Of a stretch of 64,000 bases of DNA, positions 1 through 64,000 are shown piece after piece. How positions within the stretch are numbered: position 1 is the stretch's first letter; each line of letters starts with the position of its first letter. This stretch comes from an uncultured Erysipelotrichaceae bacterium (GTDB lineage Bacteria > Bacillota_I > Bacilli_A > Erysipelotrichales > Erysipelotrichaceae), in NCBI GenBank assembly GCA_902472945.1, contig CABRQJ010000001.1, positions 1,102 through 65,101 on the forward strand, written 5' to 3'. The notes under the pieces were generated by a model that was not told the origin of the DNA, ran no database searches, and saw only the letters and a list, made by a program, of their open reading frames with translations. The translations under genes and the position numbers were made by a program.

Positions 1-1734
1 ATGATCAGATGTTCATCAGTACGTGGCACATAGACCGTGAAGTCCGCCGTATCTTCTATATTGTAGTTGCCATAACTTGTCAATCCAAGAAGATATGCCC
101 CTCTTGTGCCGGTTTCTACCATATTGGACCTTGTCTTTTCAAACAGTTCCTTCTGTGTGCATATGCCGATGACAAGTGTTCCATCCTCAATCAGGGAAAT
201 CGTTCCATGTTTCAATTCACCTGCCGCATATGCCTCAGAATGAATATAGGAAATTTCCTTGAGCTTCAGGGAACCTTCCATGGATATTGCATAGTCAAGA
301 CCTCTTCCGATGAAGAAGACATCTTTGGCATTGGAGAACTTAGCCGCAAACCACTGGATGCGGTCCTTGTCCTCAAGAATCCTGGAAATCTTTTCCGGAA
401 GCTGTTCCATCTCTTCCACAAATGTGGAAAGTTCTTCTGTTGTCATCGTCCCGCGGATTCTTGCGAATTCTGCCGCAATGGCATAGATGGCAATGAGCTG
501 TGCACTGTATGCCTTTGTGGTCGCCACCGCAATTTCCGGTCCTGCCATGGTATAGAACACATAATCCGCTTCACGGGCGATGGAAGAACCTACCACATTG
601 ACAATTGCCAGCGTCTTTGCGCCAAGTTCCTTTGCCTCACGCAATGCCGCAAGGGAATCTGCTGTTTCTCCGGACTGGGAAATGACAATCACAAGTGTAT
701 CCTCTGTGGATAACACCGGTTTTCTGTAACGGAACTCCGAAGCCAGTTCTACCCTTACCGGAATAGAAGCCATGTCCTCAATGATATACTGGGCTGCCAT
801 ACCGACATGATATGCACTGCCACATGCCACAATCTCAATATGGTTGATGGATTTCAACAAATCATCATCGATACCCGTACTTTCAAGATTGATCTTTCCA
901 TCTTTGACAAGGGCATTGATCGTATCCTGCACCGCTTTTGGCTGTTCATGGATTTCTTTGATCATGAAGTGCTCAAATCCACCGCGTTCTGCCGCCTCTG
1001 TGTCCCAGGCAACCTCTGTTGGTTCTACGCTCACCTCTTCCCGATCAATGTTGAAAAATGTCACCTCACCTTTGCCAAGCCTTGCTATCTGCATATTCCC
1101 GATGTAATACACAGTTCTTGTAAAGCTGAGCAGTGCTGTCACATCCGAAGCTAATAATGTCGCCCCATCAACTGTACCGATAATCATCGGGGCATCTTTT
1201 CTTACCGCAAAGATCTCATCCGGATATTCTTTAAACATCACCGCAATGGCATAGGAACCACGGATTCTGGTCATCGCCCTTGCTATCGCATCGACCGGTC
1301 CTTCATGATATTTCTTAATGTAATAATCAATGAGCTTTACCGCCACTTCCGTATCTGTTTCAGAATAGAAACGATACCCATGTTTTGAAAGCTTATCCCT
1401 AAGTTCCTGGTAGTTTTCGATAATACCGTTATGAACTGCCACAACATTGCCATCATCACTGCAATGTGGATGGGCATTGTTCTCACTTGGTTCACCATGT
1501 GTTGCCCACCTCGTATGGCCTATACCACAAGTGCCTGCAACCGCTCTTCCTTCATCTGTCTTTTCCGCAAGAACCCTGAGTCTGCCCTTTGCCTTGACGA
1601 TTTCTGCTGGTTTATCACCATTTCTTACCGCAATGCCAGCAGAGTCATACCCTCTGTATTCCAATTTCTCAAGACCTGCAAGCAGAATGGGTGCTGCCTG
1701 TCTGTTTCCGTTATATCCTGTGATACCACACATA
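1..1734 (-). CDS. glmS: Glutamine--fructose-6-phosphate aminotransferase (isomerizing), 3' end truncated by window edge
   Basis: Minus-strand translation starts MCGITGYNGNRQAAPILLAGLEKLEYRGYDSAGIAV. This is the Ntn-amidotransferase N-terminus with Cys2, followed by SIS-domain motifs (SQSGETADSL). RBS AAGGAG lies 7 nt upstream of the ATG at 1732-1734. There is no stop in the window, so the gene is absent from the ORF track. The plus-strand ORFs at 9..713, 807..1154 and 1431..1773 are shadow ORFs. Confidence 0.9.
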
Positions 1735-1770
1735 TCCGTTCTCCTTTACTCTATGCGGTACAGTTTACCA

Positions 1771-1804
1771 TAAAAAGAAAAAAGCCGTCTTGCAATAAGA
1801 CGGC
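1771..1804 (-). terminator. Rho-independent terminator after the rubrerythrin gene
   Basis: Inverted repeat GCCGTCTT-GCAAT-AAGACGGC (1784..1804) is followed on the minus strand by TTTTTTCTTTTT. Confidence 0.7.
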
Positions 1805-1814
1805 ATGCATGCAA

Positions 1815-2390
1815 TTAGTCCTTGAAGTATCTGTCGAGAAGGCCCTTGAATGCCTTGCCATGACGTGCTTCATCTCTAGCCATTTCATGAATGGAATCAT
1901 GAAGAGCATCGAGGTTGAGTTCCTTGCACTTCTTGGCAAGTGCTGTCTTGCCAGCTGTTGCGCCATTTTCAGCCGCAACTCTTGCCTTGAGGTTTTCCTT
2001 TGTGGATGCGGAAACAACTTCGCCGAGCATTTCAGCATAACGGGAAGCGTGATCTGCTTCTTCAAAAGCAGCCTGTCTGTAGTACATACCAATTTCAGCG
2101 AGACCTTCACGCATTGCTGCACGGCTCATAGCAAGGTACATACCAACTTCAGAGCACTCACCCTGGAATTCAGCTCTGAGGCTTTCCTTGATGTCTTCTG
2201 GAACATCGCTGGCAACACCAACCTGGTGTTCACTTGCCCATGTCAGTTCACCTTCTTCTTCAACAGGTTCGAACTTGGACTTTGGCTGTTTGCAGATAGG
2301 GCAAACCCATGTTTCAGGAAGATCAGCGAACTTTACGCCTTCCTTCTCTTCGTCATATACATGACCGCATACTGTACATCTGTACTTCAT
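1815..2390 (-). CDS. Rubredoxin-rubrerythrin fusion (reverse rubrerythrin type: N-terminal rubredoxin CxxC..CxxC, C-terminal ferritin-like di-iron domain)
   Basis: Sequence [25 protein letters not shown] gives the rubredoxin Cys pairs. Downstream E..EEADH and EARH motifs are typical of the rubrerythrin di-iron site. Start chosen at MKY (ATG 2388-2390) with GGAGA RBS. The track ORF carries a 19-aa basic N-terminal extension that is unlikely to be real. Confidence 0.8.
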
Positions 2391-2456
2391 AGTTATCAAT
2401 CTCCTTTTCTTTGTCTTTATTGTTCTATGCTTTGCCTTCTTTTGCAAGCACTATGC

Positions 2457-4514
2457 TCAACCGAAATCAAAATCTTCCAGCATCAATACATCTAGTGGCG
2501 CATCCACCTGTTCCATCAATCGTTTCGACTGTCTGAGAATTGCCTCTTCCACAACATTGCGGGCAAGTCTGCCATTGCCTGCCTTCGCCGCATTTGTGCG
2601 CTGCTCTTTATCAAAATAACTGCGCAATGGTTCCATTGCCTCTTCAGCGATCGCATATCCCTTGCCCTTTGCCTGTAACTGTGCAATCAGCAACAGTTCC
2701 TCAGCCGAATAATCCGGGAATTCGATAATGTTGGCAAACCTCGACTTGAGACCGGAATTTGCTTCAAGGAATTCCTTCATCTCCCTGCTGTACCCGGCAA
2801 GGATGACAATCAGATCATCGCGGTTATCTTCCATTGCCTTTACCAGCGTATCAATCGCTTCAAGACCAAAGGAATCATCCTTTCCCCTGTAGAGGGAATA
2901 TGCCTCATCGATGAACAATACTCCACCAAGTGCACTGCGGATGACCGACATCGTCAGTGGTGCCGTCTGACCAACATATCTTGCGACAAGGTCTGCCCTT
3001 GTCACTTCCACAAGCTGCCCCTGGGAAAGGGCACCAATCGCCTTCATGTATCTTGCAAAAAGGCGGGCAATCGTCGTCTTGCCTGTACCGGGATTGCCAG
3101 TAAAGATCATATGGCGGGAAATCTCTGCTGTCTTCATACCCTGTTGTTTGCGGCGCTGTTGGATTGCCACATGCGCCTTGAGGGAATGAATGTAGTTTTT
3201 CACCTCCGCTAGACCAATGATGGTATTGAGCTCTTTATCTACTTCCTCAATTTCCTTTTGGGAGTTCTTAGAACGGATCAGCACTGCTGTACCACCTTCA
3301 TAGCAGGCTGTTGGCACATCATCCTGTACTTTGACACGTATTTCCTTTACATCCTGTTTGAGGACAATCTCACTGAGGCTGATATAGAAATCATGGAAGT
3401 ACGCAAGCACCGCATCTGCCCCGGCTGTCTTATCATAGTGGGAAAGTACCCAGCGATCGATTTCATCTTCAACAGTTAAATTGACAGACAGCCTTTCTGC
3501 ACACTTCTTTTGTAATTCTTCCTTCTTCTCCTTGATGATGAGGGTAATCGCCTTTTCATCAAGGGTATGGAAAACAACCGTATCAAGGATGTGATACATG
3601 AATGTTGCACCAAAGGCATCCTGTACATCCGCTATCTTTCCTTCTGTGATAAAGAAAAGATACTTGCCTTCTGCAGTTAATGAACCAATGCTGTTTTTGA
3701 CAAGTCCTGTCTGGTTTTCCACAAGTACACCACGGTTGAGCACATAGCGTTTGGAAAGCACAATACTACCTTCTGTCACAAGGGAAGAAACCATTCTGAG
3801 AAATGGCGCAAAGCCTTCCTCAAAGTTTTCAAAACAGACAATACCACCTTTTCCCATCAATGCCTGATACAAATCCTGCAGGAAGATCTGTTCCTGGGAA
3901 GAGGACTGGTAGCGGGAAAGATCGATGGTATAGACTTCATCTGAATAGAAGATGTGCTGTTCATATAAAGAACGGGCAACTGCTGAAACAGACGCATGTC
4001 TTCCCGAACCTTCCGGGCCCATCACAAGGATGGCATTTTCTGCCCTGCCCTTCTCTCTGCCCATGACAAAAGGACGGCGCAGTGCACTGCAAAGACCATC
4101 AACACCTTCATCCTGTCCGACAATTTTGGCTCTGACATCATGATTCACCTTGTCGAACACCGCTTTTGAATCTACCGGTTCTTCTTTCTTTTCCTCTTTG
4201 AGATGAATGTCTTCGCCATAATCCTTGCGGATTTCCTTTTCAAGCTGTGCAAGCTCTGGTTCTACACCGATGAGCTTTTCCTTCTTTTCGGCTTCTTCCT
4301 TCATCTTCTCAAGGTCTTTTTTCTGTTTCTCAAGAATCGCATTCAGCTCTTTCATCGCCTCATCTGCCTTCCTGAGCGTCACTGAAGAAGATGGTTCATC
4401 CACACCAGTTGTCAATGTGATTTCTGTACTGGTATCCCTCTTTCTCATGCGGTCTTTGCTCAAAACCTCATTCCAGAGTTTCATCTTTTCTTCTTCTCTG
4501 TCTCTGCGTGCCAT
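2457..4514 (-). CDS. AAA+ ATPase of SpoVK/CbxX family. N-terminal coiled-coil, a degenerate first P-loop (GPEGSGR), and a canonical C-terminal AAA module (GNPGTGKTT, hhhhDEA Walker B)
   Basis: Motifs FTGNPGTGKTTIARLFARYM..VLFIDEAYSL..SRF are diagnostic for SpoVK/CbxX-type AAA. RBS GAGGGG lies 7 nt upstream. A 12-nt gap separates it from the upstream XpaC-like gene, which suggests an operon. Confidence 0.8.
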   Translation of the reverse strand: MARRDREEEKMKLWNEVLSKDRMRKRDTSTEITLTTGVDEPSSSVTLRKADEAMKELNAILEKQKKDLEKMKEEAEKKEKLIGVEPELAQLEKEIRKDYGEDIHLKEEKKEEPVDSKAVFDKVNHDVRAKIVGQDEGVDGLCSALRRPFVMGREKGRAENAILVMGPEGSGRHASVSAVARSLYEQHIFYSDEVYTIDLSRYQSSSQEQIFLQDLYQALMGKGGIVCFENFEEGFAPFLRMVSSLVTEGSIVLSKRYVLNRGVLVENQTGLVKNSIGSLTAEGKYLFFITEGKIADVQDAFGATFMYHILDTVVFHTLDEKAITLIIKEKKEELQKKCAERLSVNLTVEDEIDRWVLSHYDKTAGADAVLAYFHDFYISLSEIVLKQDVKEIRVKVQDDVPTACYEGGTAVLIRSKNSQKEIEEVDKELNTIIGLAEVKNYIHSLKAHVAIQQRRKQQGMKTAEISRHMIFTGNPGTGKTTIARLFARYMKAIGALSQGQLVEVTRADLVARYVGQTAPLTMSVIRSALGGVLFIDEAYSLYRGKDDSFGLEAIDTLVKAMEDNRDDLIVILAGYSREMKEFLEANSGLKSRFANIIEFPDYSAEELLLIAQLQAKGKGYAIAEEAMEPLRSYFDKEQRTNAAKAGNGRLARNVVEEAILRQSKRLMEQVDAPLDVLMLEDFDFG

Positions 4515-4526
4515 AAAAGCCCCTCA

Positions 4527-5495
4527 TTATCCATGTTTATCCATCCGGATATCTCCGGCATAGCCATCTTTCTGCAACACTGCTTCCAGGGTTGACATAT
4601 CGGCAGAAAGGTTGATGAAGTCCTGATCGGTCATAGAGGAAATGATCGTCTTCATCGCATCATTGATAAGACCAATCGTCCTGTTCAATTTCTGCCTTGT
4701 CGGTTCATAGTTTGGATCTGCTGCTACACTTTGCAGGTTGTCAAACTGATGCAGGATGCGCACCAGAATCGGCAGATAGTATTCATACAGTTTTTCGAGT
4801 TTGCTGCGGGAATCCGGGAACTTCTGTTCCAGTGCCTGGATCTGTTTCAGCAGTGCACATGTTTCATAAAGGCCATTGGAAATGACCTCATCGGAAATGT
4901 TGGCATTGAGCTGATCAATTTCCGCAATGAAATCACCCGCATCCCTGATTGTATCTTCTTCCTGCTGTGGTTCTTCCTTCACTTCTTCTTTGACTTCTTC
5001 CTGGTGTTCTGTCACTTCCACATCCACCACTTCTTCATTGTTCACCGGATGCTGGGCACGTTCCATAAGACTCTCAAGAATTGAGTCATAGGAAGTCGGG
5101 TAGCGAGCACCAAATTCATCCAGGGTACAGATGTACTCCCCATCCCTGTATACATCCAGGGAAGAAAGAGAACTGTAGCGTGACCCATGCATTCTGAGAT
5201 CAATCCCATCCGCTAATGGCAATAATCTGTTATTTGCATAAAACCTGCGCAGATAGACATTGATCACCGCCAGTTCACTAGGCGAATATTTCTTCGCTGC
5301 CCTGTTTGTATATGTGCGGTTCGTATTGCGCCTGTATGCAGCAGACCTTGCGGCACTCTTCTTCTCTGAGCGCACTGCAAAATAAATCACCGCTGCGATG
5401 ACAAATACCGGGAGTAGTGCCGTCACGATCGACCCTGCCCCAAATATCAGAAATAGTAATATAATCCACCAGAAACCGTTACTTCCAGACCTCAT
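4527..5495 (-). CDS. XpaC-like (5-bromo-4-chloroindolyl phosphate hydrolysis protein family) membrane protein. Two N-terminal TM helices, acidic linker, C-terminal helical domain
   Basis: N-terminal hydrophobic segments FWWIILLFLIFGAGSIVTALLPVFVIAAVIYFAV. The C-terminal KLYEYYLPILVRILHQFDNL matches the XpaC-type YYLP..L signature. Family call made from memory of the Pfam pattern. Confidence 0.55.
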   Translation of the reverse strand: MRSGSNGFWWIILLFLIFGAGSIVTALLPVFVIAAVIYFAVRSEKKSAARSAAYRRNTNRTYTNRAAKKYSPSELAVINVYLRRFYANNRLLPLADGIDLRMHGSRYSSLSSLDVYRDGEYICTLDEFGARYPTSYDSILESLMERAQHPVNNEEVVDVEVTEHQEEVKEEVKEEPQQEEDTIRDAGDFIAEIDQLNANISDEVISNGLYETCALLKQIQALEQKFPDSRSKLEKLYEYYLPILVRILHQFDNLQSVAADPNYEPTRQKLNRTIGLINDAMKTIISSMTDQDFINLSADMSTLEAVLQKDGYAGDIRMDKHG

Positions 5496-5575
5496 TGTTC
5501 ATCCCTTTCGATTCATGTCAAATTATACCATGAACAACCATCCATGTATCATCCCACTTAGGGTATAATGATGCC

Positions 5576-8143
5576 ATGAAGAAAACAGTATTAATAGAAC
5601 CATACCGCAAAAACCTCTATCTTGCCTCTAAGGCACGTGAAAACCATGGGGCAGTGCGGGGTATTCATACCCTCACCCTGCGCGCATTGTTGCAGGAAGA
5701 AAGCGATGAAGAAGAAGCGTTGCTTCTATCCATCTACCACCTTTTTCAAAATGAAAAACAGAACTATCCGGTCTATGGAAATATGTTCGCCTATCCTTCT
5801 TTTTTCAAGGAAGTACTCACCTTTACAAGAAACTGCATCCGCTATGACATCCCTGCCTCTTCACTTCCTGAACGCGATAACCGCGAAAGGGAATTGAAGA
5901 AGATTGTCGAAGTGCTGATGTCCTGTCCACTCAGGGAAAAGCAAAACAGAGCGAAGCGTGACCTTTGCATCATGCAGGCAAAGGACAGGGAGGATATCAC
6001 AGTCATCCCTTCTTTTGTCGATGATCCTTGTTATGACGCAATTCTTAAAGAATTATCCTTTGAAACAGTCCATTACGATGCCCATCCTGCAAAACACCTC
6101 TACCATGCGGATAATCCGGCCATGGAAATCGAAGCCATCGCGCAGGACATTGTCACAAAAGGAAAACCATGTAATGTCATCCTGATGAGCTCCGCTTCCC
6201 TTCCATTCCTCAAAGAAACCTTTGCCCGCTATAACATTCCATACTCCCTTATCAATGACCATCGTGAACCACTTCTCTTCACCCGTTTCATGAGCCTTGT
6301 CAATGCTGCGATGCACCGCGATGGAAGCAGTCTTTCTACAGCCATTGAAAGCGATGCCTTCCCCATCCCATTTCCATCCGAACTGTTATCCTTCCTCAAG
6401 GAAACACTGGCGGACAAAGAGATGGATGGTACACTTGCGGACAGCCTTGTAAACAATCCGGCTTTTGCTGATCAGGAAAGAGATATCCGGCAGAAAGAAA
6501 ATGGCATGTCCTTCTGGTTTGAAAAGGAATCAGAAGACCTTGCCCTGCTCTATTCTTCCACAAACCCACAGACCATCATCCGCAATGCCTATACCATCAT
6601 CACCCATCATCCATCCCTTGCCATAAAGGAATGCATGGAAGATGGCATGGCACTGCGCAACATTCTCAACACCTGTATTTCCGACATCCAGAATGAAGAT
6701 GACCTGCAATTCCTGCTTGCCTCCCTTTCCTCGTACTCTCCTTCTTCCCTTTCCCTTTCTTCTTCCTTCTGTACGGTCACCGATGTCCGCCATCCTGTCG
6801 ATCCAATGGAAGTGACCTATGTCATCGGCTGTACGGCAAGTGATTACCCTGGATTTAAAGCACTGTCCGGTATATTTGATGAACAATATGTCAAAGAAAT
6901 ACCAGGCTATCCACCCATGCAGGAACGCTATAACCTCTATATGGACAATTTTGCCTGGATCCATACAAGTGCCACTAGGGAAGTGCACTATTCCTATGGG
7001 GAAAATGATCTGCAGGGCAGAGAAGTGCAGATTGCCTATGACCTTGAATCAATGTTTAAAGGCGAAAAGGCAAAACTGCTGCGCCCGGTTGTCCTTTCCC
7101 CTGCCAAGAGTAGAAATCATCATCTCTCCAAAGATACGGCACGTGCCCTATATGTGGAAAATGACACCATCACAGGTTCTATTTCCACCATTGAACGCTG
7201 GTTCAACTGTCCATATTCCTGGTTTGTACAGTCCGGACTCAAGGTGCGCAAGAGCAGTATTCCCGATGCCGATGCGGCAGGCATTGGCACCATCCAGCAT
7301 GCCGTGATGGAACAGGCAGTAAAAAAATATGGAAAAGACTACACGAAGATATCTGAGGAAGAAATCCGGGATATCATCCATGCCTGCTTTATGGTGCTCA
7401 AAAAGCTTCACCCATATAAGGAAACCATGCTTGCATTGAGTGAAGAGCGGATGTTACAAAGCCTGCTCAAAGCCATGGCATTTCTTGACCAGTATGAAAA
7501 GCACACTTCCTTTGTGCCAACGTATGCCGAGAAGAAATTTGTACTTCCCATCACAGAACACATCATCCTCAGGGGAACGATTGACCGCATGGATGTTTTC
7601 AACCAGGCCTTCCGCATCATCGACTACAAATCCTCTCCTCATGCCCTTTCCCCATCCGCCATTGCAAGCGGCACCCAGTTACAGCTTCTCAGCTACCTGA
7701 TCACAGCTGCTGAAGATAGTTCTCTTACCCCATATGGTGCTCATTACTTCTCCCTTAAGGAACCAGACCTTTCCCTGCCTGCCGCAACCCTTGCAGGTCG
7801 GGGCAAAAACAGGGAAGTTGTCCACCACTACTTCACAGAAGAAGAACTTGAGGAAGCCCTCATCAAAGAAAGACAGCTGAAGGGTTCGTGGTATGATGAC
7901 AATCCTGTAACCCTTGATGATAGTGGAAACTTTATTGCCGGTTTGAAGACCGCACATTCCTATCCTCTTGCCAAAGAGGTTATGCATACCCTGTATGAAC
8001 ATTTCTATGATGCGGTGTCAAATGGTGACATATCCCTTGCCCCATTAGAAAATGCGTGTGCATTTTGTGATTACCGCACGGTATGCAGATTTCATGGCAA
8101 TTACCGCAAACGCCCTGAAATCGTTGAAGCGAAAGGAGTCTGA
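5576..8143 (+). CDS. addB: Helicase-nuclease complex subunit B (AddB/RexB type). Compact form without an N-terminal Walker A, with a C-terminal PD-(D/E)xK nuclease and 4-Cys Fe-S staple
   Basis: C-terminal motifs GTIDRMDV..IIDYKSS (nuclease) and Cys cluster WFNCPYSWF...CAFCDYRTVC. Sits immediately upstream of addA with a 2-nt gap. A TATAAT box lies 8 nt upstream of the ATG. Confidence 0.8.
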   Translation: MKKTVLIEPYRKNLYLASKARENHGAVRGIHTLTLRALLQEESDEEEALLLSIYHLFQNEKQNYPVYGNMFAYPSFFKEVLTFTRNCIRYDIPASSLPERDNRERELKKIVEVLMSCPLREKQNRAKRDLCIMQAKDREDITVIPSFVDDPCYDAILKELSFETVHYDAHPAKHLYHADNPAMEIEAIAQDIVTKGKPCNVILMSSASLPFLKETFARYNIPYSLINDHREPLLFTRFMSLVNAAMHRDGSSLSTAIESDAFPIPFPSELLSFLKETLADKEMDGTLADSLVNNPAFADQERDIRQKENGMSFWFEKESEDLALLYSSTNPQTIIRNAYTIITHHPSLAIKECMEDGMALRNILNTCISDIQNEDDLQFLLASLSSYSPSSLSLSSSFCTVTDVRHPVDPMEVTYVIGCTASDYPGFKALSGIFDEQYVKEIPGYPPMQERYNLYMDNFAWIHTSATREVHYSYGENDLQGREVQIAYDLESMFKGEKAKLLRPVVLSPAKSRNHHLSKDTARALYVENDTITGSISTIERWFNCPYSWFVQSGLKVRKSSIPDADAAGIGTIQHAVMEQAVKKYGKDYTKISEEEIRDIIHACFMVLKKLHPYKETMLALSEERMLQSLLKAMAFLDQYEKHTSFVPTYAEKKFVLPITEHIILRGTIDRMDVFNQAFRIIDYKSSPHALSPSAIASGTQLQLLSYLITAAEDSSLTPYGAHYFSLKEPDLSLPAATLAGRGKNREVVHHYFTEEELEEALIKERQLKGSWYDDNPVTLDDSGNFIAGLKTAHSYPLAKEVMHTLYEHFYDAVSNGDISLAPLENACAFCDYRTVCRFHGNYRKRPEIVEAKGV

Positions 8144-8145
8144 CT

Positions 8146-11100
8146 ATGGCTTTAGATAAAGAACAAGAACTTGCCCGCACAATTACCGGCACATCGGTTG
8201 TTGTGTCCGCATCTGCAGGTGCTGGCAAGACGAGTGTACTTGTACAGAGGTTGTTGAAGCGGTGTCTCGAAGATGGGGTGGAACTCGACAGAATTCTCGC
8301 CATGACCTTTACCAAAGCTGCAGCTGAGGAAATGAAGAAGCGCCTTGCGTCTTCTCTATCGGAGCGCTATGCAACTGAAGAAAACAAAGAGAAAAAGCAA
8401 TACATCGAAAGCCAGCTCATCAAGCTGAACAACGCCTCCATCACAACCATTGACTCCTACTGTCTTTCCATCATCCAGAAATATTACAGTGTCATTGGTC
8501 TTGACCCTGCCACAACCGAAAACATTCTCGATGAAGGAAACAGTGCCATATTGAAACATGAAGCCTTTCTCAACACCTTCCAAAAACTGATCAAAACAAA
8601 TCCAGAATCCGCCATGCGCCTTTCTTCCTTTTTCTCTGCCCGTTGTGAGGACTATGAGACATTGGAAGAGACAGTGTTTTCCATCATCACCCATGCCGGA
8701 AGCGGCTATGATCCAGATGCTTTCTATGCCCATGCCCTCTCTTCCTATGGAAACTTTCATGGACTGAAGGACTTCCCGGAAGATATCCGCAATGCTTTCT
8801 TTGACAGCCTGCTTGTCAGAATAGAACGCATGCAGGACACACTGGAAGAAATGGTGAAGATTGCGGATGAAACGGAATCCAAAGCAGATATTGAAAAGAT
8901 TTACGAGAAGAAGATGCAACTGGAGAATTGCCGCAATGCCCTCCTTGCACAAAGCTACCCGGCTTACCAGAATGCCCTTGAAACATGTATTCTCACAGAC
9001 CCACCTGCCGATTCCAAGAATGTGCCCTATTCCACTGTGCGCAAGCAGTACACCGATGGCATGAAGGCATTGTTAAAAGATGCCTATGATGAAAAGATTC
9101 TTGTGGAAGATGTCAGAAAGATGGCACCTGTTGTCAATGACCTCATACAGCTGGCCATTGATACATCAGATTGTTTTTCCACAATGAAGAAAGAACATAC
9201 ATGCATGGACTTTACGGACATGGAGAGGTTTGCTTTAAACATCCTCAATGCCTCAAATGGAGAAATCGCGGATACGATACGCAGCAGTTTTGATGAAATC
9301 ATGGTCGATGAGTTCCAGGACACCAGTGCCCTGCAGAATGCGATCATCGAAAAGATTGCCAAAGCGGATAATGTCTTCCGGGTTGGGGATGTCAAACAAT
9401 CCATCTACCGCTTCCGTGAAGCAGATCCTTCTTTGATGCGCAACCTGATGAAAGACCCTCACCAGCGCTGCATCACCTTACGCCACAATTACCGTTCCAA
9501 ACAGAGTATTGTCGAATTCAACAACCTCCTGTTTGGAAAGCTGCTCAACATCGATGGCTTTGCGGATGCCTATACCGAAGAAGATACGGTATCCATCGGC
9601 AGAGATGCACAGAAGGAAGAACCGGTACCGGTAGAATTTGACCTTGTCAAAGAAGATGAGGAAGGTACAGGTGATAAGGAGAGGAAGGCAAAGTGGATTG
9701 CGGAAAAGATTCTGCTCATGCATGAAGAAGGCAGGGGGTTCAGCGATTTTTGTGTACTTGTGCGCTCTCACAAAAACAAGCTCGTATTGCGCAGTGCATT
9801 TGAAGCCTATGGCATTCCGTATGAAATCGATACTAGAGAGGGTTTCTATAACTCCTCCCTGTGTCTTGAAATACAGGAAATGATCCAGTATATGCTCAAC
9901 CCAAAGGATAACCTCGCCCTTTGTTCTGTATTGACGAGTGGTTTATACCACATGGAAGATGAAGAACTTGCGATGTTGAAGACAGGAAGGGCTACACTTG
10001 TGGCGGGTGTTGCAGAAGAAAGACCTGATATTCCAACTCTATTTGCAGAGTTAAGGAACATTGCCATCAATCGGGGCATTGTGGAAATGTTTCAGGAAAT
10101 TGCAGTTACCAATGATTACTACAACAGGCTCTCCACCCATAACAAAGCAAACTTTGACTTCCTTTTACAAAAGGCAGCTGCCACAAAGTCTTCTACCCTT
10201 TCCGACTTTCTGCGCCTGATGCAGAGTGGCAGTGAAGACCGCTCTTCAGAAGCCTCTTCCCATAAGAAAGATGATGATACGGTACAGGTGGTGACCATTC
10301 ACCAGTCCAAAGGTCTGCAGTACAAGGTGGTGTTCCTCTGGGCGGATAATGAAAACCGGTTTAATGAAAAGATGGACAGGGTTTCGATTCATAACAGATT
10401 GATGCTCGGGGTGCCATACTTTGATGAAACATACCGGTTGTTCCGACCGACGGTGAATCTGATGGCGGTGCGCCATGCAATTGATATGGAAGACCAGCAG
10501 GAGTTTATCCGCCTTCTCTATGTGGCTTTGACAAGAGCGGAAGAGAGGATGTTCATCGTCGATGTACCATCTGATAAACCGATGTCCAAATCGGTAACCC
10601 GGAGTCTTTCTTCCCGCCGCAAAGGCATGTCAGCACTTCTGTTTGCTGGGGGTGTGGGAAATCCCCTCTTCACCATCGAAGAAGTTTCCCTGCAGCATCT
10701 TCCCCCTCTTCCCCCACTTCCTCATACTTTTGTGGATCAATTGCCAAAGTTTGCAATGGATGCACAGCACATTCCACCACTGCACACACCTTCTTCCACA
10801 GAATTTACCACCCTTCCCCCACTGAGTGCCAAAGAGAAGCAGGTGGGAAAACAATATGGTACATATATGCATGAATGCATTGCCCAATTGCCTGACAAGG
10901 TGTGGGAAAAGGAAGATTTCATACCATTCTCCCTTTCTGATCATGACACAGAAAGGCTGATGGCTTTCGCAGAATCTGACATTTACAAGAAGTGTCTTAC
11001 GATGCATATTCACAAAGAAGATCCCTTCTTTGTCATCAGTGAAGATGGACAATATGCGATCACCGGTTCATTCGATATGGTGGCGGAAAATGAGGAAGAA

Positions 11101-11268
11101 GTTATTCTCATCGACTTTAAGACCGACCATGCGGATAGTGAAACGATACGGAACCGCTATCAGGCACAGATTGAGGAATATAAAAAAGCACTGCATATCC
11201 TGTATCCAGAACAGACAATTCATGCCTATGCCTACAGTTTATATAACAGTGCCTTCATTTCCCTATGA
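8146..11268 (+). CDS. addA: ATP-dependent helicase/nuclease subunit A (AddA/RexA): UvrD-like SF1 helicase with C-terminal RecB-type nuclease
   Basis: N-terminal SASAGAGKTSVLVQR (Walker A), TFTKAAAEEM, and VDEFQDTS (motif II). C-terminal ILIDFKTD..EYKKAL nuclease motif. At 1040 aa it is shorter than Bacillus AddA. Confidence 0.88.
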   Translation: MALDKEQELARTITGTSVVVSASAGAGKTSVLVQRLLKRCLEDGVELDRILAMTFTKAAAEEMKKRLASSLSERYATEENKEKKQYIESQLIKLNNASITTIDSYCLSIIQKYYSVIGLDPATTENILDEGNSAILKHEAFLNTFQKLIKTNPESAMRLSSFFSARCEDYETLEETVFSIITHAGSGYDPDAFYAHALSSYGNFHGLKDFPEDIRNAFFDSLLVRIERMQDTLEEMVKIADETESKADIEKIYEKKMQLENCRNALLAQSYPAYQNALETCILTDPPADSKNVPYSTVRKQYTDGMKALLKDAYDEKILVEDVRKMAPVVNDLIQLAIDTSDCFSTMKKEHTCMDFTDMERFALNILNASNGEIADTIRSSFDEIMVDEFQDTSALQNAIIEKIAKADNVFRVGDVKQSIYRFREADPSLMRNLMKDPHQRCITLRHNYRSKQSIVEFNNLLFGKLLNIDGFADAYTEEDTVSIGRDAQKEEPVPVEFDLVKEDEEGTGDKERKAKWIAEKILLMHEEGRGFSDFCVLVRSHKNKLVLRSAFEAYGIPYEIDTREGFYNSSLCLEIQEMIQYMLNPKDNLALCSVLTSGLYHMEDEELAMLKTGRATLVAGVAEERPDIPTLFAELRNIAINRGIVEMFQEIAVTNDYYNRLSTHNKANFDFLLQKAAATKSSTLSDFLRLMQSGSEDRSSEASSHKKDDDTVQVVTIHQSKGLQYKVVFLWADNENRFNEKMDRVSIHNRLMLGVPYFDETYRLFRPTVNLMAVRHAIDMEDQQEFIRLLYVALTRAEERMFIVDVPSDKPMSKSVTRSLSSRRKGMSALLFAGGVGNPLFTIEEVSLQHLPPLPPLPHTFVDQLPKFAMDAQHIPPLHTPSSTEFTTLPPLSAKEKQVGKQYGTYMHECIAQLPDKVWEKEDFIPFSLSDHDTERLMAFAESDIYKKCLTMHIHKEDPFFVISEDGQYAITGSFDMVAENEEEVILIDFKTDHADSETIRNRYQAQIEEYKKALHILYPEQTIHAYAYSLYNSAFISL

Positions 11269-11291
11269 CCGCTTCGTGCGGTCATTTTTTA
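11266..11291. terminator. Bidirectional intrinsic terminator between convergent addA and the DUF4097 gene
   Basis: TGACCGC-TTCGT-GCGGTCA followed by TTTTTT. The hairpin overlaps both stop codons. Confidence 0.7.
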
Positions 11292-12290
11292 GTCTTTGCC
11301 AACTTCCACATCACCGCTGACAGTGCCGATGCTCAATACCCTTGAACCATCTGCATAAGCGTTGATGCCGTTGATATCACAATCTCCACTGACTGTACTT
11401 GTCTCGATCAATAGATCTTCATCATCTTCCAACTGTACATCAATATCTCCACTCACTGCCCCAAGTTCCATCTTTGCAAACCAGCCAATCCGGACATCCT
11501 GATCTCCTGAAACAGTGGATATCTTGCAAAGGGAGATTTCTTCTGTGGAAATATCCACATCACCACTTTTAGAAACGATTTCCATCGTTTCATACTTTCC
11601 ACCATCCACTTCCACATCACCGCTGATGGTATGCAGTACACAGTTTTTCACCTCAGTGTCATCCAGGTTCACATCACCAGATGTTGTTTTGATGTTCAGG
11701 TTATCAATAGAAATATCTTCGATGCGGATGTCTCCAGACACTAGGTCCATCTGAACATCTTTGAGTGATGGAACTTTCAATGTGACACGTGCGCCATGGA
11801 AATGTCTGTTATGGGATTCTTCGATGGTCAGCTTTTTATCTTCCATCATCACATTCACAGTATCGCTGTCATTGATTTTCAGGGAAGTACCATTCCCTTC
11901 TCCTTGTGCAATCTTCACATCGAGGGATACACCGGTGATAGAAATGGATTCCACATCTGTATATTCCGCTTCACTTGTTTGTGATGGATGGTCCGCAAAC
12001 AGTCTTCCCAGGGCATTGCGCAATGTTTTGCCGGCATTATAGAAAGAGTCTGCCACTTCATCCATGCGCACAATCTTCTCTGCCCCTATTTCCTGTAACA
12101 TACCACCAAGGTCACCGAGTGACTGTTTGACAGTGCGCACAGCTTCCTTTTCACTCATGCCACTCTTCAGACAATCCTGGTATTGTTCCTCTGCATCCAT
12201 CAGGATTTCATCCCGCAATGCCCGGATCTCATCTGTCATCTCATACTGGTCGAATACAATATCGACATATTCCCGTATTTCTTCCATCAT
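11289..12290 (-). CDS. DUF4097-family beta-strand repeat protein ('putative adhesin' fold) with an N-terminal helical domain. PadR-associated
   Basis: At least 8 tandem copies of the 'SGD(I/V)xhx' unit (VSGDIRIE, TSGDVNLD, ISGDVEVD, SGDVDIS, VSGDQDVR, VSGDIDVQ, VSGDCDIN, VSGDVEVG). Start overlaps the upstream PadR gene by 4 nt (ATGA). Confidence 0.8.
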   Translation of the reverse strand: MMEEIREYVDIVFDQYEMTDEIRALRDEILMDAEEQYQDCLKSGMSEKEAVRTVKQSLGDLGGMLQEIGAEKIVRMDEVADSFYNAGKTLRNALGRLFADHPSQTSEAEYTDVESISITGVSLDVKIAQGEGNGTSLKINDSDTVNVMMEDKKLTIEESHNRHFHGARVTLKVPSLKDVQMDLVSGDIRIEDISIDNLNIKTTSGDVNLDDTEVKNCVLHTISGDVEVDGGKYETMEIVSKSGDVDISTEEISLCKISTVSGDQDVRIGWFAKMELGAVSGDIDVQLEDDEDLLIETSTVSGDCDINGINAYADGSRVLSIGTVSGDVEVGKD

Positions 12291-12613
12291 TTCATCAACT
12301 TTCCCAGCATCTCAAGCGCTTCTTCAAACTCTTCCAGATTTCTTCGATAAGCTTCTTTTCCTTCTTCGGTAATGGCATAGTAACGCCTTCTTGCCCCATG
12401 GTCTTCATCACCCCAGTAAGAGCGGATATAGCCGGCATTCTGCAGACGCTTGAATGATGTATACAATGTCGCCTCATTCAGCTGATATTGTCCATCTGTC
12501 AATTCCGCTATACGCTTGTTGATGGCATAACCATAGCTGTCACCTTCATTGAGAAAGCGCAACAGTATTGTGTCGGTATTACCGCGAAGAAGATCTGCTC
12601 CAATTGTGCTCAT
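12287..12613 (-). CDS. PadR-family transcriptional regulator
   Basis: Winged-helix signature DTILLRFLNEGDSYGYAINKRI..GQYQLNEATLYTSFKRLQNAGYI..RRRYYAITEEG is classic PadR. Confidence 0.88.
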   Translation of the reverse strand: MSTIGADLLRGNTDTILLRFLNEGDSYGYAINKRIAELTDGQYQLNEATLYTSFKRLQNAGYIRSYWGDEDHGARRRYYAITEEGKEAYRRNLEEFEEALEMLGKLMK

Positions 12614-12657
12614 GCTGTGCCTCCTTGATTACATATTAGTATTATATACCTTATCTG

Positions 12658-13230
12658 TCAATGTATTGTTTGTCTTACCCATTCTATGCCTTTCTCCACC
12701 CTGTATGCAGTATCACTGAAATGGTTGCCAGGATTCATGATAAGTGTACAATCCGCATAACCACTTACCATTGCATATACTTCTTTTGTCTTGTCTTCAA
12801 TGGTGGACAGGATGGGGTTACGGCTGTTTTTCTCCTTGTCGCCAAGGGAGAAATATACCACTTTACTATGCAATGGATGGGTTTTGAGATAGTCCACAAA
12901 CCCCGGATACCAGAGTGAGGATGATGCGCTGACACAACCGATGAAACGGTCTGTCAAAGTGCAGCTGTACAAGGCAAATAACCCGGCAAGGGAATAGCCG
13001 GCAATGATCATCTTCTCAGGAAGATCCATTGCCAATATTTCCTGTAACAATTCATCTGCCTTTCCGGCAAAGTCCTCACCACCACGAAAGATCTTTTGGC
13101 TGTACCAGGGGGAAAGATCCCTGTTCCAGTCTATGTCACTCACCTGATACATAAGACCATCTATTCCTGTTTCCTCTTCCCCAATATAGAGAACCGGAAA
13201 CTGTTCTCCTTCTGCAACAACGATTTTCAT
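12658..13230 (-). CDS. Alpha/beta hydrolase (putative esterase family), GxSxG nucleophile GYSLAG
   Basis: Sequence IIAGYSLAGLFALY..D..H is consistent with a Ser-Asp-His esterase. Overlaps the upstream gene by 1 nt. Confidence 0.7.
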   Translation of the reverse strand: MKIVVAEGEQFPVLYIGEEETGIDGLMYQVSDIDWNRDLSPWYSQKIFRGGEDFAGKADELLQEILAMDLPEKMIIAGYSLAGLFALYSCTLTDRFIGCVSASSSLWYPGFVDYLKTHPLHSKVVYFSLGDKEKNSRNPILSTIEDKTKEVYAMVSGYADCTLIMNPGNHFSDTAYRVEKGIEWVRQTIH

Positions 13231-14009
13231 TATGCCGGAAGGAAGGAACCAAGGGACATGCCGTTAAAGACAAAGAACAGGAAGATGAGGACGAACAATG
13301 TGATGGCAATGACTTTGAGATATGTCAGTTCATATTTCTTCATCCTCGATAACAGGATGACGACATACAGGTTGATGGCGATAACAAACAGTGCTGTACC
13401 GGCAATGAAGCTGACAAAGAACAACAAAGCCGAAAGCAGTGTGACAAGGGATGGCACGAGTAACGTACCACATGTTGTACCAAAAGTACCCTGTATTCCA
13501 TTGTTCTGATAGTCTTCGAAAAACGATGCCATAAATAGAAACAAGAATACCACAATGGTCAGGATGATGCCTCCGCCAAAGAAGGACAGGATATCAAATC
13601 CTGCATTTTCAAGGATCAGTCCTGCATCAAAGGTTCCAAACATGCTGAGGAGTGGCGTGAACAAGGTGTCCAGCAGTCCATACAACATGGCATATAACAA
13701 CAATGTGTGGGCAAACAGGGAAAGCACGATGACCACAATGCCAATGAATGGGTTCATGTGGCTCTTTGCGGCAGGGTTGATGATAAAGGCAAGCACTTCA
13801 TCCTGTGCTACCTTCGTATCCCCGATCGTTGAATCCAGCAGTTTCTTTCCATTGTCCGCAATGGTATTCACAACCTTGTCTGCTTTTTCCTCTAATGTTT
13901 CTGCAGGTGATTCCTGTTCCACCTTTTCTTCTTCCTGTGGCTGACCACAATACGGGCAGAACTTCGCCCTTTCATTGATTTCTTTTCCACAGTGCTTACA
14001 TAGTTTCAT
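13230..14009 (-). CDS. Zinc-ribbon domain membrane protein (N-terminal CxxC..CxxC, at least 5 TM helices)
   Basis: MKLCKHCGKEI..KFCPYCG followed by long hydrophobic segments. RBS GAAGGGAG upstream. Confidence 0.7.
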   Translation of the reverse strand: MKLCKHCGKEINERAKFCPYCGQPQEEEKVEQESPAETLEEKADKVVNTIADNGKKLLDSTIGDTKVAQDEVLAFIINPAAKSHMNPFIGIVVIVLSLFAHTLLLYAMLYGLLDTLFTPLLSMFGTFDAGLILENAGFDILSFFGGGIILTIVVFLFLFMASFFEDYQNNGIQGTFGTTCGTLLVPSLVTLLSALLFFVSFIAGTALFVIAINLYVVILLSRMKKYELTYLKVIAITLFVLIFLFFVFNGMSLGSFLPA

Positions 14010-14031
14010 CTGTTAATCTCCCTTCTAAAGA

Positions 14032-14060
14032 AAGACCTGGCACTTCGTTTGCCAGGTCTT
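14032..14060 (-). terminator. Intrinsic terminator after the FHA gene
   Basis: Perfect 11-bp inverted repeat AAGACCTGGCA..TGCCAGGTCTT, with a T-rich stretch downstream on the minus strand. Confidence 0.6.
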
Positions 14061-14065
14061 GTCAA

Positions 14066-14701
14066 TCATTGTTCAAATGCATTGATGGCAATGCTAGCCC
14101 TGCCAAGGGTTACCACATCTCCCTCATGGATTTTTGCCCTGCCAAGAGGTGGAAGCTTTGTATCATTGAGGTATGTTCCGTTATGCTCAGAAACATCTTC
14201 AATATAGGCTGTGCCATCTTCAAGGATAAAACGGGCATGTCTGCGGGAAACAGCAGGTTCCGATATGACAATGTCACAGGAACTGGCCTCACGTCCCAGA
14301 AGACATGGGAAGTCGCGGACAACAGTATCGACAGTGTTGTTTCCAACAGTCACTGAAAGAGATATGCCGGTAATACCCGCTTTTGTTTCTTCCACAACCT
14401 TGTCACTGTTCATCACCGGTAAATCCGGCATCGGTACAGATTCTGTTTCTGCAGGAGAAACAACCGGTGGAATGATTTCATCTGCTGTAAGAGAAAAGTC
14501 ATCCAGGTTATCCTCAGGCTCTTCAACAGGCTGCAGTGGACGAACCGATGGTTTTTCCACAGGTACCTCTTTCTCCACATAGATAATCTGATTCTTCTTA
14601 AAGGCAAGTATAATCACTGCAAGGGCAAGTACACCAATGATGGCAAGCAGTACCATCGCAAAGATTTTGGCAAGCCCTGGATCTTCAAATATAGCGCTCA
14701 T
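14066..14701 (-). CDS. FHA-domain protein with an N-terminal transmembrane anchor
   Basis: C-terminal LGREASSCDIVISEPAVSRRHARF..EDVSEHNGTYLND..L..GDVVTLG is an FHA (forkhead-associated) fold signature. N-terminal TM segment FAMVLLAIIGVLALAVIILAF. Confidence 0.75.
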   Translation of the reverse strand: MSAIFEDPGLAKIFAMVLLAIIGVLALAVIILAFKKNQIIYVEKEVPVEKPSVRPLQPVEEPEDNLDDFSLTADEIIPPVVSPAETESVPMPDLPVMNSDKVVEETKAGITGISLSVTVGNNTVDTVVRDFPCLLGREASSCDIVISEPAVSRRHARFILEDGTAYIEDVSEHNGTYLNDTKLPPLGRAKIHEGDVVTLGRASIAINAFEQ

Positions 14702-14763
14702 CGTTCAATTTCCTTTCCGCTTTGTACTTATCATACATCGTTAACACGGTTTTCCCAACACCA

Positions 14764-15609
14764 TCATCCATGAACAAGTGCATAAATTCTGTTTTTGGAC
14801 ACACCTGTCTTCTGGGCAACTTCTTTCACTGCCTTCGAACGGCTTGTTCCAGCCTCTACCGCTTCATCGACCATCTGCCGCAATTGTTCATCGGAGTAGG
14901 TTTCTGTTTCTTTGGCACACCCTTCACATACGATGACCATTTCTCCTTTGAGATCATCCGCCACTTCCAACAGTTCTGAAATACTTCCCCTGAGGAATTC
15001 CTCATGTAACTTTGTCAGTTCCCTGGCAATGACACATTGCCTTTCACCAAGGACTTCTTCCATATTCCGCAATGTCTTTGCTATGCGGTGTGGTGCTTCA
15101 TAGAACACAAGGGTCATCGGATAATCCGCATATTCCACAAGTTTCTTCTTCCTCTCATTTTCAATAGAAGGAAGAAAACCGATGAAGATGAAGGGTTGTA
15201 CAACAAGACCCGAAGCCACAAGGGCATTGAGAAAGGCACTGCATCCCGATAATGGAATTACACGGTACCCTGCTTCTCTTACATCGAAGACAACCCTTTG
15301 TCCCGGGTCACTGACCAGTGGATAACCTGCATCTGAGATCAGGGCAACACTGTTTCCCTCTTCCAACAGGTTGACAATTCCAATGGCACTGGACTCTTCA
15401 TTGAAGTTCTGGCAGGCAATGAGCCTTTTATGAATGCCGAAGTGTTTCAATAACTGTCCACTTGTGCGCGTATCTTCACAGGCAATCACATCCACACTGT
15501 TCAATACTTCCACCGCTCTTGGGGTCATCTCACTGAGATTGCCAACCGGTGTTGGCACAAGGTAAAGAGCAGGTCCTGTTTCTGTAAACGATTTTTGTCT
15601 CTGCAACAT
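14764..15609 (-). CDS. rsmI: 16S rRNA (cytidine1402-2'-O)-methyltransferase
   Basis: TPVGNLSEMTPRAVEVL..IACEDTR..LISDAGYPLVSDPG..IPLSGCSA are tetrapyrrole-methylase-fold RsmI motifs. Position after ricT matches the conserved Firmicutes synteny. Confidence 0.9.
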   Translation of the reverse strand: MLQRQKSFTETGPALYLVPTPVGNLSEMTPRAVEVLNSVDVIACEDTRTSGQLLKHFGIHKRLIACQNFNEESSAIGIVNLLEEGNSVALISDAGYPLVSDPGQRVVFDVREAGYRVIPLSGCSAFLNALVASGLVVQPFIFIGFLPSIENERKKKLVEYADYPMTLVFYEAPHRIAKTLRNMEEVLGERQCVIARELTKLHEEFLRGSISELLEVADDLKGEMVIVCEGCAKETETYSDEQLRQMVDEAVEAGTSRSKAVKEVAQKTGVSKNRIYALVHG

Positions 15610-16763
15610 TATTCCTCTGCTTCTTTCTTCTTTCTTGAGAATGTGCGAACCGTTATATTCCGTGTCTCTGTCTTTGCATTGTCATGGCGTGGACGCTCAT
15701 GATGCTGGGGACGTCTGTTGCTATTCGGTTTGGCACTATGCTGTTCATGGTGTGGTTTGGCTGGTTCCTGCTTCTTGCGGGAGAATGTGCGCACTTCTGT
15801 CTTTGGGCGTTCCTCTTTCTCGACAGGTGCTGTATGTTGTGTTGTATGGATGACAGTCTTGCGGACTGGCTTTCCTTCTTCCTTCTTTTTCTGCATGACA
15901 ACACCTTTGCGGGGAATTGCCTTTGTGCGCAGTTCATCCAATGTGATAAACAGTGCATTTTCCCTGTTTTCAAGCTTTGCCTCATCAGACATGACATTCA
16001 TGTTCGTAATCCGGTAAATCTCTCCTTCATACTCAACCTGTGATCCCATCTTTGGCAGGTCCTTTGTCATCTCCTTGTAGTCTTCATTTTCATAGCTGAG
16101 GCAGCAGAGGAGTTTTCCACACATACCGGAGAGCTTGTCGATGTTCAAAGCGAGCAGCTGTGTCTTTGCCATATTGATGGAAATGACATCGAACCTCGAC
16201 TTGAACCTTCTGCAACAGCACTCCATGCCACACATGCCAATGCCACCTACCATCCTCGCCTTGTCTCGTTCACCGATCTGCCTGAGTTCAATGCGGCAGT
16301 GCAGCTTTGCGCCAAGGTGTTTTAACAACTCACGGAAGTCTACTCTTGTCTCAGAGAGATAGATGAAGAGGACCTTTGCCCTGTCGAGTGTATACTGGGC
16401 ACTCAGCAGGTTCATCGGCAGATCAAGTTCATGAATTTCGTGCTGGCAGATTTCAAAGGCACGGTCATTTTCCTTCTTGTTTGCCTCATACATCTTCTTG
16501 TCCTGTTCTGTCGCTACGCGCAATATCGGTTTTGTCGGCATGCGCAGTCCATAGCGGGCTATTTCAAGGGCTCCCCCTTCGCATATACCTAGTTCTATTC
16601 CTTGTTGTGTTTCGACCACAACATATTCACCTTTGGCAATCGTGTTGTCTTCTGTTCCAAAGGAATATGGTCTGCCTGCTGTTTCAAAGCGGACAGGAAC
16701 CGTATAGGTAAAGACGGGTGTTTCTACAGCTTCCGCCTGTTCAGTTTCTTTTTCTAACGTCAT
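15609..16763 (-). CDS. ricT: PSP1-domain protein RicT/YaaT (RNase Y regulator / stage 0 sporulation family)
   Basis: Cys-rich PSP1 C-terminal block GMCGMECCCRRFKSRFDVISINMAKTQ..SGMCGKLLCCLSYE. Basic low-complexity tail. Conserved position between holB and rsmI. Confidence 0.85.
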   Translation of the reverse strand: MTLEKETEQAEAVETPVFTYTVPVRFETAGRPYSFGTEDNTIAKGEYVVVETQQGIELGICEGGALEIARYGLRMPTKPILRVATEQDKKMYEANKKENDRAFEICQHEIHELDLPMNLLSAQYTLDRAKVLFIYLSETRVDFRELLKHLGAKLHCRIELRQIGERDKARMVGGIGMCGMECCCRRFKSRFDVISINMAKTQLLALNIDKLSGMCGKLLCCLSYENEDYKEMTKDLPKMGSQVEYEGEIYRITNMNVMSDEAKLENRENALFITLDELRTKAIPRKGVVMQKKKEEGKPVRKTVIHTTQHTAPVEKEERPKTEVRTFSRKKQEPAKPHHEQHSAKPNSNRRPQHHERPRHDNAKTETRNITVRTFSRKKKEAEE

Positions 16764-17739
16764 GAAAGAATTCCTCCATTTTCTGATATATTTGTGCTGT
16801 CAGAAGATTCTGGTCATTGAATCTTGTGCACAGGTCTTTCTCCCTGTGCATCCTGATGATCAGCTTTGCATAATCTTCCTGATGACCAACAGCCTGTTGT
16901 ACTGCATTCTGATACCAGGAAGGAACATGATGTCTTTTGAGAATCACATCATGGCAATACAGATCCAGAAGATCCAGAAACATGCGTATCATCTGCAGGT
17001 TCTCTGTCCTGTCAGATAATTTATAGCTGATATCATAATCCACAAGCCATTCTGAAAACGGTCCATTGATGCCAAGGCACTGTTTCAACATCGCAACGGC
17101 ATGGGTGTACATGTCACTTTTGACAAACTCTGCCACATTTTCATCTGCCTTGGCAAGATGTGATACAAACCATACATCTTCTTCCTCAATACCACTTTCC
17201 CTTGCTTTTTGCAAAAGATAGTCCTCGGATGGACGGACAAAATAGAGCACCGTACACCGTGAGACAATGGTTGGCAGGATCTGGCTGATGTTATCCACCG
17301 TCAGGATGATCGTGATATCCTTCCCTGGTTCTTCAAGAAACTTGAGCAGGGAATTCATGGCCGAAAGGGAACTGTTGCCGGCATTTAACAACACCGCAAC
17401 ACGTTGTCCTGTACCTGCTTCCCCACTGGTCTTACTAAACTTTTCCTGCAGGGCATCCACATCATCTTTGGAAATGGCTTTTTGTGTACCATCGAGTAGA
17501 ACAAAATCCATATGTCCGTTTTCTCTGACCCTGCGGCATGTATTACAGCTTTCACAGGCAAAGCCATCTTCCCTGTTTTCACAAAGCAGACTCATCGCAA
17601 GCAGTAGTGCTGCTTCCTTTTTACATGTCACATCCGGTCCTGCAAAAAGACATGCATGGGATACTGTCCCATTGACAAGGGCAATGCGCAAAGCCTCATA
17701 GACAAGGGGCTGTTCTTCTTTTAACTGCTCCTTAAGCAT
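16741..17739 (-). CDS. holB: DNA polymerase III delta' subunit
   Basis: AAA-like clamp-loader fold with HACLFAGPD..KEAAL..zinc module CESCNTCRR..H and an SRC-like motif (TIVSRC). Overlaps tmk by 8 nt. Confidence 0.85.
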   Translation of the reverse strand: MLKEQLKEEQPLVYEALRIALVNGTVSHACLFAGPDVTCKKEAALLLAMSLLCENREDGFACESCNTCRRVRENGHMDFVLLDGTQKAISKDDVDALQEKFSKTSGEAGTGQRVAVLLNAGNSSLSAMNSLLKFLEEPGKDITIILTVDNISQILPTIVSRCTVLYFVRPSEDYLLQKARESGIEEEDVWFVSHLAKADENVAEFVKSDMYTHAVAMLKQCLGINGPFSEWLVDYDISYKLSDRTENLQMIRMFLDLLDLYCHDVILKRHHVPSWYQNAVQQAVGHQEDYAKLIIRMHREKDLCTRFNDQNLLTAQIYQKMEEFFHDVRKRN

Positions 17740-18358
17740 CTAACAGTTCCTTTACTGCAGCATAGGCAGACTGTACAACTTCTGCTTCACTTCTTTCCGC
17801 ATCGATGATGATCATCCGCTCCTTGTAGCGTTCAATCACTGTCTGATAGCCATCATAGACACGTTTGTGGAAGTCAAGACCTTCCTGGTCAAGGCGGTCA
17901 AGGAATGTCCTTGCGCCAATCCGGGAAAGACCTGTTTCTGCTGAAACATTGAGGAATATCGTCTTGTCCGGCATCCGGTTTTCAATCGCAAATTGATTGA
18001 TGGCAAATACTTCATTCATGCCAATCTCTCTTCCTGCCCCCTGATAGGCAAGGGAAGAGTCCACAAAGCGGTCACTGATCACCGTAATGCCCTTTGCCAA
18101 TGCCGGAAGCACAATTTCCACCAGATGCTGCCTGCGGCTTGCGGCATAAAGCAAAGCTTCTGTACGTGCATCCATCTCTGTATTCTGCGGGTCGAGGATG
18201 ACATTGCGAACCTCTTCCGCAATCTTACTGCCGCCCGGTTCCCGGGTGTAAAGCACTGCATATCCATCTTCTGTCAGTTTTTGTACAACTGCCTTACTGA
18301 CAGTTGTCTTTCCGGATCCATCCGGACCTTCAAATGTAATAAACAATCCGTTTTTCAT
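17732..18358 (-). CDS. tmk: Thymidylate kinase
   Basis: FITFEGPDGSGKTT P-loop, TREPGG, and the DRF..SS..YQG LID region. Confidence 0.92.
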   Translation of the reverse strand: MKNGLFITFEGPDGSGKTTVSKAVVQKLTEDGYAVLYTREPGGSKIAEEVRNVILDPQNTEMDARTEALLYAASRRQHLVEIVLPALAKGITVISDRFVDSSLAYQGAGREIGMNEVFAINQFAIENRMPDKTIFLNVSAETGLSRIGARTFLDRLDQEGLDFHKRVYDGYQTVIERYKERMIIIDAERSEAEVVQSAYAAVKELLDA

Positions 18359-18422
18359 TCGTTTATTATATCATTTTCAGACTACTTGCGCCTATATTGA
18401 CCAATTATGTTAGAATAATCGC

Positions 18423-19235
18423 ATGACCAAAAAAAATAGAATAAGACATAAGAAACGGATTCGTGTCGACCGTCTTATCGTTCTTCTCATTATATTTGCG
18501 GCAATGATTACCGCCATATTCTATGGATGTTCATTGCTATTCCATCTTCTTTTCCCTGCAAAACCTGCAGAAGAAACTGCGACACCATCTACAACTTCAC
18601 CCGCTGTTACATCATCTCCCGATGAACAAGAAGAAGAGAATCCGGAACTCTATGATCCCAATTCTATTTTGTTTTGTGCCAACAAGAAACACCCGCTGCC
18701 TGATAACTATCAGCCTTCAGATCTAGTCTATGTCAATGTGACACAAACCCATGGAGATACTACATTGCGCAAAGAAGCAGCCGATGCCATGATTGCCATG
18801 TTTGATGCAGCGAAGGCTGATGGGGTGACATTGGTACTTGGATCAGGGTTCCGCGACCAGGCATACCAGACAAATCTCTACAATATGTATGTTGCTCAAA
18901 GTGGACAGGAATACGCAGATTCCATATCTTCAAGACCTGGTTATTCTGAACATCAGACTGGTCTAGCGGCAGATATCAAAGCCCCTGATGATGGTACATT
19001 TCTCGACGAAACCTTCATCAATACGCCGCAAGGCCAGTGGCTCTACAACAACGCCTACCGCTTTGGCTGGATATTGCGATACCCTGAAGGCAAAGAAGAT
19101 ATTACCGGTTATGACTATGAACCGTGGCATTACCGCTATGTTGGTATAGAAACCGCCACAGCCATGCACAACATTGACCCCAATCTCACATTTGAAGAAT
19201 ATTTCAATATTGAAGGCGGTACATACACCGAATAA
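18423..19235 (+). CDS. D-Ala-D-Ala / LD-carboxypeptidase of peptidase family M15B (VanY/LdcB-like), membrane-anchored
   Basis: SGFR..Q, SEHQTGLAAD and EPWHYRYVG are the VanY-type Zn-binding His/Asp/His context. N-terminal TM segment. The start has no SD; a TAGAAT box 7 nt upstream suggests a leaderless transcript. Confidence 0.78.
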   Translation: MTKKNRIRHKKRIRVDRLIVLLIIFAAMITAIFYGCSLLFHLLFPAKPAEETATPSTTSPAVTSSPDEQEEENPELYDPNSILFCANKKHPLPDNYQPSDLVYVNVTQTHGDTTLRKEAADAMIAMFDAAKADGVTLVLGSGFRDQAYQTNLYNMYVAQSGQEYADSISSRPGYSEHQTGLAADIKAPDDGTFLDETFINTPQGQWLYNNAYRFGWILRYPEGKEDITGYDYEPWHYRYVGIETATAMHNIDPNLTFEEYFNIEGGTYTE

Positions 19236-19258
19236 AGGAGAGGTTTTCCCTCTCCTTT
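19234..19258. terminator. Bidirectional intrinsic terminator between the VanY-like gene and the convergent alcohol dehydrogenase
   Basis: AAAGGAGAGG-TTTTC-CCTCTCCTTT perfect 10-bp stem. Confidence 0.75.
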
Positions 19259-19262
19259 GCTT

Positions 19263-20444
19263 TTACTCGCACATGCGATAGATGTTCAGACAATCTTCCT
19301 GCGTCAATGGACGATAGGCAAGCGGCAATGTATCTTTTCCATAACATGCCTTAACCTTCATTTCGTCAAACTTCCTGCTGTCAATCCCCACCTGCGATAA
19401 ATGAACCGGCAAGCCCAATTCATCTTTGATATAGGCTTGTAAAGCTTCGATTGCTTCTATGGCAACTGCTTTCTTATCCTCGCGATCCGCAACACCCATG
19501 ACATTTACACCAAACCGGGCAAAGTCCTCAATGACTGTTTCATCCTTTTCCAGTAAGTATTTCATCCACTTTGGCATCAGAATTGCCAGTCCCATGCCAT
19601 GTGTCATATCATAGGTAGAAGAGAATTGCTCAAGGGCATGTAAGGAAGGCTGTGTTTTGAAACCAGAAGTACAGAAACTGTTGAGTGCCCAGCTTGCGGC
19701 ATAGAGCAGCGTTGCCCTTGCCGCATAGTTTTCCGGTTCTCGAATGGCAACAGGCAGCTGTTCCCGCACTGTCTTCAACAATGTTTCCACCACATTAAAC
19801 TGCAATGGATACTTGTCAGAATTGACAAAATAATTCATATCAAACAGATGCGCCATGATATCAAATCCGCCACAAGCTGTCTGCTTTGCAGGTACGGTAA
19901 AGGTATTTTCCGGATTGAGGAAAGCTGCTTTAGGGCGAAGAACCTCCCCGTTAATTCCACTCTTTACACCCAGTTCCACATTTGAAATCACACAAGATTT
20001 GTCCATTTCACTGCCAGTGGATGCAATTGTCGGCATGGCAATGACAGGCAGAGCATCCTTCCAGCTGACCCGCTTCTCTACAAGATCCCAGATATTATCT
20101 GATTCTGATAAAGTTGTTGCAGCAATAGCTTTACAACAATCAATTACGGAACCTCCACCAACTGCCAGCACTACCTGAATCCCATGTTCTCTGCAAATGG
20201 CAACACCTTTGTTTACGGTTGTGTGGCGAGGATTCGGTTCAACACCAGACAATTCAAATAATGTAATCTGATTCTTCAGTAATTCTTCCACCACACGCTC
20301 ATACAGGCCGTTTCGTTTGATGGAACTGCCGCCATAGACTAGCAACACCTTATCCCCATAACGCAATACTTCTTCATGTAAATGATGCAGCTGGTTTGTG
20401 CCGAAATAGACCTTTGTTGTATTTTGAAATTGAAAATCGTTCAT
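19263..20444 (-). CDS. Iron-containing (group III) alcohol dehydrogenase, butanol-dehydrogenase-like
   Basis: GGGSVIDCCKAIA (GGGS NAD motif) and metal-binding His motifs (DMTHGMG..H). Start chosen at MNDFQFQ (ATG 20442-20444) with GGAAAGGAGAAG RBS. The track ORF has an 18-aa extension. Confidence 0.85.
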   Translation of the reverse strand: MNDFQFQNTTKVYFGTNQLHHLHEEVLRYGDKVLLVYGGSSIKRNGLYERVVEELLKNQITLFELSGVEPNPRHTTVNKGVAICREHGIQVVLAVGGGSVIDCCKAIAATTLSESDNIWDLVEKRVSWKDALPVIAMPTIASTGSEMDKSCVISNVELGVKSGINGEVLRPKAAFLNPENTFTVPAKQTACGGFDIMAHLFDMNYFVNSDKYPLQFNVVETLLKTVREQLPVAIREPENYAARATLLYAASWALNSFCTSGFKTQPSLHALEQFSSTYDMTHGMGLAILMPKWMKYLLEKDETVIEDFARFGVNVMGVADREDKKAVAIEAIEALQAYIKDELGLPVHLSQVGIDSRKFDEMKVKACYGKDTLPLAYRPLTQEDCLNIYRMCE

Positions 20445-20542
20445 TTCTTCTCCTTTCCAAATGCCTTGTTTACCCTGACATTTTATGAATCTGGACAACT
20501 TGCTTCAATTCAGATTTCCGATTACATACATCAGTTTTACTA

Positions 20543-20576
20543 ATAAAAAAACAACTGCTACGGCTTTGCAGTTGTT
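20543..20576 (-). terminator. Intrinsic terminator after queT
   Basis: ACAACTGC-AAAGCCGTA-GCAGTTGT hairpin followed by TTTTTTTATT on the minus strand. Confidence 0.75.
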
Positions 20577-20584
20577 GTCTATGT

Positions 20585-21097
20585 TCAGGCAAAGAGATTC
20601 CGTTTTGCCAGGGCTTTGGAAAGAAAATAGCCGACGATGACGGAAATGAGTTCTCCAATTGCAACTTCTGTTCCCATGATGACAATGCCAAGGAACAGGC
20701 TGCCCTCAAAGAACAGCACGGCAAGTTCTGTACCGACAAAAAGGAAGTTGAAGACTACCGGCATGAGAATACTCCATACCGGAACACCATGGATTAACTT
20801 CTCTTTCAGATAGTATGTGCATTCTGCCGCAAGGAATGTTGCCAAGGTACCGATCACAGCATCTATGAGACCTGTCGGATTGACACCGAGCATTGCGCCC
20901 AACAGGTTTGTGAGGAAACATCCCAGTGTTACACCATAGATGGATGGCTTGTAAAACAGTGGCAGAATGGTCAGTGCTTCAGCAATTCTCACCTGGATGT
21001 TGCCGAAGGAAAACGGTGCGAGAACGAGTGATATGACCGTGTAGATTGCCGCAATCATGGCAACACGGACAAACGTGCTCATCTTTGTTTTGTTCAT
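20585..21097 (-). CDS. queT: QueT-family queuosine-precursor transporter (ECF-type S component-like, COG4708)
   Basis: About 170-aa, 5-TM protein with the characteristic QueT size and hydropathy. AAGGAG RBS 9 nt upstream. Confidence 0.7.
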   Translation of the reverse strand: MNKTKMSTFVRVAMIAAIYTVISLVLAPFSFGNIQVRIAEALTILPLFYKPSIYGVTLGCFLTNLLGAMLGVNPTGLIDAVIGTLATFLAAECTYYLKEKLIHGVPVWSILMPVVFNFLFVGTELAVLFFEGSLFLGIVIMGTEVAIGELISVIVGYFLSKALAKRNLFA

Positions 21098-21160
21098 TTG
21101 TAAAATCTCCTTATTTTGGGTTACGTCAGGTAGCCGCTACTGACGGCGGAAAAACCGCAG
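21098..21160 (-). other. Structured ~60-nt 5' leader of queT (two hairpins, then ACCCAAAAUAAGGAG tail). Candidate preQ1-responsive element, unconfirmed
   Basis: Leader RNA GGUUCUGCGGUUUUUCCGCCGUCAGUAGCGGCUACCUGACGUAACCCAAAAUAAGGAGAUUUUACAAAUG. QueT/COG4708 genes are commonly controlled by preQ1 riboswitches. I cannot fold or align it to a covariance model here. Confidence 0.3.
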
Positions 21161-21165
21161 AACCT

Positions 21166-21193
21166 ATTATAGGAGATTTTTAACATTTGTTAA
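21166..21193 (-). promoter_or_regulatory. Sigma-A-type promoter for queT (TTAACA-16-TATAAT)
   Basis: On the minus strand: TTAACA (21188-21193), a 16-nt spacer, then TATAAT (21166-21171). It overlaps the stop codon of the upstream permease. Confidence 0.55.
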
Positions 21194-22455
21194 GCCCAGA
21201 TGAGATAGAGAACCAGTGCACCAGCAATAGCAGCAATCAGTGTGAAAGGAACACCAATTCTCACAAAGTCTCTTGTTTTAACTTCATAACCTTCTTTGTG
21301 CAGAATGCCGATACCAGCAATGTTGGCAGATGCACCAACCGGTGTGATGTTTCCACCAAGGGTAGCACCGATAAGCAGTCCATAATAGAAAAGATATGGA
21401 TCTACACCGAGGATTTCGGCAATACCACCAACTACCGGCAACATGGTCGCAACATAGGGAATGTTGTCGATGAAGGCAGAAAGGACGACCGATACACCAA
21501 CGATCATGACATACATCAACAATGTAGAACTGCCACCGATATTGACGAAGACATCCGCAATGGCATCGATGACACCTGCTTCAGTAATACCTTCAATAAC
21601 CATAAACAAACCAGATAACAATAACAATGTCTGATAATCCACTGCTTTGATGGCTCTTTCCACCACTTTGCCGGAATGTCTTCTGACCATTTCATAAACG
21701 ACACCGATAAAGGCAAATGCCAAACAGATGATACCGTTGGTGAGCTCCGGCCTGTTTGGAAACTGGGAAGCGATAATCAATGAGACGATTGTTCCAACCA
21801 TCAAAACCGTTGGCACATGGTCCTGAACAACAGTTCTTGTCGAACCGGAAATTTTGTTTTTGTCATGCCGAAACAAAAATAACAGCACCGGTATAGTCGC
21901 AAGTGCACCAGCTTCTACCGCAAAGGTTATGCCCGGCTTGCCCATGAACCAGAAGAAGTCATTGAAACTCATGTTGGCATAAGAACCTAACAATATACTT
22001 GTCGTATCCCCGACAAGGGTTGCGGCACCCTGCAGATTACTAGAAACAGAAATGGCAACAATGACCGGAACCGGATTGGTTTTGAGCTGCCTTGCGACCG
22101 CAAGACCAACCGGTGCAACCATGAGTACTGTCGCAACATTGTCCACAAAAGCAGAAATGATACCCGCAAACAAGGAAAGTGCTACAACTGCCCATTGCAC
22201 AGTTGGTGTGATTTTCAACAGTGCCTCAGCCATGCGCACAGGCATTTTGCTTTCATTGAACAATTCAACGGTGATCATTGTACCGGCGAGCATCATGATG
22301 ACATTCCAGTTGATGGCACCCAGAGCATTAAAGAATGGCAATATGCCGGTAATGATGAACAATGCCGCAAAGCCAAGCGACACAAGCCACCGCTGGTTGG
22401 AAAATGTCAACAGCAGCACATACATGATAATGAACAGAATTAATGCGATTAGCAT
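21190..22455 (-). CDS. ArsB/NhaD-superfamily permease (CitMHS-like anion transporter), about 12 TM helices
   Basis: 421 aa, uniformly hydrophobic, with the two-repeat ion-transporter architecture. GGGGGT RBS. Confidence 0.7.
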   Translation of the reverse strand: MLIALILFIIMYVLLLTFSNQRWLVSLGFAALFIITGILPFFNALGAINWNVIMMLAGTMITVELFNESKMPVRMAEALLKITPTVQWAVVALSLFAGIISAFVDNVATVLMVAPVGLAVARQLKTNPVPVIVAISVSSNLQGAATLVGDTTSILLGSYANMSFNDFFWFMGKPGITFAVEAGALATIPVLLFLFRHDKNKISGSTRTVVQDHVPTVLMVGTIVSLIIASQFPNRPELTNGIICLAFAFIGVVYEMVRRHSGKVVERAIKAVDYQTLLLLSGLFMVIEGITEAGVIDAIADVFVNIGGSSTLLMYVMIVGVSVVLSAFIDNIPYVATMLPVVGGIAEILGVDPYLFYYGLLIGATLGGNITPVGASANIAGIGILHKEGYEVKTRDFVRIGVPFTLIAAIAGALVLYLIWA

Positions 22456-22559
22456 ATAACTACCCCCGTACTGATTTTCTGAATTCTAACCATTAATGTA
22501 TATCGATGAAAGAATTCCGATGAGTTTATGGTACCATAAAACCAACGAGGGGTTAAACT

Positions 22560-23402
22560 ATGGCAATTAAAGCAATTTTACTTGATATTGATGGTACGCT
22601 GACCAACAGTAAGAAAGAAATCACACCAGAAACACTTACCGCATTAAAGAATGCGCAGGACAGGGGCATCCGCCTTGTCCTTGCCAGCGGCAGACCTGCC
22701 AAAGGTCTCAGCAACTATGGTGATCTTTTGAACATGTGGATGCACCATGGATTGTTTGTCTGCTACAACGGTGCCCGTGTCATCGATTGTGAAAGCAAGG
22801 AAGTACTTGTTGATGTGACAATCAAACCAGAACTTGTCACAGCAGTTCTTGAACACATGAAGAAGTTCGATGTCATTCCGATTGTGACCTATGGGGAATA
22901 CATGGTTGTGGAAGATGTCTACCACTGCATGGTCAAAAACGGTGATCAGGAATTCAATGTTGTGCAATATGAATCCCGCATGAACAACTACCGTCTCATG
23001 GAATGTGAAGACCTGGCAAAGTTCACAAACTTCCCGGTAAACAAGATTCTCACCGCTGGTGATTCTGACTACCTGCAGGCTCACTGGCAGGAAATGCGGG
23101 AACCATTCAAGGACACACTTTCCTGTATGTTCACATCCAACTTCTATTATGAATACACATCCCTTGGTATTGATAAGGGTGCAGCCCTGAGAGAAGCCAT
23201 GGCAAAACTTGGCATCAAACCAGAAGAATGCATCGCCTTCGGTGATGCGGAAAATGATATTCCGATGCTGGAATATGCCGGCATTGGTGTAGCCATGGGC
23301 AATGCGCAGGACGGGGTCAAAGCCATTGCGGATGAAATTACCTTATCCAATGAAGAAGACGGTATTGCACATTCGCTCTACCGCCATATCGAAGGACTAT
23401 AA
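22560..23402 (+). CDS. Cof-type HAD-IIB phosphatase (sugar-phosphate phosphatase family)
   Basis: Motif I LLDIDGTL, motif II ASGR, and the motif III/IV pair K..FGDAENDIPML. GAGGGG RBS. Confidence 0.85.
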   Translation: MAIKAILLDIDGTLTNSKKEITPETLTALKNAQDRGIRLVLASGRPAKGLSNYGDLLNMWMHHGLFVCYNGARVIDCESKEVLVDVTIKPELVTAVLEHMKKFDVIPIVTYGEYMVVEDVYHCMVKNGDQEFNVVQYESRMNNYRLMECEDLAKFTNFPVNKILTAGDSDYLQAHWQEMREPFKDTLSCMFTSNFYYEYTSLGIDKGAALREAMAKLGIKPEECIAFGDAENDIPMLEYAGIGVAMGNAQDGVKAIADEITLSNEEDGIAHSLYRHIEGL

Positions 23403-23403
23403 G

Positions 23404-23427
23404 ATGCGGATCATTCCGCATTTTTTA
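23404..23427 (+). terminator. Intrinsic terminator after the Cof phosphatase gene (overlaps the 3' end of the convergent deaminase gene)
   Basis: ATGCGGA-TCAT-TCCGCAT followed by TTTTTT. Confidence 0.7.
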
Positions 23428-25735
23428 GTATCGCAAGTATATCTTCTGCAGAATGCAATACATGTACATAGCCTTTCAGGGATTGTGCTTTCTGTTGTAA
23501 CACACGGCTATGTCCATTGATGAAGATATTGTGTCTTGAAAGACCATTGTGGGCTTCCTGGATGAGGTTGTTTGCCGGACTGTTACCATCGAGAACCACA
23601 AGGACATACCTTCTTCTTTTGAAGATTTCTTCACTGATGCCCTTATATAACTCCATCGCTCTTAGTGCTTTGCTTACAAAGACATGTACACCTTCCCTTT
23701 TCAGCCTTTCACATTCCTGCATGGTTAGTTCCTCAGGCACAAAGGCAATGACCGGAATCCTGTCACCACACCTTTCTACCACATATTTTTCATAACCGCG
23801 CAATGTATGTCCCACAACAAAGCATACTTTCTCACCATCCACACCATCGATCAGTTTATCGAGCATTGCCTTTTCTTCCTGATGCATTGTTGTCACATGC
23901 TGGTCGTTGTTGAAACTTCCACCCGCAATCACAATTGGAATTCTGTCATTCATGCATGTGTTTTCAAACACATGCTTTGTCTCTACCATGGCACTACTAT
24001 CGAGCTTTATCACTATTTCTTTTTCCCTTTCAATCTTTTCCCTGTAGTACAAATCAATCGGTTTTCCATGCCTGTCCTGTTCCAATTGTTCTGCTTTTGT
24101 ACGCAAAGCAGCCATACCATTTTCTATGACTCTGTTCTCTGTTTTCTTCATCAGTAAAAGATCTTCTTCATCCAGGTCGAGCAGCCTTTCCAAAGCAAGC
24201 TGTTCATCGATGGAATCTGTTCCGTAGAGTGCTCCACCATCTGTTCCCTGTACACAGGCTACACCATGATGGAGGTATTGTTTTAGTGGATGGTGAGCCA
24301 GGGAACTGAGGTTGTTCAGCCGCACATTGGATGTGATCTGAAATTCCAATATTGCATGACTGTTGTGCAACAGCTCAAGCAGGTGCTTTCCCTTCTTCGA
24401 ATAGAGGTTAGCCGTATATAGACCATGACCAATGCGCACCATTGGCATTGGCTGTCCTTCTTCCATCGTTTCAATAACCATTTCAATACTGTTAGCGACA
24501 TTGTCACGCAGACAGTCATTTTCCCCGGCATGAATGCGGATGACAAAGGAAGGAATGTCTTTAGCAATCGAAACAAGTTCTTTGATCACCGGTTTCAGTT
24601 CCCGGATGTCATTGACTTCTTCACCGAGAATGTCACTACCGGCAATGTATGGGTCATCAGCTATTGCCCGCAATACCTGCAGTCCTTTGGACAGTGTTTC
24701 CTCCCTGTCTTCTTCATTGTTGAGGGCAATCCTTCGTATGCCGGCAAGGAAACGGATGGTCACACCGGTTTCCTTTGTGATTTGTGGCAGGATGGCGTGC
24801 ATTGCACTGAGGTTTGTTAGTGCACTTTCTGCTTTGCACAAGGAAGTATCAGAGATTTCCGCATAGCGTATACCATGTGCTGCATAGTGCCTTGCGATCC
24901 ACAACAGCAAGTCCTGGTACAGGGTGTTGTTTTTGTATGTTGATGAATGGTCAATGACGATTTGTTTTAAGACATGACGAATGGTTTCATCCGGTATGCG
25001 ATCAATTGAGGATAGTTCTATCTTTTGCTTTACAGGACTGCCTTTGGTGAATACGTATCTAAGCTTATAGACTTCTTCAAGGTCCGTAAACACCGCCTGT
25101 CCATCCTTTCTTACAGCCAGGGCAGTGCGGATGCGGTTGATATTGGTCATGGCATCTTCCCGATTCTTTAATAAGAGTTGTGCAAAGCTGATTTCTTCCT
25201 GCGTTGCAGTGCATTTCAACCGCACCTTCTCCATGAAGTCCTTTGGACAGATGAGCTGATGATATATGGCAAGGGCAATATAGATATCTGATGGCAGGTT
25301 GGCATTCATATGGGTGTGAAGGTCACTGTTGAACTTGCAGGAAGCCGGGATGAATGTTTTGACAACAGTTTTAAAAAAGGAAAGGTGGTAGTCCTTTGTC
25401 TGTGACATCAGGGTTTTGGAAATCGCAGGTACGGACGCCCTTTGTTCTATCCTTCCATCCGAATAGATGTTGGCAGCGGTAATATCCCTGAGGGAAAAGA
25501 TATAGACCTTTTCATTATTGCCATTGATAAAACATGGTACCTGTCCACGAATGACAAAGAGACCATCCTTGTTTTTGGAAAGTGGCAGATGACATAGTTT
25601 TGCAAAATTGCGGATGAGGTTGCCGGTTGTGTGGTTAGGCGTAGAAAGGGCATAGTACATGTCTTCGCCTTGTTTATACAATGTGATGACTATGTCCTTT
25701 TCCTTATCCAGGGCAAATTCTTTAAACTTCTCCAT
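23411..25735 (-). CDS. Three-domain protein: unknown N-terminal domain (aa 1-130), an adenosine/AMP-deaminase-fold metal-dependent hydrolase domain (aa ~133-530), and a C-terminal SLOG/LOG-like Rossmann domain (aa ~575-774)
   Basis: All four adenosine-deaminase catalytic signatures are present in order: SDLHTH (H140/H142), IRIHAGEN (H402/E405), VRIGHG (H437), and QGTDGGALYGTD (Asp pair). The C-terminus IPIVIAGGSF..VCFVVGHTLRG..IPVIAF resembles LOG/SLOG nucleotide-binding Rossmann folds. AGGAGG RBS 6 nt upstream. Confidence 0.7.
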   Translation of the reverse strand: MEKFKEFALDKEKDIVITLYKQGEDMYYALSTPNHTTGNLIRNFAKLCHLPLSKNKDGLFVIRGQVPCFINGNNEKVYIFSLRDITAANIYSDGRIEQRASVPAISKTLMSQTKDYHLSFFKTVVKTFIPASCKFNSDLHTHMNANLPSDIYIALAIYHQLICPKDFMEKVRLKCTATQEEISFAQLLLKNREDAMTNINRIRTALAVRKDGQAVFTDLEEVYKLRYVFTKGSPVKQKIELSSIDRIPDETIRHVLKQIVIDHSSTYKNNTLYQDLLLWIARHYAAHGIRYAEISDTSLCKAESALTNLSAMHAILPQITKETGVTIRFLAGIRRIALNNEEDREETLSKGLQVLRAIADDPYIAGSDILGEEVNDIRELKPVIKELVSIAKDIPSFVIRIHAGENDCLRDNVANSIEMVIETMEEGQPMPMVRIGHGLYTANLYSKKGKHLLELLHNSHAILEFQITSNVRLNNLSSLAHHPLKQYLHHGVACVQGTDGGALYGTDSIDEQLALERLLDLDEEDLLLMKKTENRVIENGMAALRTKAEQLEQDRHGKPIDLYYREKIEREKEIVIKLDSSAMVETKHVFENTCMNDRIPIVIAGGSFNNDQHVTTMHQEEKAMLDKLIDGVDGEKVCFVVGHTLRGYEKYVVERCGDRIPVIAFVPEELTMQECERLKREGVHVFVSKALRAMELYKGISEEIFKRRRYVLVVLDGNSPANNLIQEAHNGLSRHNIFINGHSRVLQQKAQSLKGYVHVLHSAEDILAILKNAE

Positions 25736-25750
25736 ATCCTGCCTCCTATA

Positions 25751-25772
25751 GAAAAAACCGCATGAAAGCGGT
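25751..25772 (-). terminator. Weak intrinsic terminator between the TrxB-like gene and the deaminase-fusion gene
   Basis: ACCGC-UUUCAU-GCGGU followed by UUUUUUC. It lies 4 nt after the TrxB-like stop and runs directly into the AGGAGG RBS of the next gene. Confidence 0.5.
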
Positions 25773-25776
25773 CTTC

Positions 25777-26649
25777 TCAGTTCTGATTCATTTTTGCAAG
25801 GTAATCTACAGCAGAAAGTGCCGCAACATTACCCTGTCCAGCTGATTTGATGTACTGGTATGGCTGACCGGTAATATCACCTGCCGCAAAGAAACAAGGC
25901 AGGGTTGTCTTCATGGAAAGGTCTACCACAACCCTGTTACCCTCTGTTTCAAGTCCTGGTACCATCTGTCCCGGGAATTGGGCTTCACGCAGAACGAATA
26001 CACAATCCACCGGATAGGTGTTCTTGTCCGTGCGCAATGCTTCCGTCTTGTTTTCCCCTAGGATTTCCACAGGTCTTTCCCTGATCACTTCTACATCTGT
26101 TTTAAACTCCGGTTCACTGTTATACAGTGGGAAGTAATACACATGTGAGCAGATTTCTCCAAGGAAGTCCGCTTCGCTTTCTTCATGTAAAGAACCACCG
26201 ATGACCGCAACAGCCTTGTCTTTGTAAAGTGGGGCATCACATGTTGCACAATAGCTCACACCTCTTCCAAGCAGCTTTTCTTCATTGGGATATGGCTTAC
26301 CAGCCACCACTCCAGAAGCGAGTATAACAGTTGTGGCTTCAGTAAACTGGTTATCATCTGTCTGTAACATGTAGTAACCACCCATGGCATAGACGGTTGT
26401 GACCTTGTGTTCCGTGATGGAAATGTTCAGCTCTTCGAGTTGTTTTGTAAAGGCGGCTGCCATTTCTTTACCCGTGACGGAAGGAAGGCCAAGGTAGTTG
26501 AGAATCGGATGGTCGACTACCTGCATCTTCCTGGATAAGTCACTGTTCCCAAAGAGAATGATGTTTTTATTTCTTACCTTTGCGGTAATTGCGGCTTTAA
26601 GACCTGCCGGTCCTGTACCGATGATGGCAATGTCATATCTGTTTTCCAT
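25777..26649 (-). CDS. Thioredoxin-reductase-like FAD/NAD(P) oxidoreductase
   Basis: N-terminal DIAIIGTGPAG (FAD GxGxxG), redox-active CATCDAP, and a second Rossmann AVIGGS. At 290 aa it is slightly short for canonical TrxB. AGGAGG RBS. Confidence 0.8.
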   Translation of the reverse strand: MENRYDIAIIGTGPAGLKAAITAKVRNKNIILFGNSDLSRKMQVVDHPILNYLGLPSVTGKEMAAAFTKQLEELNISITEHKVTTVYAMGGYYMLQTDDNQFTEATTVILASGVVAGKPYPNEEKLLGRGVSYCATCDAPLYKDKAVAVIGGSLHEESEADFLGEICSHVYYFPLYNSEPEFKTDVEVIRERPVEILGENKTEALRTDKNTYPVDCVFVLREAQFPGQMVPGLETEGNRVVVDLSMKTTLPCFFAAGDITGQPYQYIKSAGQGNVAALSAVDYLAKMNQN

Positions 26650-26723
26650 ATGCTTGTCCTCCTGTTTCTTCTATTGTATCCAAAAGAGAGAAAAACTTGG
26701 TGAAAATGACTACAAATCACATA

Positions 26724-26776
26724 TTGACAACTATAGTTGTCATTTATATACTGTAATTGACAAGGAAAGTTGTCAA
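26724..26776 (+). promoter_or_regulatory. Promoter TTGACA-17-TATACT with two palindromic operators, upstream of the XRE-DUF3169-ABC operon
   Basis: TTGACA (26724-29), a 17-nt spacer, then TATACT (26747-52). Perfect palindrome TGACAACT-AT-AGTTGTCA (26725..26742) overlaps the -35 box and spacer. TTGACAA-GGAAAG-TTGTCAA (26757..26776) overlaps the predicted TSS. Confidence 0.6.
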
Positions 26777-26796
26777 AATGGAAAGGAGAGGTGAGA

Positions 26797-27006
26797 ATGC
26801 CCCTATATAACCGGCTCAAAGAATTCCGCAGTATGCACAACATCAACCAGACAGAACTCGGTCATTTATGCGGTGTATCAAGACAGACTATTTCCCAGAT
26901 CGAACGCGGTGACTATTCACCATCGGTCGCTCTGGCACTCAAAATCGCAAAGGTACTGAACGTTACCGTAGAAGACATTTTCACCTGGGAGGACGACACA
27001 CAATGA
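26797..27006 (+). CDS. XRE-family HTH transcriptional regulator (69 aa)
   Basis: NINQTELGHLCGVSRQTISQIERG is the Cro/C1 HTH. Start at MPLYNRL with GGAGAGG RBS. The track ORF has a 9-aa extension. Confidence 0.85.
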   Translation: MPLYNRLKEFRSMHNINQTELGHLCGVSRQTISQIERGDYSPSVALALKIAKVLNVTVEDIFTWEDDTQ

Positions 27007-27770
27007 AAAAACAATTTGGAGGCACAAAGCGGTTCATTGCGATATTGCTCATAGCAATGCTGGCGGGAGGGGTTTTTGGCTATGGCATAGGCACACTGAT
27101 CAGACATAACAACTTCAGTAACCTTCCTGCACTCATCAAAGGTGGACTGATACAGATCATCATCCCTGTCATCATCCTGCTCATCATTCTCATCATCTAC
27201 AGTTTCATCAAAACAAGAAACTACCTGTTACAGTCCATCGCCAGGGTGGAAGAGGCAGAAGATGAAGAAGCAGATGCCATTGAAAACAAGATGTCAAAGG
27301 TCAATGCCCGCTTCATCATCTTCGCAAGTTTCTCATCCGTCCTTGCCATCTTCTTCATCTGTGAAACCATCGACTGGTACCTGGTCAGAGAAATGGATGA
27401 ACAATACACCCTGTTTTACATCCAGCTTGCCCTGGAAATGGTTTTCTCCCTTGTCAGTGGATTTACCACTGCCGCAATCTACAAGATTATCAAAAAGGCA
27501 TATCACAAAGAAGGTGAACCAGGTGACAAGAACTGGCAGCAGCTCTATTTCAACAGCCTGGATGAAGCAGAACAGATGGCGGTGTATAAAGCTTCCATGA
27601 AAGCGATGCAGGCAGGATGTAAAGGCATCATTGCCATGATGATCGTGGCATTGATTTCAAATGTATTGTTCCATACCGGTACATTTGTCATCTTCATCCT
27701 CATGATTCTCTATATTTTCATCGAACTCACCTATGCACACACAATACTCAAAGAAGGGAAACAATCATGA
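27003..27770 (+). CDS. DUF3169-like polytopic membrane protein (typical partner of small XRE regulators)
   Basis: 255 aa, 4-5 TM helices. Start overlaps the XRE stop by 4 nt. Confidence 0.7.
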   Translation: MKKQFGGTKRFIAILLIAMLAGGVFGYGIGTLIRHNNFSNLPALIKGGLIQIIIPVIILLIILIIYSFIKTRNYLLQSIARVEEAEDEEADAIENKMSKVNARFIIFASFSSVLAIFFICETIDWYLVREMDEQYTLFYIQLALEMVFSLVSGFTTAAIYKIIKKAYHKEGEPGDKNWQQLYFNSLDEAEQMAVYKASMKAMQAGCKGIIAMMIVALISNVLFHTGTFVIFILMILYIFIELTYAHTILKEGKQS

Positions 27771-28654
27771 AACTCGAAATCAAAGAACTCCATAAGTCCT
27801 TTGGAGAAAACCATGTTCTCAAAGGCATAAACATACATGCTGAAAGCGGAAAAGCACTTGGTCTGCTCGGAAGAAACGGTGCTGGCAAGACAACGACCAT
27901 CCGCATATTGCTCAACATCTTCCAGGCAGATAGTGGTGAAATACTGCTTGATGGAAAGCCAATAGACATCTCAAAAATCAAAATCGGTTACCTCCCGGAA
28001 GAAAGAGGCATGTATCCAAAAAAGAAAATCCTCGACCAGCTTGTCTACTTTGCAGAGCTGAAGGGACTTGGTCATAAGGAAGCACAAACAAAGTGCAGAG
28101 AATGGCTGGAAAGACTTGAACTATCAGATGCCGCAAACAAAAGACTCGATACCTTATCCAAAGGCAACCAGCAGAAAGTACAGCTCATCACTGCCCTGAT
28201 CAATGATCCGGACATCATCGTTCTCGATGAACCATTCTCTGGTCTTGACCCTGTCAATGCAAGGGTATTGGAAGACGTTGTCCATGAACAGATTCACAAT
28301 GACAAGATCGTCTTCTTCTCTGGTCATCAGATGAACTATATCGAAGAATTCTGCAATGACATTGCCATATTGAACCATGGTGAAATTGTTGTGCATGGGG
28401 CACTGGATGACATCCGTCATACCTATCCCCGCAACAAACTCATCATCCGTTCTAAAGATGTGAATGCCATCAAAGAAAACTATGGTGGAACACTGGATGA
28501 CAAAAACAACCTGCTCATCACATTAGATGAAGAACAGCAGAAAAATGAAGTCATGTTACAACTGACAAAACACTATGACATAGATGAAATCAAAGTCTAT
28601 GAACCAACACTCACCGATATCTTTGTGGACTATACGGAAGGAGACAGAGCATGA
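27767..28654 (+). CDS. ABC transporter ATP-binding protein
   Basis: Walker A GRNGAGKTT, ABC signature LSKGNQQK, Walker B IIVLDEPFSGLD, and an H-loop. Confidence 0.92.
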   Translation: MKLEIKELHKSFGENHVLKGINIHAESGKALGLLGRNGAGKTTTIRILLNIFQADSGEILLDGKPIDISKIKIGYLPEERGMYPKKKILDQLVYFAELKGLGHKEAQTKCREWLERLELSDAANKRLDTLSKGNQQKVQLITALINDPDIIVLDEPFSGLDPVNARVLEDVVHEQIHNDKIVFFSGHQMNYIEEFCNDIAILNHGEIVVHGALDDIRHTYPRNKLIIRSKDVNAIKENYGGTLDDKNNLLITLDEEQQKNEVMLQLTKHYDIDEIKVYEPTLTDIFVDYTEGDRA

Positions 28655-29880
28655 AACAGTTTATGACCATCCTGAAGTTTGAACTTCTCGAATATTTCAA
28701 AAACAAAGTATTCATCGGTATCACCGCACTGCTTGTGGCAGTGCTTGCCCTGATGATGTTTGTGCCGGACATGATATCTTCTTTCATCTCTGATTCTGAT
28801 GAAGAAAAACCGGTCATGATTCTTTCATCTGATCAAAATGAACTGCTTGAACCAGTCTTTGTACAGTCCTTTCCGACCTATACCATTGAAACAGTAGAAA
28901 GCAATTCTACAGAAGAAATCGAAACCCGCATCAAAAACAAAGAAGCTGAATGTGCCTTTGTCTTTGCGGAAGATTCCATCAGCCGCTACACATACTATGT
29001 GGACAACCTCGGCATGTATGACACCAATACTGAAACCGTGGATGCAGCACTCAATGAAGTCATCCGTGCACAGGCTTTTGAAGAACTCGGTGTCAGCTCA
29101 TCTGATACACAGATGATCATGTCCTTGTCTGTTTCCCATGATACAGAAAGTCTTGGACAGGATCAGGTCACAAACTTCCTCTATACCTATATTATGATCA
29201 TGGCACTCTATATGGTCATTGCTATGTATGGACAGATGGTCGCATCACACGTAGCTGCCGAAAAAGATTCCAGGGTCATGGAACTGCTCATTGCGACAGC
29301 CAATCCAACATCCATGATGTTTGGCAAGGTGTTGGCATCGTGCATTGCTGGGCTGTTCCAGCTTGGGGTAGTCTTTGGTTCAGCACTCCTGTTCTATAAC
29401 CTCAATCCGGATGCCTGGGGTGATAACCCATTGTTACAGCTGTTGTTCGATATACCGGTGCACCTGTTAGTCTATATGCTCATCTTCTTCCTGCTAGGCT
29501 ATCTCATCTATGCCTTCCTCTATGGAGCGATCGGTTCTACCGTTTCCAGAATTGAAGATCTGAGTACAGCATTAACACCGCTCACCTTCATCTTCATTGC
29601 GGCATTTATGATTGTTGTCTTTGGCATCAGCAGTGGAGATGTGGACACACCGCTCATGATTGCGGCTTCCTGGTTCCCTCTTTCTTCTCCGATGGCGATG
29701 TTTACCCGCATCGGTATGAGCACTGTTTCAACCTTTGAAATAGCAGGTTCGATCATCGTACTGATCATTTCCCTGTTATTGATTGGAAAGCTTTCCGCAA
29801 AGATCTACCGTACAGGTGTATTGCTATATGGCAAGAAGGTGAAGTTCTTCTCATTGCTGAAACAGATCATCAAAGCTTGA
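28651..29880 (+). CDS. ABC-2 family permease (6 TM, large N-terminal extracytoplasmic loop)
   Basis: 409 aa with hydrophobic C-terminal half. Translationally coupled to the ATPase gene. Confidence 0.8.
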   Translation: MKQFMTILKFELLEYFKNKVFIGITALLVAVLALMMFVPDMISSFISDSDEEKPVMILSSDQNELLEPVFVQSFPTYTIETVESNSTEEIETRIKNKEAECAFVFAEDSISRYTYYVDNLGMYDTNTETVDAALNEVIRAQAFEELGVSSSDTQMIMSLSVSHDTESLGQDQVTNFLYTYIMIMALYMVIAMYGQMVASHVAAEKDSRVMELLIATANPTSMMFGKVLASCIAGLFQLGVVFGSALLFYNLNPDAWGDNPLLQLLFDIPVHLLVYMLIFFLLGYLIYAFLYGAIGSTVSRIEDLSTALTPLTFIFIAAFMIVVFGISSGDVDTPLMIAASWFPLSSPMAMFTRIGMSTVSTFEIAGSIIVLIISLLLIGKLSAKIYRTGVLLYGKKVKFFSLLKQIIKA

Positions 29881-29915
29881 GAAAAGATTGAACAGAAAGG
29901 CAAGAATGATAACAG

Positions 29916-29950
29916 GCAGTGAATCATCACTGCTTGTTTCTTTATTTCTG
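29916..29950 (+). terminator. Intrinsic terminator after the ABC operon
   Basis: GCAGTGA-ATCA-TCACTGC followed by TTGTTTCTTTATTTCT. Confidence 0.7.
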
Positions 29951-29996
29951 CACCCTTTCACCGTCTTCTTAACACCCAAGAAAGCTGCGAAAACAA

Positions 29997-30809
29997 TCAC
30001 TTCAGTGCATATTTGTAAATAACTTCACTGATCGCATTATCTTCACAAGTTGCCTCAGTGAGCACATCACAGAGCAGTTTCATATCTTTTACCGTATTGG
30101 CTACGCCAATCCCAAGACCTGCAGCCTGAATCATCGGAAGATCATTAAAATTATCTCCTACCGCAATGGTATCCTTCATATCCACACCGAGCATCTCAGC
30201 AAGTTTAGCAAGTCCGGAACCTTTATTGACACCTTTTTTGTTGAATTCAAGATATCTGTTGGACGAATAACTCACATCCATATCCTTTGTCAGGTCTTCA
30301 ATCTCACCGGCAATGGACTTCAGGTAGTCGTAATTTGTATTCTCATAGAGGCATTTGACAATATCTGTACCTCTCAAAAATTCCAGATCTTTGTTCTCAA
30401 TCACAGTAACTGCCTGTCTTCTGTCCAGATAATTGAGTTCATCCTGATTGATGTTGTATGCATAGACAACATCCTTCGTATAGACATGCATACAGACATC
30501 ATATCGCATACCTCTTTCATAGAGCATAGAAGCCTGTTCAAAAGTAATCCCGGCAAAGGGAAGCAGCCTGTTATCCTTATTTTCCGTTATGGCACCACCA
30601 TTGAAAGAAATAACATACCTGCCTTCTCTGCCAAGCTGTCCAAGCTGTTTTAGTGTATCAACCGTCGTCCAGAACGGTCTTCCTGTTGCACAGACAAATA
30701 GTCCTCCGGCTTCTTCAAATGCATGAATTGCCTTAATATCTTCTTCTGATACTGTCTTGTCTTTTCGCAAAAGTGTTTCATCGAGGTCACATGCTATAAT
30801 TTTGTACAT
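29997..30809 (-). CDS. Cof-type HAD-IIB phosphatase
   Basis: IIACDLDETLL, TGR, and K..VGDNFNDLPM motifs. Confidence 0.85.
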   Translation of the reverse strand: MYKIIACDLDETLLRKDKTVSEEDIKAIHAFEEAGGLFVCATGRPFWTTVDTLKQLGQLGREGRYVISFNGGAITENKDNRLLPFAGITFEQASMLYERGMRYDVCMHVYTKDVVYAYNINQDELNYLDRRQAVTVIENKDLEFLRGTDIVKCLYENTNYDYLKSIAGEIEDLTKDMDVSYSSNRYLEFNKKGVNKGSGLAKLAEMLGVDMKDTIAVGDNFNDLPMIQAAGLGIGVANTVKDMKLLCDVLTEATCEDNAISEVIYKYALK

Positions 30810-30811
30810 AC

Positions 30812-31594
30812 TTATTCTCCTTTGATCAAATGATACCGTATGCAGGCTTTACGGACTCCTTCATGATCCACATCATCTGTAATATAGTCGGCAGCTTCTT
30901 TCAATGCTTGTACACCATTTGCCATTGCTATACCGGTTCCAGCATGTTCCAGCATGGCAAGATCATTTCCGCCATCCCCAAACGCCATGGTTTCTTCCAT
31001 ATCAAACCCAAACTTTTTGGCAAAGCAGTCCATACCTTTGACCTTTGTTCCGCCAACAGGAGAAATATCGCAGAAAGTTGGATACCATCTAGCACTGATG
31101 CAATCCGGCAGTTTCTCCATCACTGCCTTTTCTTCCTCTTCATTCAAAAATGCCATAACCTGGTATACCTTTTTATCTTCAATACCCGTTATATCTCCAG
31201 CCGGCTGATCATCATTCAGCGTAATCGCATGAACTTCATCAACCCGCTCATCCCGATAGTTGAATATTTTTCCATCCGGCATTTCAAACCCACAAGGAAA
31301 AGGATGCTTATCCAGCTCTTGTTTCAACAATAACAAGTCTTTCCTGGGAATGGTGTTTTCATAAATCACAGTGCCATCCCGGGTAAAACAATACTGTCCA
31401 TTCATCGTCACATAGCCATCAAAAGGAAACTCTTCCAAAACACCTAGACCATCCCTAGACCTGCCTGTTGCAATAAACAGCAAAATACCGTTTTTCTTCA
31501 ATTCCCATAATGTGCGCAATGTACTTTCCGGTACACGATGTGTAACAAAGCTGACCAATGTACCATCGATGTCAAAAAAGATTGCTTTTATCAT
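30812..31594 (-). CDS. Cof-type HAD-IIB phosphatase (tandem paralog)
   Basis: AIFFDIDGTL, TGRS, and K..FGDGGNDLAML motifs. Start uncertain: ATG at 31594 (MIKAIFFD) versus GTG at 31621. Neither has a well-spaced SD. Confidence 0.7.
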   Translation of the reverse strand: MIKAIFFDIDGTLVSFVTHRVPESTLRTLWELKKNGILLFIATGRSRDGLGVLEEFPFDGYVTMNGQYCFTRDGTVIYENTIPRKDLLLLKQELDKHPFPCGFEMPDGKIFNYRDERVDEVHAITLNDDQPAGDITGIEDKKVYQVMAFLNEEEEKAVMEKLPDCISARWYPTFCDISPVGGTKVKGMDCFAKKFGFDMEETMAFGDGGNDLAMLEHAGTGIAMANGVQALKEAADYITDDVDHEGVRKACIRYHLIKGE

Positions 31595-31665
31595 GTTTTT
31601 ATTGTACCCATCCAGGTACACTCACCTCTCTTTATTTTGCTAATATCACCACAGGAGGTAATCAT

Positions 31666-31836
31666 ATGCACAAAAATACTGATACCATTGTGGATGAAAT
31701 TGTCTGTGCAAAATACAAGTTTATGCCTGATGCACTTCTTCTGTATTACCTGAAAAAACAATTGAGTGAGGCAGAACAGGAAGTCATCCGGAAGGAACTC
31801 TCCCTACGCCGCCTTTCATCTGCAAAAGAGGCTTAG
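31666..31836 (+). CDS. Small hypothetical protein (56 aa)
   Basis: Strong RBS ACAGGAGGT 8 nt upstream of ATG 31666. The stop overlaps the convergent peptidase stop. No recognisable domain. Confidence 0.4.
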   Translation: MHKNTDTIVDEIVCAKYKFMPDALLLYYLKKQLSEAEQEVIRKELSLRRLSSAKEA

Positions 31837-33796
31837 TCCTCTTTTTTTGTATGGTTTACAAACCAGTCGGCAATTTCATGTAACCTTCTCAGTCTGTGGA
31901 GTGGTTTGCCGCTGCGGGAAAGTTCATGGGTTTCGCCATGGAAGACAACCATCTTTGTCTCCACCCCCTGCAGCGCTAGTGACGTCAGCATCTGCATCCC
32001 TTCTGGCAGTGGACATCTTCTGTCCTCATCGGAATGGATGAAGAGGGTTGGTGTTACAGCACCCTTTGCATATTTAAGAGGTGAGTGTTCCCAGAGTTTA
32101 TCAAAGTTGAATGGATCATCTCCTGTACCACACTGGTCAGGTCCAAAGTAGAAACCGATGTCACTGATGAAACTCTTGGAAATCCAGTTGGAAATGGAAC
32201 GCTGTGACACTGCACAGCAGAACCTGTGCGTATGACCAATAATCCAGTTGGTCATAAAACCACCATAAGAACCACCTGTTTCACAAACACGTGTTTCATC
32301 AATGGATGGATATGCCGCAAGTACTGCATCCGTGAAGTCCATCAGGTTCTGATAATCCACTTCACCATATCTGCCACGGATATCCGCAAATGCATCACCT
32401 CTTCCATCCGAACCACGGATATTGGTAAAGAACACAAAGAACCCCATCCCCGCCAGCATCTGCATCTCATGGTTGAACCTTGTACCATAGACAGTACGAG
32501 GACCACCATGAATCTCAAGTACTGCCGGATATTTCTTTGATGGGTCATAGTCCTTTGGCTTCAACACCCACCCCTTGAGATTTTCACCACAGGATGTATA
32601 GGAAACCTCTTCAGCTGCAGCCACATAGCAGTTCACCAACGCATGGTCATTATGGGAAGTAATCTTTTCAAAACCACTTTCTGTCAACACATAAATCTCT
32701 GCCAGTGACTCATCACTTTCTGCACAAACTGCCACATGATCCTTCACTGCATCCATAAAGGAAATAGACAGCTTTCCACAATCTATGCGTTCCATCTGTT
32801 CACTGCCTGTAAACACATAGAGTGGTGTATGCACATCTTCGGTAGTGGTTGTCACCCAGCCTTTGTCACAAACCGCAGCACTCTTTCCTCCACCAAGCAT
32901 CGTATCTGCACCAACAGAACAATGCAGAGAGAATTCCGGCTTGATGATCTTTGTCACCTGACCATTTTCAATCTGGGATATGTACTTTGTCTCATTTGTA
33001 CCATATGTCTTATGGTCAGTTGTCTGTCCATAGAGTTTTCCTTCAAGCTTAAAAAGAGAACTGATCGTCAGATCATCACCACCATACACTGTCTCCATCT
33101 CCTTGCTTTCACCATGGTAGACATAGACTTGGTTGAACATACTGCGCACCGCTTTTCTTTCATAACCGGTGAAGTATACATCATTACCATCCACGAGCAT
33201 CTCACCTGTATCAAACAATGGTGTAGTCAGTCTTTCGACTGTTGTAAAGTCAGAAGAAATCGCAAACAGAGCAGTGCGCATACCATTGATGTAATTTTGT
33301 CCATTCATCCAGAATGGAATTTCTGTAATCACCTGGTAGTCCGCATTGTCTTTTTTCTCATTTATGACTTCTTCCTGCTGTTTTTCATCCAGTTTATAGA
33401 AATCCGGACAATTTGTATCAATGGTACAAAGTGCATAGTACATACCATTTTCTGCCCGCTTCATCTCCTTGATGGTAAGAGGCAGGTGTGCAACAGGCAT
33501 CGCTTCTCCACCAAACACATCGATCGCAAACAGTTCGGTATAGCCTTCTTTCTTCTCTTCTGTTTCCCGGCGCACTAACAATGTATGGATATCCTTCCAA
33601 CACACAATGGACGCATCCAATGTAGAAGTCAGCTGTCTGTTCAGATCATCTTCATACACCCATACATTCCTGTGGTATGTATTCTTCTTTTTGTCCGCAA
33701 AGGCAATCTGGTAGGCAAGCATACTGCCATCCTTGTTATATTGCAGGTTTTCAATAAACCTGTATGTCAATAAATCTTCTGCTGTAATTGCTCTCA
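31833..33796 (-). CDS. S9-family serine peptidase (prolyl oligopeptidase / acylaminoacyl-peptidase-like) with N-terminal beta-propeller
   Basis: Nucleophile motif ETGGSYGGFMTN, with downstream D and H (HGETHE). Start set at MRAITAEDLL (ATG 33794-33796) with GGAAAGAGGAG RBS. It overlaps the NUDIX stop. Confidence 0.85.
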
Positions 33797-34339
33797 TAGT
33801 TCTCCTCTTTCCTTCTTTGCCTGAATCAATAAAAGCATGGACATCGTCTTGGCATCCGGGATATCTCCCCTGACGCATTTCTCAATCATTTCATCAAGGG
33901 TATACTTCTCCAGATTGATATACTCATCTTCATCGAGATGTTGTCCTTTGAAATCTGACTGCTTTGCATAATAGAATGCAACAACCTCTGTATCATATGC
34001 AGGTGTCGGATACATCTTGCCAAGATATACCCAGTCCTTTCCTTCATAACCGGTCTCTTCGACAATTTCCCGCTTTGCGGTATTCAACGGATCTTCCCCG
34101 GCTTCCTTCTTGCCGGCAGGGAATTCAAGTGTTTGTTCACCATGCGCATAGCGCCATTGCTTTACAAAATAGAAACGTCCTTCTTCATCTTCCAGAGCAA
34201 TCCCCACCCCGCCCGGGTGTTCAACTACTTCCCGTTCAACAACAAGGCCATCTGGCATCTCTGCTGTATCTTTGCGCATATTGAGAATCTTTCCCTCGAA
34301 GACATATTCTTTAGTGAGGGTTTTTTCTTCCATATCCAT
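33794..34339 (-). CDS. NUDIX hydrolase (ADP-ribose pyrophosphatase-like)
   Basis: Nudix box GKKEAGEDPLNTAKREIVEETGY (GX5EX7REUXEEXGU). Confidence 0.82.
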   Translation of the reverse strand: MDMEEKTLTKEYVFEGKILNMRKDTAEMPDGLVVEREVVEHPGGVGIALEDEEGRFYFVKQWRYAHGEQTLEFPAGKKEAGEDPLNTAKREIVEETGYEGKDWVYLGKMYPTPAYDTEVVAFYYAKQSDFKGQHLDEDEYINLEKYTLDEMIEKCVRGDIPDAKTMSMLLLIQAKKERGEL

Positions 34340-34491
34340 GATCTTTACCTCATTTTCTCTTTCTCAATTATCGCATGGTTTCCTGAATTCTCAATCTAAT
34401 TGGAATAAAGTTTCCCTATTTCCAAATAATAGTTTCAGACAGGGAAAAAACACTATAATATACAAGACATTTGTCAAATAAGGGGAGTTTT

Positions 34492-35862
34492 ATGAATCGA
34501 GAAAAATTCGGATCCCGCCTGGGATTCATTCTCATTTCTGCAGGCTGTGCGATAGGCCTTGGAAATGTGTGGCGTTTTCCCTACATCACCGGTCAATACG
34601 GTGGTGCAGCATTTGTTCTCATCTACCTGCTGTTTCTTGTGATCCTCGGTCTTCCAATCATGGTCATGGAATTTGCGGTAGGCAGAGGTTCGCACAAGAG
34701 TATCGCTACGGCATTTGAAACACTGGAACCAAAAGGCACAAAGTGGCACTGGTATAAGTGGTTTGGTCTCGCGGGAAATTACCTGCTCATGATGTTTTAT
34801 ACAAACATTGCCGGATGGCTGTTGCTGTACTTGTTCAAGATGGCAACCGGTCAGTTTACAGGACTGGACACAACCGGTGTTGCCAATGCGTTTTCTTCAC
34901 TGTTAGCAGATCCTGTGACGATGACCATCTTCATGATCATCATCATCGTTGCCTGCTTTGGCATTGTTTCCCTGGGTCTTCAAAAAGGTGTAGAACGCAT
35001 TACCAAGTACATGATGATCTTATTACTTGCTCTTATGATCATCCTTGCGGTGCGTTCGGTAACCCTGGAAGGTGCAGGTGCTGGTCTTTCCTTCTATCTT
35101 CTGCCTGACTTTGGCAAAATGCAGGAAGCAGGTATCATGGAAGTCGTTTCGGCAGCCATGGGGCAGTCCTTCTTCACATTGAGCCTCGGCATTGGTGCCA
35201 TGGAAATCTTTGGCAGCTACATTGAACGCAAGAGAACACTCGCTGGTGAAGCTGTCTACATCACCATCCTTGACACATCCATTGCCCTGCTTTCCGGTCT
35301 GATCATCTTCCCGGCAAGCTTTGCCTTTGGTATCAACCCTGACTCTGGTCCTAACCTCATCTTCATCACCCTGCCTAACATCTTCAACTCCATGCCAGGA
35401 GGTGCTATCTGGGGTGCGATCTTCTTCCTTTGCATGGTATTTGCGGCAGTCAGTACCATCATTGCGGTATTTGAAAACATCGTCGCTTTCTGGATGGACC
35501 TCACAGGCTGTTCCAGAAAGAAGGCAATTGGTTTCAACCTCATAGCCATTATTGTATTATCCATGCCATCTGTGCTTGGCTATAACCTATGGAGTGCATT
35601 TGCCCCACTTGGTGAAGGTTCTACCATATTGGATCTTGAAGACTTCATCGTCTCCAACAACCTGTTACCATTGGGTTCTTTGCTCTATGTATTGTTCTGT
35701 ACAACAAGATATGGCTGGGGCTGGAAGAACTTCCTCGATGAGGCAAACAGCGGTGAAGGTCTCAAAATGCCAAAGTGGCTGCGCAACTATGCCATGATTG
35801 TCATTCCGCTCATCGTTCTCTTTATCTTTGTACAGGGCTACTGGTCTAAGTTTATTGGTTAA
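34492..35862 (+). CDS. Sodium-dependent transporter of the NSS (SNF) family
   Basis: N-terminal GFILISAGCAIGLGNVWRFPY is the NSS TM1 signature. Start at MNREKFGS with GGGGAG RBS. Confidence 0.85.
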   Translation: MNREKFGSRLGFILISAGCAIGLGNVWRFPYITGQYGGAAFVLIYLLFLVILGLPIMVMEFAVGRGSHKSIATAFETLEPKGTKWHWYKWFGLAGNYLLMMFYTNIAGWLLLYLFKMATGQFTGLDTTGVANAFSSLLADPVTMTIFMIIIIVACFGIVSLGLQKGVERITKYMMILLLALMIILAVRSVTLEGAGAGLSFYLLPDFGKMQEAGIMEVVSAAMGQSFFTLSLGIGAMEIFGSYIERKRTLAGEAVYITILDTSIALLSGLIIFPASFAFGINPDSGPNLIFITLPNIFNSMPGGAIWGAIFFLCMVFAAVSTIIAVFENIVAFWMDLTGCSRKKAIGFNLIAIIVLSMPSVLGYNLWSAFAPLGEGSTILDLEDFIVSNNLLPLGSLLYVLFCTTRYGWGWKNFLDEANSGEGLKMPKWLRNYAMIVIPLIVLFIFVQGYWSKFIG

Positions 35863-35866
35863 CGAT

Positions 35867-36277
35867 ATGAAAATCTATTTTGCAGGTTCAATACGTGGTG
35901 GAAGAGAAGATGCCTCTCTTTACCAGAGAGCCATCTCTTTCATCAATGAAACAGATACTGTTCTCACCGAACAAGTAGGAGACCTCTCCCGTTCCATCCT
36001 TGAACAGGGAAGGGATAAAGACAGTCTCATCTATGAACAGGACACAAACTGGTTACGGGAATGTGACATGGTCATTGCCGAATGCTCACATCCTTCTCTT
36101 GGAGTAGGCTATGAACTAGCCTATGCAGAAAAGCTCGGCAAACCTGTGCATATCTTCTACCGTCCAAAAGACACACAGCTTTCAGCGATGCTTACGGGTG
36201 ATCCGTATTTCCATATTCATCCATATAGTAATGATGAAGAATTATTCATGCTCATCAAAGAAGTTCTTAAACACTGA
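35867..36277 (+). CDS. Nucleoside 2-deoxyribosyltransferase-fold protein, DNPH1/Rcl-like 2'-deoxynucleoside 5'-phosphate N-hydrolase
   Basis: MKIYFAGSIRGGRED..AE.S..S.GVGYE is the DNPH1 signature. The track ORF starts earlier inside the transporter gene. The ATG at 35867 has a weak RBS. Confidence 0.65.
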   Translation: MKIYFAGSIRGGREDASLYQRAISFINETDTVLTEQVGDLSRSILEQGRDKDSLIYEQDTNWLRECDMVIAECSHPSLGVGYELAYAEKLGKPVHIFYRPKDTQLSAMLTGDPYFHIHPYSNDEELFMLIKEVLKH

Positions 36278-36303
36278 GTACCGGTTCCGGTACTCTTTTT
36301 TGT
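36276..36303 (+). terminator. Intrinsic terminator after the DNPH1-like gene
   Basis: GAGTACCGG-TT-CCGGTACTC followed by TTTTTTTG. Confidence 0.8.
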
Positions 36304-36397
36304 AAGATACAATTCCGGCATATTGTTTCAAAATTTGTTGCTCCTGTGACCGCTTTCAGGCAATTCTGCTAATATTAATCTTATCAAGGAGAACGGT

Positions 36398-37600
36398 ATG
36401 AAATACAAACATCTGAATCTCAAGTATGCGTGCATCAATGCGGCATATCTCATGCTTCTCTGTGCAACAGCCGGCTATGCGTACAATTTCCTTTCACAAT
36501 CCGGATTTGACGACAGCGCTACAGGTATCATCATCACCCTGATCAGTGTCTGTGGTCTTGTCTCGCAGACCGCCTTTGGTTCCATCATCGACAAATCGGA
36601 AAAACTTGATGAGAAAAAATTCATTTCCATTACGATGATCGTGACCATCATCACTTCCGCACTGCTTCTTGTACTTCCTGAAGGAAACATTCTCACCGTC
36701 ATCGTTTCTATCATTGCCTTTACAAGTGCATCGGCGGGCATGCCATTTCTCAACAGTATGGCTTTCATTTACGAAAAAGATGGTGCTTCCATCAACTACG
36801 GCCTTGGAAGAGGTGTTGGTTCTGCCGCATATGCGGTAGGTTCAGCATTGCTTGGACAGCTTTGGGCATTAGTAGGAAGAACAATCTTCCCGATCTATAT
36901 CATTGCCTTTTCCATCGCAACATTACTTCTTGTACAAATCATGCCAGCTGCACCAAAGATCGAATCTGATGAATCTGGTGTTGTACAGGAATCTCTTTCC
37001 TACGGTGCTTTCTTCAACAAATACAAAAAGATTATCATCCCGGTTCTTTCCATGGTTCTCATCTACTTTGCGCATATGATTCTCAACACGTATATTGCCA
37101 AAGTCATCGGTAACATCATCGGACCGGAAGCTTCGTCAATTGAAGGTACTGTAGAAGGTTTTCAGGGCACAGCCCTCTTCATCCAGGCAATGTGTGAACT
37201 TCCAACCATGTTTGCCTTTGGTCTGATTCTCAAGAAACTCTCCATTAACAAACTCATGTGCATCGCTGTCGTCTTTTACAGTATCAAGCACATCCTTGTC
37301 GCCTTCTGTCCAAACATGTATGTCTTCTATTTCATCATGGTATTACAGATGTTCTCCTATGCAATTCTTGTGCCGGGAGGCGTATATCTTGCCAATGAGA
37401 TTGTCGCACCAGAAGATCGTAATAAAGGACAGGCTGTTGTTGGCGTTACAGCCACTGTTGGTGGCTTGTTAGCAAGTCTTATCGGTGGACAGCTATTTAC
37501 CTTCATGCCAGTCACAACTGTTATGATCCTTGGTGCTGCGATCACTGTTGTGGGTACTGTACTCATGTTCATAGGTGTTGGCACATTAAAGAAAAGTTAA
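36398..37600 (+). CDS. MFS transporter (sugar/glycoside-cation symporter-like)
   Basis: 400 aa, 12 predicted TM helices. GGAGAACGG RBS. A 3-nt gap separates it from the GH31 gene. Confidence 0.8.
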   Translation: MKYKHLNLKYACINAAYLMLLCATAGYAYNFLSQSGFDDSATGIIITLISVCGLVSQTAFGSIIDKSEKLDEKKFISITMIVTIITSALLLVLPEGNILTVIVSIIAFTSASAGMPFLNSMAFIYEKDGASINYGLGRGVGSAAYAVGSALLGQLWALVGRTIFPIYIIAFSIATLLLVQIMPAAPKIESDESGVVQESLSYGAFFNKYKKIIIPVLSMVLIYFAHMILNTYIAKVIGNIIGPEASSIEGTVEGFQGTALFIQAMCELPTMFAFGLILKKLSINKLMCIAVVFYSIKHILVAFCPNMYVFYFIMVLQMFSYAILVPGGVYLANEIVAPEDRNKGQAVVGVTATVGGLLASLIGGQLFTFMPVTTVMILGAAITVVGTVLMFIGVGTLKKS

Positions 37601-37603
37601 TCT

Positions 37604-39577
37604 ATGAAACTGACTACAAAGAACAATGTGCTTATCGCACGCCATCAGGGAGAAACCCTGACCATTACCCCATGGGGTAAGGATGCCTTACGCATCAAAG
37701 CAACCATGTATCCTTCCTTTACTGACCATAACTGGGCATTGACCTATCATCCGGAAAGTGAAGCAGAAATACAAATTGAAGACAAATGTGCAACCATCAC
37801 AAATGGTAACATCAAGGCAACCATCAACCAGTCTGGTGTACTATCCTTCTATCGCAAGGATAAAGTCATCCTGCAGGAATACTTCCGCAACTATGATGGA
37901 ACCATTTCCAAAGAAAGCAGATGTCTCAAATACACCGGCAGACGTTATCAGCCACATACCGGTGGTGATTACAGATTGACAGTACGCTTTGATGCCAACG
38001 ACAATGAAAAGATCTTTGGCATGGGGCAATACCAGCAGAGACAGACAAACCTCAAGGGTTGTGTCCTTGACCTTGAACAGCGCAACTCACAGATATCCGT
38101 TCCTTTCTATGTTTCTTCCCTTGGCTATGGTTTCCTCTGGAACAACCCGGCCGTAGGCAGAGTTACCTTTGGCAATAACATCACGGAATGGATTTCTGAA
38201 GCAACAAAAGAAATGGATTACTGGATTACTGTCAAAGATACACCAAAGGACATCCTTTCTTCTTATACAGAAGTAACAGGTCGTGCACCTGCCTTCCCGG
38301 ATGATTTACTTGGTCTATGGCAGTGCCGTCTTCGTTACCGTTCCCAGCAGGAAGTCATGGATGTATTGCATAAGGCAGATGAGAAACAGATTCCTATCGA
38401 CATGATTGTTATCGACTTCTTCCACTGGCCATATCAGGGTGACTGGAAGTTTGACCCTGTCTATTGGCCAGATCCAAAGAGAATGATTGAAGAATGTCAT
38501 AAGCGTGGCATCAAGGTATGTGTATCCGTATGGCCTTCTGTTGACAAGAAGAGTGAAAACTTTGCCACAATGTTTGAAAACGGCATGTTAATCCGTACTG
38601 AACGCGGTGCTATTCAGACCTATGAATACCAGGGAGACTGCCTGGAAATTGATGCAACTAATCCTGAGACACGCGACTATGTCTGGAATGTATGCAAAAA
38701 GAACTACTTTGACCTTGGCATAGATGCCTTCTGGCTTGACAATGCGGAACCAGACTATGGTGTCTATGACTTTGACAACTACCGCTATTACCTTGGCACA
38801 GCTCTTTCCTGTTCCAACATCTATCCACAGTACTACAGCCGCACTTTCTATGAAAATGAAAAAGCGTTTGGCAAAGAAGACATTGTCTCTTTGACACGTT
38901 CCTGTTGGGCAGGAAGTCAGAAATATGGCAATGTTGTCTGGTCAGGCGATGTACCTTCTACCTTTGAAGCCTTCCGCGATCAGTTACAATGTGGCATCAA
39001 TATGGGACTGGCAGGCATACCATGGTGGACAAGTGATACCGGTGGATTTATGACCGATGACTGGCAAAGTGAAGAATTCCGTGAACTGCTCATCCGCTGG
39101 TTTGAGTTCAGCACATTCTCACCAGTGCTCAGAATGCATGGTGACCGTGGTCCACACGACATTCCACCACTGGATGATCGTGACTGGGGTGGTGGTTACC
39201 TCTACACAGGTCATGAAAATGAAATCTGGTCCTATGGAGAAGACATGGAAAAGATCTTCCGGAAATATCTGGACATCCGTGAAGAACTCAAACCATATCT
39301 CAGACAACTCTTCAAAGAATCAGAAGAGAATGGTTCTCCACTCATCCGTGCCATGTTCTATGAATTCCCGGATGATGAAAAATGCTGGGAAATCTATGAT
39401 CAGTATATGTTAGGAGACAAATATCTTGTCGCACCAGTACTCACAAAACATACAGTACAAAGAGAAGTGTATCTGCCAGAAGGTACATGGACATTCGATG
39501 GCAGGACATATACAGGTGGAAAAACATATACAATAGATGCGCCTGTTGATGTTATTCCAGTGTTTGAAAAACAATGA
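37604..39577 (+). CDS. Glycoside hydrolase family 31 (alpha-glucosidase/alpha-xylosidase-like)
   Basis: Catalytic-region motifs KFDPVYWPDPKRMIEECHKRGIKV..WP, GIDAFWLDNAEPD (nucleophile region), and WSGD (acid/base region). Confidence 0.8.
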   Translation: MKLTTKNNVLIARHQGETLTITPWGKDALRIKATMYPSFTDHNWALTYHPESEAEIQIEDKCATITNGNIKATINQSGVLSFYRKDKVILQEYFRNYDGTISKESRCLKYTGRRYQPHTGGDYRLTVRFDANDNEKIFGMGQYQQRQTNLKGCVLDLEQRNSQISVPFYVSSLGYGFLWNNPAVGRVTFGNNITEWISEATKEMDYWITVKDTPKDILSSYTEVTGRAPAFPDDLLGLWQCRLRYRSQQEVMDVLHKADEKQIPIDMIVIDFFHWPYQGDWKFDPVYWPDPKRMIEECHKRGIKVCVSVWPSVDKKSENFATMFENGMLIRTERGAIQTYEYQGDCLEIDATNPETRDYVWNVCKKNYFDLGIDAFWLDNAEPDYGVYDFDNYRYYLGTALSCSNIYPQYYSRTFYENEKAFGKEDIVSLTRSCWAGSQKYGNVVWSGDVPSTFEAFRDQLQCGINMGLAGIPWWTSDTGGFMTDDWQSEEFRELLIRWFEFSTFSPVLRMHGDRGPHDIPPLDDRDWGGGYLYTGHENEIWSYGEDMEKIFRKYLDIREELKPYLRQLFKESEENGSPLIRAMFYEFPDDEKCWEIYDQYMLGDKYLVAPVLTKHTVQREVYLPEGTWTFDGRTYTGGKTYTIDAPVDVIPVFEKQ

Positions 39578-39753
39578 GACAACCATTCCAAGACTACCTG
39601 GACAAGATCCAGGCATGTGTGAAGGAACATAATGAAACAAAACTGAGTGACCTCTGCCGGCAAGCATATGCGGACTATTGCAATGGCCTTCTTTCTGAAG
39701 AAGAATACACTAAGATTTACATCCAATGCATGGATTATGCTTATCCAAGATAA
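39574..39753 (+). CDS. Small hypothetical protein (59 aa), translationally coupled to the GH31 gene
   Basis: The ATG overlaps the GH31 stop (ATGA). It is below the ORF-track size cut-off. No recognisable domain. Confidence 0.3.
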   Translation: MRQPFQDYLDKIQACVKEHNETKLSDLCRQAYADYCNGLLSEEEYTKIYIQCMDYAYPR

Positions 39754-39798
39754 TGGCAAAAGCCGTCAGAAAATACAACACTTACAAAAATGAACAAA

Positions 39799-39842
39799 GT
39801 GCCGGAAACCGCATCATTAAGCGGAATCTGGCACTTTTATCA
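39799..39842 (+). terminator. Intrinsic terminator after the MFS-GH31 operon
   Basis: Compound hairpin AGTGCCGGAAACCGC-ATCATTAA-GCGGAATCTGGCACT followed by TTTATCACTTT. Confidence 0.55.
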
Positions 39843-40124
39843 CTTTCAAACTGGCAAAGCTTATCTTACATAATAAGTTGTGGTTAATTCGTCAATTCTT
39901 TACAATATTGCCTCAACAAGTGCATCTATCACCGTGCTTTTGGACTAGTAGTTATTCTTTCCCCTTTGGTCTTAATATGAATATCTCTTTCGGTGTCTGC
40001 GCCACTCCCGATCAGGATAGCATTGTACAGACACATCCAACTTTATTGTCTACATACATATGCATCCAGGACAGAATGGTGTTATTTTATTTCGTATATT
40101 TCATTGTTTTTTCTATTTTCGTAA

Positions 40125-40240
40125 CCATAATTGCATCAAGTATTGCATCTTAATTGCATCTAATTGCATCAATTATTGTGGCTAAAATACGCTTATTTTC
40201 GATAAAATTGCTTCCTAATTGCATCAATAATTGCTTAATT
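40125..40240. repeat. Iteron-like array: about 7 direct copies of (T)AATTGCATC / AATTGCTT at 8-12 bp spacing
   Basis: Sequence ataATTGCATCaagtATTGCATCttAATTGCATCtAATTGCATCaattattg...cctAATTGCATCaatAATTGCTTAATTG. Confidence 0.6.
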
Positions 40241-40282
40241 GTTATCGACTTGCATACCATTTACTACCTCTAGTTTTTCCTA

Positions 40283-40699
40283 TTACATATACTCGTCCTT
40301 CCTTAACTGACGAAGAAGAGATTGAATCTGCCCACGACTATGTGAAGGTAAAACCTGTAACAGTTCATTTAATGGTGTTCCATTCTTTCCGCTCTCTTTA
40401 ATATGCTTAAAAATTAATTCTAAATTAGTGTCTCTATCTAATCCTACAATTCTTGTATTAACTCCAGATTTTCCGATAATACTGTATAGGCTGCGTGCTA
40501 ATACATACTTATTGCGGCTAACATGTTCAACAATTCCAAGTTCTACTAATCTTTTTAATCTTTTTAATCTCAATTGTAAACTTGAAGACAATTTTCTGCC
40601 ATGATATAGTTCATTAATAACCAATAAATCACTGGTTGAAAGAGTCTCTAACTTTTCATCTCCAATTCTTTTAATCAATGAAAGCATTAACCAGTCCAT
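40283..40699 (-). CDS. Small winged-HTH protein resembling the C-terminal DNA-binding domain of AlbA_2/HATPase_c_4 (RecG-C-like) regulators. Possibly a gene remnant
   Basis: 138 aa, with helix-turn-helix-like LVINELYHGRKLSSSLQLRLKRLKRLVELGIVEH. No RBS. It sits in an AT-rich degraded region. Confidence 0.35.
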   Translation of the reverse strand: MDWLMLSLIKRIGDEKLETLSTSDLLVINELYHGRKLSSSLQLRLKRLKRLVELGIVEHVSRNKYVLARSLYSIIGKSGVNTRIVGLDRDTNLELIFKHIKESGKNGTPLNELLQVLPSHSRGQIQSLLRQLRKDEYM

Positions 40700-40799
40700 A
40701 TTCCATCATACTGTGCTTCCAGATCATCAACTAGCGTCAGAATCATCTTAAGATAATAATCACAGATCACCAAAATTGGTTTCAACTCTCGCTCCATTG

Positions 40800-41769
40800 T
40801 TTTTTTTCTTTCCGCAAGGAAAAGGCAACCTAGTAATACTATGTTTCTTTGTTGTCCTGTGCAGCAAAATCAACTTCAAAGGAATCTATTTTTCCTACAT
40901 ATACATCATATCTCTGCGGGGCAATTCCAAATTTACCACATTCTCCAAGATATGCACTGCATCCATTTGTCTTGATTCCAATAGCTTATAGCGAAGTCCA
41001 ATATCCACTACACAATACTTTTCAAGAGATTTAAGGTACTGCTCTCCATTGATGTTATATCGGCTTTGCTTTGCATATTATCTAACTTTCCGACAAATCC
41101 TTCAAATGTTTTTCGACTCGTTTTATGTCCGTCTACCGCCCATCAGAACATTATATCCGCTATCTTTTTAGAAGAACGATGATTTTAGATTGTATCAATT
41201 ACATCCTCAGGACACCTTTCAGCGTCATGATATCTGTGATTTTCTTCCAATTTACAATATCCTAGACAACAATCGTAACGTAAAGCCCATCCAATTAATC
41301 ACGGATTTAGTTCACTGCCCTTATAGTTAAAGGTTATAGGGGAACAAGATGTTTTCCAGATGTTCATTGTATTTTACAACTCAATCTGTCATACTACCTG
41401 TACTCTCCGTGTATTTTTTAAAGATAATGATATTATTTTATTCTGAACACATTGTCCGGAAATCAAAGTAGCAATCTCACTGGAAAGAATATAGGCATTG
41501 GAACCAAGCCTTTCTTTTAAGAATGAATACAACCTCCCGTAATCTGTCAGTTCTTCAAAATGAATTGGAATGGTCCGTTCGTCTTCAATTTCTTGTTCCA
41601 ACAACCATTTATGGCAAATCTTCAGCACACCGGACTTTCCACATCTTGGAATACCAGTAGCACCCTTAAATCGAAAAACAACACTTTCTTGACGACTATT
41701 CAGAAAAAATGTTACATCAGAAGCTTTAAATAATACTGATATATTCAAGCTATGTGTCCAATCATACAC
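40800..41769 (-). pseudogene. Disrupted AAA_14/DUF4143-family ATPase gene. The intact N-terminal P-loop fragment is the 126-aa ORF at 41389..41769; the DUF4143 region downstream is frameshifted and stop-interrupted
   Basis: N-terminal GIPRCGKS P-loop. Minus-strand translation of ~40890..41010 gives YCVVDIGLRYKLL...HILENVVNLELPRRDMMYM*, and in another frame GKIDSFEVDFAAQ. These match the DUF4143 C-terminal signature (D.GL..LL, EN.V..EL.RRG, EVDF) but are broken by stops and frame changes. Confidence 0.5.
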
Positions 41770-41832
41770 AATTTACTAAATACAATAACAGCTGATCTGG
41801 TTTAATTCCCGCAGATTAGTTGCTGATATACA

Positions 41833-44061
41833 TTACTTCTTCCAGTCCAGTATTCTCTTCTTCATACCTTTGATGTCCAGTACACCATAGGCAAAACCTT
41901 TTCTCACAAGTTCTGCTGGTACATACTGGTCATATTTCTCAAAGATGGGCACTTCTTCCGGATAGACAAGGTCTAATGGATCAAATTCCTTTTCTGCTTC
42001 TTCTTTCAGAATCTGGAAGAATTCTTCTTTTGTGACCTGCATGGTGAACTGGATGTAGTATGGTCTTACACTGGTGAGACCTTTCAGGGAAAGCCGCTGC
42101 CCACATTTAATCTTGAGAAACCTCTCCAAAGCAAGAAATGCATAGGAACCAAGCCATGGAAACAACACCCACATCTTTCCACCAAGGTGGATGAGTTCAT
42201 CTTTGTCCATACCTGCCTGATGGAATGTATGTCTTGCGTCCATGAGACGGCATACCGCATGTTTCATAAGATATGGGTAGTTTTTCTCTTCATTGAGCAC
42301 AGCATACATTCTTTCCAATATCCTTGTATGAATATCCCCTGCCACATCACCAAAGTAAGCAGGAATGTTGCCTTTGACAAGTGTACAGTACACAACCCTG
42401 TGTTTATGGTCCACTTCATCTACTACCCAGTCCCTTCCAGCAATGGCAATTTTATCTCCAACTGGTGGCGGTTTGACAATAGTACCAAGTTCTTCAGAAT
42501 CAGCTCTTACACTATATTCCACGTTTTCCTGGAAAACCGCATAGAATTTGTAGTTGTTGACAATTCGTTCCCCCGTTAACCCTGTGATCAGTCCTCCATT
42601 TTCTGTCCGGTTGATGTGATCAATGGACACGAGGTGACGTAATAGTATCTGATAGTCCTCTTTTGTTATATGTTGAAAAGCTGAAAGTGGTAGTACCCTT
42701 GAAGCCAGTTCTGCTGGTGTCATTTCTCCACAGGATGCCAATGTACTCATGGTCTGGTGGTACAAAAGACTATAGGGAAGTCTTTCCATACGCGGTGGTT
42801 CAACAAACCGCTCTTCAATATATAACTGTACTAAGGCAATACCCTGTATCAGATACCAGGGAATCATATCCGGTAACATGGCTCTTGCCTCAGGATGGTC
42901 TTCCCGCATAACAAACCACATTTCTGATGGATCGCCACGCCTTCCGGTTCTGCCCATTCTCTGCAGAAAACCAGATACCGTATACGGTGCATCTATCTGG
43001 AAGGCTCTCTCCAGCCTGCCAATATCAATACCCAGCTCCAGTGTTGCCGTAGCACAGACAGACATCAGGGATTCATCATCCTTCATTTCTTCTTCTGCAC
43101 TTTCCCTGTAAGAAGCAGAAAGATTGCCATGGTGAATGAGAAATCTGTCCGGTTCATGGTTAACTTCACAATATTGTCTGAGATACTGACAAACTGCCTC
43201 ACATTCCTCTCTTGAGTTTGTGAAGATGAGACATTTCTTTCCTCTTGTGTGATTAAAGATATAACCAATTCCTGGATCTGCAGACTCTGGCGCTTTATCG
43301 GTCGGTTCTTCCTGATGGATGGTTTCTGGTATGTCAGTCTTTCCTTCATCTGCCTGTGGACCACTGTTATAGAAGTGCTCCATAGATAACCGCCATATTT
43401 CTTTATCCCCGTCAAAGCGTGGAATGACAGTTTTCCTGTGACTGCCAGCTGATAAAAATTTTCCTGCATCTTCCGGATTGCCTATCGTTGCGGACAGGCC
43501 TATACGCCTTGGATCACATTGTGCAAGACGGCACATTCTTTCAATGAGGCAGAATGTCTGTAAACCTCTGTCTCCTCTTAATAAAGAATGGATTTCATCA
43601 ATGACGATGAAACGCAGATCATGAAACAAAGATGGTATTTCCATGTGTTTGTTAATCATGATAGATTCCAATGATTCCGGGGTAATCTGTAAAATACCCC
43701 TTGGTTTTTTTAACAGTTTCCGCTTCTTTGCAGCATCCGCGTCCCCATGCCACTTTGTGACTGGAATGCCCTGTTCTTCACAAAGTTCATTCATGCGAAG
43801 AAACTGGTCATTAATCAATGCCTTCAGTGGCGCAATATACAATACCCCTACACTATCGGATGGTTCTCCATCCAGCAATGTCAGTATCGGAAAGAAAGCT
43901 GCTTCTGTTTTACCGGAAGCGGTAGAAGCTGTTAACAGGACATTTTCATCGGTATTGAAGATGGCGTCTGCTGCCGCATTCTGTATGCCACGCAATGCCT
44001 TCCATTCCGAGCGATAGATATAGTCCTGGATAAATGGAGCATAGCGTTCAAAGGCATTCAT
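41833..44061 (-). CDS. sngC: SF2 DEAD/DEAH-box helicase (Lhr-like). Candidate Shango SngC
   Basis: Motif I TASTASGKTEAAF, motif II FIVIDEIHSL, motif III LSAT, and motif VI QRMGRTGRRG, with a roughly 300-aa C-terminal extension. The start overlaps the upstream ATPase gene by 4 nt. Confidence 0.8.
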   Translation of the reverse strand: MNAFERYAPFIQDYIYRSEWKALRGIQNAAADAIFNTDENVLLTASTASGKTEAAFFPILTLLDGEPSDSVGVLYIAPLKALINDQFLRMNELCEEQGIPVTKWHGDADAAKKRKLLKKPRGILQITPESLESIMINKHMEIPSLFHDLRFIVIDEIHSLLRGDRGLQTFCLIERMCRLAQCDPRRIGLSATIGNPEDAGKFLSAGSHRKTVIPRFDGDKEIWRLSMEHFYNSGPQADEGKTDIPETIHQEEPTDKAPESADPGIGYIFNHTRGKKCLIFTNSREECEAVCQYLRQYCEVNHEPDRFLIHHGNLSASYRESAEEEMKDDESLMSVCATATLELGIDIGRLERAFQIDAPYTVSGFLQRMGRTGRRGDPSEMWFVMREDHPEARAMLPDMIPWYLIQGIALVQLYIEERFVEPPRMERLPYSLLYHQTMSTLASCGEMTPAELASRVLPLSAFQHITKEDYQILLRHLVSIDHINRTENGGLITGLTGERIVNNYKFYAVFQENVEYSVRADSEELGTIVKPPPVGDKIAIAGRDWVVDEVDHKHRVVYCTLVKGNIPAYFGDVAGDIHTRILERMYAVLNEEKNYPYLMKHAVCRLMDARHTFHQAGMDKDELIHLGGKMWVLFPWLGSYAFLALERFLKIKCGQRLSLKGLTSVRPYYIQFTMQVTKEEFFQILKEEAEKEFDPLDLVYPEEVPIFEKYDQYVPAELVRKGFAYGVLDIKGMKKRILDWKK

Positions 44062-45386
44062 ATCGTAAACTCCGCATACTGGGCATCACTTTCATCCGAT
44101 ACCGCTTCACTTTTAGCATAACTGAAATCATCACTCTGCATCAGTTCTGATACCCCCATAGAAGGATTCTGGTAGAGAAGGTCCGCCAGTTCTATGAAAT
44201 CACGGATGACTTCACGCGGCGTGATATTTTCTTCTGCACCAATTCTTCCATATTCAAGTTTTACAAAATCCGCAAGATCCTCTGTGGAAAGCTTTCGTTC
44301 ATACTGGTACAACCCGGCATGCATATCAGACAGCTTCTCACACAGGATTAACATTTCTTCTGGTGTTAATGGATCAAGGCGGATGACAGGTGATAACAAG
44401 TCACGTGCACCAGGTCTTGAGAACTTGCCTTCCGCAAGTCTTGAACGCAGTGCTTCATAGCTGTAAATACCCCTTCTTTTATCTTCTAATGCCTGTGGGG
44501 TAGAACCCATGATGATACCGAGGTACTTTGCTTTGCCCTGCATGGTGTCGTTATACATGGTCAGTATCTTTTCATAGTTGTACTGGCGGGTGATGGAATT
44601 CGGAATCTTGTACAAATTGACAAGTTCATCGATCATGATCATCATACCGGTATAGCCGGCAAGGCGGAAAAATACCGCAAACAGTTTCAGATATTCATAC
44701 CAGTCATCATCGGTAATGATCATGTTGACACCAAGTTCTTCTTTCGCTTCTCTTTTGAGATTGTATTCACCACGGAACCACCTTGTGACCTTCATCTTTG
44801 TTTCATCATCACCTTCAACATAGGCGTGATAGTACTTTGATAGCAGTATCGCAAATTCAAAGCCATGGACCATTTCACTCAATGCATTGGTTACTGCATA
44901 TATCTTCTGGTCGACGAGTTTTGTCAAAGCAGGGTCACCTATAGAAAAACCACTTTCCTGCACAGCTTCTGTTTGAATCGTATTAATCCATCTGTCGAGT
45001 ACCAGTGTCAAAGCTCCACCTTCTGGTTTAGTCTTTGTGGAAAGGTTGCGGATCAGTTCACGGTATGTAGCCAGCCCCTGGCCACGTGTGCCCTGCAGCC
45101 TTCTTTCCGGAGAAAGGTCCGCATCTACCACAATAAAACCTTTGTCCATGACGTAGTTGCGCAATGTCTGGATGAGGAAGCTCTTGCCAGAACCATATTT
45201 GCCAACAATGAAACGGAAAGAAGCACCACCTTCTGAGATGATGTCCACATCATGTAACAAAGCTGCTATTTCATTCTTTCTGCCTACTGTAATATAGGGA
45301 AGACCAATACGTGGTACTACACCACCTTTTAAAGAATTCAAAACGGTCAATGCAATACGTTTTGGTACATTTCTTTTTTCACTCAT
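44058..45386 (-). CDS. sngB: P-loop NTPase. Candidate Shango SngB
   Basis: Walker A GKYGSGKS and Walker B MIMIDELV. GGGAGGA RBS. It overlaps the upstream gene by 8 nt. Confidence 0.75.
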   Translation of the reverse strand: MSEKRNVPKRIALTVLNSLKGGVVPRIGLPYITVGRKNEIAALLHDVDIISEGGASFRFIVGKYGSGKSFLIQTLRNYVMDKGFIVVDADLSPERRLQGTRGQGLATYRELIRNLSTKTKPEGGALTLVLDRWINTIQTEAVQESGFSIGDPALTKLVDQKIYAVTNALSEMVHGFEFAILLSKYYHAYVEGDDETKMKVTRWFRGEYNLKREAKEELGVNMIITDDDWYEYLKLFAVFFRLAGYTGMMIMIDELVNLYKIPNSITRQYNYEKILTMYNDTMQGKAKYLGIIMGSTPQALEDKRRGIYSYEALRSRLAEGKFSRPGARDLLSPVIRLDPLTPEEMLILCEKLSDMHAGLYQYERKLSTEDLADFVKLEYGRIGAEENITPREVIRDFIELADLLYQNPSMGVSELMQSDDFSYAKSEAVSDESDAQYAEFTI

Positions 45387-47196
45387 AGCGTCCTCCCAAT
45401 AGTTCTTCTACATCTTCACGATACTCTTCCACAAAGGTAATCGTTTCTCCATCGCATTCCAGTATACTATCACCAATTTCATCAAAGAAAGCTTCATTGA
45501 TGGCATCTGTAATCACAGAAGGAAGAAGGTGATGGGCATGTATATATTCCGATACATCCTGACCAGATAGTATTGTCTTCAGAATGAAGAGGTTGTCATC
45601 TTCTGCCTGTTCTACAGTTTCCTTTGTTTCTATTACTTCTTCCACTTCTTCTTTTTCTTCCTCTGTCAGTAATGCCTCACGTGTTATAGCCGCATCATCG
45701 CGGATCTTGTCAAGAAATGCGGAATCGAGATTGACCTTTGGTATATTTCTTTCCAGTTCTTCTTTTCTTTCTTCCGCAAGTGCCTTTTCGACATATGGTG
45801 TAACCCATGCCTCTTCTTCTTTCTTTTTCAATTTATGATAGCCACGCAGGTGTGTCCTTACGACACGGTCGGTTTCATGCAGGATCATCATTGCGATATC
45901 TTTTATTCCATGCATCATAATATTTTCTACTGCCCATTTTCCATCCCTGCAATGATATGTCTCTACTTCATTGTATACATAATCCACATCCGCATGTTTT
46001 TCTACTTCATAGAAAACCGCATTGGAAAATGGTTCCCAGGGCTTCACATCCATTATGGTGACAGAATCTCTGAAATAAGACTGTTTGTCATCTTCAAAAA
46101 TAAGCCTGTACACTCTTGAAGTGATTTTCAGCATATAGTCCTGGTTGGTTTTATATAAAATAGAATTCCCTACATCGCGATACGAAAGATCACTGATTGC
46201 TGAAAAGAGTTCTTCATCTGTGAAATCCTCTGGTCTGCTTGTCACAAGCACAGCATGATTGATTCTCTTATCATATTCATAAGACTGCTTTTTCATGTTA
46301 TTTTGAGAAAGTGTATGGTAGATTGCATAATCCTTTATCCACCTCCCGATTGTGTTGTACTGATTGTACATTGCCCTGGGGCCAAAATAGCGTTCAGCTA
46401 TTACACAAAGTTTCTGATATCCATCCAGGGCATCTTTGACACCAATGCCATTGAGCAGTTCATATATATACATATAGATAAAGGAAGAGCAGGCAGAACG
46501 ATAATTCTTTCTCCTGACCTGCGTACGCCAGGAAAAGTAGCTGATCAGCTGGCTTGTATTGAGATCATGATATGTACAAAAATATCGTGTAAAATTTCCC
46601 TTCCATTCCTTAAAATGTCCATCTTCATAGTCCTCCATGAACTTTGCCTGGTGATAGAAATTACGGGCTTTGGATACATGTAATGGTTCACCCGGGTATT
46701 CTTTATACATGGCTTTCATTTGTGAAATCTTCTCGGGCACTATTCTTTGTGGATGTTGCACAGGATAAGGAGAAGGTGGTACAGGTGTGGAGTGGTAGAT
46801 ATTGGTTTGTCCTTTACGGTTGTTGTCAAGGACAATGGTGTAGCCCTGCTTTCTTTCTTCTTCTACAGCACGATCAAAAAGTCGGCATACAACTTCACAA
46901 TCCGTCATATCATCTATCACAATGCCTATCCAGTTACTGCCCTTCATGAGAAAGGGCATGGTTACATAGCTGTGCAACAGATCATTATATGTTGCTGGTC
47001 CGCATTTGATGTCACAGCGTTCAATGATCTCTCCGGTTTCCTCACTATATTCTTTCATCAGCACTGCCAGCCATTTGCCACTTCTGGCATGGATGACAGA
47101 AACACCAGGCTGGTTACTCCAGCTGGTTTCTTCATATAACTGGTATGTTTCTCTTGCGTATACTGAAAGGTCCTGTAATTCCACAATATCCTCCAC
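45379..47196 (-). CDS. sngA: Large alpha/beta protein with an acidic Glu-rich C-terminal segment. Candidate TerB-N/TerB-C-type Shango SngA (assigned mainly by synteny)
   Basis: 605 aa, first gene of an overlapping three-gene operon with a P-loop ATPase and an SF2 helicase. That is the Shango architecture. The start is GTG at 47196. An alternative GTG at 47184 has a better-placed GGAGGA SD. Confidence 0.55.
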   Translation of the reverse strand: MEDIVELQDLSVYARETYQLYEETSWSNQPGVSVIHARSGKWLAVLMKEYSEETGEIIERCDIKCGPATYNDLLHSYVTMPFLMKGSNWIGIVIDDMTDCEVVCRLFDRAVEEERKQGYTIVLDNNRKGQTNIYHSTPVPPSPYPVQHPQRIVPEKISQMKAMYKEYPGEPLHVSKARNFYHQAKFMEDYEDGHFKEWKGNFTRYFCTYHDLNTSQLISYFSWRTQVRRKNYRSACSSFIYMYIYELLNGIGVKDALDGYQKLCVIAERYFGPRAMYNQYNTIGRWIKDYAIYHTLSQNNMKKQSYEYDKRINHAVLVTSRPEDFTDEELFSAISDLSYRDVGNSILYKTNQDYMLKITSRVYRLIFEDDKQSYFRDSVTIMDVKPWEPFSNAVFYEVEKHADVDYVYNEVETYHCRDGKWAVENIMMHGIKDIAMMILHETDRVVRTHLRGYHKLKKKEEEAWVTPYVEKALAEERKEELERNIPKVNLDSAFLDKIRDDAAITREALLTEEEKEEVEEVIETKETVEQAEDDNLFILKTILSGQDVSEYIHAHHLLPSVITDAINEAFFDEIGDSILECDGETITFVEEYREDVEELLGGRYE

Positions 47197-47211
47197 TGTT
47201 TCCAGTGACTA

Positions 47212-48018
47212 TTATAATGCATGTTTCTGTTTCTGATTGTACACAAGCATGCACAATGACAACACGATCAAAAGAAATCCACTCACAACAAATGGCATAT
47301 TGGAAACAGATACCGATCTTCCTAGTATTGCATTCGTCAAAGAAAGAGATAACCCAGACACAACAAAACCAGACAGGATGACCAATATACCTGTTATAAG
47401 CAAAGCATATGCTGTATGGGAGAGAGGACTATGCTTTGCATAAAGCACAAATAGAAGAATAGAGGCAATGGCTAATATACCGGCAAATACCGGTCGTACC
47501 GTATAGAGATATAACAGGGCTGCCACTTTGATGAATAAACTATGTACACCACTGGTAATACCAGAAATATAGGTATTCATCGCTTCTGTACCATAGTCAA
47601 TACTTTCCATCAAACCTTCTTCATCCACCGTCATATCACAGGCATTCAGTTTCTCAACTGTTCTGTACAACAGCTGTTCTTCTTCCTTAGTAATGTCTGG
47701 TTCTTTAAACAATGTATCAAAGGCAATGCTTTCAGCAGCACTGTCCATATAGACAGCACTGATCTTACGGAATATGCCATCCTCTAACATTTCTTCCTGC
47801 AATGACACACCATCTATATCCACATCATTTTCAGCATAGATGACATCATTCATGCGCAATATATATGCCCTTCCAACATACCACTCTCCAAGAGCAGAAG
47901 AAACACTATAGCGCAAGGCACTCATAACCATTGCCCAAAACAGAAGTATCACTGCTGAAATCACAAACCATGTCCGTTTCATAGCATACATTATACGCGC
48001 ATATTCCTTATCTTTCAA
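47212..48018 (-). CDS. Hypothetical membrane protein (5-6 TM), 15 nt upstream of and co-oriented with the Shango-like cassette
   Basis: N-terminal TM helix, a ~120-aa soluble loop, then 4 C-terminal TM helices. There is no terminator between it and sngA. Confidence 0.65.
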   Translation of the reverse strand: MKDKEYARIMYAMKRTWFVISAVILLFWAMVMSALRYSVSSALGEWYVGRAYILRMNDVIYAENDVDIDGVSLQEEMLEDGIFRKISAVYMDSAAESIAFDTLFKEPDITKEEEQLLYRTVEKLNACDMTVDEEGLMESIDYGTEAMNTYISGITSGVHSLFIKVAALLYLYTVRPVFAGILAIASILLFVLYAKHSPLSHTAYALLITGILVILSGFVVSGLSLSLTNAILGRSVSVSNMPFVVSGFLLIVLSLCMLVYNQKQKHAL

Positions 48019-48089
48019 GTACCATTCCTTTCAGGTATCGCACGTTGTTTCTTCTTCCTGTATAGTGAAGACAGAAAAGGAGTTATGTT

Positions 48090-48797
48090 ATGCAATTTGA
48101 AGGAAAAGTTGTTGTCGTCACCGGTGGTGCACATGGTATTGGAAAATGTATTGCGGAGCAGTTTGAAAAAGAAGGTGCACATGTATGTATGATCGATATA
48201 CGGGAGAATGATTACTTTGTTGGAGATCTTGCGGACAAAGAAACCCTGGAAACATTTGTGAAGAAAGTGATTTCTGACTATGGACATATCGATTATCTCA
48301 TCAACAATGCTTTACCGTTAAACATGGGTATTCATGAAGCAACGTATGAACAATTTGAATATGCATTGAAGGTTGGCATCACCGCTCCATTCTATCTTTC
48401 CAAACTATTTCTGCCCTATTTTGCAAAGCATGCGTCCATCATCAATATCTCTTCATCAAGAGACAGAATGAGCCAGCCAGAAACAGAAAGCTACACCGCA
48501 GCCAAAGGTGGCATATCTGCTTTGACACATGCGATGGCAATGTCCTTAGCCAATACCGTACGTGTCAATTCCATATCACCCGGGTGGATTGATACAAACG
48601 ATACGGTATATGAAGGGTCTGATGCCCTGCAGCAGCCTGTTGGAAGAGTTGGCAATCCACTGGATATTGCCAACATGGTATTGTTTCTCTGTTCAGACAA
48701 AGCTGGTTTTATCACCGGTGAAAACATCTGTATCGATGGTGGTATGACAAAACAGATGATCTACCATGGAGAACATGGATGGACCTATCATCAATAG
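48090..48797 (+). CDS. SDR-family short-chain dehydrogenase/reductase
   Basis: TGGAHGIGK (TGxxxGxG), NNA, and S..Y..AAK catalytic triad context. AAAGGAG RBS. Confidence 0.9.
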   Translation: MQFEGKVVVVTGGAHGIGKCIAEQFEKEGAHVCMIDIRENDYFVGDLADKETLETFVKKVISDYGHIDYLINNALPLNMGIHEATYEQFEYALKVGITAPFYLSKLFLPYFAKHASIINISSSRDRMSQPETESYTAAKGGISALTHAMAMSLANTVRVNSISPGWIDTNDTVYEGSDALQQPVGRVGNPLDIANMVLFLCSDKAGFITGENICIDGGMTKQMIYHGEHGWTYHQ

Positions 48798-48805
48798 CAC
48801 AAGAA

Positions 48806-48833
48806 AAAGAGTTGACCAATTGCAGTCAACTCT
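48806..48833. terminator. Bidirectional intrinsic terminator between the SDR gene and the convergent surface-protein gene
   Basis: AAGAGTTGAC-CAATTGCA-GTCAACTCTT 10-bp stem followed by CTTCATTTTCTG. Confidence 0.75.
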
Positions 48834-48858
48834 TCTTCATTTTCTGAACAAACTGTTA

Positions 48859-51800
48859 TTATTCAGCTTCTTTTCTGCGCCTTCTCAGGATCATAACACA
48901 TGCCATACCTCCCGCAAGCAGTACACCTGCCCAGAGTCCGGCATTTGCATAGTTACCTGTACCTGGCTGGTTTGTGGAAGATGTCTTTACAAATTCTGCT
49001 TTGATTTCAATGTTGCCATTGACCGCAAATGCCTTGATCAGAATTTCTCCTGTCTTTGCATTGTATGTAAAGCTTTCACTTGCAAGTTCATTGCCACTCA
49101 CAAATACCTTGATGCTTTCTGGCAGGCTATAACCTTCTGCAGGTTTGAGGACTGCCTTATAGTCTTCACCACGTACTGCTTCAGTTAGAGACACTGTACC
49201 ATTTGTTGAAGAGAGCTTCACACTGAACTTCTCCACAACCGGTGTGAGTGCCTTGAACGCTGCACGAATTTCCACATTGCCAGTCACTGCCTCTGCATTG
49301 ATAGTCAGTGTACCAGTCGTAGCATCATAGCTGTACTGATCAGATGTTAATGCAATGCCATTCACAAGGACTGTTACAGTTTCTGGTAATGCATAACCTT
49401 CTGCTGCCTGCAATTTTGCGGTATATGCTTCACCACTTACTGCTTCAAATGCGCCAACAAGTGTTCCGTTTTCTGCAGAAATGGTTACCGTGTACTTATC
49501 CTTGACTGGTGGATTGACTTCTGCTGCCTTGAACGCTGCACGAATTTCCACATTGCCAGTCACTGCTTCAGCATTGATAGTCAGTTTACCAGTAGTAGCA
49601 TCATAGCTGTACTGATCAGATGTTAATGCAATGCCACTAACAAGGACTGTTACAGTTTCAGGTAATGCATAACCTTCTGCCGCCTGCAGTGTTGCGGTAT
49701 AGGTTTCTCCTTCTGTTGCTTCTTTGGATCCAACAAGTGTTCCGTTTTCTGCGGTGATGGTTACCGTGTACTTGTCTGGTGTTACCGCTTTGATTTCTGA
49801 CCTGTCACGGACACGGAGTCTGTTACCACCCGCATCATGGGATACAAAGCCGATAGCACTGATCTTAGCACCTTCTTTGACAAAGTCTTCCAATGGTTTT
49901 GAACTTTCATCGGAATAACCGATGTAGCCATCGATGAATACACGTGCTTCTACACCACTTTCATCTTTTACCAGAATGCTTTCCACAAGACCTTCAGCTA
50001 CTGTCACTTTTGTGACAGTACCTTCAACTCTCACGAGTCTGCCAAAGTTTGTGGCATAGTCATTTGCTTCAGCTGTGGTGACATCACTGATCACTACATC
50101 TTTAGAACCTTCCAGTACGGTGACATTGATGGCAGAAAGCTGTTTGTCACCAATGTATTCACTGATGGAACCTGTAATCTGTACCTGGTCTCCACGACGG
50201 ATGTTGCTGTCATCAATCGGGAAGACGTTGATACCATTACCTGCATCATCCTGGATGTAGATGGTATTGAAGAATGCATTGCCGCTTTCTGCTGTACCGT
50301 TGGCTACTGTACCAACAACGGTGAACACATCACCATTAGCACCAGCTCTTGCTTCTGTGATTGTGCTGATGACTGGTTCTTTCTTGACCATGTTCAGGAT
50401 GTTCTGTGCCATGATGCCATTGGAGTAGCTGACCTGATCTTCGGCTGCTACTTCAAAGTTGGAACAGAATACAGTACCAGAGACAAAGACTCTGCCTTCT
50501 CCTACCTGTTCTGTTGCCATGGCAACAACATCACCCTTCTGGACAACAGCTTTATCTGGATCATATGGATCACTATAGCTCATCACTGGCTTATCATGAC
50601 CTTGTGCAGGATTCTTACTGTTGATGGAATATGTTGTATCATGTCCATAAACAATAGCTGTACCACTTCCAACACTGATGGAACATCCAGAATAGGAACT
50701 ATAGGCTAGACCAGAGTCAACAACACCAGCCAGCACTTTCTGTACAACAGGATCGGTACTTCCTGTATTGAAGTCATCGAAGTAGAGACGATATGGCTGA
50801 CCACCATTTTTATCCTGATCAATGAGTTCATCATCATTGACCCTCATCGTAGATCCAATACCCTCAAGCAATGCATTTGCCTGCTTATAAGTTGTATGTG
50901 GCAAGCCACTATTAGCGTCCTGGTAGTCCGCTAGACCGCAGACAATCACGGTTCCACCACGCTTTACATAGTCGCTGACAACCTGGATGAATTCCTTTTC
51001 GAATACACTTGGTACTGCATCACCGGTATAGTCACTTGTGTACTTGAGTGGTGAAGAGATGACAAACAGAGAAACATCTTTGAGTGCATCTGCTGTGATT
51101 GTTTCACCAGGCTGTGCAATGCGTACCTGGATATTATCGGCAGTACCCATATTGATGAAGTTTGTCATATTGCCAGAGTAGTAGCCATTGACATAGTCAT
51201 TGTAGTGTGTGCCATCAATGAGTACCTTTGTCGCAATGGCAGGATCTGATACTGTCAGTTTCAGAACATCTGTAAATGTGAATTCTTCACCATTGATCAA
51301 TGCCTTCATCTGTACATTGATGTTGAAACCACCTGCAGTACCTGCTACATAGTCGAATGCATATGCAGCAGAAGTTCTTGCGCCGATGACACCACTGTTA
51401 CCAAGACCTGTTACATCTGCTGTATGGAATGGTTCTGTTTCACCTTCCATAGTATAGGTGAGCGATGTAACCGTCATATCCGTACTCAGGTTGTTATAAA
51501 TCTGGCTGGAGATTTCAATTTCATCACCCTTGATTGGTAATGCCACACTGCTATCGGTGTTGGAAACACCCGCATTGACACTTTCACCAACCCATACTGG
51601 TGCAGTTACGGCAATGTTCTTATCTGCCTGTGTTACACGCAGATAGTAGTAACCATAAGTAGATGGAAGATCATCGAATGTAATGTCTGCACTTGTGCCT
51701 GTAAAGGTTGTTTCCGCAAGTGTCTGACCACCATTGACAATGACTTCTACCTTTGTTTCACCTTCTGTATCCGTTGGATCTTCAATAGAAGCAGTGATAT

Positions 51801-54800
51801 TGATGGAATCCTGATCAGGAAGAATAGAACCCATCGCATTGCCATTCAATGCATAGAGAATGGAAAGATCATTATCTTCTGTCGCATAGACACGATAGTT
51901 CTTCATCGCATCATAGATCGCTGCTTCTGAAAGATCAGTTGCCAGTACGACACTTCTTGCTGTGTTGGAATCACCCCAGTTACCCTTATGGTTATCCTGG
52001 TTGTTTGTTGGTGCTACATGCCATCCCTTATCCAATGCACGTGTGTAATATGCATAAGATGGGAAGTAACCAGAACTGCCGATTGCACCTTCACCATTAC
52101 CAACTTCGATCAATGTCATCTGGTTATCGATCACCGGATCATAGAGGGCAAAATCCATGAAGTCACCGAATGTATCACCTGGATGGTTAAACTGGGAAAT
52201 GGTTTCCGGATTCTCATTCAATGTATCGAAGTAAGCCTCCAGTACATCGTAGTTATCACCTTTGCGGTATGGTTCAGCATTGCGGTTTTCAAAGCCCTCA
52301 GAATTGAATGTATTGATATGACCAGGTGCACCACCAGACCATGTCATCTCAAAACCATACAAACCGACAAAGTCATCTTCACGCTCTGTAATATCCCTTG
52401 CGCCCTGTCTGCCTTCATGCCATGAAGCATTCTTCTTTTCCGCATCTTCATCACCAAGATGTGTAGTTCCAGCAGATGGCAAACCACTCTGTCCTTCAAA
52501 AGAATTGGAATGGTCTGTCAAAGCAAGGAAGTCGAGGTTTTCTACAGAAGACGCATGATCAAATGCCTGTTCTACCGTACCTGTACCATCAGAAAGATTG
52601 GTATGGGCATGGAGCTGACCAAAGTACAGTGTATAGTCACCAAGACTCATCGGTGCCTTATAGGTAAATGTAACTACTTCACCCTGCTCTGCCTCAGCAG
52701 TATCAGTTGCTGGAATATAGGCAAATGCCTTGATAATAACCGGCTTATCCTTTTCAGGTGTATTTTCAATCACAATTGGTGTGCTGTACTTCTGTTCATC
52801 CTTCACTTCCGGATCAGCAGGTTCAGTACCATCTGTTGCCATCGTGTAGTAAATCTCTGCACCTGTTGCGGCAGTCAATGTAATTTCCTGTCCTGCTTCA
52901 ACACTGGCACCACTCTTAGGAGAAGCCTCTACAGAAAGACCTTCTACCTCTGGTTTATCTGGTTCTGGCATATCCGTAACAACATAGAAGGAAAGCTGGA
53001 ACTGAGCATCGGATGCGGCACTACTTGAATTGTATGTACTCCAGTTACTGTACTGGTCATACCATTCCATATAATTGCCACGACCTGTATTACGGATGTT
53101 GTATAATCCATCACCAAGGTCAATCACTTCCCAGTCATCATTCACGGCACCAAGATCCATACTGGAATGGCTCTCTGCCAAACCAATATTCTGTCCATTC
53201 TGGGCAAAGCTGTATGTACCATCCTCATTAGCAATAACAGTCCATACATCTTTTTCTCCATAACCTGTTACGACACCATCCGTAACGGTGATGTCTGTAC
53301 CAACATTGTAGAAACTTGTCTTTTCAGAAGACAGTGCCTTGTTATACGAAGGGGCATAAATGACTACATTATCACCATCTTCGATTGGTCCTTCTGGTCC
53401 TGGAATATCTGTTACAGAATAGAACTTCAAAGCAAACATGCCTTCACTGCCAGAAGCGATGTTGTTGTATGCACTCCAGTAATTTCTGTCCGCATACCAT
53501 TCCATATAGCTGTCACGTACCGTGTTCTTGACGTAATAGCATCCATCTCCGGCATCTTCAAGCACCCACTTATCGTTCTTTCCACCAAGTGGCATACTGG
53601 TATAGGTATCTTCCATACCAATGTTCTGTCCTTGATAGGAGAAGCTGTATGTACCATCCTCATTGACGGCAACAGTCCATACATCCACTTCACTATATCC
53701 GCTAAGACTGCCATCAGCACCTACTGTAATATCCGTACCAGCATTGTAGAAACTGCTTACTACTTTAGTGGACAATGCCTTGTTATACGCAGGGGCAAAA
53801 ATAACTACCTGCTCACCATCTTTGAGTGGTCCTTCTGGTTCTGGTGTATCCGTTACAACATAGAAGGAAAGCTGGAACTGATTATCGGATGCGGCACTGC
53901 TTGAATTGTATGTACTCCAGTTACTGTACTGGTCATACCATTCCATATAATTGCCACGACCTGTATTACGGATGTTGTATAATCCATCACCAAGGTCAAT
54001 CACTTCCCAGTCATCATTCACGGCACCAAGATCCATACTGGAATGGCTCTCTGCCAAACCAATATTCTGTCCATTCTGGGCAAAGCTGTATGTACCATCC
54101 TCATTAGCAATAACAGTCCATACATCTTTTTCTCCATAACCTGTTACGACACCATCCGTAACGGTGATGTCTGTACCAACATTGTAGAAACTTGTCTTTT
54201 CAGAAGACAGTGCCTTGCTATACGCAGGGGCATAAATAACTACCTGCTCACCATCTTTGAGAACAGGTACCTGTACATCTGCTTTGACGGTATATTGCAG
54301 AGTTTGTACAGCACTGCTGTTTTCACCAACTACTGCTACTGCCTTTAATGTGCAGTCTGCTTCAATGACCGGTTTGTTTGTGTCACTGTAGATCTGCCTG
54401 TTGGCATTCGTTGTATCAGATGGGTCGCTGCCATCTAATGTGAAATAGATGGTTGCGTCTAATGTTGCAGAACTCAGGGTGATTTGGGTGCCAGATTCTA
54501 CTTCTCCAGCCTGAGGATCTGCAGCAGGTGCAGCAACCGTAACTTCTCCACTTCCTCCATCACTCAGCTTATAGAGTGTGAACTGATGTGGATAACCGTT
54601 GGGATTACCATTAACAGTTGTTGTCTTGTAGCCACGGAATTTGTTCTGAGAGTTTTTGTTGCTGGCGAGGTAGACGGTATCTGCACCAGTTCCTGCAAAG
54701 GTAAACTTTCCCTCTGTTTCTTCCCATGTCCAGTCGTATGCACCTTCAGTTATGCCATTTTCATTGCCACCTTTTGGTGCAAGGTAAACATCATTTTTGT

Positions 54801-55095
54801 CCTTGATTCTGACAGATTGTCCATTCACTTCCAATGTGACATAGGATGTGGAATGCACAACATCATTTTCTGGTGTTGTTTCAATCGCTGTCACCCATGT
54901 TCCATCTAGTTCACCAACGGCATAATTGGTGTCTGTCAATAGAACATATTCGCCTGTTTCAAGTTCTTTACTAGTTGTGATTTTCTGATAGGTTTTCGCA
55001 TCCTCAGCAAATACTGCACGAGGACCAATGGAAAACAGCATCAGAATTGCCATGACAACAGACAAAATTCTTTGCATGCTTCGCTTCAGTTTCAT
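48859..55095 (-). CDS. 2078-aa secreted, wall/membrane-anchored multidomain protein. Signal peptide; chitobiase/hexosaminidase-C-like and beta-sandwich repeat modules; PHP-family metal-dependent phosphoesterase domain; OB/lamin-tail-like domain as in extracellular nucleases; three C-terminal Ig-like repeats; QPGTG plus hydrophobic anchor plus RRRRK tail
   Basis: N-terminal MKLKRSMQRILSVVMAILMLFSIGPRAVFA. PHP motif LHAHTNLSDG..ALTDH. Internal repeats A-B-A of ~146 aa and three ~96-aa Big-like repeats. The C-terminus NQPGTGNYANAGLWAGVLLAGGMACVMILRRRRKEAE resembles a sortase-type sorting signal. Confidence 0.8.
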   Translation of the reverse strand: MKLKRSMQRILSVVMAILMLFSIGPRAVFAEDAKTYQKITTSKELETGEYVLLTDTNYAVGELDGTWVTAIETTPENDVVHSTSYVTLEVNGQSVRIKDKNDVYLAPKGGNENGITEGAYDWTWEETEGKFTFAGTGADTVYLASNKNSQNKFRGYKTTTVNGNPNGYPHQFTLYKLSDGGSGEVTVAAPAADPQAGEVESGTQITLSSATLDATIYFTLDGSDPSDTTNANRQIYSDTNKPVIEADCTLKAVAVVGENSSAVQTLQYTVKADVQVPVLKDGEQVVIYAPAYSKALSSEKTSFYNVGTDITVTDGVVTGYGEKDVWTVIANEDGTYSFAQNGQNIGLAESHSSMDLGAVNDDWEVIDLGDGLYNIRNTGRGNYMEWYDQYSNWSTYNSSSAASDNQFQLSFYVVTDTPEPEGPLKDGEQVVIFAPAYNKALSTKVVSSFYNAGTDITVGADGSLSGYSEVDVWTVAVNEDGTYSFSYQGQNIGMEDTYTSMPLGGKNDKWVLEDAGDGCYYVKNTVRDSYMEWYADRNYWSAYNNIASGSEGMFALKFYSVTDIPGPEGPIEDGDNVVIYAPSYNKALSSEKTSFYNVGTDITVTDGVVTGYGEKDVWTVIANEDGTYSFAQNGQNIGLAESHSSMDLGAVNDDWEVIDLGDGLYNIRNTGRGNYMEWYDQYSNWSTYNSSSAASDAQFQLSFYVVTDMPEPDKPEVEGLSVEASPKSGASVEAGQEITLTAATGAEIYYTMATDGTEPADPEVKDEQKYSTPIVIENTPEKDKPVIIKAFAYIPATDTAEAEQGEVVTFTYKAPMSLGDYTLYFGQLHAHTNLSDGTGTVEQAFDHASSVENLDFLALTDHSNSFEGQSGLPSAGTTHLGDEDAEKKNASWHEGRQGARDITEREDDFVGLYGFEMTWSGGAPGHINTFNSEGFENRNAEPYRKGDNYDVLEAYFDTLNENPETISQFNHPGDTFGDFMDFALYDPVIDNQMTLIEVGNGEGAIGSSGYFPSYAYYTRALDKGWHVAPTNNQDNHKGNWGDSNTARSVVLATDLSEAAIYDAMKNYRVYATEDNDLSILYALNGNAMGSILPDQDSINITASIEDPTDTEGETKVEVIVNGGQTLAETTFTGTSADITFDDLPSTYGYYYLRVTQADKNIAVTAPVWVGESVNAGVSNTDSSVALPIKGDEIEISSQIYNNLSTDMTVTSLTYTMEGETEPFHTADVTGLGNSGVIGARTSAAYAFDYVAGTAGGFNINVQMKALINGEEFTFTDVLKLTVSDPAIATKVLIDGTHYNDYVNGYYSGNMTNFINMGTADNIQVRIAQPGETITADALKDVSLFVISSPLKYTSDYTGDAVPSVFEKEFIQVVSDYVKRGGTVIVCGLADYQDANSGLPHTTYKQANALLEGIGSTMRVNDDELIDQDKNGGQPYRLYFDDFNTGSTDPVVQKVLAGVVDSGLAYSSYSGCSISVGSGTAIVYGHDTTYSINSKNPAQGHDKPVMSYSDPYDPDKAVVQKGDVVAMATEQVGEGRVFVSGTVFCSNFEVAAEDQVSYSNGIMAQNILNMVKKEPVISTITEARAGANGDVFTVVGTVANGTAESGNAFFNTIYIQDDAGNGINVFPIDDSNIRRGDQVQITGSISEYIGDKQLSAINVTVLEGSKDVVISDVTTAEANDYATNFGRLVRVEGTVTKVTVAEGLVESILVKDESGVEARVFIDGYIGYSDESSKPLEDFVKEGAKISAIGFVSHDAGGNRLRVRDRSEIKAVTPDKYTVTITAENGTLVGSKEATEGETYTATLQAAEGYALPETVTVLVSGIALTSDQYSYDATTGKLTINAEAVTGNVEIRAAFKAAEVNPPVKDKYTVTISAENGTLVGAFEAVSGEAYTAKLQAAEGYALPETVTVLVNGIALTSDQYSYDATTGTLTINAEAVTGNVEIRAAFKALTPVVEKFSVKLSSTNGTVSLTEAVRGEDYKAVLKPAEGYSLPESIKVFVSGNELASESFTYNAKTGEILIKAFAVNGNIEIKAEFVKTSSTNQPGTGNYANAGLWAGVLLAGGMACVMILRRRRKEAE
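49234..49811. repeat. Two near-identical ~288-bp tandem repeats encoding Ig-like (Big) domains near the C-terminus of the surface protein
   Basis: CTTGAACGCTGCACGAATTTCCACATTGCCAGTCACTGC...CATAGCTGTACTGATCAGATGTTAATGCAATGCC appears at ~49249 and ~49537. Confidence 0.75.
52975..54300. repeat. Intragenic tandem duplication in the surface-protein gene. Two near-identical DNA copies (>=330 bp each, 876-bp period) flank a diverged middle copy
   Basis: Shadow ORFs 53013..53231 and 53889..54107 (also 53075..53263 and 53951..54139) translate identically, so the nucleotide sequence is identical over hundreds of bp at an 876-bp offset. Confidence 0.8.
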
Positions 55096-55134
55096 GTTTT
55101 GGTCTCAACCCCTTTCCCTGATGTGAAACAATCG

Positions 55135-56325
55135 TTATTTCACCAATGCATTGTGTTTATCCTTTGCCATCACCAGAGCACTGATAAACGCAACGATTGG
55201 AACCGTAAACAAAATACCCATCGCACCAGCAATACTTTGAATCACTTCAATACAGATGTAGTCTGTATTGATCAATTGGATGAATGGTATGTCATATGTC
55301 TGTACAAGTATCAACATATTCAAAGAAGAACCAGCAAAAGCAAGGATCAGGGTATTTGCCATGGTACCCATGGCATCCTGTCCAATATGCATACCGGATC
55401 TGAACAATTGTTTTGTATCCAATGATGGATTTTGTTCATGGAGTTCATAGACAGCTGATGCTATGCCAAGAGCTGTATCCATCACTGCACCAAGCGCTGA
55501 AATCAACACACCACAGACAAGCAGTCCACTGATCTTCAATCCTTTATCTGCACCATAAAGAAGAAGATTCTCTGCTTCTGACATATTGAAACCACTCATC
55601 GGGGTAAGCCATGTCACAACCCCGGCAATTGCCCCTGCTGTGACTACACCGATGACACAGCCAAGCACCGCACACAATGTTTTCTTGGAAAATCCATTGA
55701 GAAGACTAAGCGCACCCGTAGCGGAAACTGCGATGATACCCACTGTAACCGGTATTGCGGAATACCCTTTGATCAATGCGGGTATGAGAATAAACCAAAT
55801 ACTTGCCAGGGTAAAAACAAGTCCACACAGTGCACCAATACCTTTTCTTCCACCAAGAACTGCCAATAGAACAAAAAACACAAGCACAAAACCACCGAGA
55901 ATCGTACCCCGGTTGTAGTTGAACAATGAAGCATAGTATGCGCCATCATCGTCTGTCAGAATTCTGACGATGATTTCATCTCCTTCATCGAGGTCCACAT
56001 TGAACAAGGCACTCATATTGTTTGTCAGTGTCATGATTTCATCTTTATGCGTACCACTGAGAATTTGTATTTCTACTTCCTGTGAACCAACACGTAATCC
56101 TTCCGCATTGTCATGATCTGCCACCGCAGTATCTTCCAGAATTGCAGTAACCTTTGCTTTATCAAAAATGACCTGGCTAGCACTGGTTGGTGTTTCACCT
56201 TCTATTGGACGATTCAGTGCAAACGCAGATGAAATGAGAATGATACATACAAGAAATGAAATGATTAGTCCTGCAATATTCTTTGGCTGTTTCAGCCAGT
56301 CTTTCAATTTGGAAATAAACATCAA
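55135..56325 (-). CDS. YibE/F-family integral membrane protein
   Basis: 396 aa. One N-terminal TM, a ~120-aa extracytoplasmic domain, then a 7-8 TM bundle with Gly-rich helices typical of YibE/F. Confidence 0.7.
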   Translation of the reverse strand: MMFISKLKDWLKQPKNIAGLIISFLVCIILISSAFALNRPIEGETPTSASQVIFDKAKVTAILEDTAVADHDNAEGLRVGSQEVEIQILSGTHKDEIMTLTNNMSALFNVDLDEGDEIIVRILTDDDGAYYASLFNYNRGTILGGFVLVFFVLLAVLGGRKGIGALCGLVFTLASIWFILIPALIKGYSAIPVTVGIIAVSATGALSLLNGFSKKTLCAVLGCVIGVVTAGAIAGVVTWLTPMSGFNMSEAENLLLYGADKGLKISGLLVCGVLISALGAVMDTALGIASAVYELHEQNPSLDTKQLFRSGMHIGQDAMGTMANTLILAFAGSSLNMLILVQTYDIPFIQLINTDYICIEVIQSIAGAMGILFTVPIVAFISALVMAKDKHNALVK

Positions 56326-56496
56326 AAAGCCCCTCTATACACCACACCTGTATCGGATTCAGATTTATTGTAGTTGGGCAATATCAGATCAACTATCACA
56401 CCTATGTTAAATCATGATGAGATTCAGTACATGCATGAATAACTGCATGACAGGGAAATGATTTGTGAATGGTGTTCCTGTTATGTGGTGAGCAGT

Positions 56497-56527
56497 CAAA
56501 ATGAAAACGGATGATTTCTCATCCGTT
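56497..56527 (-). terminator. Intrinsic terminator after the GH1 gene
   Basis: AACGGATGA-GAAA-TCATCCGTT 9-bp stem followed by TTCATTTTG on the minus strand. Confidence 0.75.
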
Positions 56528-56533
56528 CGCTTT

Positions 56534-58779
<2,246 letters not shown>

Positions 58780-58816
58780 ATTCCTACCTGTTTTCCCGTC
58801 GTTCTTAGTAAAAAAC

Positions 58817-58834
58817 GGATAATTTCACTCATCC
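58817..58834. repeat. Left 18-bp direct repeat GGATAATTTCACTCATCC flanking the IS (target duplication)
   Basis: Identical 18-mer at 60787..60804. The flanks AAAAAACGGAT / ATCCGTTTTTTT reconstruct a terminator-like hairpin as the pre-insertion target. Confidence 0.7.
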
Positions 58835-58981
58835 CAATGGTGTCAACCTAAGGAATTCTTGGGTTGGCATCTTTTTTTTGTCCCATCTTAACTACAATGG
58901 TTATGGGGCAGTTTATACAAAATGGGTATATGAAAACATGTGCTGATCTTGTATTTTTCCTGAAAATCAGCTATTAGTATA

Positions 58982-60379
58982 TTAGCTTGGTGAGGTAGTT
59001 ATCAAGACGCCATTGTATGATCTGGTATTTGGCCAGTCTCTACCATCAATCCGGAATCGCGTTGGCTTGCCTTGCTTGATGATTCTTCCCCATCTCTTAT
59101 AGTGCCTGTTGGGACGGACAGGCACTTTTATCTTGTTGATCTGAAGCTTTATCAAATCAATCATCCTTGTTATCCTGTCCGGATTATCATTTCGCATCCA
59201 TCTCATTATTTTCTCGTCCCTGATCAGTTCGCTCAGCTGCTTGCAGTTGACCTGATATTCGTGTTTGTTTTCTTCACTATTTAGTGCTGCCAGCTCCTGA
59301 TCCATCTCTTTTCTCAGAATTCCACAGAGATTATGAAATACGACTTTGGCGTAAATTGCACATGTCTCGCTGTCACAATCTCTGCTGAAGTATCTTTCCC
59401 ACTCCAGATCTGTTTTTAATGTTTTGTATCCAGTCTCAATTGCCCATCTCTTGCTGTAAAGATGTGCAATCTCATTTGAATCAAACTCTTCCTGACTCAG
59501 ATTGGTGAAATAGATGAGATCTACTGAATCCATTCTGCCATCCTTTGTGTGAATGACATAATGATGTTTTACGACACGGATATCTATGTATGGATCTTTT
59601 GAAAACCGTTCCTTTGGCTGCTCATATTTCAGTCGTCGCTGCCACGGTTTGTCAATTCTGACCCTGATCCATTCGTCGTTTGTTTTCATTTCCTCCACAT
59701 AGTGCCTGAAGAAATTTGTTTTGCCACGGATACAGTATTTCAGCCCCTTGCTTTCCAGTATGGAAAATAATTCCACACTGTCATAATAACGGTCAGCCAG
59801 ATAGATTGCAGGATGTCCATTGAGAAGAGGAACAGAATCCAGCTGCTCTATGGCTATAGGAATCTCAGAATCCTTGTATCTCTTCATCTTAAAATCAATG
59901 ATTAATCCGTTCGTTACGTCATACAATGCAGCAGATCGCGATGTTGCTTTCAAAGCCTTGTCTTCACTGGTGACTGTTTTATTGGGAACGTAGCCATATT
60001 TCTTCATAGATTCATCGGTTTTATAGAGATTCAATGTAGTTCCATCTTCCGCAAGGAGAACATAACCCTTATAGTTTTTCACAAGATCAGACTGGTAAAA
60101 TCGTTCAGCCAGTCTGTGAATCAGAAGGCCGAATACAGACGGGTTAACTTTTTTGACCGCCTTGAAAGCAGCCTGGCGGCTGATACGAAGTTCTGATAAG
60201 CCTATATCAGAATAATACCGGCTCAGTTCTGAGCTGATACACTTCTGACAGCGGAAGATCAGAAAAAGAAGAACATCGTACCATGGGAATTTAAACTTGC
60301 GGACAAAAGCATTAGAGAATTTCCTTGTGGCGACAAGAACTTCATCAGACTTGATAAATCTGCCAAACCAGGAGAACAA
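58982..60379 (-). CDS. Transposase, DDE catalytic portion (IS4/IS1634-like, DDE_Tnp_1)
   Basis: YSKRWAIETGYKTLK (the IS4-type Y-2-R-3-E-6-K motif) and upstream D..D regions. It follows the orfA frame after a 16-nt gap in a different frame. Confidence 0.8.
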   Translation of the reverse strand: MFSWFGRFIKSDEVLVATRKFSNAFVRKFKFPWYDVLLFLIFRCQKCISSELSRYYSDIGLSELRISRQAAFKAVKKVNPSVFGLLIHRLAERFYQSDLVKNYKGYVLLAEDGTTLNLYKTDESMKKYGYVPNKTVTSEDKALKATSRSAALYDVTNGLIIDFKMKRYKDSEIPIAIEQLDSVPLLNGHPAIYLADRYYDSVELFSILESKGLKYCIRGKTNFFRHYVEEMKTNDEWIRVRIDKPWQRRLKYEQPKERFSKDPYIDIRVVKHHYVIHTKDGRMDSVDLIYFTNLSQEEFDSNEIAHLYSKRWAIETGYKTLKTDLEWERYFSRDCDSETCAIYAKVVFHNLCGILRKEMDQELAALNSEENKHEYQVNCKQLSELIRDEKIMRWMRNDNPDRITRMIDLIKLQINKIKVPVRPNRHYKRWGRIIKQGKPTRFRIDGRDWPNTRSYNGVLITTSPS

Positions 60380-60395
60380 AGAAACAAGAGCTTTC

Positions 60396-60614
60396 CTATT
60401 GTCCTGAGCACTTCACCTTGACCTTCCGGAATTCGACATCTGGATCTTTGGCATAGGCTGCACGTATATACGGCAGGTGTTCCTGATCAAACTGGCCAAG
60501 CTTAACTACGACCCTGTGTTTGGGTGTACCATTTTGATCACGGAAAGATTCAACGAGGTCACAGAAATAAGTTTTCTTGGCCCCTTTGTTATTAGGAATA
60601 ACGCGAACAAACAT
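60396..60614 (-). CDS. Transposase N-terminal fragment (orfA). IS1634-type N-terminus MFVRVIPNNKGAKKTYFCDLVESFRDQNG..HRVVVKLG
   Basis: N-terminal DNA-binding region typical of IS1634-family transposases. It is separated from the DDE ORF by a stop and a frame change, so this is either a frameshift mutation or programmed frameshifting. Confidence 0.6.
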   Translation of the reverse strand: MFVRVIPNNKGAKKTYFCDLVESFRDQNGTPKHRVVVKLGQFDQEHLPYIRAAYAKDPDVEFRKVKVKCSGQ

Positions 60615-60786
60615 AAAGCACCTCCTTTATACTTGACTACATTATAAAGGAAAATGCATGATTATAAACTGAATATATCATATATACTTAACTACATTCC
60701 TGAATTATTCATCAGAATGTGCCCGTGTTGTCACCCAAATCACAAAAAAAGTGCCAGCCTAAGAAATCCTTAGGTTGACACCATTG

Positions 60787-60804
60787 GGATAATTTCACTC
60801 ATCC
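60787..60804. repeat. Right 18-bp direct repeat GGATAATTTCACTCATCC flanking the IS
   Basis: See left repeat. Confidence 0.7.
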
Positions 60805-61328
60805 GTTTTTTTCTCTTCTTTCTTTTCGGGTTTTGTATCTTCTTTATGTTCTTCTGTCTTCCTGTCGTTGACAGGTCTTCTAAATACAATTTCCTCCGTC
60901 ACAGCATCATCCTGCGGAACCTTGCAGCCACAGTGGTGGCAGAACCTTTCATCAACTTCAAGTTTTGTGCCACATTCCGGGCAATAGCGGATTACCTTGA
61001 CTTCCGGATCTGGCTGTCGCATACCACAGAATGGACAGAATAGTGATCCATTAGGAATACGGCTGTTGCAGGCAATGCATCTGACAATGCCGCGCATCTC
61101 ATCGATGGAATCCTGTCTTTCTTCAATTTCCCTGCGGAGTCTGACTGCTTTTTCGATGAGATCTTTATTCATATCATCCGGATCATTGCGATGTGTATCC
61201 ACATAGTCTTCTCCAAGTGAGCGGTAGATGACATTGAGCTGTTTGCGTAATGAGCGGATCTGTATCTTCAGTTTGCATATGGAAAACTGTTTCTTTACCC
61301 AGTCTATAGCTTTCTTTACGATGTTCAT
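60795..61328 (-). CDS. Zinc-ribbon protein with N-terminal coiled-coil and C-terminal double CxxC ribbon plus acidic/lysine-rich tail
   Basis: CIACNSRI..CPFCG and YCPECGTK..CHHCGCK motifs. Start chosen at MNIVKKAIDW (ATG 61326-61328), directly downstream of a TATAAT box and the gpmI terminator. The 100-aa N-terminal extension in the track ORF overlaps that terminator and is rejected. Confidence 0.55.
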   Translation of the reverse strand: MNIVKKAIDWVKKQFSICKLKIQIRSLRKQLNVIYRSLGEDYVDTHRNDPDDMNKDLIEKAVRLRREIEERQDSIDEMRGIVRCIACNSRIPNGSLFCPFCGMRQPDPEVKVIRYCPECGTKLEVDERFCHHCGCKVPQDDAVTEEIVFRRPVNDRKTEEHKEDTKPEKKEEKKTDE

Positions 61329-61348
61329 GGCAACATTATACTCTTTCT

Positions 61349-61378
61349 GAAAGAAAAAGTCCCTGTTTATACAGGGAC
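61349..61378 (-). terminator. Intrinsic terminator after gpmI
   Basis: GTCCCTG-TATAAA-CAGGGAC followed by TTTTTCTTTC on the minus strand. Confidence 0.75.
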
Positions 61379-61386
61379 AGTCATTG

Positions 61387-62973
61387 TTATTTAATAATTG
61401 CTTCAAGCCATTCCTTCGGTGGTTCGTAACCGAGAAGTTTGACAACAGTTGCTGCAACGTTAGCAAGACCGAAATCATCGCCTTCCTTGACTTCTGTACC
61501 TTCTGGTCCGTTGTAGACAGCAAATGGAACTCTTGCAAGGGAGTGGGATGTCTTTGGCTTTGGTGTGCCATCCGGGTTTGTGCCCTTGTCATACATTTCA
61601 TCGGAGTTGCCATGGTCAGCAGTAACAATCAGTGCATAATCCATCTTCTTGCATGCGTCCATGATTCTTCTCAGCATGAGGTCAACAGACTCAACACCGA
61701 TGAGAGTTGCTTCATAGTTACCTGTATGACCAACCATGTCACCGTTCGGATAGTTGCATCTCAGGAACTGGTATTTGCCGGATTCAATAGCTTCTACCAT
61801 CTTGTCTGTGATCTCTGTAGCCTTCATCCATGGCTTGAGGTCAAATGGGATGATGTCAGAAGGAATTTCAACCCAGTCTTCGAGTTCATCAGAGAACTTC
61901 TCACTTCTGTTACCATTCCAGAAGTATGTGACATGTCCAAACTTCTGTGTTTCAGAACATGCATAGGAACGTACGCCCTTGTTAACAAGGAACTCAGACA
62001 TTGTGTTTGTGATGTGTGGTGGTTCAACAAGGAAGTGTTCAGGAAGCTTGAGGTCTCCATCATACTGCAGCATGCCTGCATAGTAGACATCAGGCTTCTT
62101 TGTCATATTGAAACCATCAAAGCCCTTATTCATATAGTCAAATGCCTTGGAGATTTCAACAGCTCTATCACCTCTGAAGTTGTAGAGGATGACGGAGTCA
62201 CCATCATCAACTGTACCTACAGCCTTGCCATCCTCAGCGATGACAAATCCTGGAAGATACTGGTCTGTGTAGTTGTTTTCTGCACGGTATGTTTCAATAG
62301 CTTCTTTTGCGGAAGCGAACTGTCTGCCTTCACCACATACATGGATCTGCCAGCCCTTTTCAACCATACCCCAGTCTGCTTCGTAACGGTCCATAGTGAT
62401 GACCATACGTCCACCACCAGAAGCGATGCAGCTGTGGAATGTATCATCATTGAGTTCAGCGATAACACCTTCGAGCTGATCAACATACTGCAATGCACTT
62501 GTTTCAGGAACGTCACGGCCATCGAGCAGAATGTGTACTCTGACTTCTGTAAGACCTTCCTTCTTTGCTTCCTTCATCATCGCGATGAGGTGGGAAATGT
62601 TGGAATGTACATTACCATCGGAAAGAAGACCGAGGAAATGGAGCTTGCCATTATGATCCTTGGCAAACTTGACAGCATTCTTCCATGCCTCAGAATCATA
62701 AATCTTGCCAGATTCAATGGACTCATTGACGAGCTTTGCGCCCTGGGAATAGATCTGACCACAGCCAAGAGCGTTGTGACCAACCTCAGAGTTACCCATA
62801 TCAGAATCTGAAGGCAGACCTACTGCTGTTCCGGAAGCCTTGATCGTTGTATGAGGCCACTTTGTCATCAGTTCATCGATCTGCGGTTTATAGGAATGCA
62901 TGACTGCATTACCCATGTCTTTGTCGGTCCAGCCGACACCGTCCATAACGACTAATACTACTGGTTTTGCCAT
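61387..62973 (-). CDS. gpmI: 2,3-bisphosphoglycerate-independent phosphoglycerate mutase
   Basis: N-terminal VVLVVMDGVGW, the catalytic Ser region, and C-terminal TADHGN metal-site motifs. 528 aa. Confidence 0.92.
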   Translation of the reverse strand: MAKPVVLVVMDGVGWTDKDMGNAVMHSYKPQIDELMTKWPHTTIKASGTAVGLPSDSDMGNSEVGHNALGCGQIYSQGAKLVNESIESGKIYDSEAWKNAVKFAKDHNGKLHFLGLLSDGNVHSNISHLIAMMKEAKKEGLTEVRVHILLDGRDVPETSALQYVDQLEGVIAELNDDTFHSCIASGGGRMVITMDRYEADWGMVEKGWQIHVCGEGRQFASAKEAIETYRAENNYTDQYLPGFVIAEDGKAVGTVDDGDSVILYNFRGDRAVEISKAFDYMNKGFDGFNMTKKPDVYYAGMLQYDGDLKLPEHFLVEPPHITNTMSEFLVNKGVRSYACSETQKFGHVTYFWNGNRSEKFSDELEDWVEIPSDIIPFDLKPWMKATEITDKMVEAIESGKYQFLRCNYPNGDMVGHTGNYEATLIGVESVDLMLRRIMDACKKMDYALIVTADHGNSDEMYDKGTNPDGTPKPKTSHSLARVPFAVYNGPEGTEVKEGDDFGLANVAATVVKLLGYEPPKEWLEAIIK

Positions 62974-63058
62974 ATTTAGTTATGTTCTCCTTTTATACCT
63001 ATAAATATAGCATGATTTATGCCAATGGGTGCTGTTAACAATTCACCAATGCTGATTT

Positions 63059-63828
63059 TTACTCTGTTCCCATCGTTCTTAGCTTTGTAAGCTTTTCTGC
63101 ATCCAGACCATATTCCTCTTTCAAAAATGTCTCTGTATCAGGGTACCTCTTATGGATTTCATCAAGAATCATATGACCAATCTTTTCGGAAACACTTTCC
63201 TTGATCGTCAATAGCTCCTCAAGTTCTGGATGTTCCGCAATCTTTTCCTGGTGTTTTTCCAACACCTTTGCAAGTCTTTTTGCACGGCTTTCCTTAGAGC
63301 GGATATAGTCCGCATAGACATGATCATCATCTGCCCCTAGTGCTAATAGCAGCACCATAGCCGCAACACCGGTTCTGTCCTTTCCGGTTGCACAATGGAT
63401 TAATATTGGCAGGTGTCCGGCAAGAATATGGTCGAACATGATGTGGATCGCTTCATTTTGGAATGGCATTTCCTTATAGTAATACATCAGCTTCTCAAGC
63501 TGTGTTTCCGCATCCTTGCCGGTTTTGTTCATGCCGGCAATGGAAAAGTCGATGTCCTCTCCACCTTTGGAGACAAGACCTGAGTGCTGGATCATCGTCA
63601 CTCCCTCAAAGACAGGGTCTTTGTTCAGTTCACATTCCTTACGTGTTCTCAGGTCCAGTACATACCGTATGCCAAGTTCTGGAAACCTCTCCCTTTCCTT
63701 CTTACTCAGAAAATACAGACCGGCACTGCGGTAGAACAAACCATATTTCACCTGTTTTCCATCCCTTACCGGTATGCCGCCAAGGTCACGGAAATTATGT
63801 TCTTTATGTGTAATAATCTCTTCAAGCA
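63059..63828 (-). CDS. Protein-tyrosine phosphatase (CX5R P-loop)
   Basis: Active site IHCATGKDRTG. Start set at MLEEIITHKEHNF (ATG 63826-63828). The track ORF uses a GTG at 63913 and would overlap the divergent gene start. Start call is tentative. Confidence 0.7.
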
Positions 63829-63932
63829 TATGTTTATCATAATCGAAACTGATTAGAATTCCACATTTTTCTATAATAAGGTAAAATACCTGCGATAACA
63901 GAAAGGACTGCACAATTGTGCAGGATTACAAT

Positions 63933-64000
63933 ATGGAACGAATTCGACTTCTCATCACATCTGATGTACATGGACATATCTCTCCATACAATGACACAAC
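63933..64000 (+). CDS. Metallophosphoesterase (calcineurin-like), N-terminal fragment running off the window
   Basis: MERIRLLITSDVHGHISPYNDT contains the D-x-H-(x)n-GD-type first metallophosphatase motif (SDVHGH). Confidence 0.4.
   Translation, partial: MERIRLLITSDVHGHISPYNDT

Follow-up and report, generated by a model that had tools for sequence, protein, structure and literature searches.

A large family of gut and rumen bacterial proteins joins an orphan N-terminal domain, an adenosine-deaminase-fold core and a C-terminal SLOG domain

Results

A three-domain deaminase-fold protein and its upstream elements

The window, the whole 64,000-nt stretch of DNA analyzed here from an uncultured Erysipelotrichaceae bacterium, carries on its minus strand a complete ORF (23411..25735; this and all following coordinates refer to the minus strand) that encodes 774 aa plus a stop codon. 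An earlier sequence-only reading had placed a 774-aa ORF at these positions and this is borne out, including the ATG start; when the same interval is read on the plus strand many stops are found. An AGGAGG ribosome-binding site (25742..25747) lies 6 nt 5' of the ATG, and directly upstream of it is an intrinsic-terminator-like hairpin with an 11-bp stem and a U-tract (25751..25778; -16.3 kcal/mol, z = -3.4), overlapping the stop codon of the thioredoxin-reductase-like gene that lies upstream. Both elements had been pointed out before, the hairpin as a "weak" terminator, and with these values it is not especially weak. Equivalent hairpins with different stem sequences are present at the loci of two close relatives (L001 and L086). 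A terminator directly before the ribosome-binding site would hold basal expression low, and the arrangement is consistent with control of a potentially toxic enzyme. Rfam was applied to the window and to 11 loci whose leaders are long, and no purine-type riboswitch was detected upstream. The neighbors in the window are the thioredoxin-reductase-like gene and a HAD hydrolase. The former was considered as an operon partner and rejected, because its adjacency is found only in the closest relatives L001 and L086 and is gone at 72-75% identity, and because the terminator stands between the two genes.

Full-length homologues of the ADA-SLOG protein show 49-99% identity, and the family is carried by at least 538 GTDB species, mostly rumen and gut Bacillota plus a nested Coriobacteriia clade, with Lachnospiraceae FE2018, Ruminococcaceae P7 and Oribacterium WCC10 among the cultured carriers; the matches listed form at least 120 clusters at 90% identity near full length. 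The gene had been called a "singleton", which holds in that it has no partner gene and fails in that the protein family itself is large. The proposed three-part layout of an orphan N-terminal domain, a catalytically intact ADA core and a C-terminal SLOG domain is upheld by the analysis. Source annotations name the homologues "adenosine deaminase". We did not find the N-domain/ADA/SLOG architecture described in the searchable literature, and apart from these automatic names the family seems to be undescribed, as had been suspected. The canonical ADA fold leaves approximately 430 of the 774 residues uncovered, and these are conserved as well as the core or better.

The deaminase core

The ADA-fold catalytic domain, an amidohydrolase TIM barrel, occupies aa 137-532 (24140..25327). 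The expected match to PF00962 (A_deaminase) was found for this middle domain with E=4e-16 and 59.4 bits versus a gathering cut-off of 27 (E=5e-17 for the isolated core segment), and it covers only aa 280-529. The solved structures matched by the core in sequence searches are classical ADA and an ADA-like protein only. Three quoted motifs were located at aa 137-142 (SDLHTH), aa 399-406 (IRIHAGEN) and aa 434-438 (RIGHG); the fourth, QGTDGGALYGTD, is also present, at aa 496-507, the earlier numbering being off by one.

Among 21 diverse homologues H140, H142, H402, E405, H437 and D499 are invariant. The metal-binding HxH motif H140-T-H142 (25310..25318) was paired by phmmer with the HxH of ADA solely where the alignment falls below threshold (-2.6 bits). 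H402-A-G-E405 (24521..24532), with the metal-binding His and the catalytic Glu, is invariant and lies inside the Pfam match. R434-I-G-H437-G (24422..24436), which contains the catalytic His and has R434, G436, H437 and G438 as invariant columns, aligns residue for residue with the RIGHG of ADA 6n9m. The invariant T498-D499-G500-G501 (24233..24244) retains the metal-binding Asp and is aligned with "TDDP" of ADA, T-D499 standing opposite the T-D of "NTDDP" in the phmmer comparison with solved ADAs. The six residues are taken as equivalent to ADA H15/H17/H214/E217/H238/D295, with H437 and D499 corresponding by aligned position, H402 and E405 by their place inside the Pfam match, and the HxH by a sub-threshold pairing. 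The "Asp pair" that had been read as canonical does not stand: the position of ADA D296, the second Asp of TDD, is taken by an invariant Gly (G500), and the Asp that had been counted, D507, is 8 residues downstream. ADA D296 is the residue that contacts purine N7. Distant relatives carry GTDG[YFS]G at this motif, again with Gly, and the equivalent of ADA D19 is Asn. A family-specific insertion at aa 143-279 (24899..25309), between the HxH strand and the Pfam-matched part, holds an invariant KDGQAVF plus E220, Y223 and R226-YVF, and most homologues have 32 extra residues in this region.

An ordinary housekeeping adenosine/deoxyadenosine deaminase, in which the extra domains would be only structural or serve oligomerization, would agree with the annotated name, with classical ADAs as the closest solved relatives by sequence, and with a housekeeping-like genomic context. 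We consider this very unlikely, since the NCBIfam ADA equivalogs (TIGR01430 / PRK09358) give at best 42.3 bits versus cut-offs of 216-549, all far below, the canonical D296 and D19 equivalents are changed, the residues outside the canonical fold are conserved as the core or more, and the pocket loops of the SLOG domain (see below) are invariant.

The N-terminal domain, pre-barrel segment and linker

The core of the N-terminal domain (aa 1-100; 25436..25735) is predicted as a confident fold of three strands, one helix and then about six more strands. It is the most conserved portion of the protein, with a mean column identity of 74%, and no significant relative was found in structure or sequence searches. 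It is followed by a pre-barrel segment (aa 101-136; 25328..25435) with invariant P103, K107, LMSQTK (109-114), Y116, K126 and K134-F135, whose pLDDT drops when the model is made without the barrel; by inference only, this segment may take part in phosphate or substrate binding. Between the barrel and the C-terminal domain is a variable, partly helical linker of low conservation (aa 533-595; 23951..24139), with modeled helices at aa 546-555 and 560-570.

The C-terminal SLOG domain

The C-terminal Rossmannoid domain occupies aa 596-774 (23414..23950). The four beta-strand strings quoted for it by the sequence-only reading are all found in the translation, and the SLOG fold is confirmed by a fold search on the predicted model, in which LOG (5ajt, 5wq3) and PpnN/YgdH (9us2) are among the best structural matches and a ThsA structure (7uxs) is also matched. 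The fold search was the only method that identified the domain: a PDB profile search was negative, Pfam gave no match at E<=10, no sequence membership was found in the described SLOG families LOG (PF03641), LDcluster4 (PF18306), DprA (PF02481), YpsA (PF06908) or LSDAT, and comparison by hhalign with PpnN of E. coli and a LOG of Solobacterium gave a probability below 1%.

Three loops stand out by conservation. The Gly-rich loop A604-G-G-S607 after SLOG strand 1 (23915..23926) has invariant G605, G606 and S607, and AGGS[YF] is retained by most distant relatives. G647-Y-E649 (23789..23797), where the helix that follows strand 2 begins, has an invariant E649 and a G647 conserved in at least 90%; it resembles the predicted nucleotide-binding motif "GxD/E" of SLOG proteins, described for the YpsA clade (PMC6459960), with a positional equivalence that we infer. 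The D716-G-N718 loop after strand 5 (23582..23590) is followed by N723..Q726-E-A728..N730; D716, G717, N718, N723, Q726, A728 and N730 are invariant and E727 is at least 90% conserved. The invariance or near-invariance of the AGGS, G-x-E and DGN loops suggests a maintained ligand pocket, and it is reasonable to regard the SLOG domain as a putative ligand sensor. An HMM of this SLOG subtype found only 169 representatives among 1.84 billion, and every long one has PF00962 upstream of the SLOG match. The subtype is thus seen solely fused behind ADA, with no other effector combination. SLOG and ADA here form one co-evolving unit, not a shuffled sensor module.

The likeness to LOG and PpnN raises the possibility of a bifunctional catabolic or salvage enzyme, in which the SLOG domain would cleave an (N6-modified) adenine nucleotide as an N-glycosidase of the LOG/PpnN kind and the ADA domain would deaminate the released base or the nucleotide. 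The net reaction would turn AMP, or nucleotides of the m6A/i6A type that stem from RNA turnover or plant cytokinins, into hypoxanthine and ribose-5-phosphate. In the rumen, purines from plants and nucleic acids are abundant. The top structural matches, a conserved acidic residue in the helix following the DGN loop, a D296-to-Gly change that would make the purine pocket larger or different, and a DNPH1-like N-hydrolase adjoining in one lineage and PNP plus a nucleoside importer in others (see below) all speak for such an enzyme. However, the LOG motif PGGxGTxxE is missing and DGNSxxxNxxQE takes its place (the topologically corresponding loop is L-D-G-N-S-P-A-N-N-L-I-Q-E-A), and neither the hhalign comparison nor the Pfam LOG family showed similarity, which makes this explanation quite unlikely.

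Genomic neighborhood and distribution

The immediate neighbors across loci are heterogeneous and housekeeping-like, with 108 Pfam families among 133 neighbors. No conserved neighbor or defense-island enrichment was found across about 90 homologous loci. For a partner search, 972 flanking ORFs from 79 loci were clustered all-against-all. The biggest cluster, an ABC-F-like ATPase in 15 of the 79 loci, was rejected as a partner since it is generic and approximately 3 kb away; no TIR or other recurrent partner and no conserved ATPase partner was found in the 79 loci, and no RdrA-like ATPase adjoins the gene. The earlier statement that a cyclase, Cas10 or RdrA partner is lacking therefore agrees with our result. 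Defense families among the 133 immediate neighbors (11 very large ones left out) gave scattered single matches only. Radical-SAM matches to pVip models are included in these.

Nucleoside-salvage genes are the only functionally suggestive context. In one lineage PNP, Bmp and an ABC nucleoside importer adjoin the gene, with thymidine and uridine kinases nearby; salvage neighbors are also found at one further locus (L070), and in one lineage a DNPH1/NDT-like PF05014 gene is adjacent. These neighbors are on the same strand and tightly spaced. They occur in about 3 of about 90 lineages, so that orthologues lie in purine-salvage operons not always, as a routine metabolic module had been expected to do, but in a small minority.

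The protein tree tracks taxonomy, with Coriobacteriia as a single nested clade; synteny around the gene is retained inside lineages; and the GC content of the gene equals that of its flanks and is host-like. No copies of the family were found in the phage, plasmid and IMG/VR collections searched. The setting resembles that of a stable chromosomal gene for purine metabolism rather than that of an anti-phage system.

These data bear on a single-gene effector of the abortive-infection type, in which the SLOG domain would sense a nucleotide signal that arises on infection, such as a molecule resembling ADPR or cADPR or a nucleotide made by the phage, and would switch on the deaminase to convert ATP/dATP to ITP/dITP as RdrB and Cad1 do. 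ITP-making effectors with the ADA fold are established in RADAR (PMC9994260) and in Cad1 (PMC11645235). In Cad1, too, an ADA domain is linked to a Rossmann-like sensor, and the SLOG domain of ThsA, which is among the structural matches (7uxs), senses 3'cADPR. The terminator and ribosome-binding site upstream fit low basal expression, and the family is patchily distributed, tied to its niche, and has crossed between phyla at least once. Against this, the PADLOC models gave no match to the protein even at E<=1, a PDB profile search at E<=10 gave no relation to RdrB or Cad1, the approximately 90 loci are without a conserved signal-generating partner and without defense enrichment of the immediate neighbors, and the SLOG subtype is never swapped to other effectors. 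The absence from phage, plasmid and IMG/VR collections, the lineage-stable synteny, the host-like GC and a strong purifying conservation that is most marked in the N-domain also count against an effector, and we regard it as unlikely. The step taken by the sequence-only reading, from SLOG plus ADA to a ligand-gated nucleotide-depleting effector of a conflict system, finds no support in context, mobility, synteny, GC or tree.

Discussion

The reading that we tentatively prefer, at somewhat less than even confidence, is that the ADA-SLOG protein serves purine homeostasis in gut and rumen anaerobes, as a stand-alone deaminase of adenine nucleosides or nucleotides that is regulated by a ligand and encoded stably in the chromosome. 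The ADA core would remove the amino group of the adenine ring by hydrolysis and so give the inosine form of a free nucleoside or nucleotide, and a phosphorylated substrate (AMP, ADP, ATP or deoxy forms) appears likelier than the free nucleoside. The SLOG domain would bind a nucleotide-derived small molecule and tune the deaminase allosterically, and the N-domain together with the invariant Lys-rich pre-barrel segment may form an active-site cap or serve oligomerization. The physiological role would be in purine-nucleotide homeostasis or salvage, analogous to that of eukaryotic AMP deaminase or proteobacterial AMP nucleosidase, and the enzyme would probably not be part of a multi-gene immune system.

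Several points weigh against the homeostasis reading. Salvage genes adjoin in just about 3 of about 90 lineages and a purine-type riboswitch is not found. A niche-restricted spread across phyla is also expected of an accessory or conflict gene, and a terminator before the ribosome-binding site fits a potentially toxic enzyme that is kept low. A routine salvage role explains neither the change of D296 to Gly nor why the orphan N-domain is so highly conserved. A deaminase directed at ATP would have to be tightly gated, and such gating is exactly how defense works in Cad1. A bolder proposal is an immune or stress switch complete in one protein: a private SLOG domain would sense a nucleotide-derived alarm molecule and unleash an ATP/dATP-to-ITP deaminase, as a third, independently evolved ITP-based solution for growth arrest after RdrAB and Cad1, and hundreds of rumen and gut species would carry it as a fixed part of the core chromosome. 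If true, both the class of sensor and the fold-orphan N-domain would be new; we judge it rather unlikely.

The family matters under the homeostasis reading and beyond it. A large family confined to gut and rumen anaerobes, at least 538 species, is labelled in databases merely as "adenosine deaminase", and the approximately 430 of 774 residues without a family model comprise two well-folded, strongly conserved domains and the insertion. To our knowledge, Bacillota lack AMP deaminase and AMP nucleosidase. Should SLOG gate the deaminase, Bacillota would have a new control over their adenine-nucleotide pool; should the deaminase act on ATP or dATP, the principle known from RdrB and Cad1 would be carried over to a new class of sensor. 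Either way the protein offers a natural system in which to learn what an orphan SLOG clade binds and what a new N-terminal fold does.

Comparison with known systems

Classical ADAs (Add/ADA; PDB 6n9m, 3ewc), the closest solved relatives by sequence, share with the ADA-SLOG protein the TIM-barrel core, HxH, HAGE, RIGHG and the metal-binding Asp. The ADA-SLOG protein is approximately 430 aa longer than these enzymes, with the orphan N-domain, an insertion of approximately 140 aa after HxH and the C-terminal SLOG domain, and differs from them at the D296 (invariant Gly) and D19 (Asn) equivalents. Eukaryotic AMP deaminase (AMPD) and bacterial AMP nucleosidase are large multi-domain allosteric enzymes that draw adenine nucleotides from the pool, and AMPD is likewise built on the ADA fold. 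Their regulatory domains are unrelated to those of the ADA-SLOG protein, and the analogy is a functional hypothesis, not homology; neither Pfam AMP_deaminase nor AMPD in the PDB profile search at E<=10 gave a match.

On the sensor side, the C-terminal domain shows no sequence-level membership in any Pfam family of the SLOG superfamily (LOG/PpnN, TM1055/Moco-carrier, DprA, ShosA, ThsA-SLOG, YpsA, TRPM MHR1/2). Thoeris ThsA combines SLOG with an NADase effector and an adjacent TIR protein, ThsB, whereas the effector here is ADA and not SIR2 or Macro.

Among deaminases of bacterial immunity, Kongming KomA is similar in that a PF00962 deaminase acts on adenine nucleotides, with dAMP preferred, in an immune pathway (10.1101/2024.12.20.629578). 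KomA consists of one ADA domain and shares its operon with KomB (HAM1-like) and KomC (SIR2-like), and no HAM1 or SIR2 neighbor was found in the window or among the recurrent neighbor families of the ADA-SLOG gene. The architecture had been described as unlike RdrB and Cad1, and the comparison bears this out. RdrB of RADAR, which acts on ATP/dATP and not on adenosine (PMC9994260), is likewise an ADA-fold enzyme carrying large family-specific additions; it works with the adjacent AAA+ ATPase RdrA and has no SLOG domain. The sensor of Cad1, the CARF-ADA protein of type III CRISPR, is an N-terminal CARF that binds cA4/cA6, whereas the sensor-like domain of the ADA-SLOG protein is a C-terminal SLOG and an extra N-domain is present; no CARF match was found on the protein with Pfam or PADLOC, no cas gene is among the 10 flanking genes and Rfam detected no CRISPR repeat in the window. 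Cad1 is similar in having a Rossmann-like ligand-binding domain and an ADA-fold deaminase in one polypeptide with a long linker between them. Cad1 converts ATP to ITP under the control of a ligand (PMC11645235), and through the shared coupling of sensor and ADA it provides a precedent for ligand-gated ATP-to-ITP conversion.

Domain Architecture of the Fusion Protein

The 774-aa ORF in the ORF listing (ATG start, 23411..25735, minus strand) carries every motif that the sequence-only reading had quoted, and its coordinates and content hold, while its strand had been left unstated and some of its residue numbers were off by one. In the minus-strand translation we found SDLHTH at aa 137-142, IRIHAGEN at aa 399-406, RIGHG at aa 434-438, QGTDGGALYGTD at aa 496-507 and, in the C-terminal part, all four of the quoted hydrophobic strand strings. 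The plus-strand translation is riddled with stops. The proposed three-part anatomy is also correct, with a PF00962 core, a modelled SLOG fold and a separate N-terminal domain.

The Pfam A_deaminase (PF00962) match is well above threshold (E=4e-16, 59 bits vs. a gathering score of 27) and spans aa 280-529 only, profile positions 77-305. A family-specific insertion of ~140 aa splits the HxH-bearing N-terminal strand from the rest of the deaminase, and because of it the HMM stops short of that strand. The PDB chains matched by phmmer were classical adenosine deaminases (ADAs) only (6n9m, 6n91, and Plasmodium ADAs). In these alignments RIGHG lies opposite RIGHG of the solved ADAs and T498-D499 opposite T-D in the ADA string "NTDDP"; the HxH of the query falls opposite the ADA HxH solely within a sub-threshold stretch scoring -2.6 bits. 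H140, H142, H402, E405, H437, and D499 do not vary among 21 aligned homologues, which are full-length and diverse. The earlier claim of an intact and positionally equivalent catalytic set thus stands except at the position of ADA D296, where the family has an invariant glycine (G500), so that the supposed Asp pair is not a canonical DD; the D19 equivalent after HxH is Asn. It is very improbable that the protein is a plain housekeeping ADA, since every score against the NCBIfam adenosine-deaminase equivalog models is far under its cut-off and the extra domains are conserved. When the family profile was searched against PDB sequences at E<=10, only ADA and ADA-like proteins were retrieved, and never RdrB, Cad1, or AMP deaminase.

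Conservation within the protein is highest in the N-terminal domain (aa 1-136; mean column identity 74%), which has neither a Pfam nor a PDB sequence match. AlphaFold2 models it with confidence (pLDDT 87.8 for the whole, about 90 or more in aa 1-100), and Foldseek gave no significant match for the model (best E 0.065, TM <=0.31). The domain lacks the Gly-loop, Lys, and Glu that mark kinases; we class it as an unassigned fold whose topological resemblance is weak, and do not relate it to kinases. The pre-barrel segment at aa 101-136, with invariant P103, K107, LMSQTK, Y116, K126, and K134, may line the substrate entrance.

The C-terminal domain was recognized neither by Pfam at E<=10 nor by a PDB profile search. 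For aa 545-774, AlphaFold2 run on an alignment of 31 sequences gave a confident model (mean pLDDT 90.2, pTM 0.79), a seven-stranded alternating beta/alpha Rossmannoid. Its structural matches include the Chlamydomonas Moco carrier protein (2iz5, score 13.6), TM1055 (1rcu, 13.1), DprA (4ljk, 12.6), LOG (5ajt, 12.1), ShosA (8zva, 11.8), the MHR1/2 of TRPM2/5/8 (several entries, 10.4-11.5), a PpnN/YgdH-type protein (9us2, 11.1), ThsA SLOG with 3'cADPR (7uxs, rank 23, 9.1), and YpsA (2nx2, rank 29, 8.7), which together with the model confirm the SLOG/LOG-like fold guessed earlier. By hhalign, the domain profile has no similarity to E. coli PpnN or to a bona fide LOG protein, and unlike LOG it is missing the PGGxGTxxE motif; it therefore represents a sequence-orphan SLOG clade. 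The missing LOG motif also makes it rather unlikely that the protein is a bifunctional enzyme joining a LOG-like N-glycosidase to a deaminase. The domain has three invariant loops: P600-x4-G605-G-S607 behind strand 1; G647-Y-E649, which opens the helix that comes next; and D716-G-N718, with N723, Q726, A728, and N730 further along. In the YpsA clade a GxD/E element is predicted to bind nucleotides (PMC6459960); G647-Y-E649 recalls it and is its putative counterpart. A separate canonical LOG protein (PF18306 + PF03641; L087:9942-10487, a sampled locus) is encoded alongside the fusion family in Solobacterium-type genomes, so the fused domain cannot simply be equated with the LOG enzyme of the organism.

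Distribution and Coupling of the Two Domains

The full-length search listed 120 clusters at 49-99% identity, nearly all full-length (761-845 aa) with one 612-aa fragment; the few that are named are called "adenosine deaminase" or "hypothetical". When one genome per GTDB species was scanned with two family-specific peptides, at least 538 species encoded a relative; among the genome matches listed, the closest (76%) is an uncultured Erysipelotrichaceae bacterium. The best 80 of the species are almost all rumen/gut MAGs and Hungate isolates, and they span Erysipelotrichaceae/Solobacterium, Lachnospiraceae, Ruminococcaceae/Oscillospiraceae, and Coriobacteriaceae/Atopobiaceae. In a neighbour-joining tree of 80 family members the sequences cluster largely by taxon, and the window protein forms a separate deep branch with that of L001. 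The Coriobacteriia/Atopobiaceae copies are one clade nested among Clostridia sequences and have local synteny in common (L015, L024, and L028), consistent with a single ancient inter-phylum transfer followed by vertical descent.

A SLOG-domain HMM searched against 1.84 billion representative proteins yielded only 169 matches at E<=1e-3, mostly fragments, and every long match, distant relatives included, has PF00962 N-terminal to the SLOG domain. This SLOG clade is thus no freely exchanged sensor that turns up on different effectors; it has co-evolved with this deaminase alone. The distant relatives retain TDLHxH, R[IV]HAGE, RIGH[GA], and GTDG[YFS]G, and most retain AGGS[YF]. Five of them (P0192, P0198, P0200 of locus L082, P0207, and P0268; 773-1012 aa) are rich in Lys, Asn, and Glu and keep the ADA and SLOG order despite long low-complexity inserts and C-terminal tails; this composition suggests very AT-rich host genomes.

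Gene Neighbourhood and Leader

The deaminase gene begins 41 nt downstream of a same-strand thioredoxin-reductase (TrxR)-like gene and converges on a Cof-type HAD hydrolase gene (22560-23402, plus strand; Pfam Hydrolase_3). Further out lie QueT, CitMHS, Fe-ADH, and VanY on one side and DUF3169 and an ABC-2 transporter on the other; the GC content (0.44-0.45) is the same as that of the flanks. A second Cof-type HAD gene (29997-30809, minus; Pfam Hydrolase_3) is followed by a putative third (30812-31621, minus), proposed from the syntenic tandem pair in the relative L086, where the several-HAD arrangement around the deaminase recurs; L049 and L061 have a Cof-type HAD directly ahead of the deaminase. 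Elsewhere in the window, at 48859-55095 (minus), is a very long ORF, 2078 aa in length.

A hairpin with an 11-bp stem and a U-tract (25751-25778, minus; -16.3 kcal/mol, z = -3.4) separates the TrxR-like gene from the deaminase. Its stability was matched by 0 of 200 shuffles, and AGGAGG follows it directly, 6 nt ahead of the ATG. The terminator hairpin is kept in position in the two closest relatives (L001:9959-9980 and L086:6870-6896), and the differences among the stem sequences (GACCGC, AACCGC, and AGCCGCAUC) are compensatory changes that preserve the structure. This interval has no sigma-70-like site. The earlier suggestion that basal expression is restricted is reasonable. Riboswitch searches were negative both for the window and for 11 loci with long leaders; over the whole 64 kb, Rfam at gathering thresholds reported nothing, neither tRNAs nor a preQ1 riboswitch preceding QueT, a transporter gene at 20585-21097 (minus).

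A functional partnership with the TrxR-like gene is improbable. Where the TrxR-like protein of a relative is 84% identical, the order is the same (TrxR, ADA, HAD, QueT, and VanY); at 72-75% identity MarR or thioredoxin genes come next instead, and the genome has its deaminase at another place (L088 and L073 are such a pair from one assembly). Among 972 clustered flanking ORFs of 79 loci (flanks up to 10 kb) there was no conserved neighbour, and synteny was common only to small lineages. The largest clusters are generic (ABC-F ATPase, MatE, Na/Pi-PhoU, SDR, TrmO, HAD, amidase, PTS, and GH32), and the 133 genes that immediately flank the family members represent 108 Pfam families, at most four genes to a family, with only scattered single matches to PADLOC models. 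A tblastn search of 50,697 phage and 72,556 plasmid records gave weak ADA-core matches only, and a scan of IMG/VR found no family member.

Where a neighbourhood hints at function at all, it hints at nucleoside metabolism. One Clostridia lineage (L083:4218-12460, also L084 and L085) has the deaminase as the last gene, 61 nt after a same-strand nucleoside-uptake operon (PNP_UDP_1, Bmp, ABC_tran, and two BPD_transp_2 genes), with thymidine kinase and uridine kinase genes adjoining divergently upstream; the same transporter is upstream (of 10001) in the Oscillospiraceae locus L070. In an Erysipelotrichaceae lineage a 152-aa DNPH1/NDT-like PF05014 protein with the DNPH1/Rcl-type motif YFAGSIRGGR is encoded on the strand of the deaminase, 54 nt ahead of it (L093:6488-6946), an arrangement that BLAST found in no other sampled locus.

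Functional Interpretation

The sequence-only reading had taken the protein for a candidate conflict-system effector, a self-contained SLOG-gated ATP/dATP deaminase acting in immunity. The precedents of Cad1 and RdrB and the terminator-restricted expression speak for such a role. We consider it unlikely: no partner, island, mobility, or domain shuffling was seen, while synteny is stable within lineages, composition resembles that of the host, and purifying conservation is strong. Full-text searches on SLOG together with adenosine deaminase and on ATP/ITP anti-phage deaminases led only to RADAR, Cad1, Kongming, and reviews, and an ADA-SLOG fusion is described in none of these papers. We regard the protein as a member of the ADA family whose putatively regulatory architecture is new and fixed, and which has two domains that no family model covers.

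We tentatively favour a ligand-regulated deaminase of adenine nucleosides or nucleotides. Such an enzyme would serve purine-nucleotide homeostasis or salvage, and its SLOG domain would be an allosteric nucleotide-binding module. Its proposed functional analogues are the regulated enzymes AMP deaminase and AMP nucleosidase.

Follow-up and report, generated by a model that had tools for sequence, protein, structure and literature searches.

Within the 64-kb window (i.e., the whole stretch of DNA that was analysed), the minus strand carries a run of four open reading frames, which encode a polytopic membrane protein and, downstream of it, SngA, SngB, and SngC (Table 1). The ORF coordinates, the overlaps of 8 nt between sngA and sngB and of 4 nt between sngB and sngC, and the catalytic motifs given in an initial annotation of this DNA were all recovered exactly from the sequence and the translations. 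The sngABC genes are translationally coupled through these two overlaps and belong to the chromosome of a human-gut Firmicute, the closest binned genome being labelled Erysipelotrichaceae. For SngA, the most likely start codon is the second GTG (47184, 601 aa), which is preceded by a GGAGGA Shine-Dalgarno sequence and is also the start given by gene calls of public contigs. For the membrane ORF, it is the ATG at 47982 (256 aa, MKRTW...), which is kept in homologues. Considering the SngA start at GTG 47184, the gap between the membrane gene and sngA is more likely 27 nt than the 15 nt previously noted, whereas the same orientation of the two genes and the absence of a terminator-like site between them were observed as described.

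Table 1. Features of the locus, with positions in the window.
Feature	Position	Strand	Basis
AT-rich decayed segment downstream of sngC, strain-variable, ~2.2 kb	39609..41835		Strain comparison; GC 0.35-0.38
Four exact copies of the 10-mer GATGCAATTA ("iteron-like array")	40128..40225	-	Exact-match search
sngC, Lhr-like SF2 DEAD/DEAH helicase (742 aa)	41833..44061	-	PADLOC SngC 3.5e-281
sngB, BrxC/BrxD-family P-loop ATPase (442 aa)	44058..45386	-	PADLOC SngB 2.7e-188 vs BrxD 6.8e-44
sngA, TerB_N/TerB_C protein (605 aa)	45379..47196	-	PADLOC SngA 1.7e-62 over aa 133-600; Pfam
Most divergent SngA stretch between alleles, aa ~270-390, helical	46015..46377	-	37-57% identity
YjbR/DUF419 "double-wing" domain of SngA, aa 1-112 of the 601-aa form	46849..47184	-	Profile, Foldseek
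Resident polytopic membrane-protein gene (268 aa), very probably not a Shango component	47212..48018	-	TM prediction, homologue context, L178 synteny
Promoter-like element TTGAAA-17-TATAAT	47990..48018	-	11/12 match

The promoter-like element is the best minus-strand match of its kind across 39.5-49 kb and the only strong one in the membrane gene or ahead of it, and its -35 element is conserved in sister species. In the present species, a 12-nt deletion has lost the AAGGAGG Shine-Dalgarno sequence of the membrane gene and the -10 element now lies 8 nt from the ATG, implying that the mRNA of this gene may be leaderless. Judging from the sequence, this element probably drives the membrane gene as well as, through read-through, sngABC, and the four genes are likely to be transcribed together.

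On the other side of the operon, the decayed segment contains fragments of an AAA_14/DUF4143-type ATPase gene (AAA_14, 0.002; DUF4143, 0.056), a PADLOC match to PDC-S01 (1.7e-13) on a fragment only, and a 138-aa ORF that matches no family and by eye appears to be an HTH-like C-terminal fragment. This segment is replaced by ~490 nt in strains L168 and L169, and L171 shows the same gene layout. The repeats that had been described as an iteron-like array are present, and they amount to four exact copies of GATGCAATTA, which are the only exact matches in the window and all fall within 98 nt.

Family membership of SngA, SngB, and SngC

The E-values of the family HMMs, which range from 1e-62 to 1e-281, indicate that the gene trio is no chance finding, and SngB and SngC are matched over their full length. 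The earlier assignment of the trio to Shango is upheld, its basis now being PADLOC HMM and Pfam matches. The order SngA-SngB-SngC on a single strand is common to related loci holding all three genes. The operon belongs to a gut/rumen clade whose SngB and SngC proteins keep 80-84% identity between phyla; plasmid-borne relatives in Bacillus, Paenibacillus, and Proteobacteria share only 40-52% identity. We also observed that RM, MmeI-like, and PD-(D/E)XK genes are nested inside other Shango operons. Anti-phage activity has been published for Shango homologues of E. coli and P. aeruginosa (PMC10250203; 10.1101/2022.05.11.491447), and an anti-phage function of sngABC is predicted here from family membership.

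Both Pfam domains expected for the 605-aa protein were detected above cutoff, namely TerB_N (5.8e-21; 75.6 bits, cutoff 25) and TerB_C (2.1e-14; 54.4 bits, cutoff 26.3), and the AF2 model of SngA has a pLDDT of 84. What had been called an acidic C-terminal tail was seen as an acidic stretch near the C-terminus. In SngB, Walker A (GKYGSGKS, aa 62-69) and Walker B (MIMIDE) were read from the translation, and the anticipated DUF2791-type P-loop family was matched by Pfam BrxC_BrxD (PF10923, DUF2791) at 1.9e-166; the NCBIfam BrxD model gave 151 bits versus a 350-bit cutoff. SngC contains motifs I (SGKT), II (DEIH), III (SAT), and VI (QRMGRTGRRG), as read from its translation, together with Pfam DEAD, Helicase_C, and a weak WH_Lhr match. 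Among solved structures, SngC is closest to M. smegmatis Lhr (5v9x/7lhl, E~1e-31; 5v9x, 5e-31), in agreement with the Lhr-like nature proposed for the 742-aa helicase, and to B. subtilis YprA/MrfA (6znp). No equivalog-level match of SngC to Lhr, DEXH_lig_assoc, or YprA was reached (TIGR04121, 205 bits versus a cutoff of 850; PRK13767, 171 bits versus 849).

Considering that the repair helicases Lhr and MrfA are the closest solved relatives of SngC and that BrxD and BrxHI profiles are also matched by SngB and SngC, the trio might be non-defensive, either as a housekeeping operon for DNA repair of the Lhr type or as what remains of the BrxD/BrxHI module, which we take to be that of type 2 BREX. 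However, Shango profiles score 2-4 times above BREX profiles for both proteins (624 versus 149 bits for SngB and 933 versus 408 bits for SngC), the NCBIfam equivalogs for Lhr, the ligase-associated helicase, and BrxD are all far under their cutoffs, and neither PglX, PglZ, PglW nor other BREX core genes were found in the Pfam annotation of all genes neighbouring sngABC. SngA is in addition multi-allelic and recombining, which is typical of defence genes, and a non-defensive role of the trio appears extremely improbable.

The membrane-protein gene upstream of sngA

In the initial annotation, the membrane gene was suggested to form part of a four-gene Shango variant. In such a variant, the membrane protein, for which TM prediction gives 4-5 TM segments along with an acidic loop of ~115 aa, would be a functional partner of the TerB-like SngA, for example an anchor or sensor, in a membrane-surveillance Shango of this lineage. 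The two genes are indeed adjacent, with the 27-nt gap conserved in every strain and sister-species contig examined, and they are read in the same direction, preceded by one promoter-like site and not separated by a terminator. The membrane gene evolves fast under purifying selection (omega ~0.2), and its omega is similar to that of SngA between sister species (0.17-0.20). TM proteins do occur in other TerB defence systems such as Bunzi and Dionysus (10.1101/2022.05.11.491447; 10.1101/2025.09.30.679545), and membrane surveillance through TerB, as proposed for Shango, would suit a membrane partner (10.1101/2022.05.11.491447).

However, the membrane gene is missing in 79 of the 80 other Shango loci, in which sngA is preceded by various genes, and the single carrier is a sister species at the same site. 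Only five clusters of close homologues were detected, with the orthologous SDR/membrane gene/SngA site in all contigs read; all co-occurrences with Shango fall at this one chromosomal site in one genus and were hence counted as a single evolutionary event. A profile search identified 34 distant homologues, and all five contexts examined were housekeeping ones without Shango. One of these homologues lies in locus L178, which is syntenic with the present locus on both flanks (iPGM 93%, DZR 74%, and membrane gene 39%; MFS 76%, SNF 81%, and NUDIX 73%), and its membrane gene lies 55 nt from the MFS gene with no Shango between them. This adjacency implies that Shango, GH31, and the decayed segment were inserted beside a resident membrane gene. 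The insertion would have taken place 27 nt downstream of that gene and in the same orientation, and it probably captured the resident promoter, from which sngABC would be transcribed by read-through.

Variation within the species also separates the membrane gene from Shango. SDR and the membrane gene have dS values of 0-0.013, compared with 0.17-0.38 in SngB/SngC and 0.9 in the swapped SngA allele; recombination tracts take in sngA, sngB, and sngC but stop short of the membrane gene, and a breakpoint was located at 46993, inside sngA. When the SngA allele is swapped in L168 and L171, the membrane gene stays 99-100% identical at the nucleotide level, indicating no co-variation. Moreover, three genes are sufficient for Shango in E. 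coli and P. aeruginosa (PMC10250203). The four-gene variant is therefore unsupported and very unlikely: Shango-free contexts of the family, the absence from 79 of 80 loci, and L178 together suggest that the linkage is coincidental, though co-transcription is likely. The 27-nt gap, the lack of a terminator, and the lack of a strong internal promoter leave a slim chance that, in this genus, the resident membrane protein now serves Shango as a co-opted accessory. We consider 41833..47196 on the minus strand to be, very probably, a canonical three-gene Shango operon, with the membrane gene upstream as a resident non-component.

The proposal that the cassette lies in a horizontally acquired island was partly borne out. 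The decayed segment varies between strains and Shango is inserted relative to L178, but no mobility or tRNA genes were found around the cassette, and the cassette is fixed, being present in all strain contigs examined as well as in the recovered contigs of sister species.

SngA diversity and possible modes of action

The N-terminal family profile of SngA matches PSPTO_3016 (2kfp/3h9x, E=1.2e-10), and Foldseek returned 3h9x_A as the best match of this domain (probability 1.0, TM-target 0.78); the Pfam YjbR match is weak (5.2e-5) and under cutoff. The domain is missing in 19 of 66 members of the clade. YjbR is predicted to bind DNA (PMC7641849, PMC3424535), and YjbR-TerB fusions were already recorded by Bell, Wolf and Koonin 2020 (PMC7641849); no connection between YjbR and Shango is drawn in the accessible literature. 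Within one species, at least four SngA alleles that are ~70% identical have been swapped, and in their most divergent stretch (Table 1) identity falls well below the 80-87% observed in most other windows. Across phyla, dN of SngA is 0.6-0.67 versus 0.12-0.17 for SngB/SngC.

The literature searched gives no mechanism for Shango beyond the proposal of membrane surveillance through TerB (10.1101/2022.05.11.491447). TerB has been reported to be membrane-associated or amphitropic (10.1101/2022.05.11.491447; 10.1101/2025.09.30.679545), and no nuclease gene is present in the operon, so three-gene Shango might survey the membrane and act by abortive infection, in which case it is envelope or membrane perturbation, and not DNA, that the TerB modules of SngA would sense. 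However, TM prediction revealed no TM segments in SngA, SngB, or SngC, and SngA, whose double-wing domain is a putative DNA binder, has an Lhr-type DNA helicase and a BrxD-like ATPase as partners. Related operons hold nested DNA methyltransferases, restriction enzymes, and nucleases, and the operon contains no toxin gene, nor was a toxin or pore-forming effector recognised by Pfam or PADLOC. Membrane surveillance by this operon thus appears unlikely.

The YjbR domain, the swapped SngA alleles, the conserved SngB/SngC, and the nested RM/nuclease genes point instead to SngA as a DNA-directed specificity or sensor subunit engaging the SngB/SngC motor against phage DNA, a role that we put forward tentatively. 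In this clade, SngA, with its N-terminal domain and hypervariable helical region, would recognise phage DNA, a phage replication intermediate, or a phage protein; it would then engage the highly conserved motor formed by the BrxD-like ATPase SngB and the Lhr-like 3'-5' helicase SngC, which, in a conjectural step, would act on phage DNA and block replication. Slightly more doubtful is the possibility that SngA is an exchangeable phage-facing specificity module, multi-allelic and swapped by recombination, that SngB/SngC form a near-invariant motor, and that the allele sets the target range. If this is true, Shango would be a DNA-sensing helicase defence with a target range given by the SngA allele, and not a form of membrane surveillance.

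Comparison with known systems

Bunzi and Dionysus have a TerB-type protein in common with Shango, and their TM proteins are the analogy behind the four-gene idea. No PADLOC matches to Bunzi components were detected here, and whereas both systems include TM proteins, SngA is without a TM helix and the membrane gene of this locus is resident and not conserved with Shango.

With regard to BREX, SngB is homologous to BrxD (PF10923) and SngC to the Lhr-like BrxHI helicase, which suggests that the two systems share a motor of ATPase and helicase that works on DNA. However, BREX profiles score far below Shango profiles on both proteins, and BREX has a methyltransferase and a phosphatase where Shango has a TerB protein.

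MmcQ/YjbR (PF04237) double-wing proteins have the same fold as aa 1-112 of SngA, the domain being placed here within a recognised Shango operon. Compared with Shango itself (Millman et al. 2022; Johnson et al. 2023; PADLOC model), the locus has the same three co-directional genes in the same order, and all three proteins match its HMMs essentially full-length with catalytic motifs intact. It differs by the ~112-aa N-terminal YjbR/DUF419 domain of SngA, which the PADLOC SngA profile omits, and by the unrelated resident membrane-protein gene immediately upstream of sngA. Shango at this locus is of the standard three-gene type and represents a further member of an already described system.

Shango assignment and gene layout

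All three proteins of the minus-strand trio match the PADLOC profiles of Shango (SngA 1.7e-62, SngB 2.7e-188, and SngC 3.5e-281), with the next-best profiles, BrxD and BrxHI, scoring 2-4 times lower. Pfam matches are TerB_N and TerB_C in SngA, BrxC_BrxD in SngB, and DEAD, Helicase_C, and a weak WH_Lhr in SngC, and neither SngB nor SngC comes anywhere near the cutoffs of the NCBIfam equivalogs BrxD, Lhr, and ligase-associated helicase. By these matches, sngABC is a bona fide Shango system, as the initial annotation had proposed. The four ORFs (including mem, the membrane-protein gene upstream of sngA) and the overlaps of 8 nt (sngA/sngB) and 4 nt (sngB/sngC) were reproduced exactly as it had placed them, and the translations show the motifs that it quoted: Walker A and B, and motifs I, II, III, and VI of the helicase. 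Among solved structures, SngC comes closest to mycobacterial Lhr and B. subtilis YprA/MrfA, and sequence search detected no solved structural relative of SngB. Members of the Shango family have been shown to give E. coli and P. aeruginosa roughly 10-100-fold protection (PMC10250203; 10.1101/2022.05.11.491447); the literature searched contained no mechanistic or structural study of it.

The start of sngA is most likely the second GTG (47184), giving 601 aa; a GGAGGA Shine-Dalgarno motif precedes it, and gene calls on public contigs also yield a 601-aa product. For mem, the start is most likely ATG 47982 (MKRTW...), which is also the start in two mem homologues and has, in the sister species, an AAGGAGG Shine-Dalgarno motif 5 nt upstream. 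Given this sngA start, the mem-sngA gap is 27 nt. Because inspection revealed no terminator-like site in the gap and the sole strong promoter-like site on the minus strand there lies upstream of mem (its -35 TTGAAA is conserved in the sister species), transcripts of sngABC probably start at the resident mem promoter and read through. Relative to the sister-species contigs (L001, L084, and L085), a 12-nt deletion has taken away the AAGGAGG of mem, and a perfect TATAAT now stands 8 nt upstream of its ATG; the mem mRNA may be leaderless in this species.

Coordinates of the features discussed
Feature	Sequence	Position	Strand	Size or remark
mem ORF	window	47212..48018	minus	268 aa
sngA ORF	window	45379..47196	minus	605 aa
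sngB ORF	window	44058..45386	minus	442 aa
sngC ORF	window	41833..44061	minus	742 aa
Promoter-like site	window	48018..47990	minus	TTGAAA-17-TATAAT
Region of the 12-nt deletion	window	47982-48018
YjbR/DUF419 domain	window	46849-47184		SngA aa 1-112
Replaced tract, against L168/L171	window	45096-46993
sngB/sngC, compared with strains	window	41833-45386
Example mosaic patches	window	44300-43900, 43500-43000, 42600-42400
Insertion	window	37604-47211		GH31, decayed segment, sngCBA
AT-rich stretch	window	39609..41835		2.2 kb
Repeat array	window	40128-40225		98 nt
Surface protein	window	48859-55095		2078 aa
Mem, compared with L178	window	47212-47982
Mem homologue	L178	8001-8801
Nested DNA methyltransferases	L059	5932-9964
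Two nested methyltransferases and EcoRI-family endonuclease	L026	3783-6813
Nested MmeI-like enzyme, Sel1-repeat protein	L061	9087-9974 and 12554-15574
Nested PD-(D/E)XK nuclease	L071	8917-9999
Nested PD-(D/E)XK nuclease	L075	8902-9999
Nested RhuM/Fic	L004	3690-4622
Nested Sel1-repeat protein	L073	7192-8067
SngB/BrxD-like ATPase on a plasmid	NZ_CP086238.1	275336-276664

Distribution and origin of the membrane-protein gene

The tight linkage of mem had been taken as a sign of a four-gene Shango variant, a proposal that its distribution does not support. Only 1 of the 80 genome loci retrieved through SngB carries mem (the sister-species MAG L001), and the gene upstream of sngA is heterogeneous in the others. 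Only five clusters of close Mem homologues (68-99% identity) came up when 5.8 billion proteins were searched with a word index, and all contigs read for them, which come from numerous strains of a single human-gut species and from sister species, share the order SDR (divergent), mem, a gap of the same length, and sngA-sngB-sngC. Since every contig read shows this one orthologous site, the linkage counts as a single evolutionary event. Among 1.84 billion representatives, a filter-only HMMER profile search yielded 34 distant full-length Mem homologues, and none of the five looked up is next to Shango: P0126 is flanked by GH5 and MFS genes, P0127 by a zinc-ribbon gene and a GH95 surface-protein gene, and P0129 by methionine synthase and acetolactate synthase, while P0128 lies inside a capsule-type locus and P0131 comes after MatE and YccF.

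The Shango-free contig of P0126 (L178, from a relative) shares synteny with the window region on either side. On one side are Y_phosphatase3 (58% identity), iPGM (93%), and a DZR zinc-ribbon protein (74%), followed by the Mem homologue (39%); on the other side, convergent and only 55 nt past Mem, are MFS (76%), nucleoside deoxyribosyltransferase (70%), and SNF (81%), and further NUDIX (73%), peptidase S9 (65%), and two HAD hydrolases (66% and 78%). This two-sided synteny, with Mem so close to MFS, indicates that mem is an old resident of the neighbourhood and that GH31, the decayed segment, and sngCBA form an insertion between MFS and Mem. This equivalent of an empty site was found through the Mem profile search; searching metagenome contigs with the SDR flank returned only an identical contig and homologues of at most 81% identity without synteny. 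The mem/sngABC arrangement is probably one of promoter capture, not partnership, and it illustrates how insertion beside a gene already in place is enough to produce tight linkage: a 27-nt gap, a common strand, and a common promoter alone are no proof of a common system.

The further suggestion of a horizontally acquired island was borne out in part: Shango is inserted relative to L178, but the window contains no integrase, transposase, tRNA gene, or Rfam match, and Shango is now fixed in all strain contigs examined, as it is in the recovered contigs of sister species. The AT-rich stretch next to sngC (GC 0.35-0.38) contains gene fragments, with fragmentary matches to PADLOC PDC-S01 (1.7e-13, one piece), AAA_14 (0.002), and DUF4143 (0.056) that hint weakly at a decayed ATPase, and a 138-aa ORF there matches no family. 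In strain contigs L168 and L169, about 490 nt stand in its place, bordered by the GH31 and sngC stops, and L171 has the same gene layout. What had been called an iteron-like array consists of four exact copies of GATGCAATTA, with no other exact copy in the window.

Between sister species, Mem shows an omega of about 0.2 at a dS of about 1.2, so mem is a functional gene. No informative match to Mem came from Pfam, NCBIfam, or PADLOC; it is an orphan family without a Pfam or NCBIfam model; its AF2 model, from a five-sequence alignment, is of low confidence (pLDDT 64), and a Foldseek search with it against PDB and BFVD returned nothing with E below 0.8. Prediction gives Mem 4-5 TM segments, and its large acidic loop (about 115 aa) is probably extracytoplasmic. 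Compared with L178, Mem (39% identity) evolves much faster than its syntenic neighbours (58-93%); it could be exposed at the cell surface and subject to diversifying pressure.

Recombination and divergence of the Shango genes

In strains whose SDR proteins are 100% identical, SDR and Mem have a dS of 0-0.013, sngB and sngC one of 0.17-0.38, in mosaic patches, and sngA one of 0.9 in L168 and L171, where its allele is replaced. Against these two contigs of the same species, protein identity is 70% for SngA, and nucleotide identity is 99-100% for mem and SDR; the replaced tract starts at 46993, within sngA, and the 333 bases before it, the 3' end of mem among them, contain no mismatch. The low dS of mem and a tract beginning inside sngA show that mem behaves as flanking core DNA, not as part of the cassette. 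In comparison with L081, L168, and L169, sngB and sngC contain patches of 75-90% nucleotide identity amid 97-100%, which suggests that repeated recombination with foreign Shango alleles made them mosaics. At least four SngA allele groups (66-71% identity) exist in the genus, two of them within one species on a near-identical SngB/SngC background, and the most divergent stretch between alleles is a helical region at aa ~270-390. An apparent disruption of SngA in L175 was rejected as a pseudogene, being a 100-N scaffold gap. Elsewhere in the window, the called length of a repeat-rich, cell-wall-anchored surface protein with CHB_HEX_C and Fn3_assoc domains differs among strains (2079 aa in L168, 1986 in L170, 1515 in L169, and 1370 in L174), presumably through repeat expansion/contraction or assembly artefact.

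Across Firmicutes, Treponema, Bacteroidales, Chloroflexi, and other phyla (loci assigned to phylum by label and mostly MAGs), SngB is 80-84% and SngC 76-83% identical, whereas SngA is only 30-40% identical; dN is about 4-5 times higher in SngA (0.6-0.67) than in SngB/SngC (0.12-0.19). Recent cross-phylum HGT might explain the high SngB/SngC identity, but it is ruled out by the saturation of their synonymous sites across the clade, so strong constraint in an old, widespread clade fits better. Outside this gut/rumen clade, SngB identity falls to 40-52%. Several other clade members carry nested genes of defence type at the sngA-sngB or sngB-sngC junction, and junctions exceed 400 nt in 5/73 sngA-sngB and 5/76 sngB-sngC pairs. 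SngB/BrxD-like ATPases also occur in 696 plasmid records, mostly conjugative and many from Klebsiella and Salmonella, the closest being on a Clostridium estertheticum plasmid (78% identity); the phage collection contained no SngB homologue.

The YjbR domain and a proposed model for Shango action

The N-terminus of SngA, which the PADLOC SngA profile leaves uncovered, is a YjbR/DUF419 "double-wing" domain: a profile of 83 SngA sequences matches PSPTO_3016 at 1.2e-10, and the AF2 model (pLDDT 84) matches 3h9x with probability 1.0 and a TM-target of 0.78. For the rest of SngA there is no solved structural relative. Of 66 SngA genes in the gut/rumen clade, 47 have the YjbR domain. YjbR is a predicted DNA binder; it resembles the C-terminal domain of T4 MotA and is structurally close to the 5mC-flipping McrB-N domain, and a YjbR-TerB fusion was noted previously (PMC7641849, PMC3424535). 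The domain predicts direct nucleic-acid recognition by SngA.

Considering the YjbR domain, the rate contrast, the alleles, the nested genes, and the homology to BrxD/BrxHI, we tentatively propose that SngA could be a diversifying, nucleic-acid-directed specificity subunit that would load or license the conserved ATPase-helicase motor (SngB/SngC) on phage DNA. The domain content and evolutionary pattern behind this proposal are observed; from them we infer the recognition step, complex formation, and the stopping of phage. No TM segments are predicted in SngA, SngB, or SngC. Action by membrane surveillance or an abortive mechanism seems less likely than this model. For SngA as specificity subunit, natural alleles about 70% identical on almost identical SngB/SngC offer a ready-made specificity-mapping system, and allele swapping together with the YjbR domain makes the Shango mechanism more testable. 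Shango itself is a known family already in PADLOC, public records already annotate such trios as TerB, ATP-binding, and helicase proteins, and the locus itself adds little to it.
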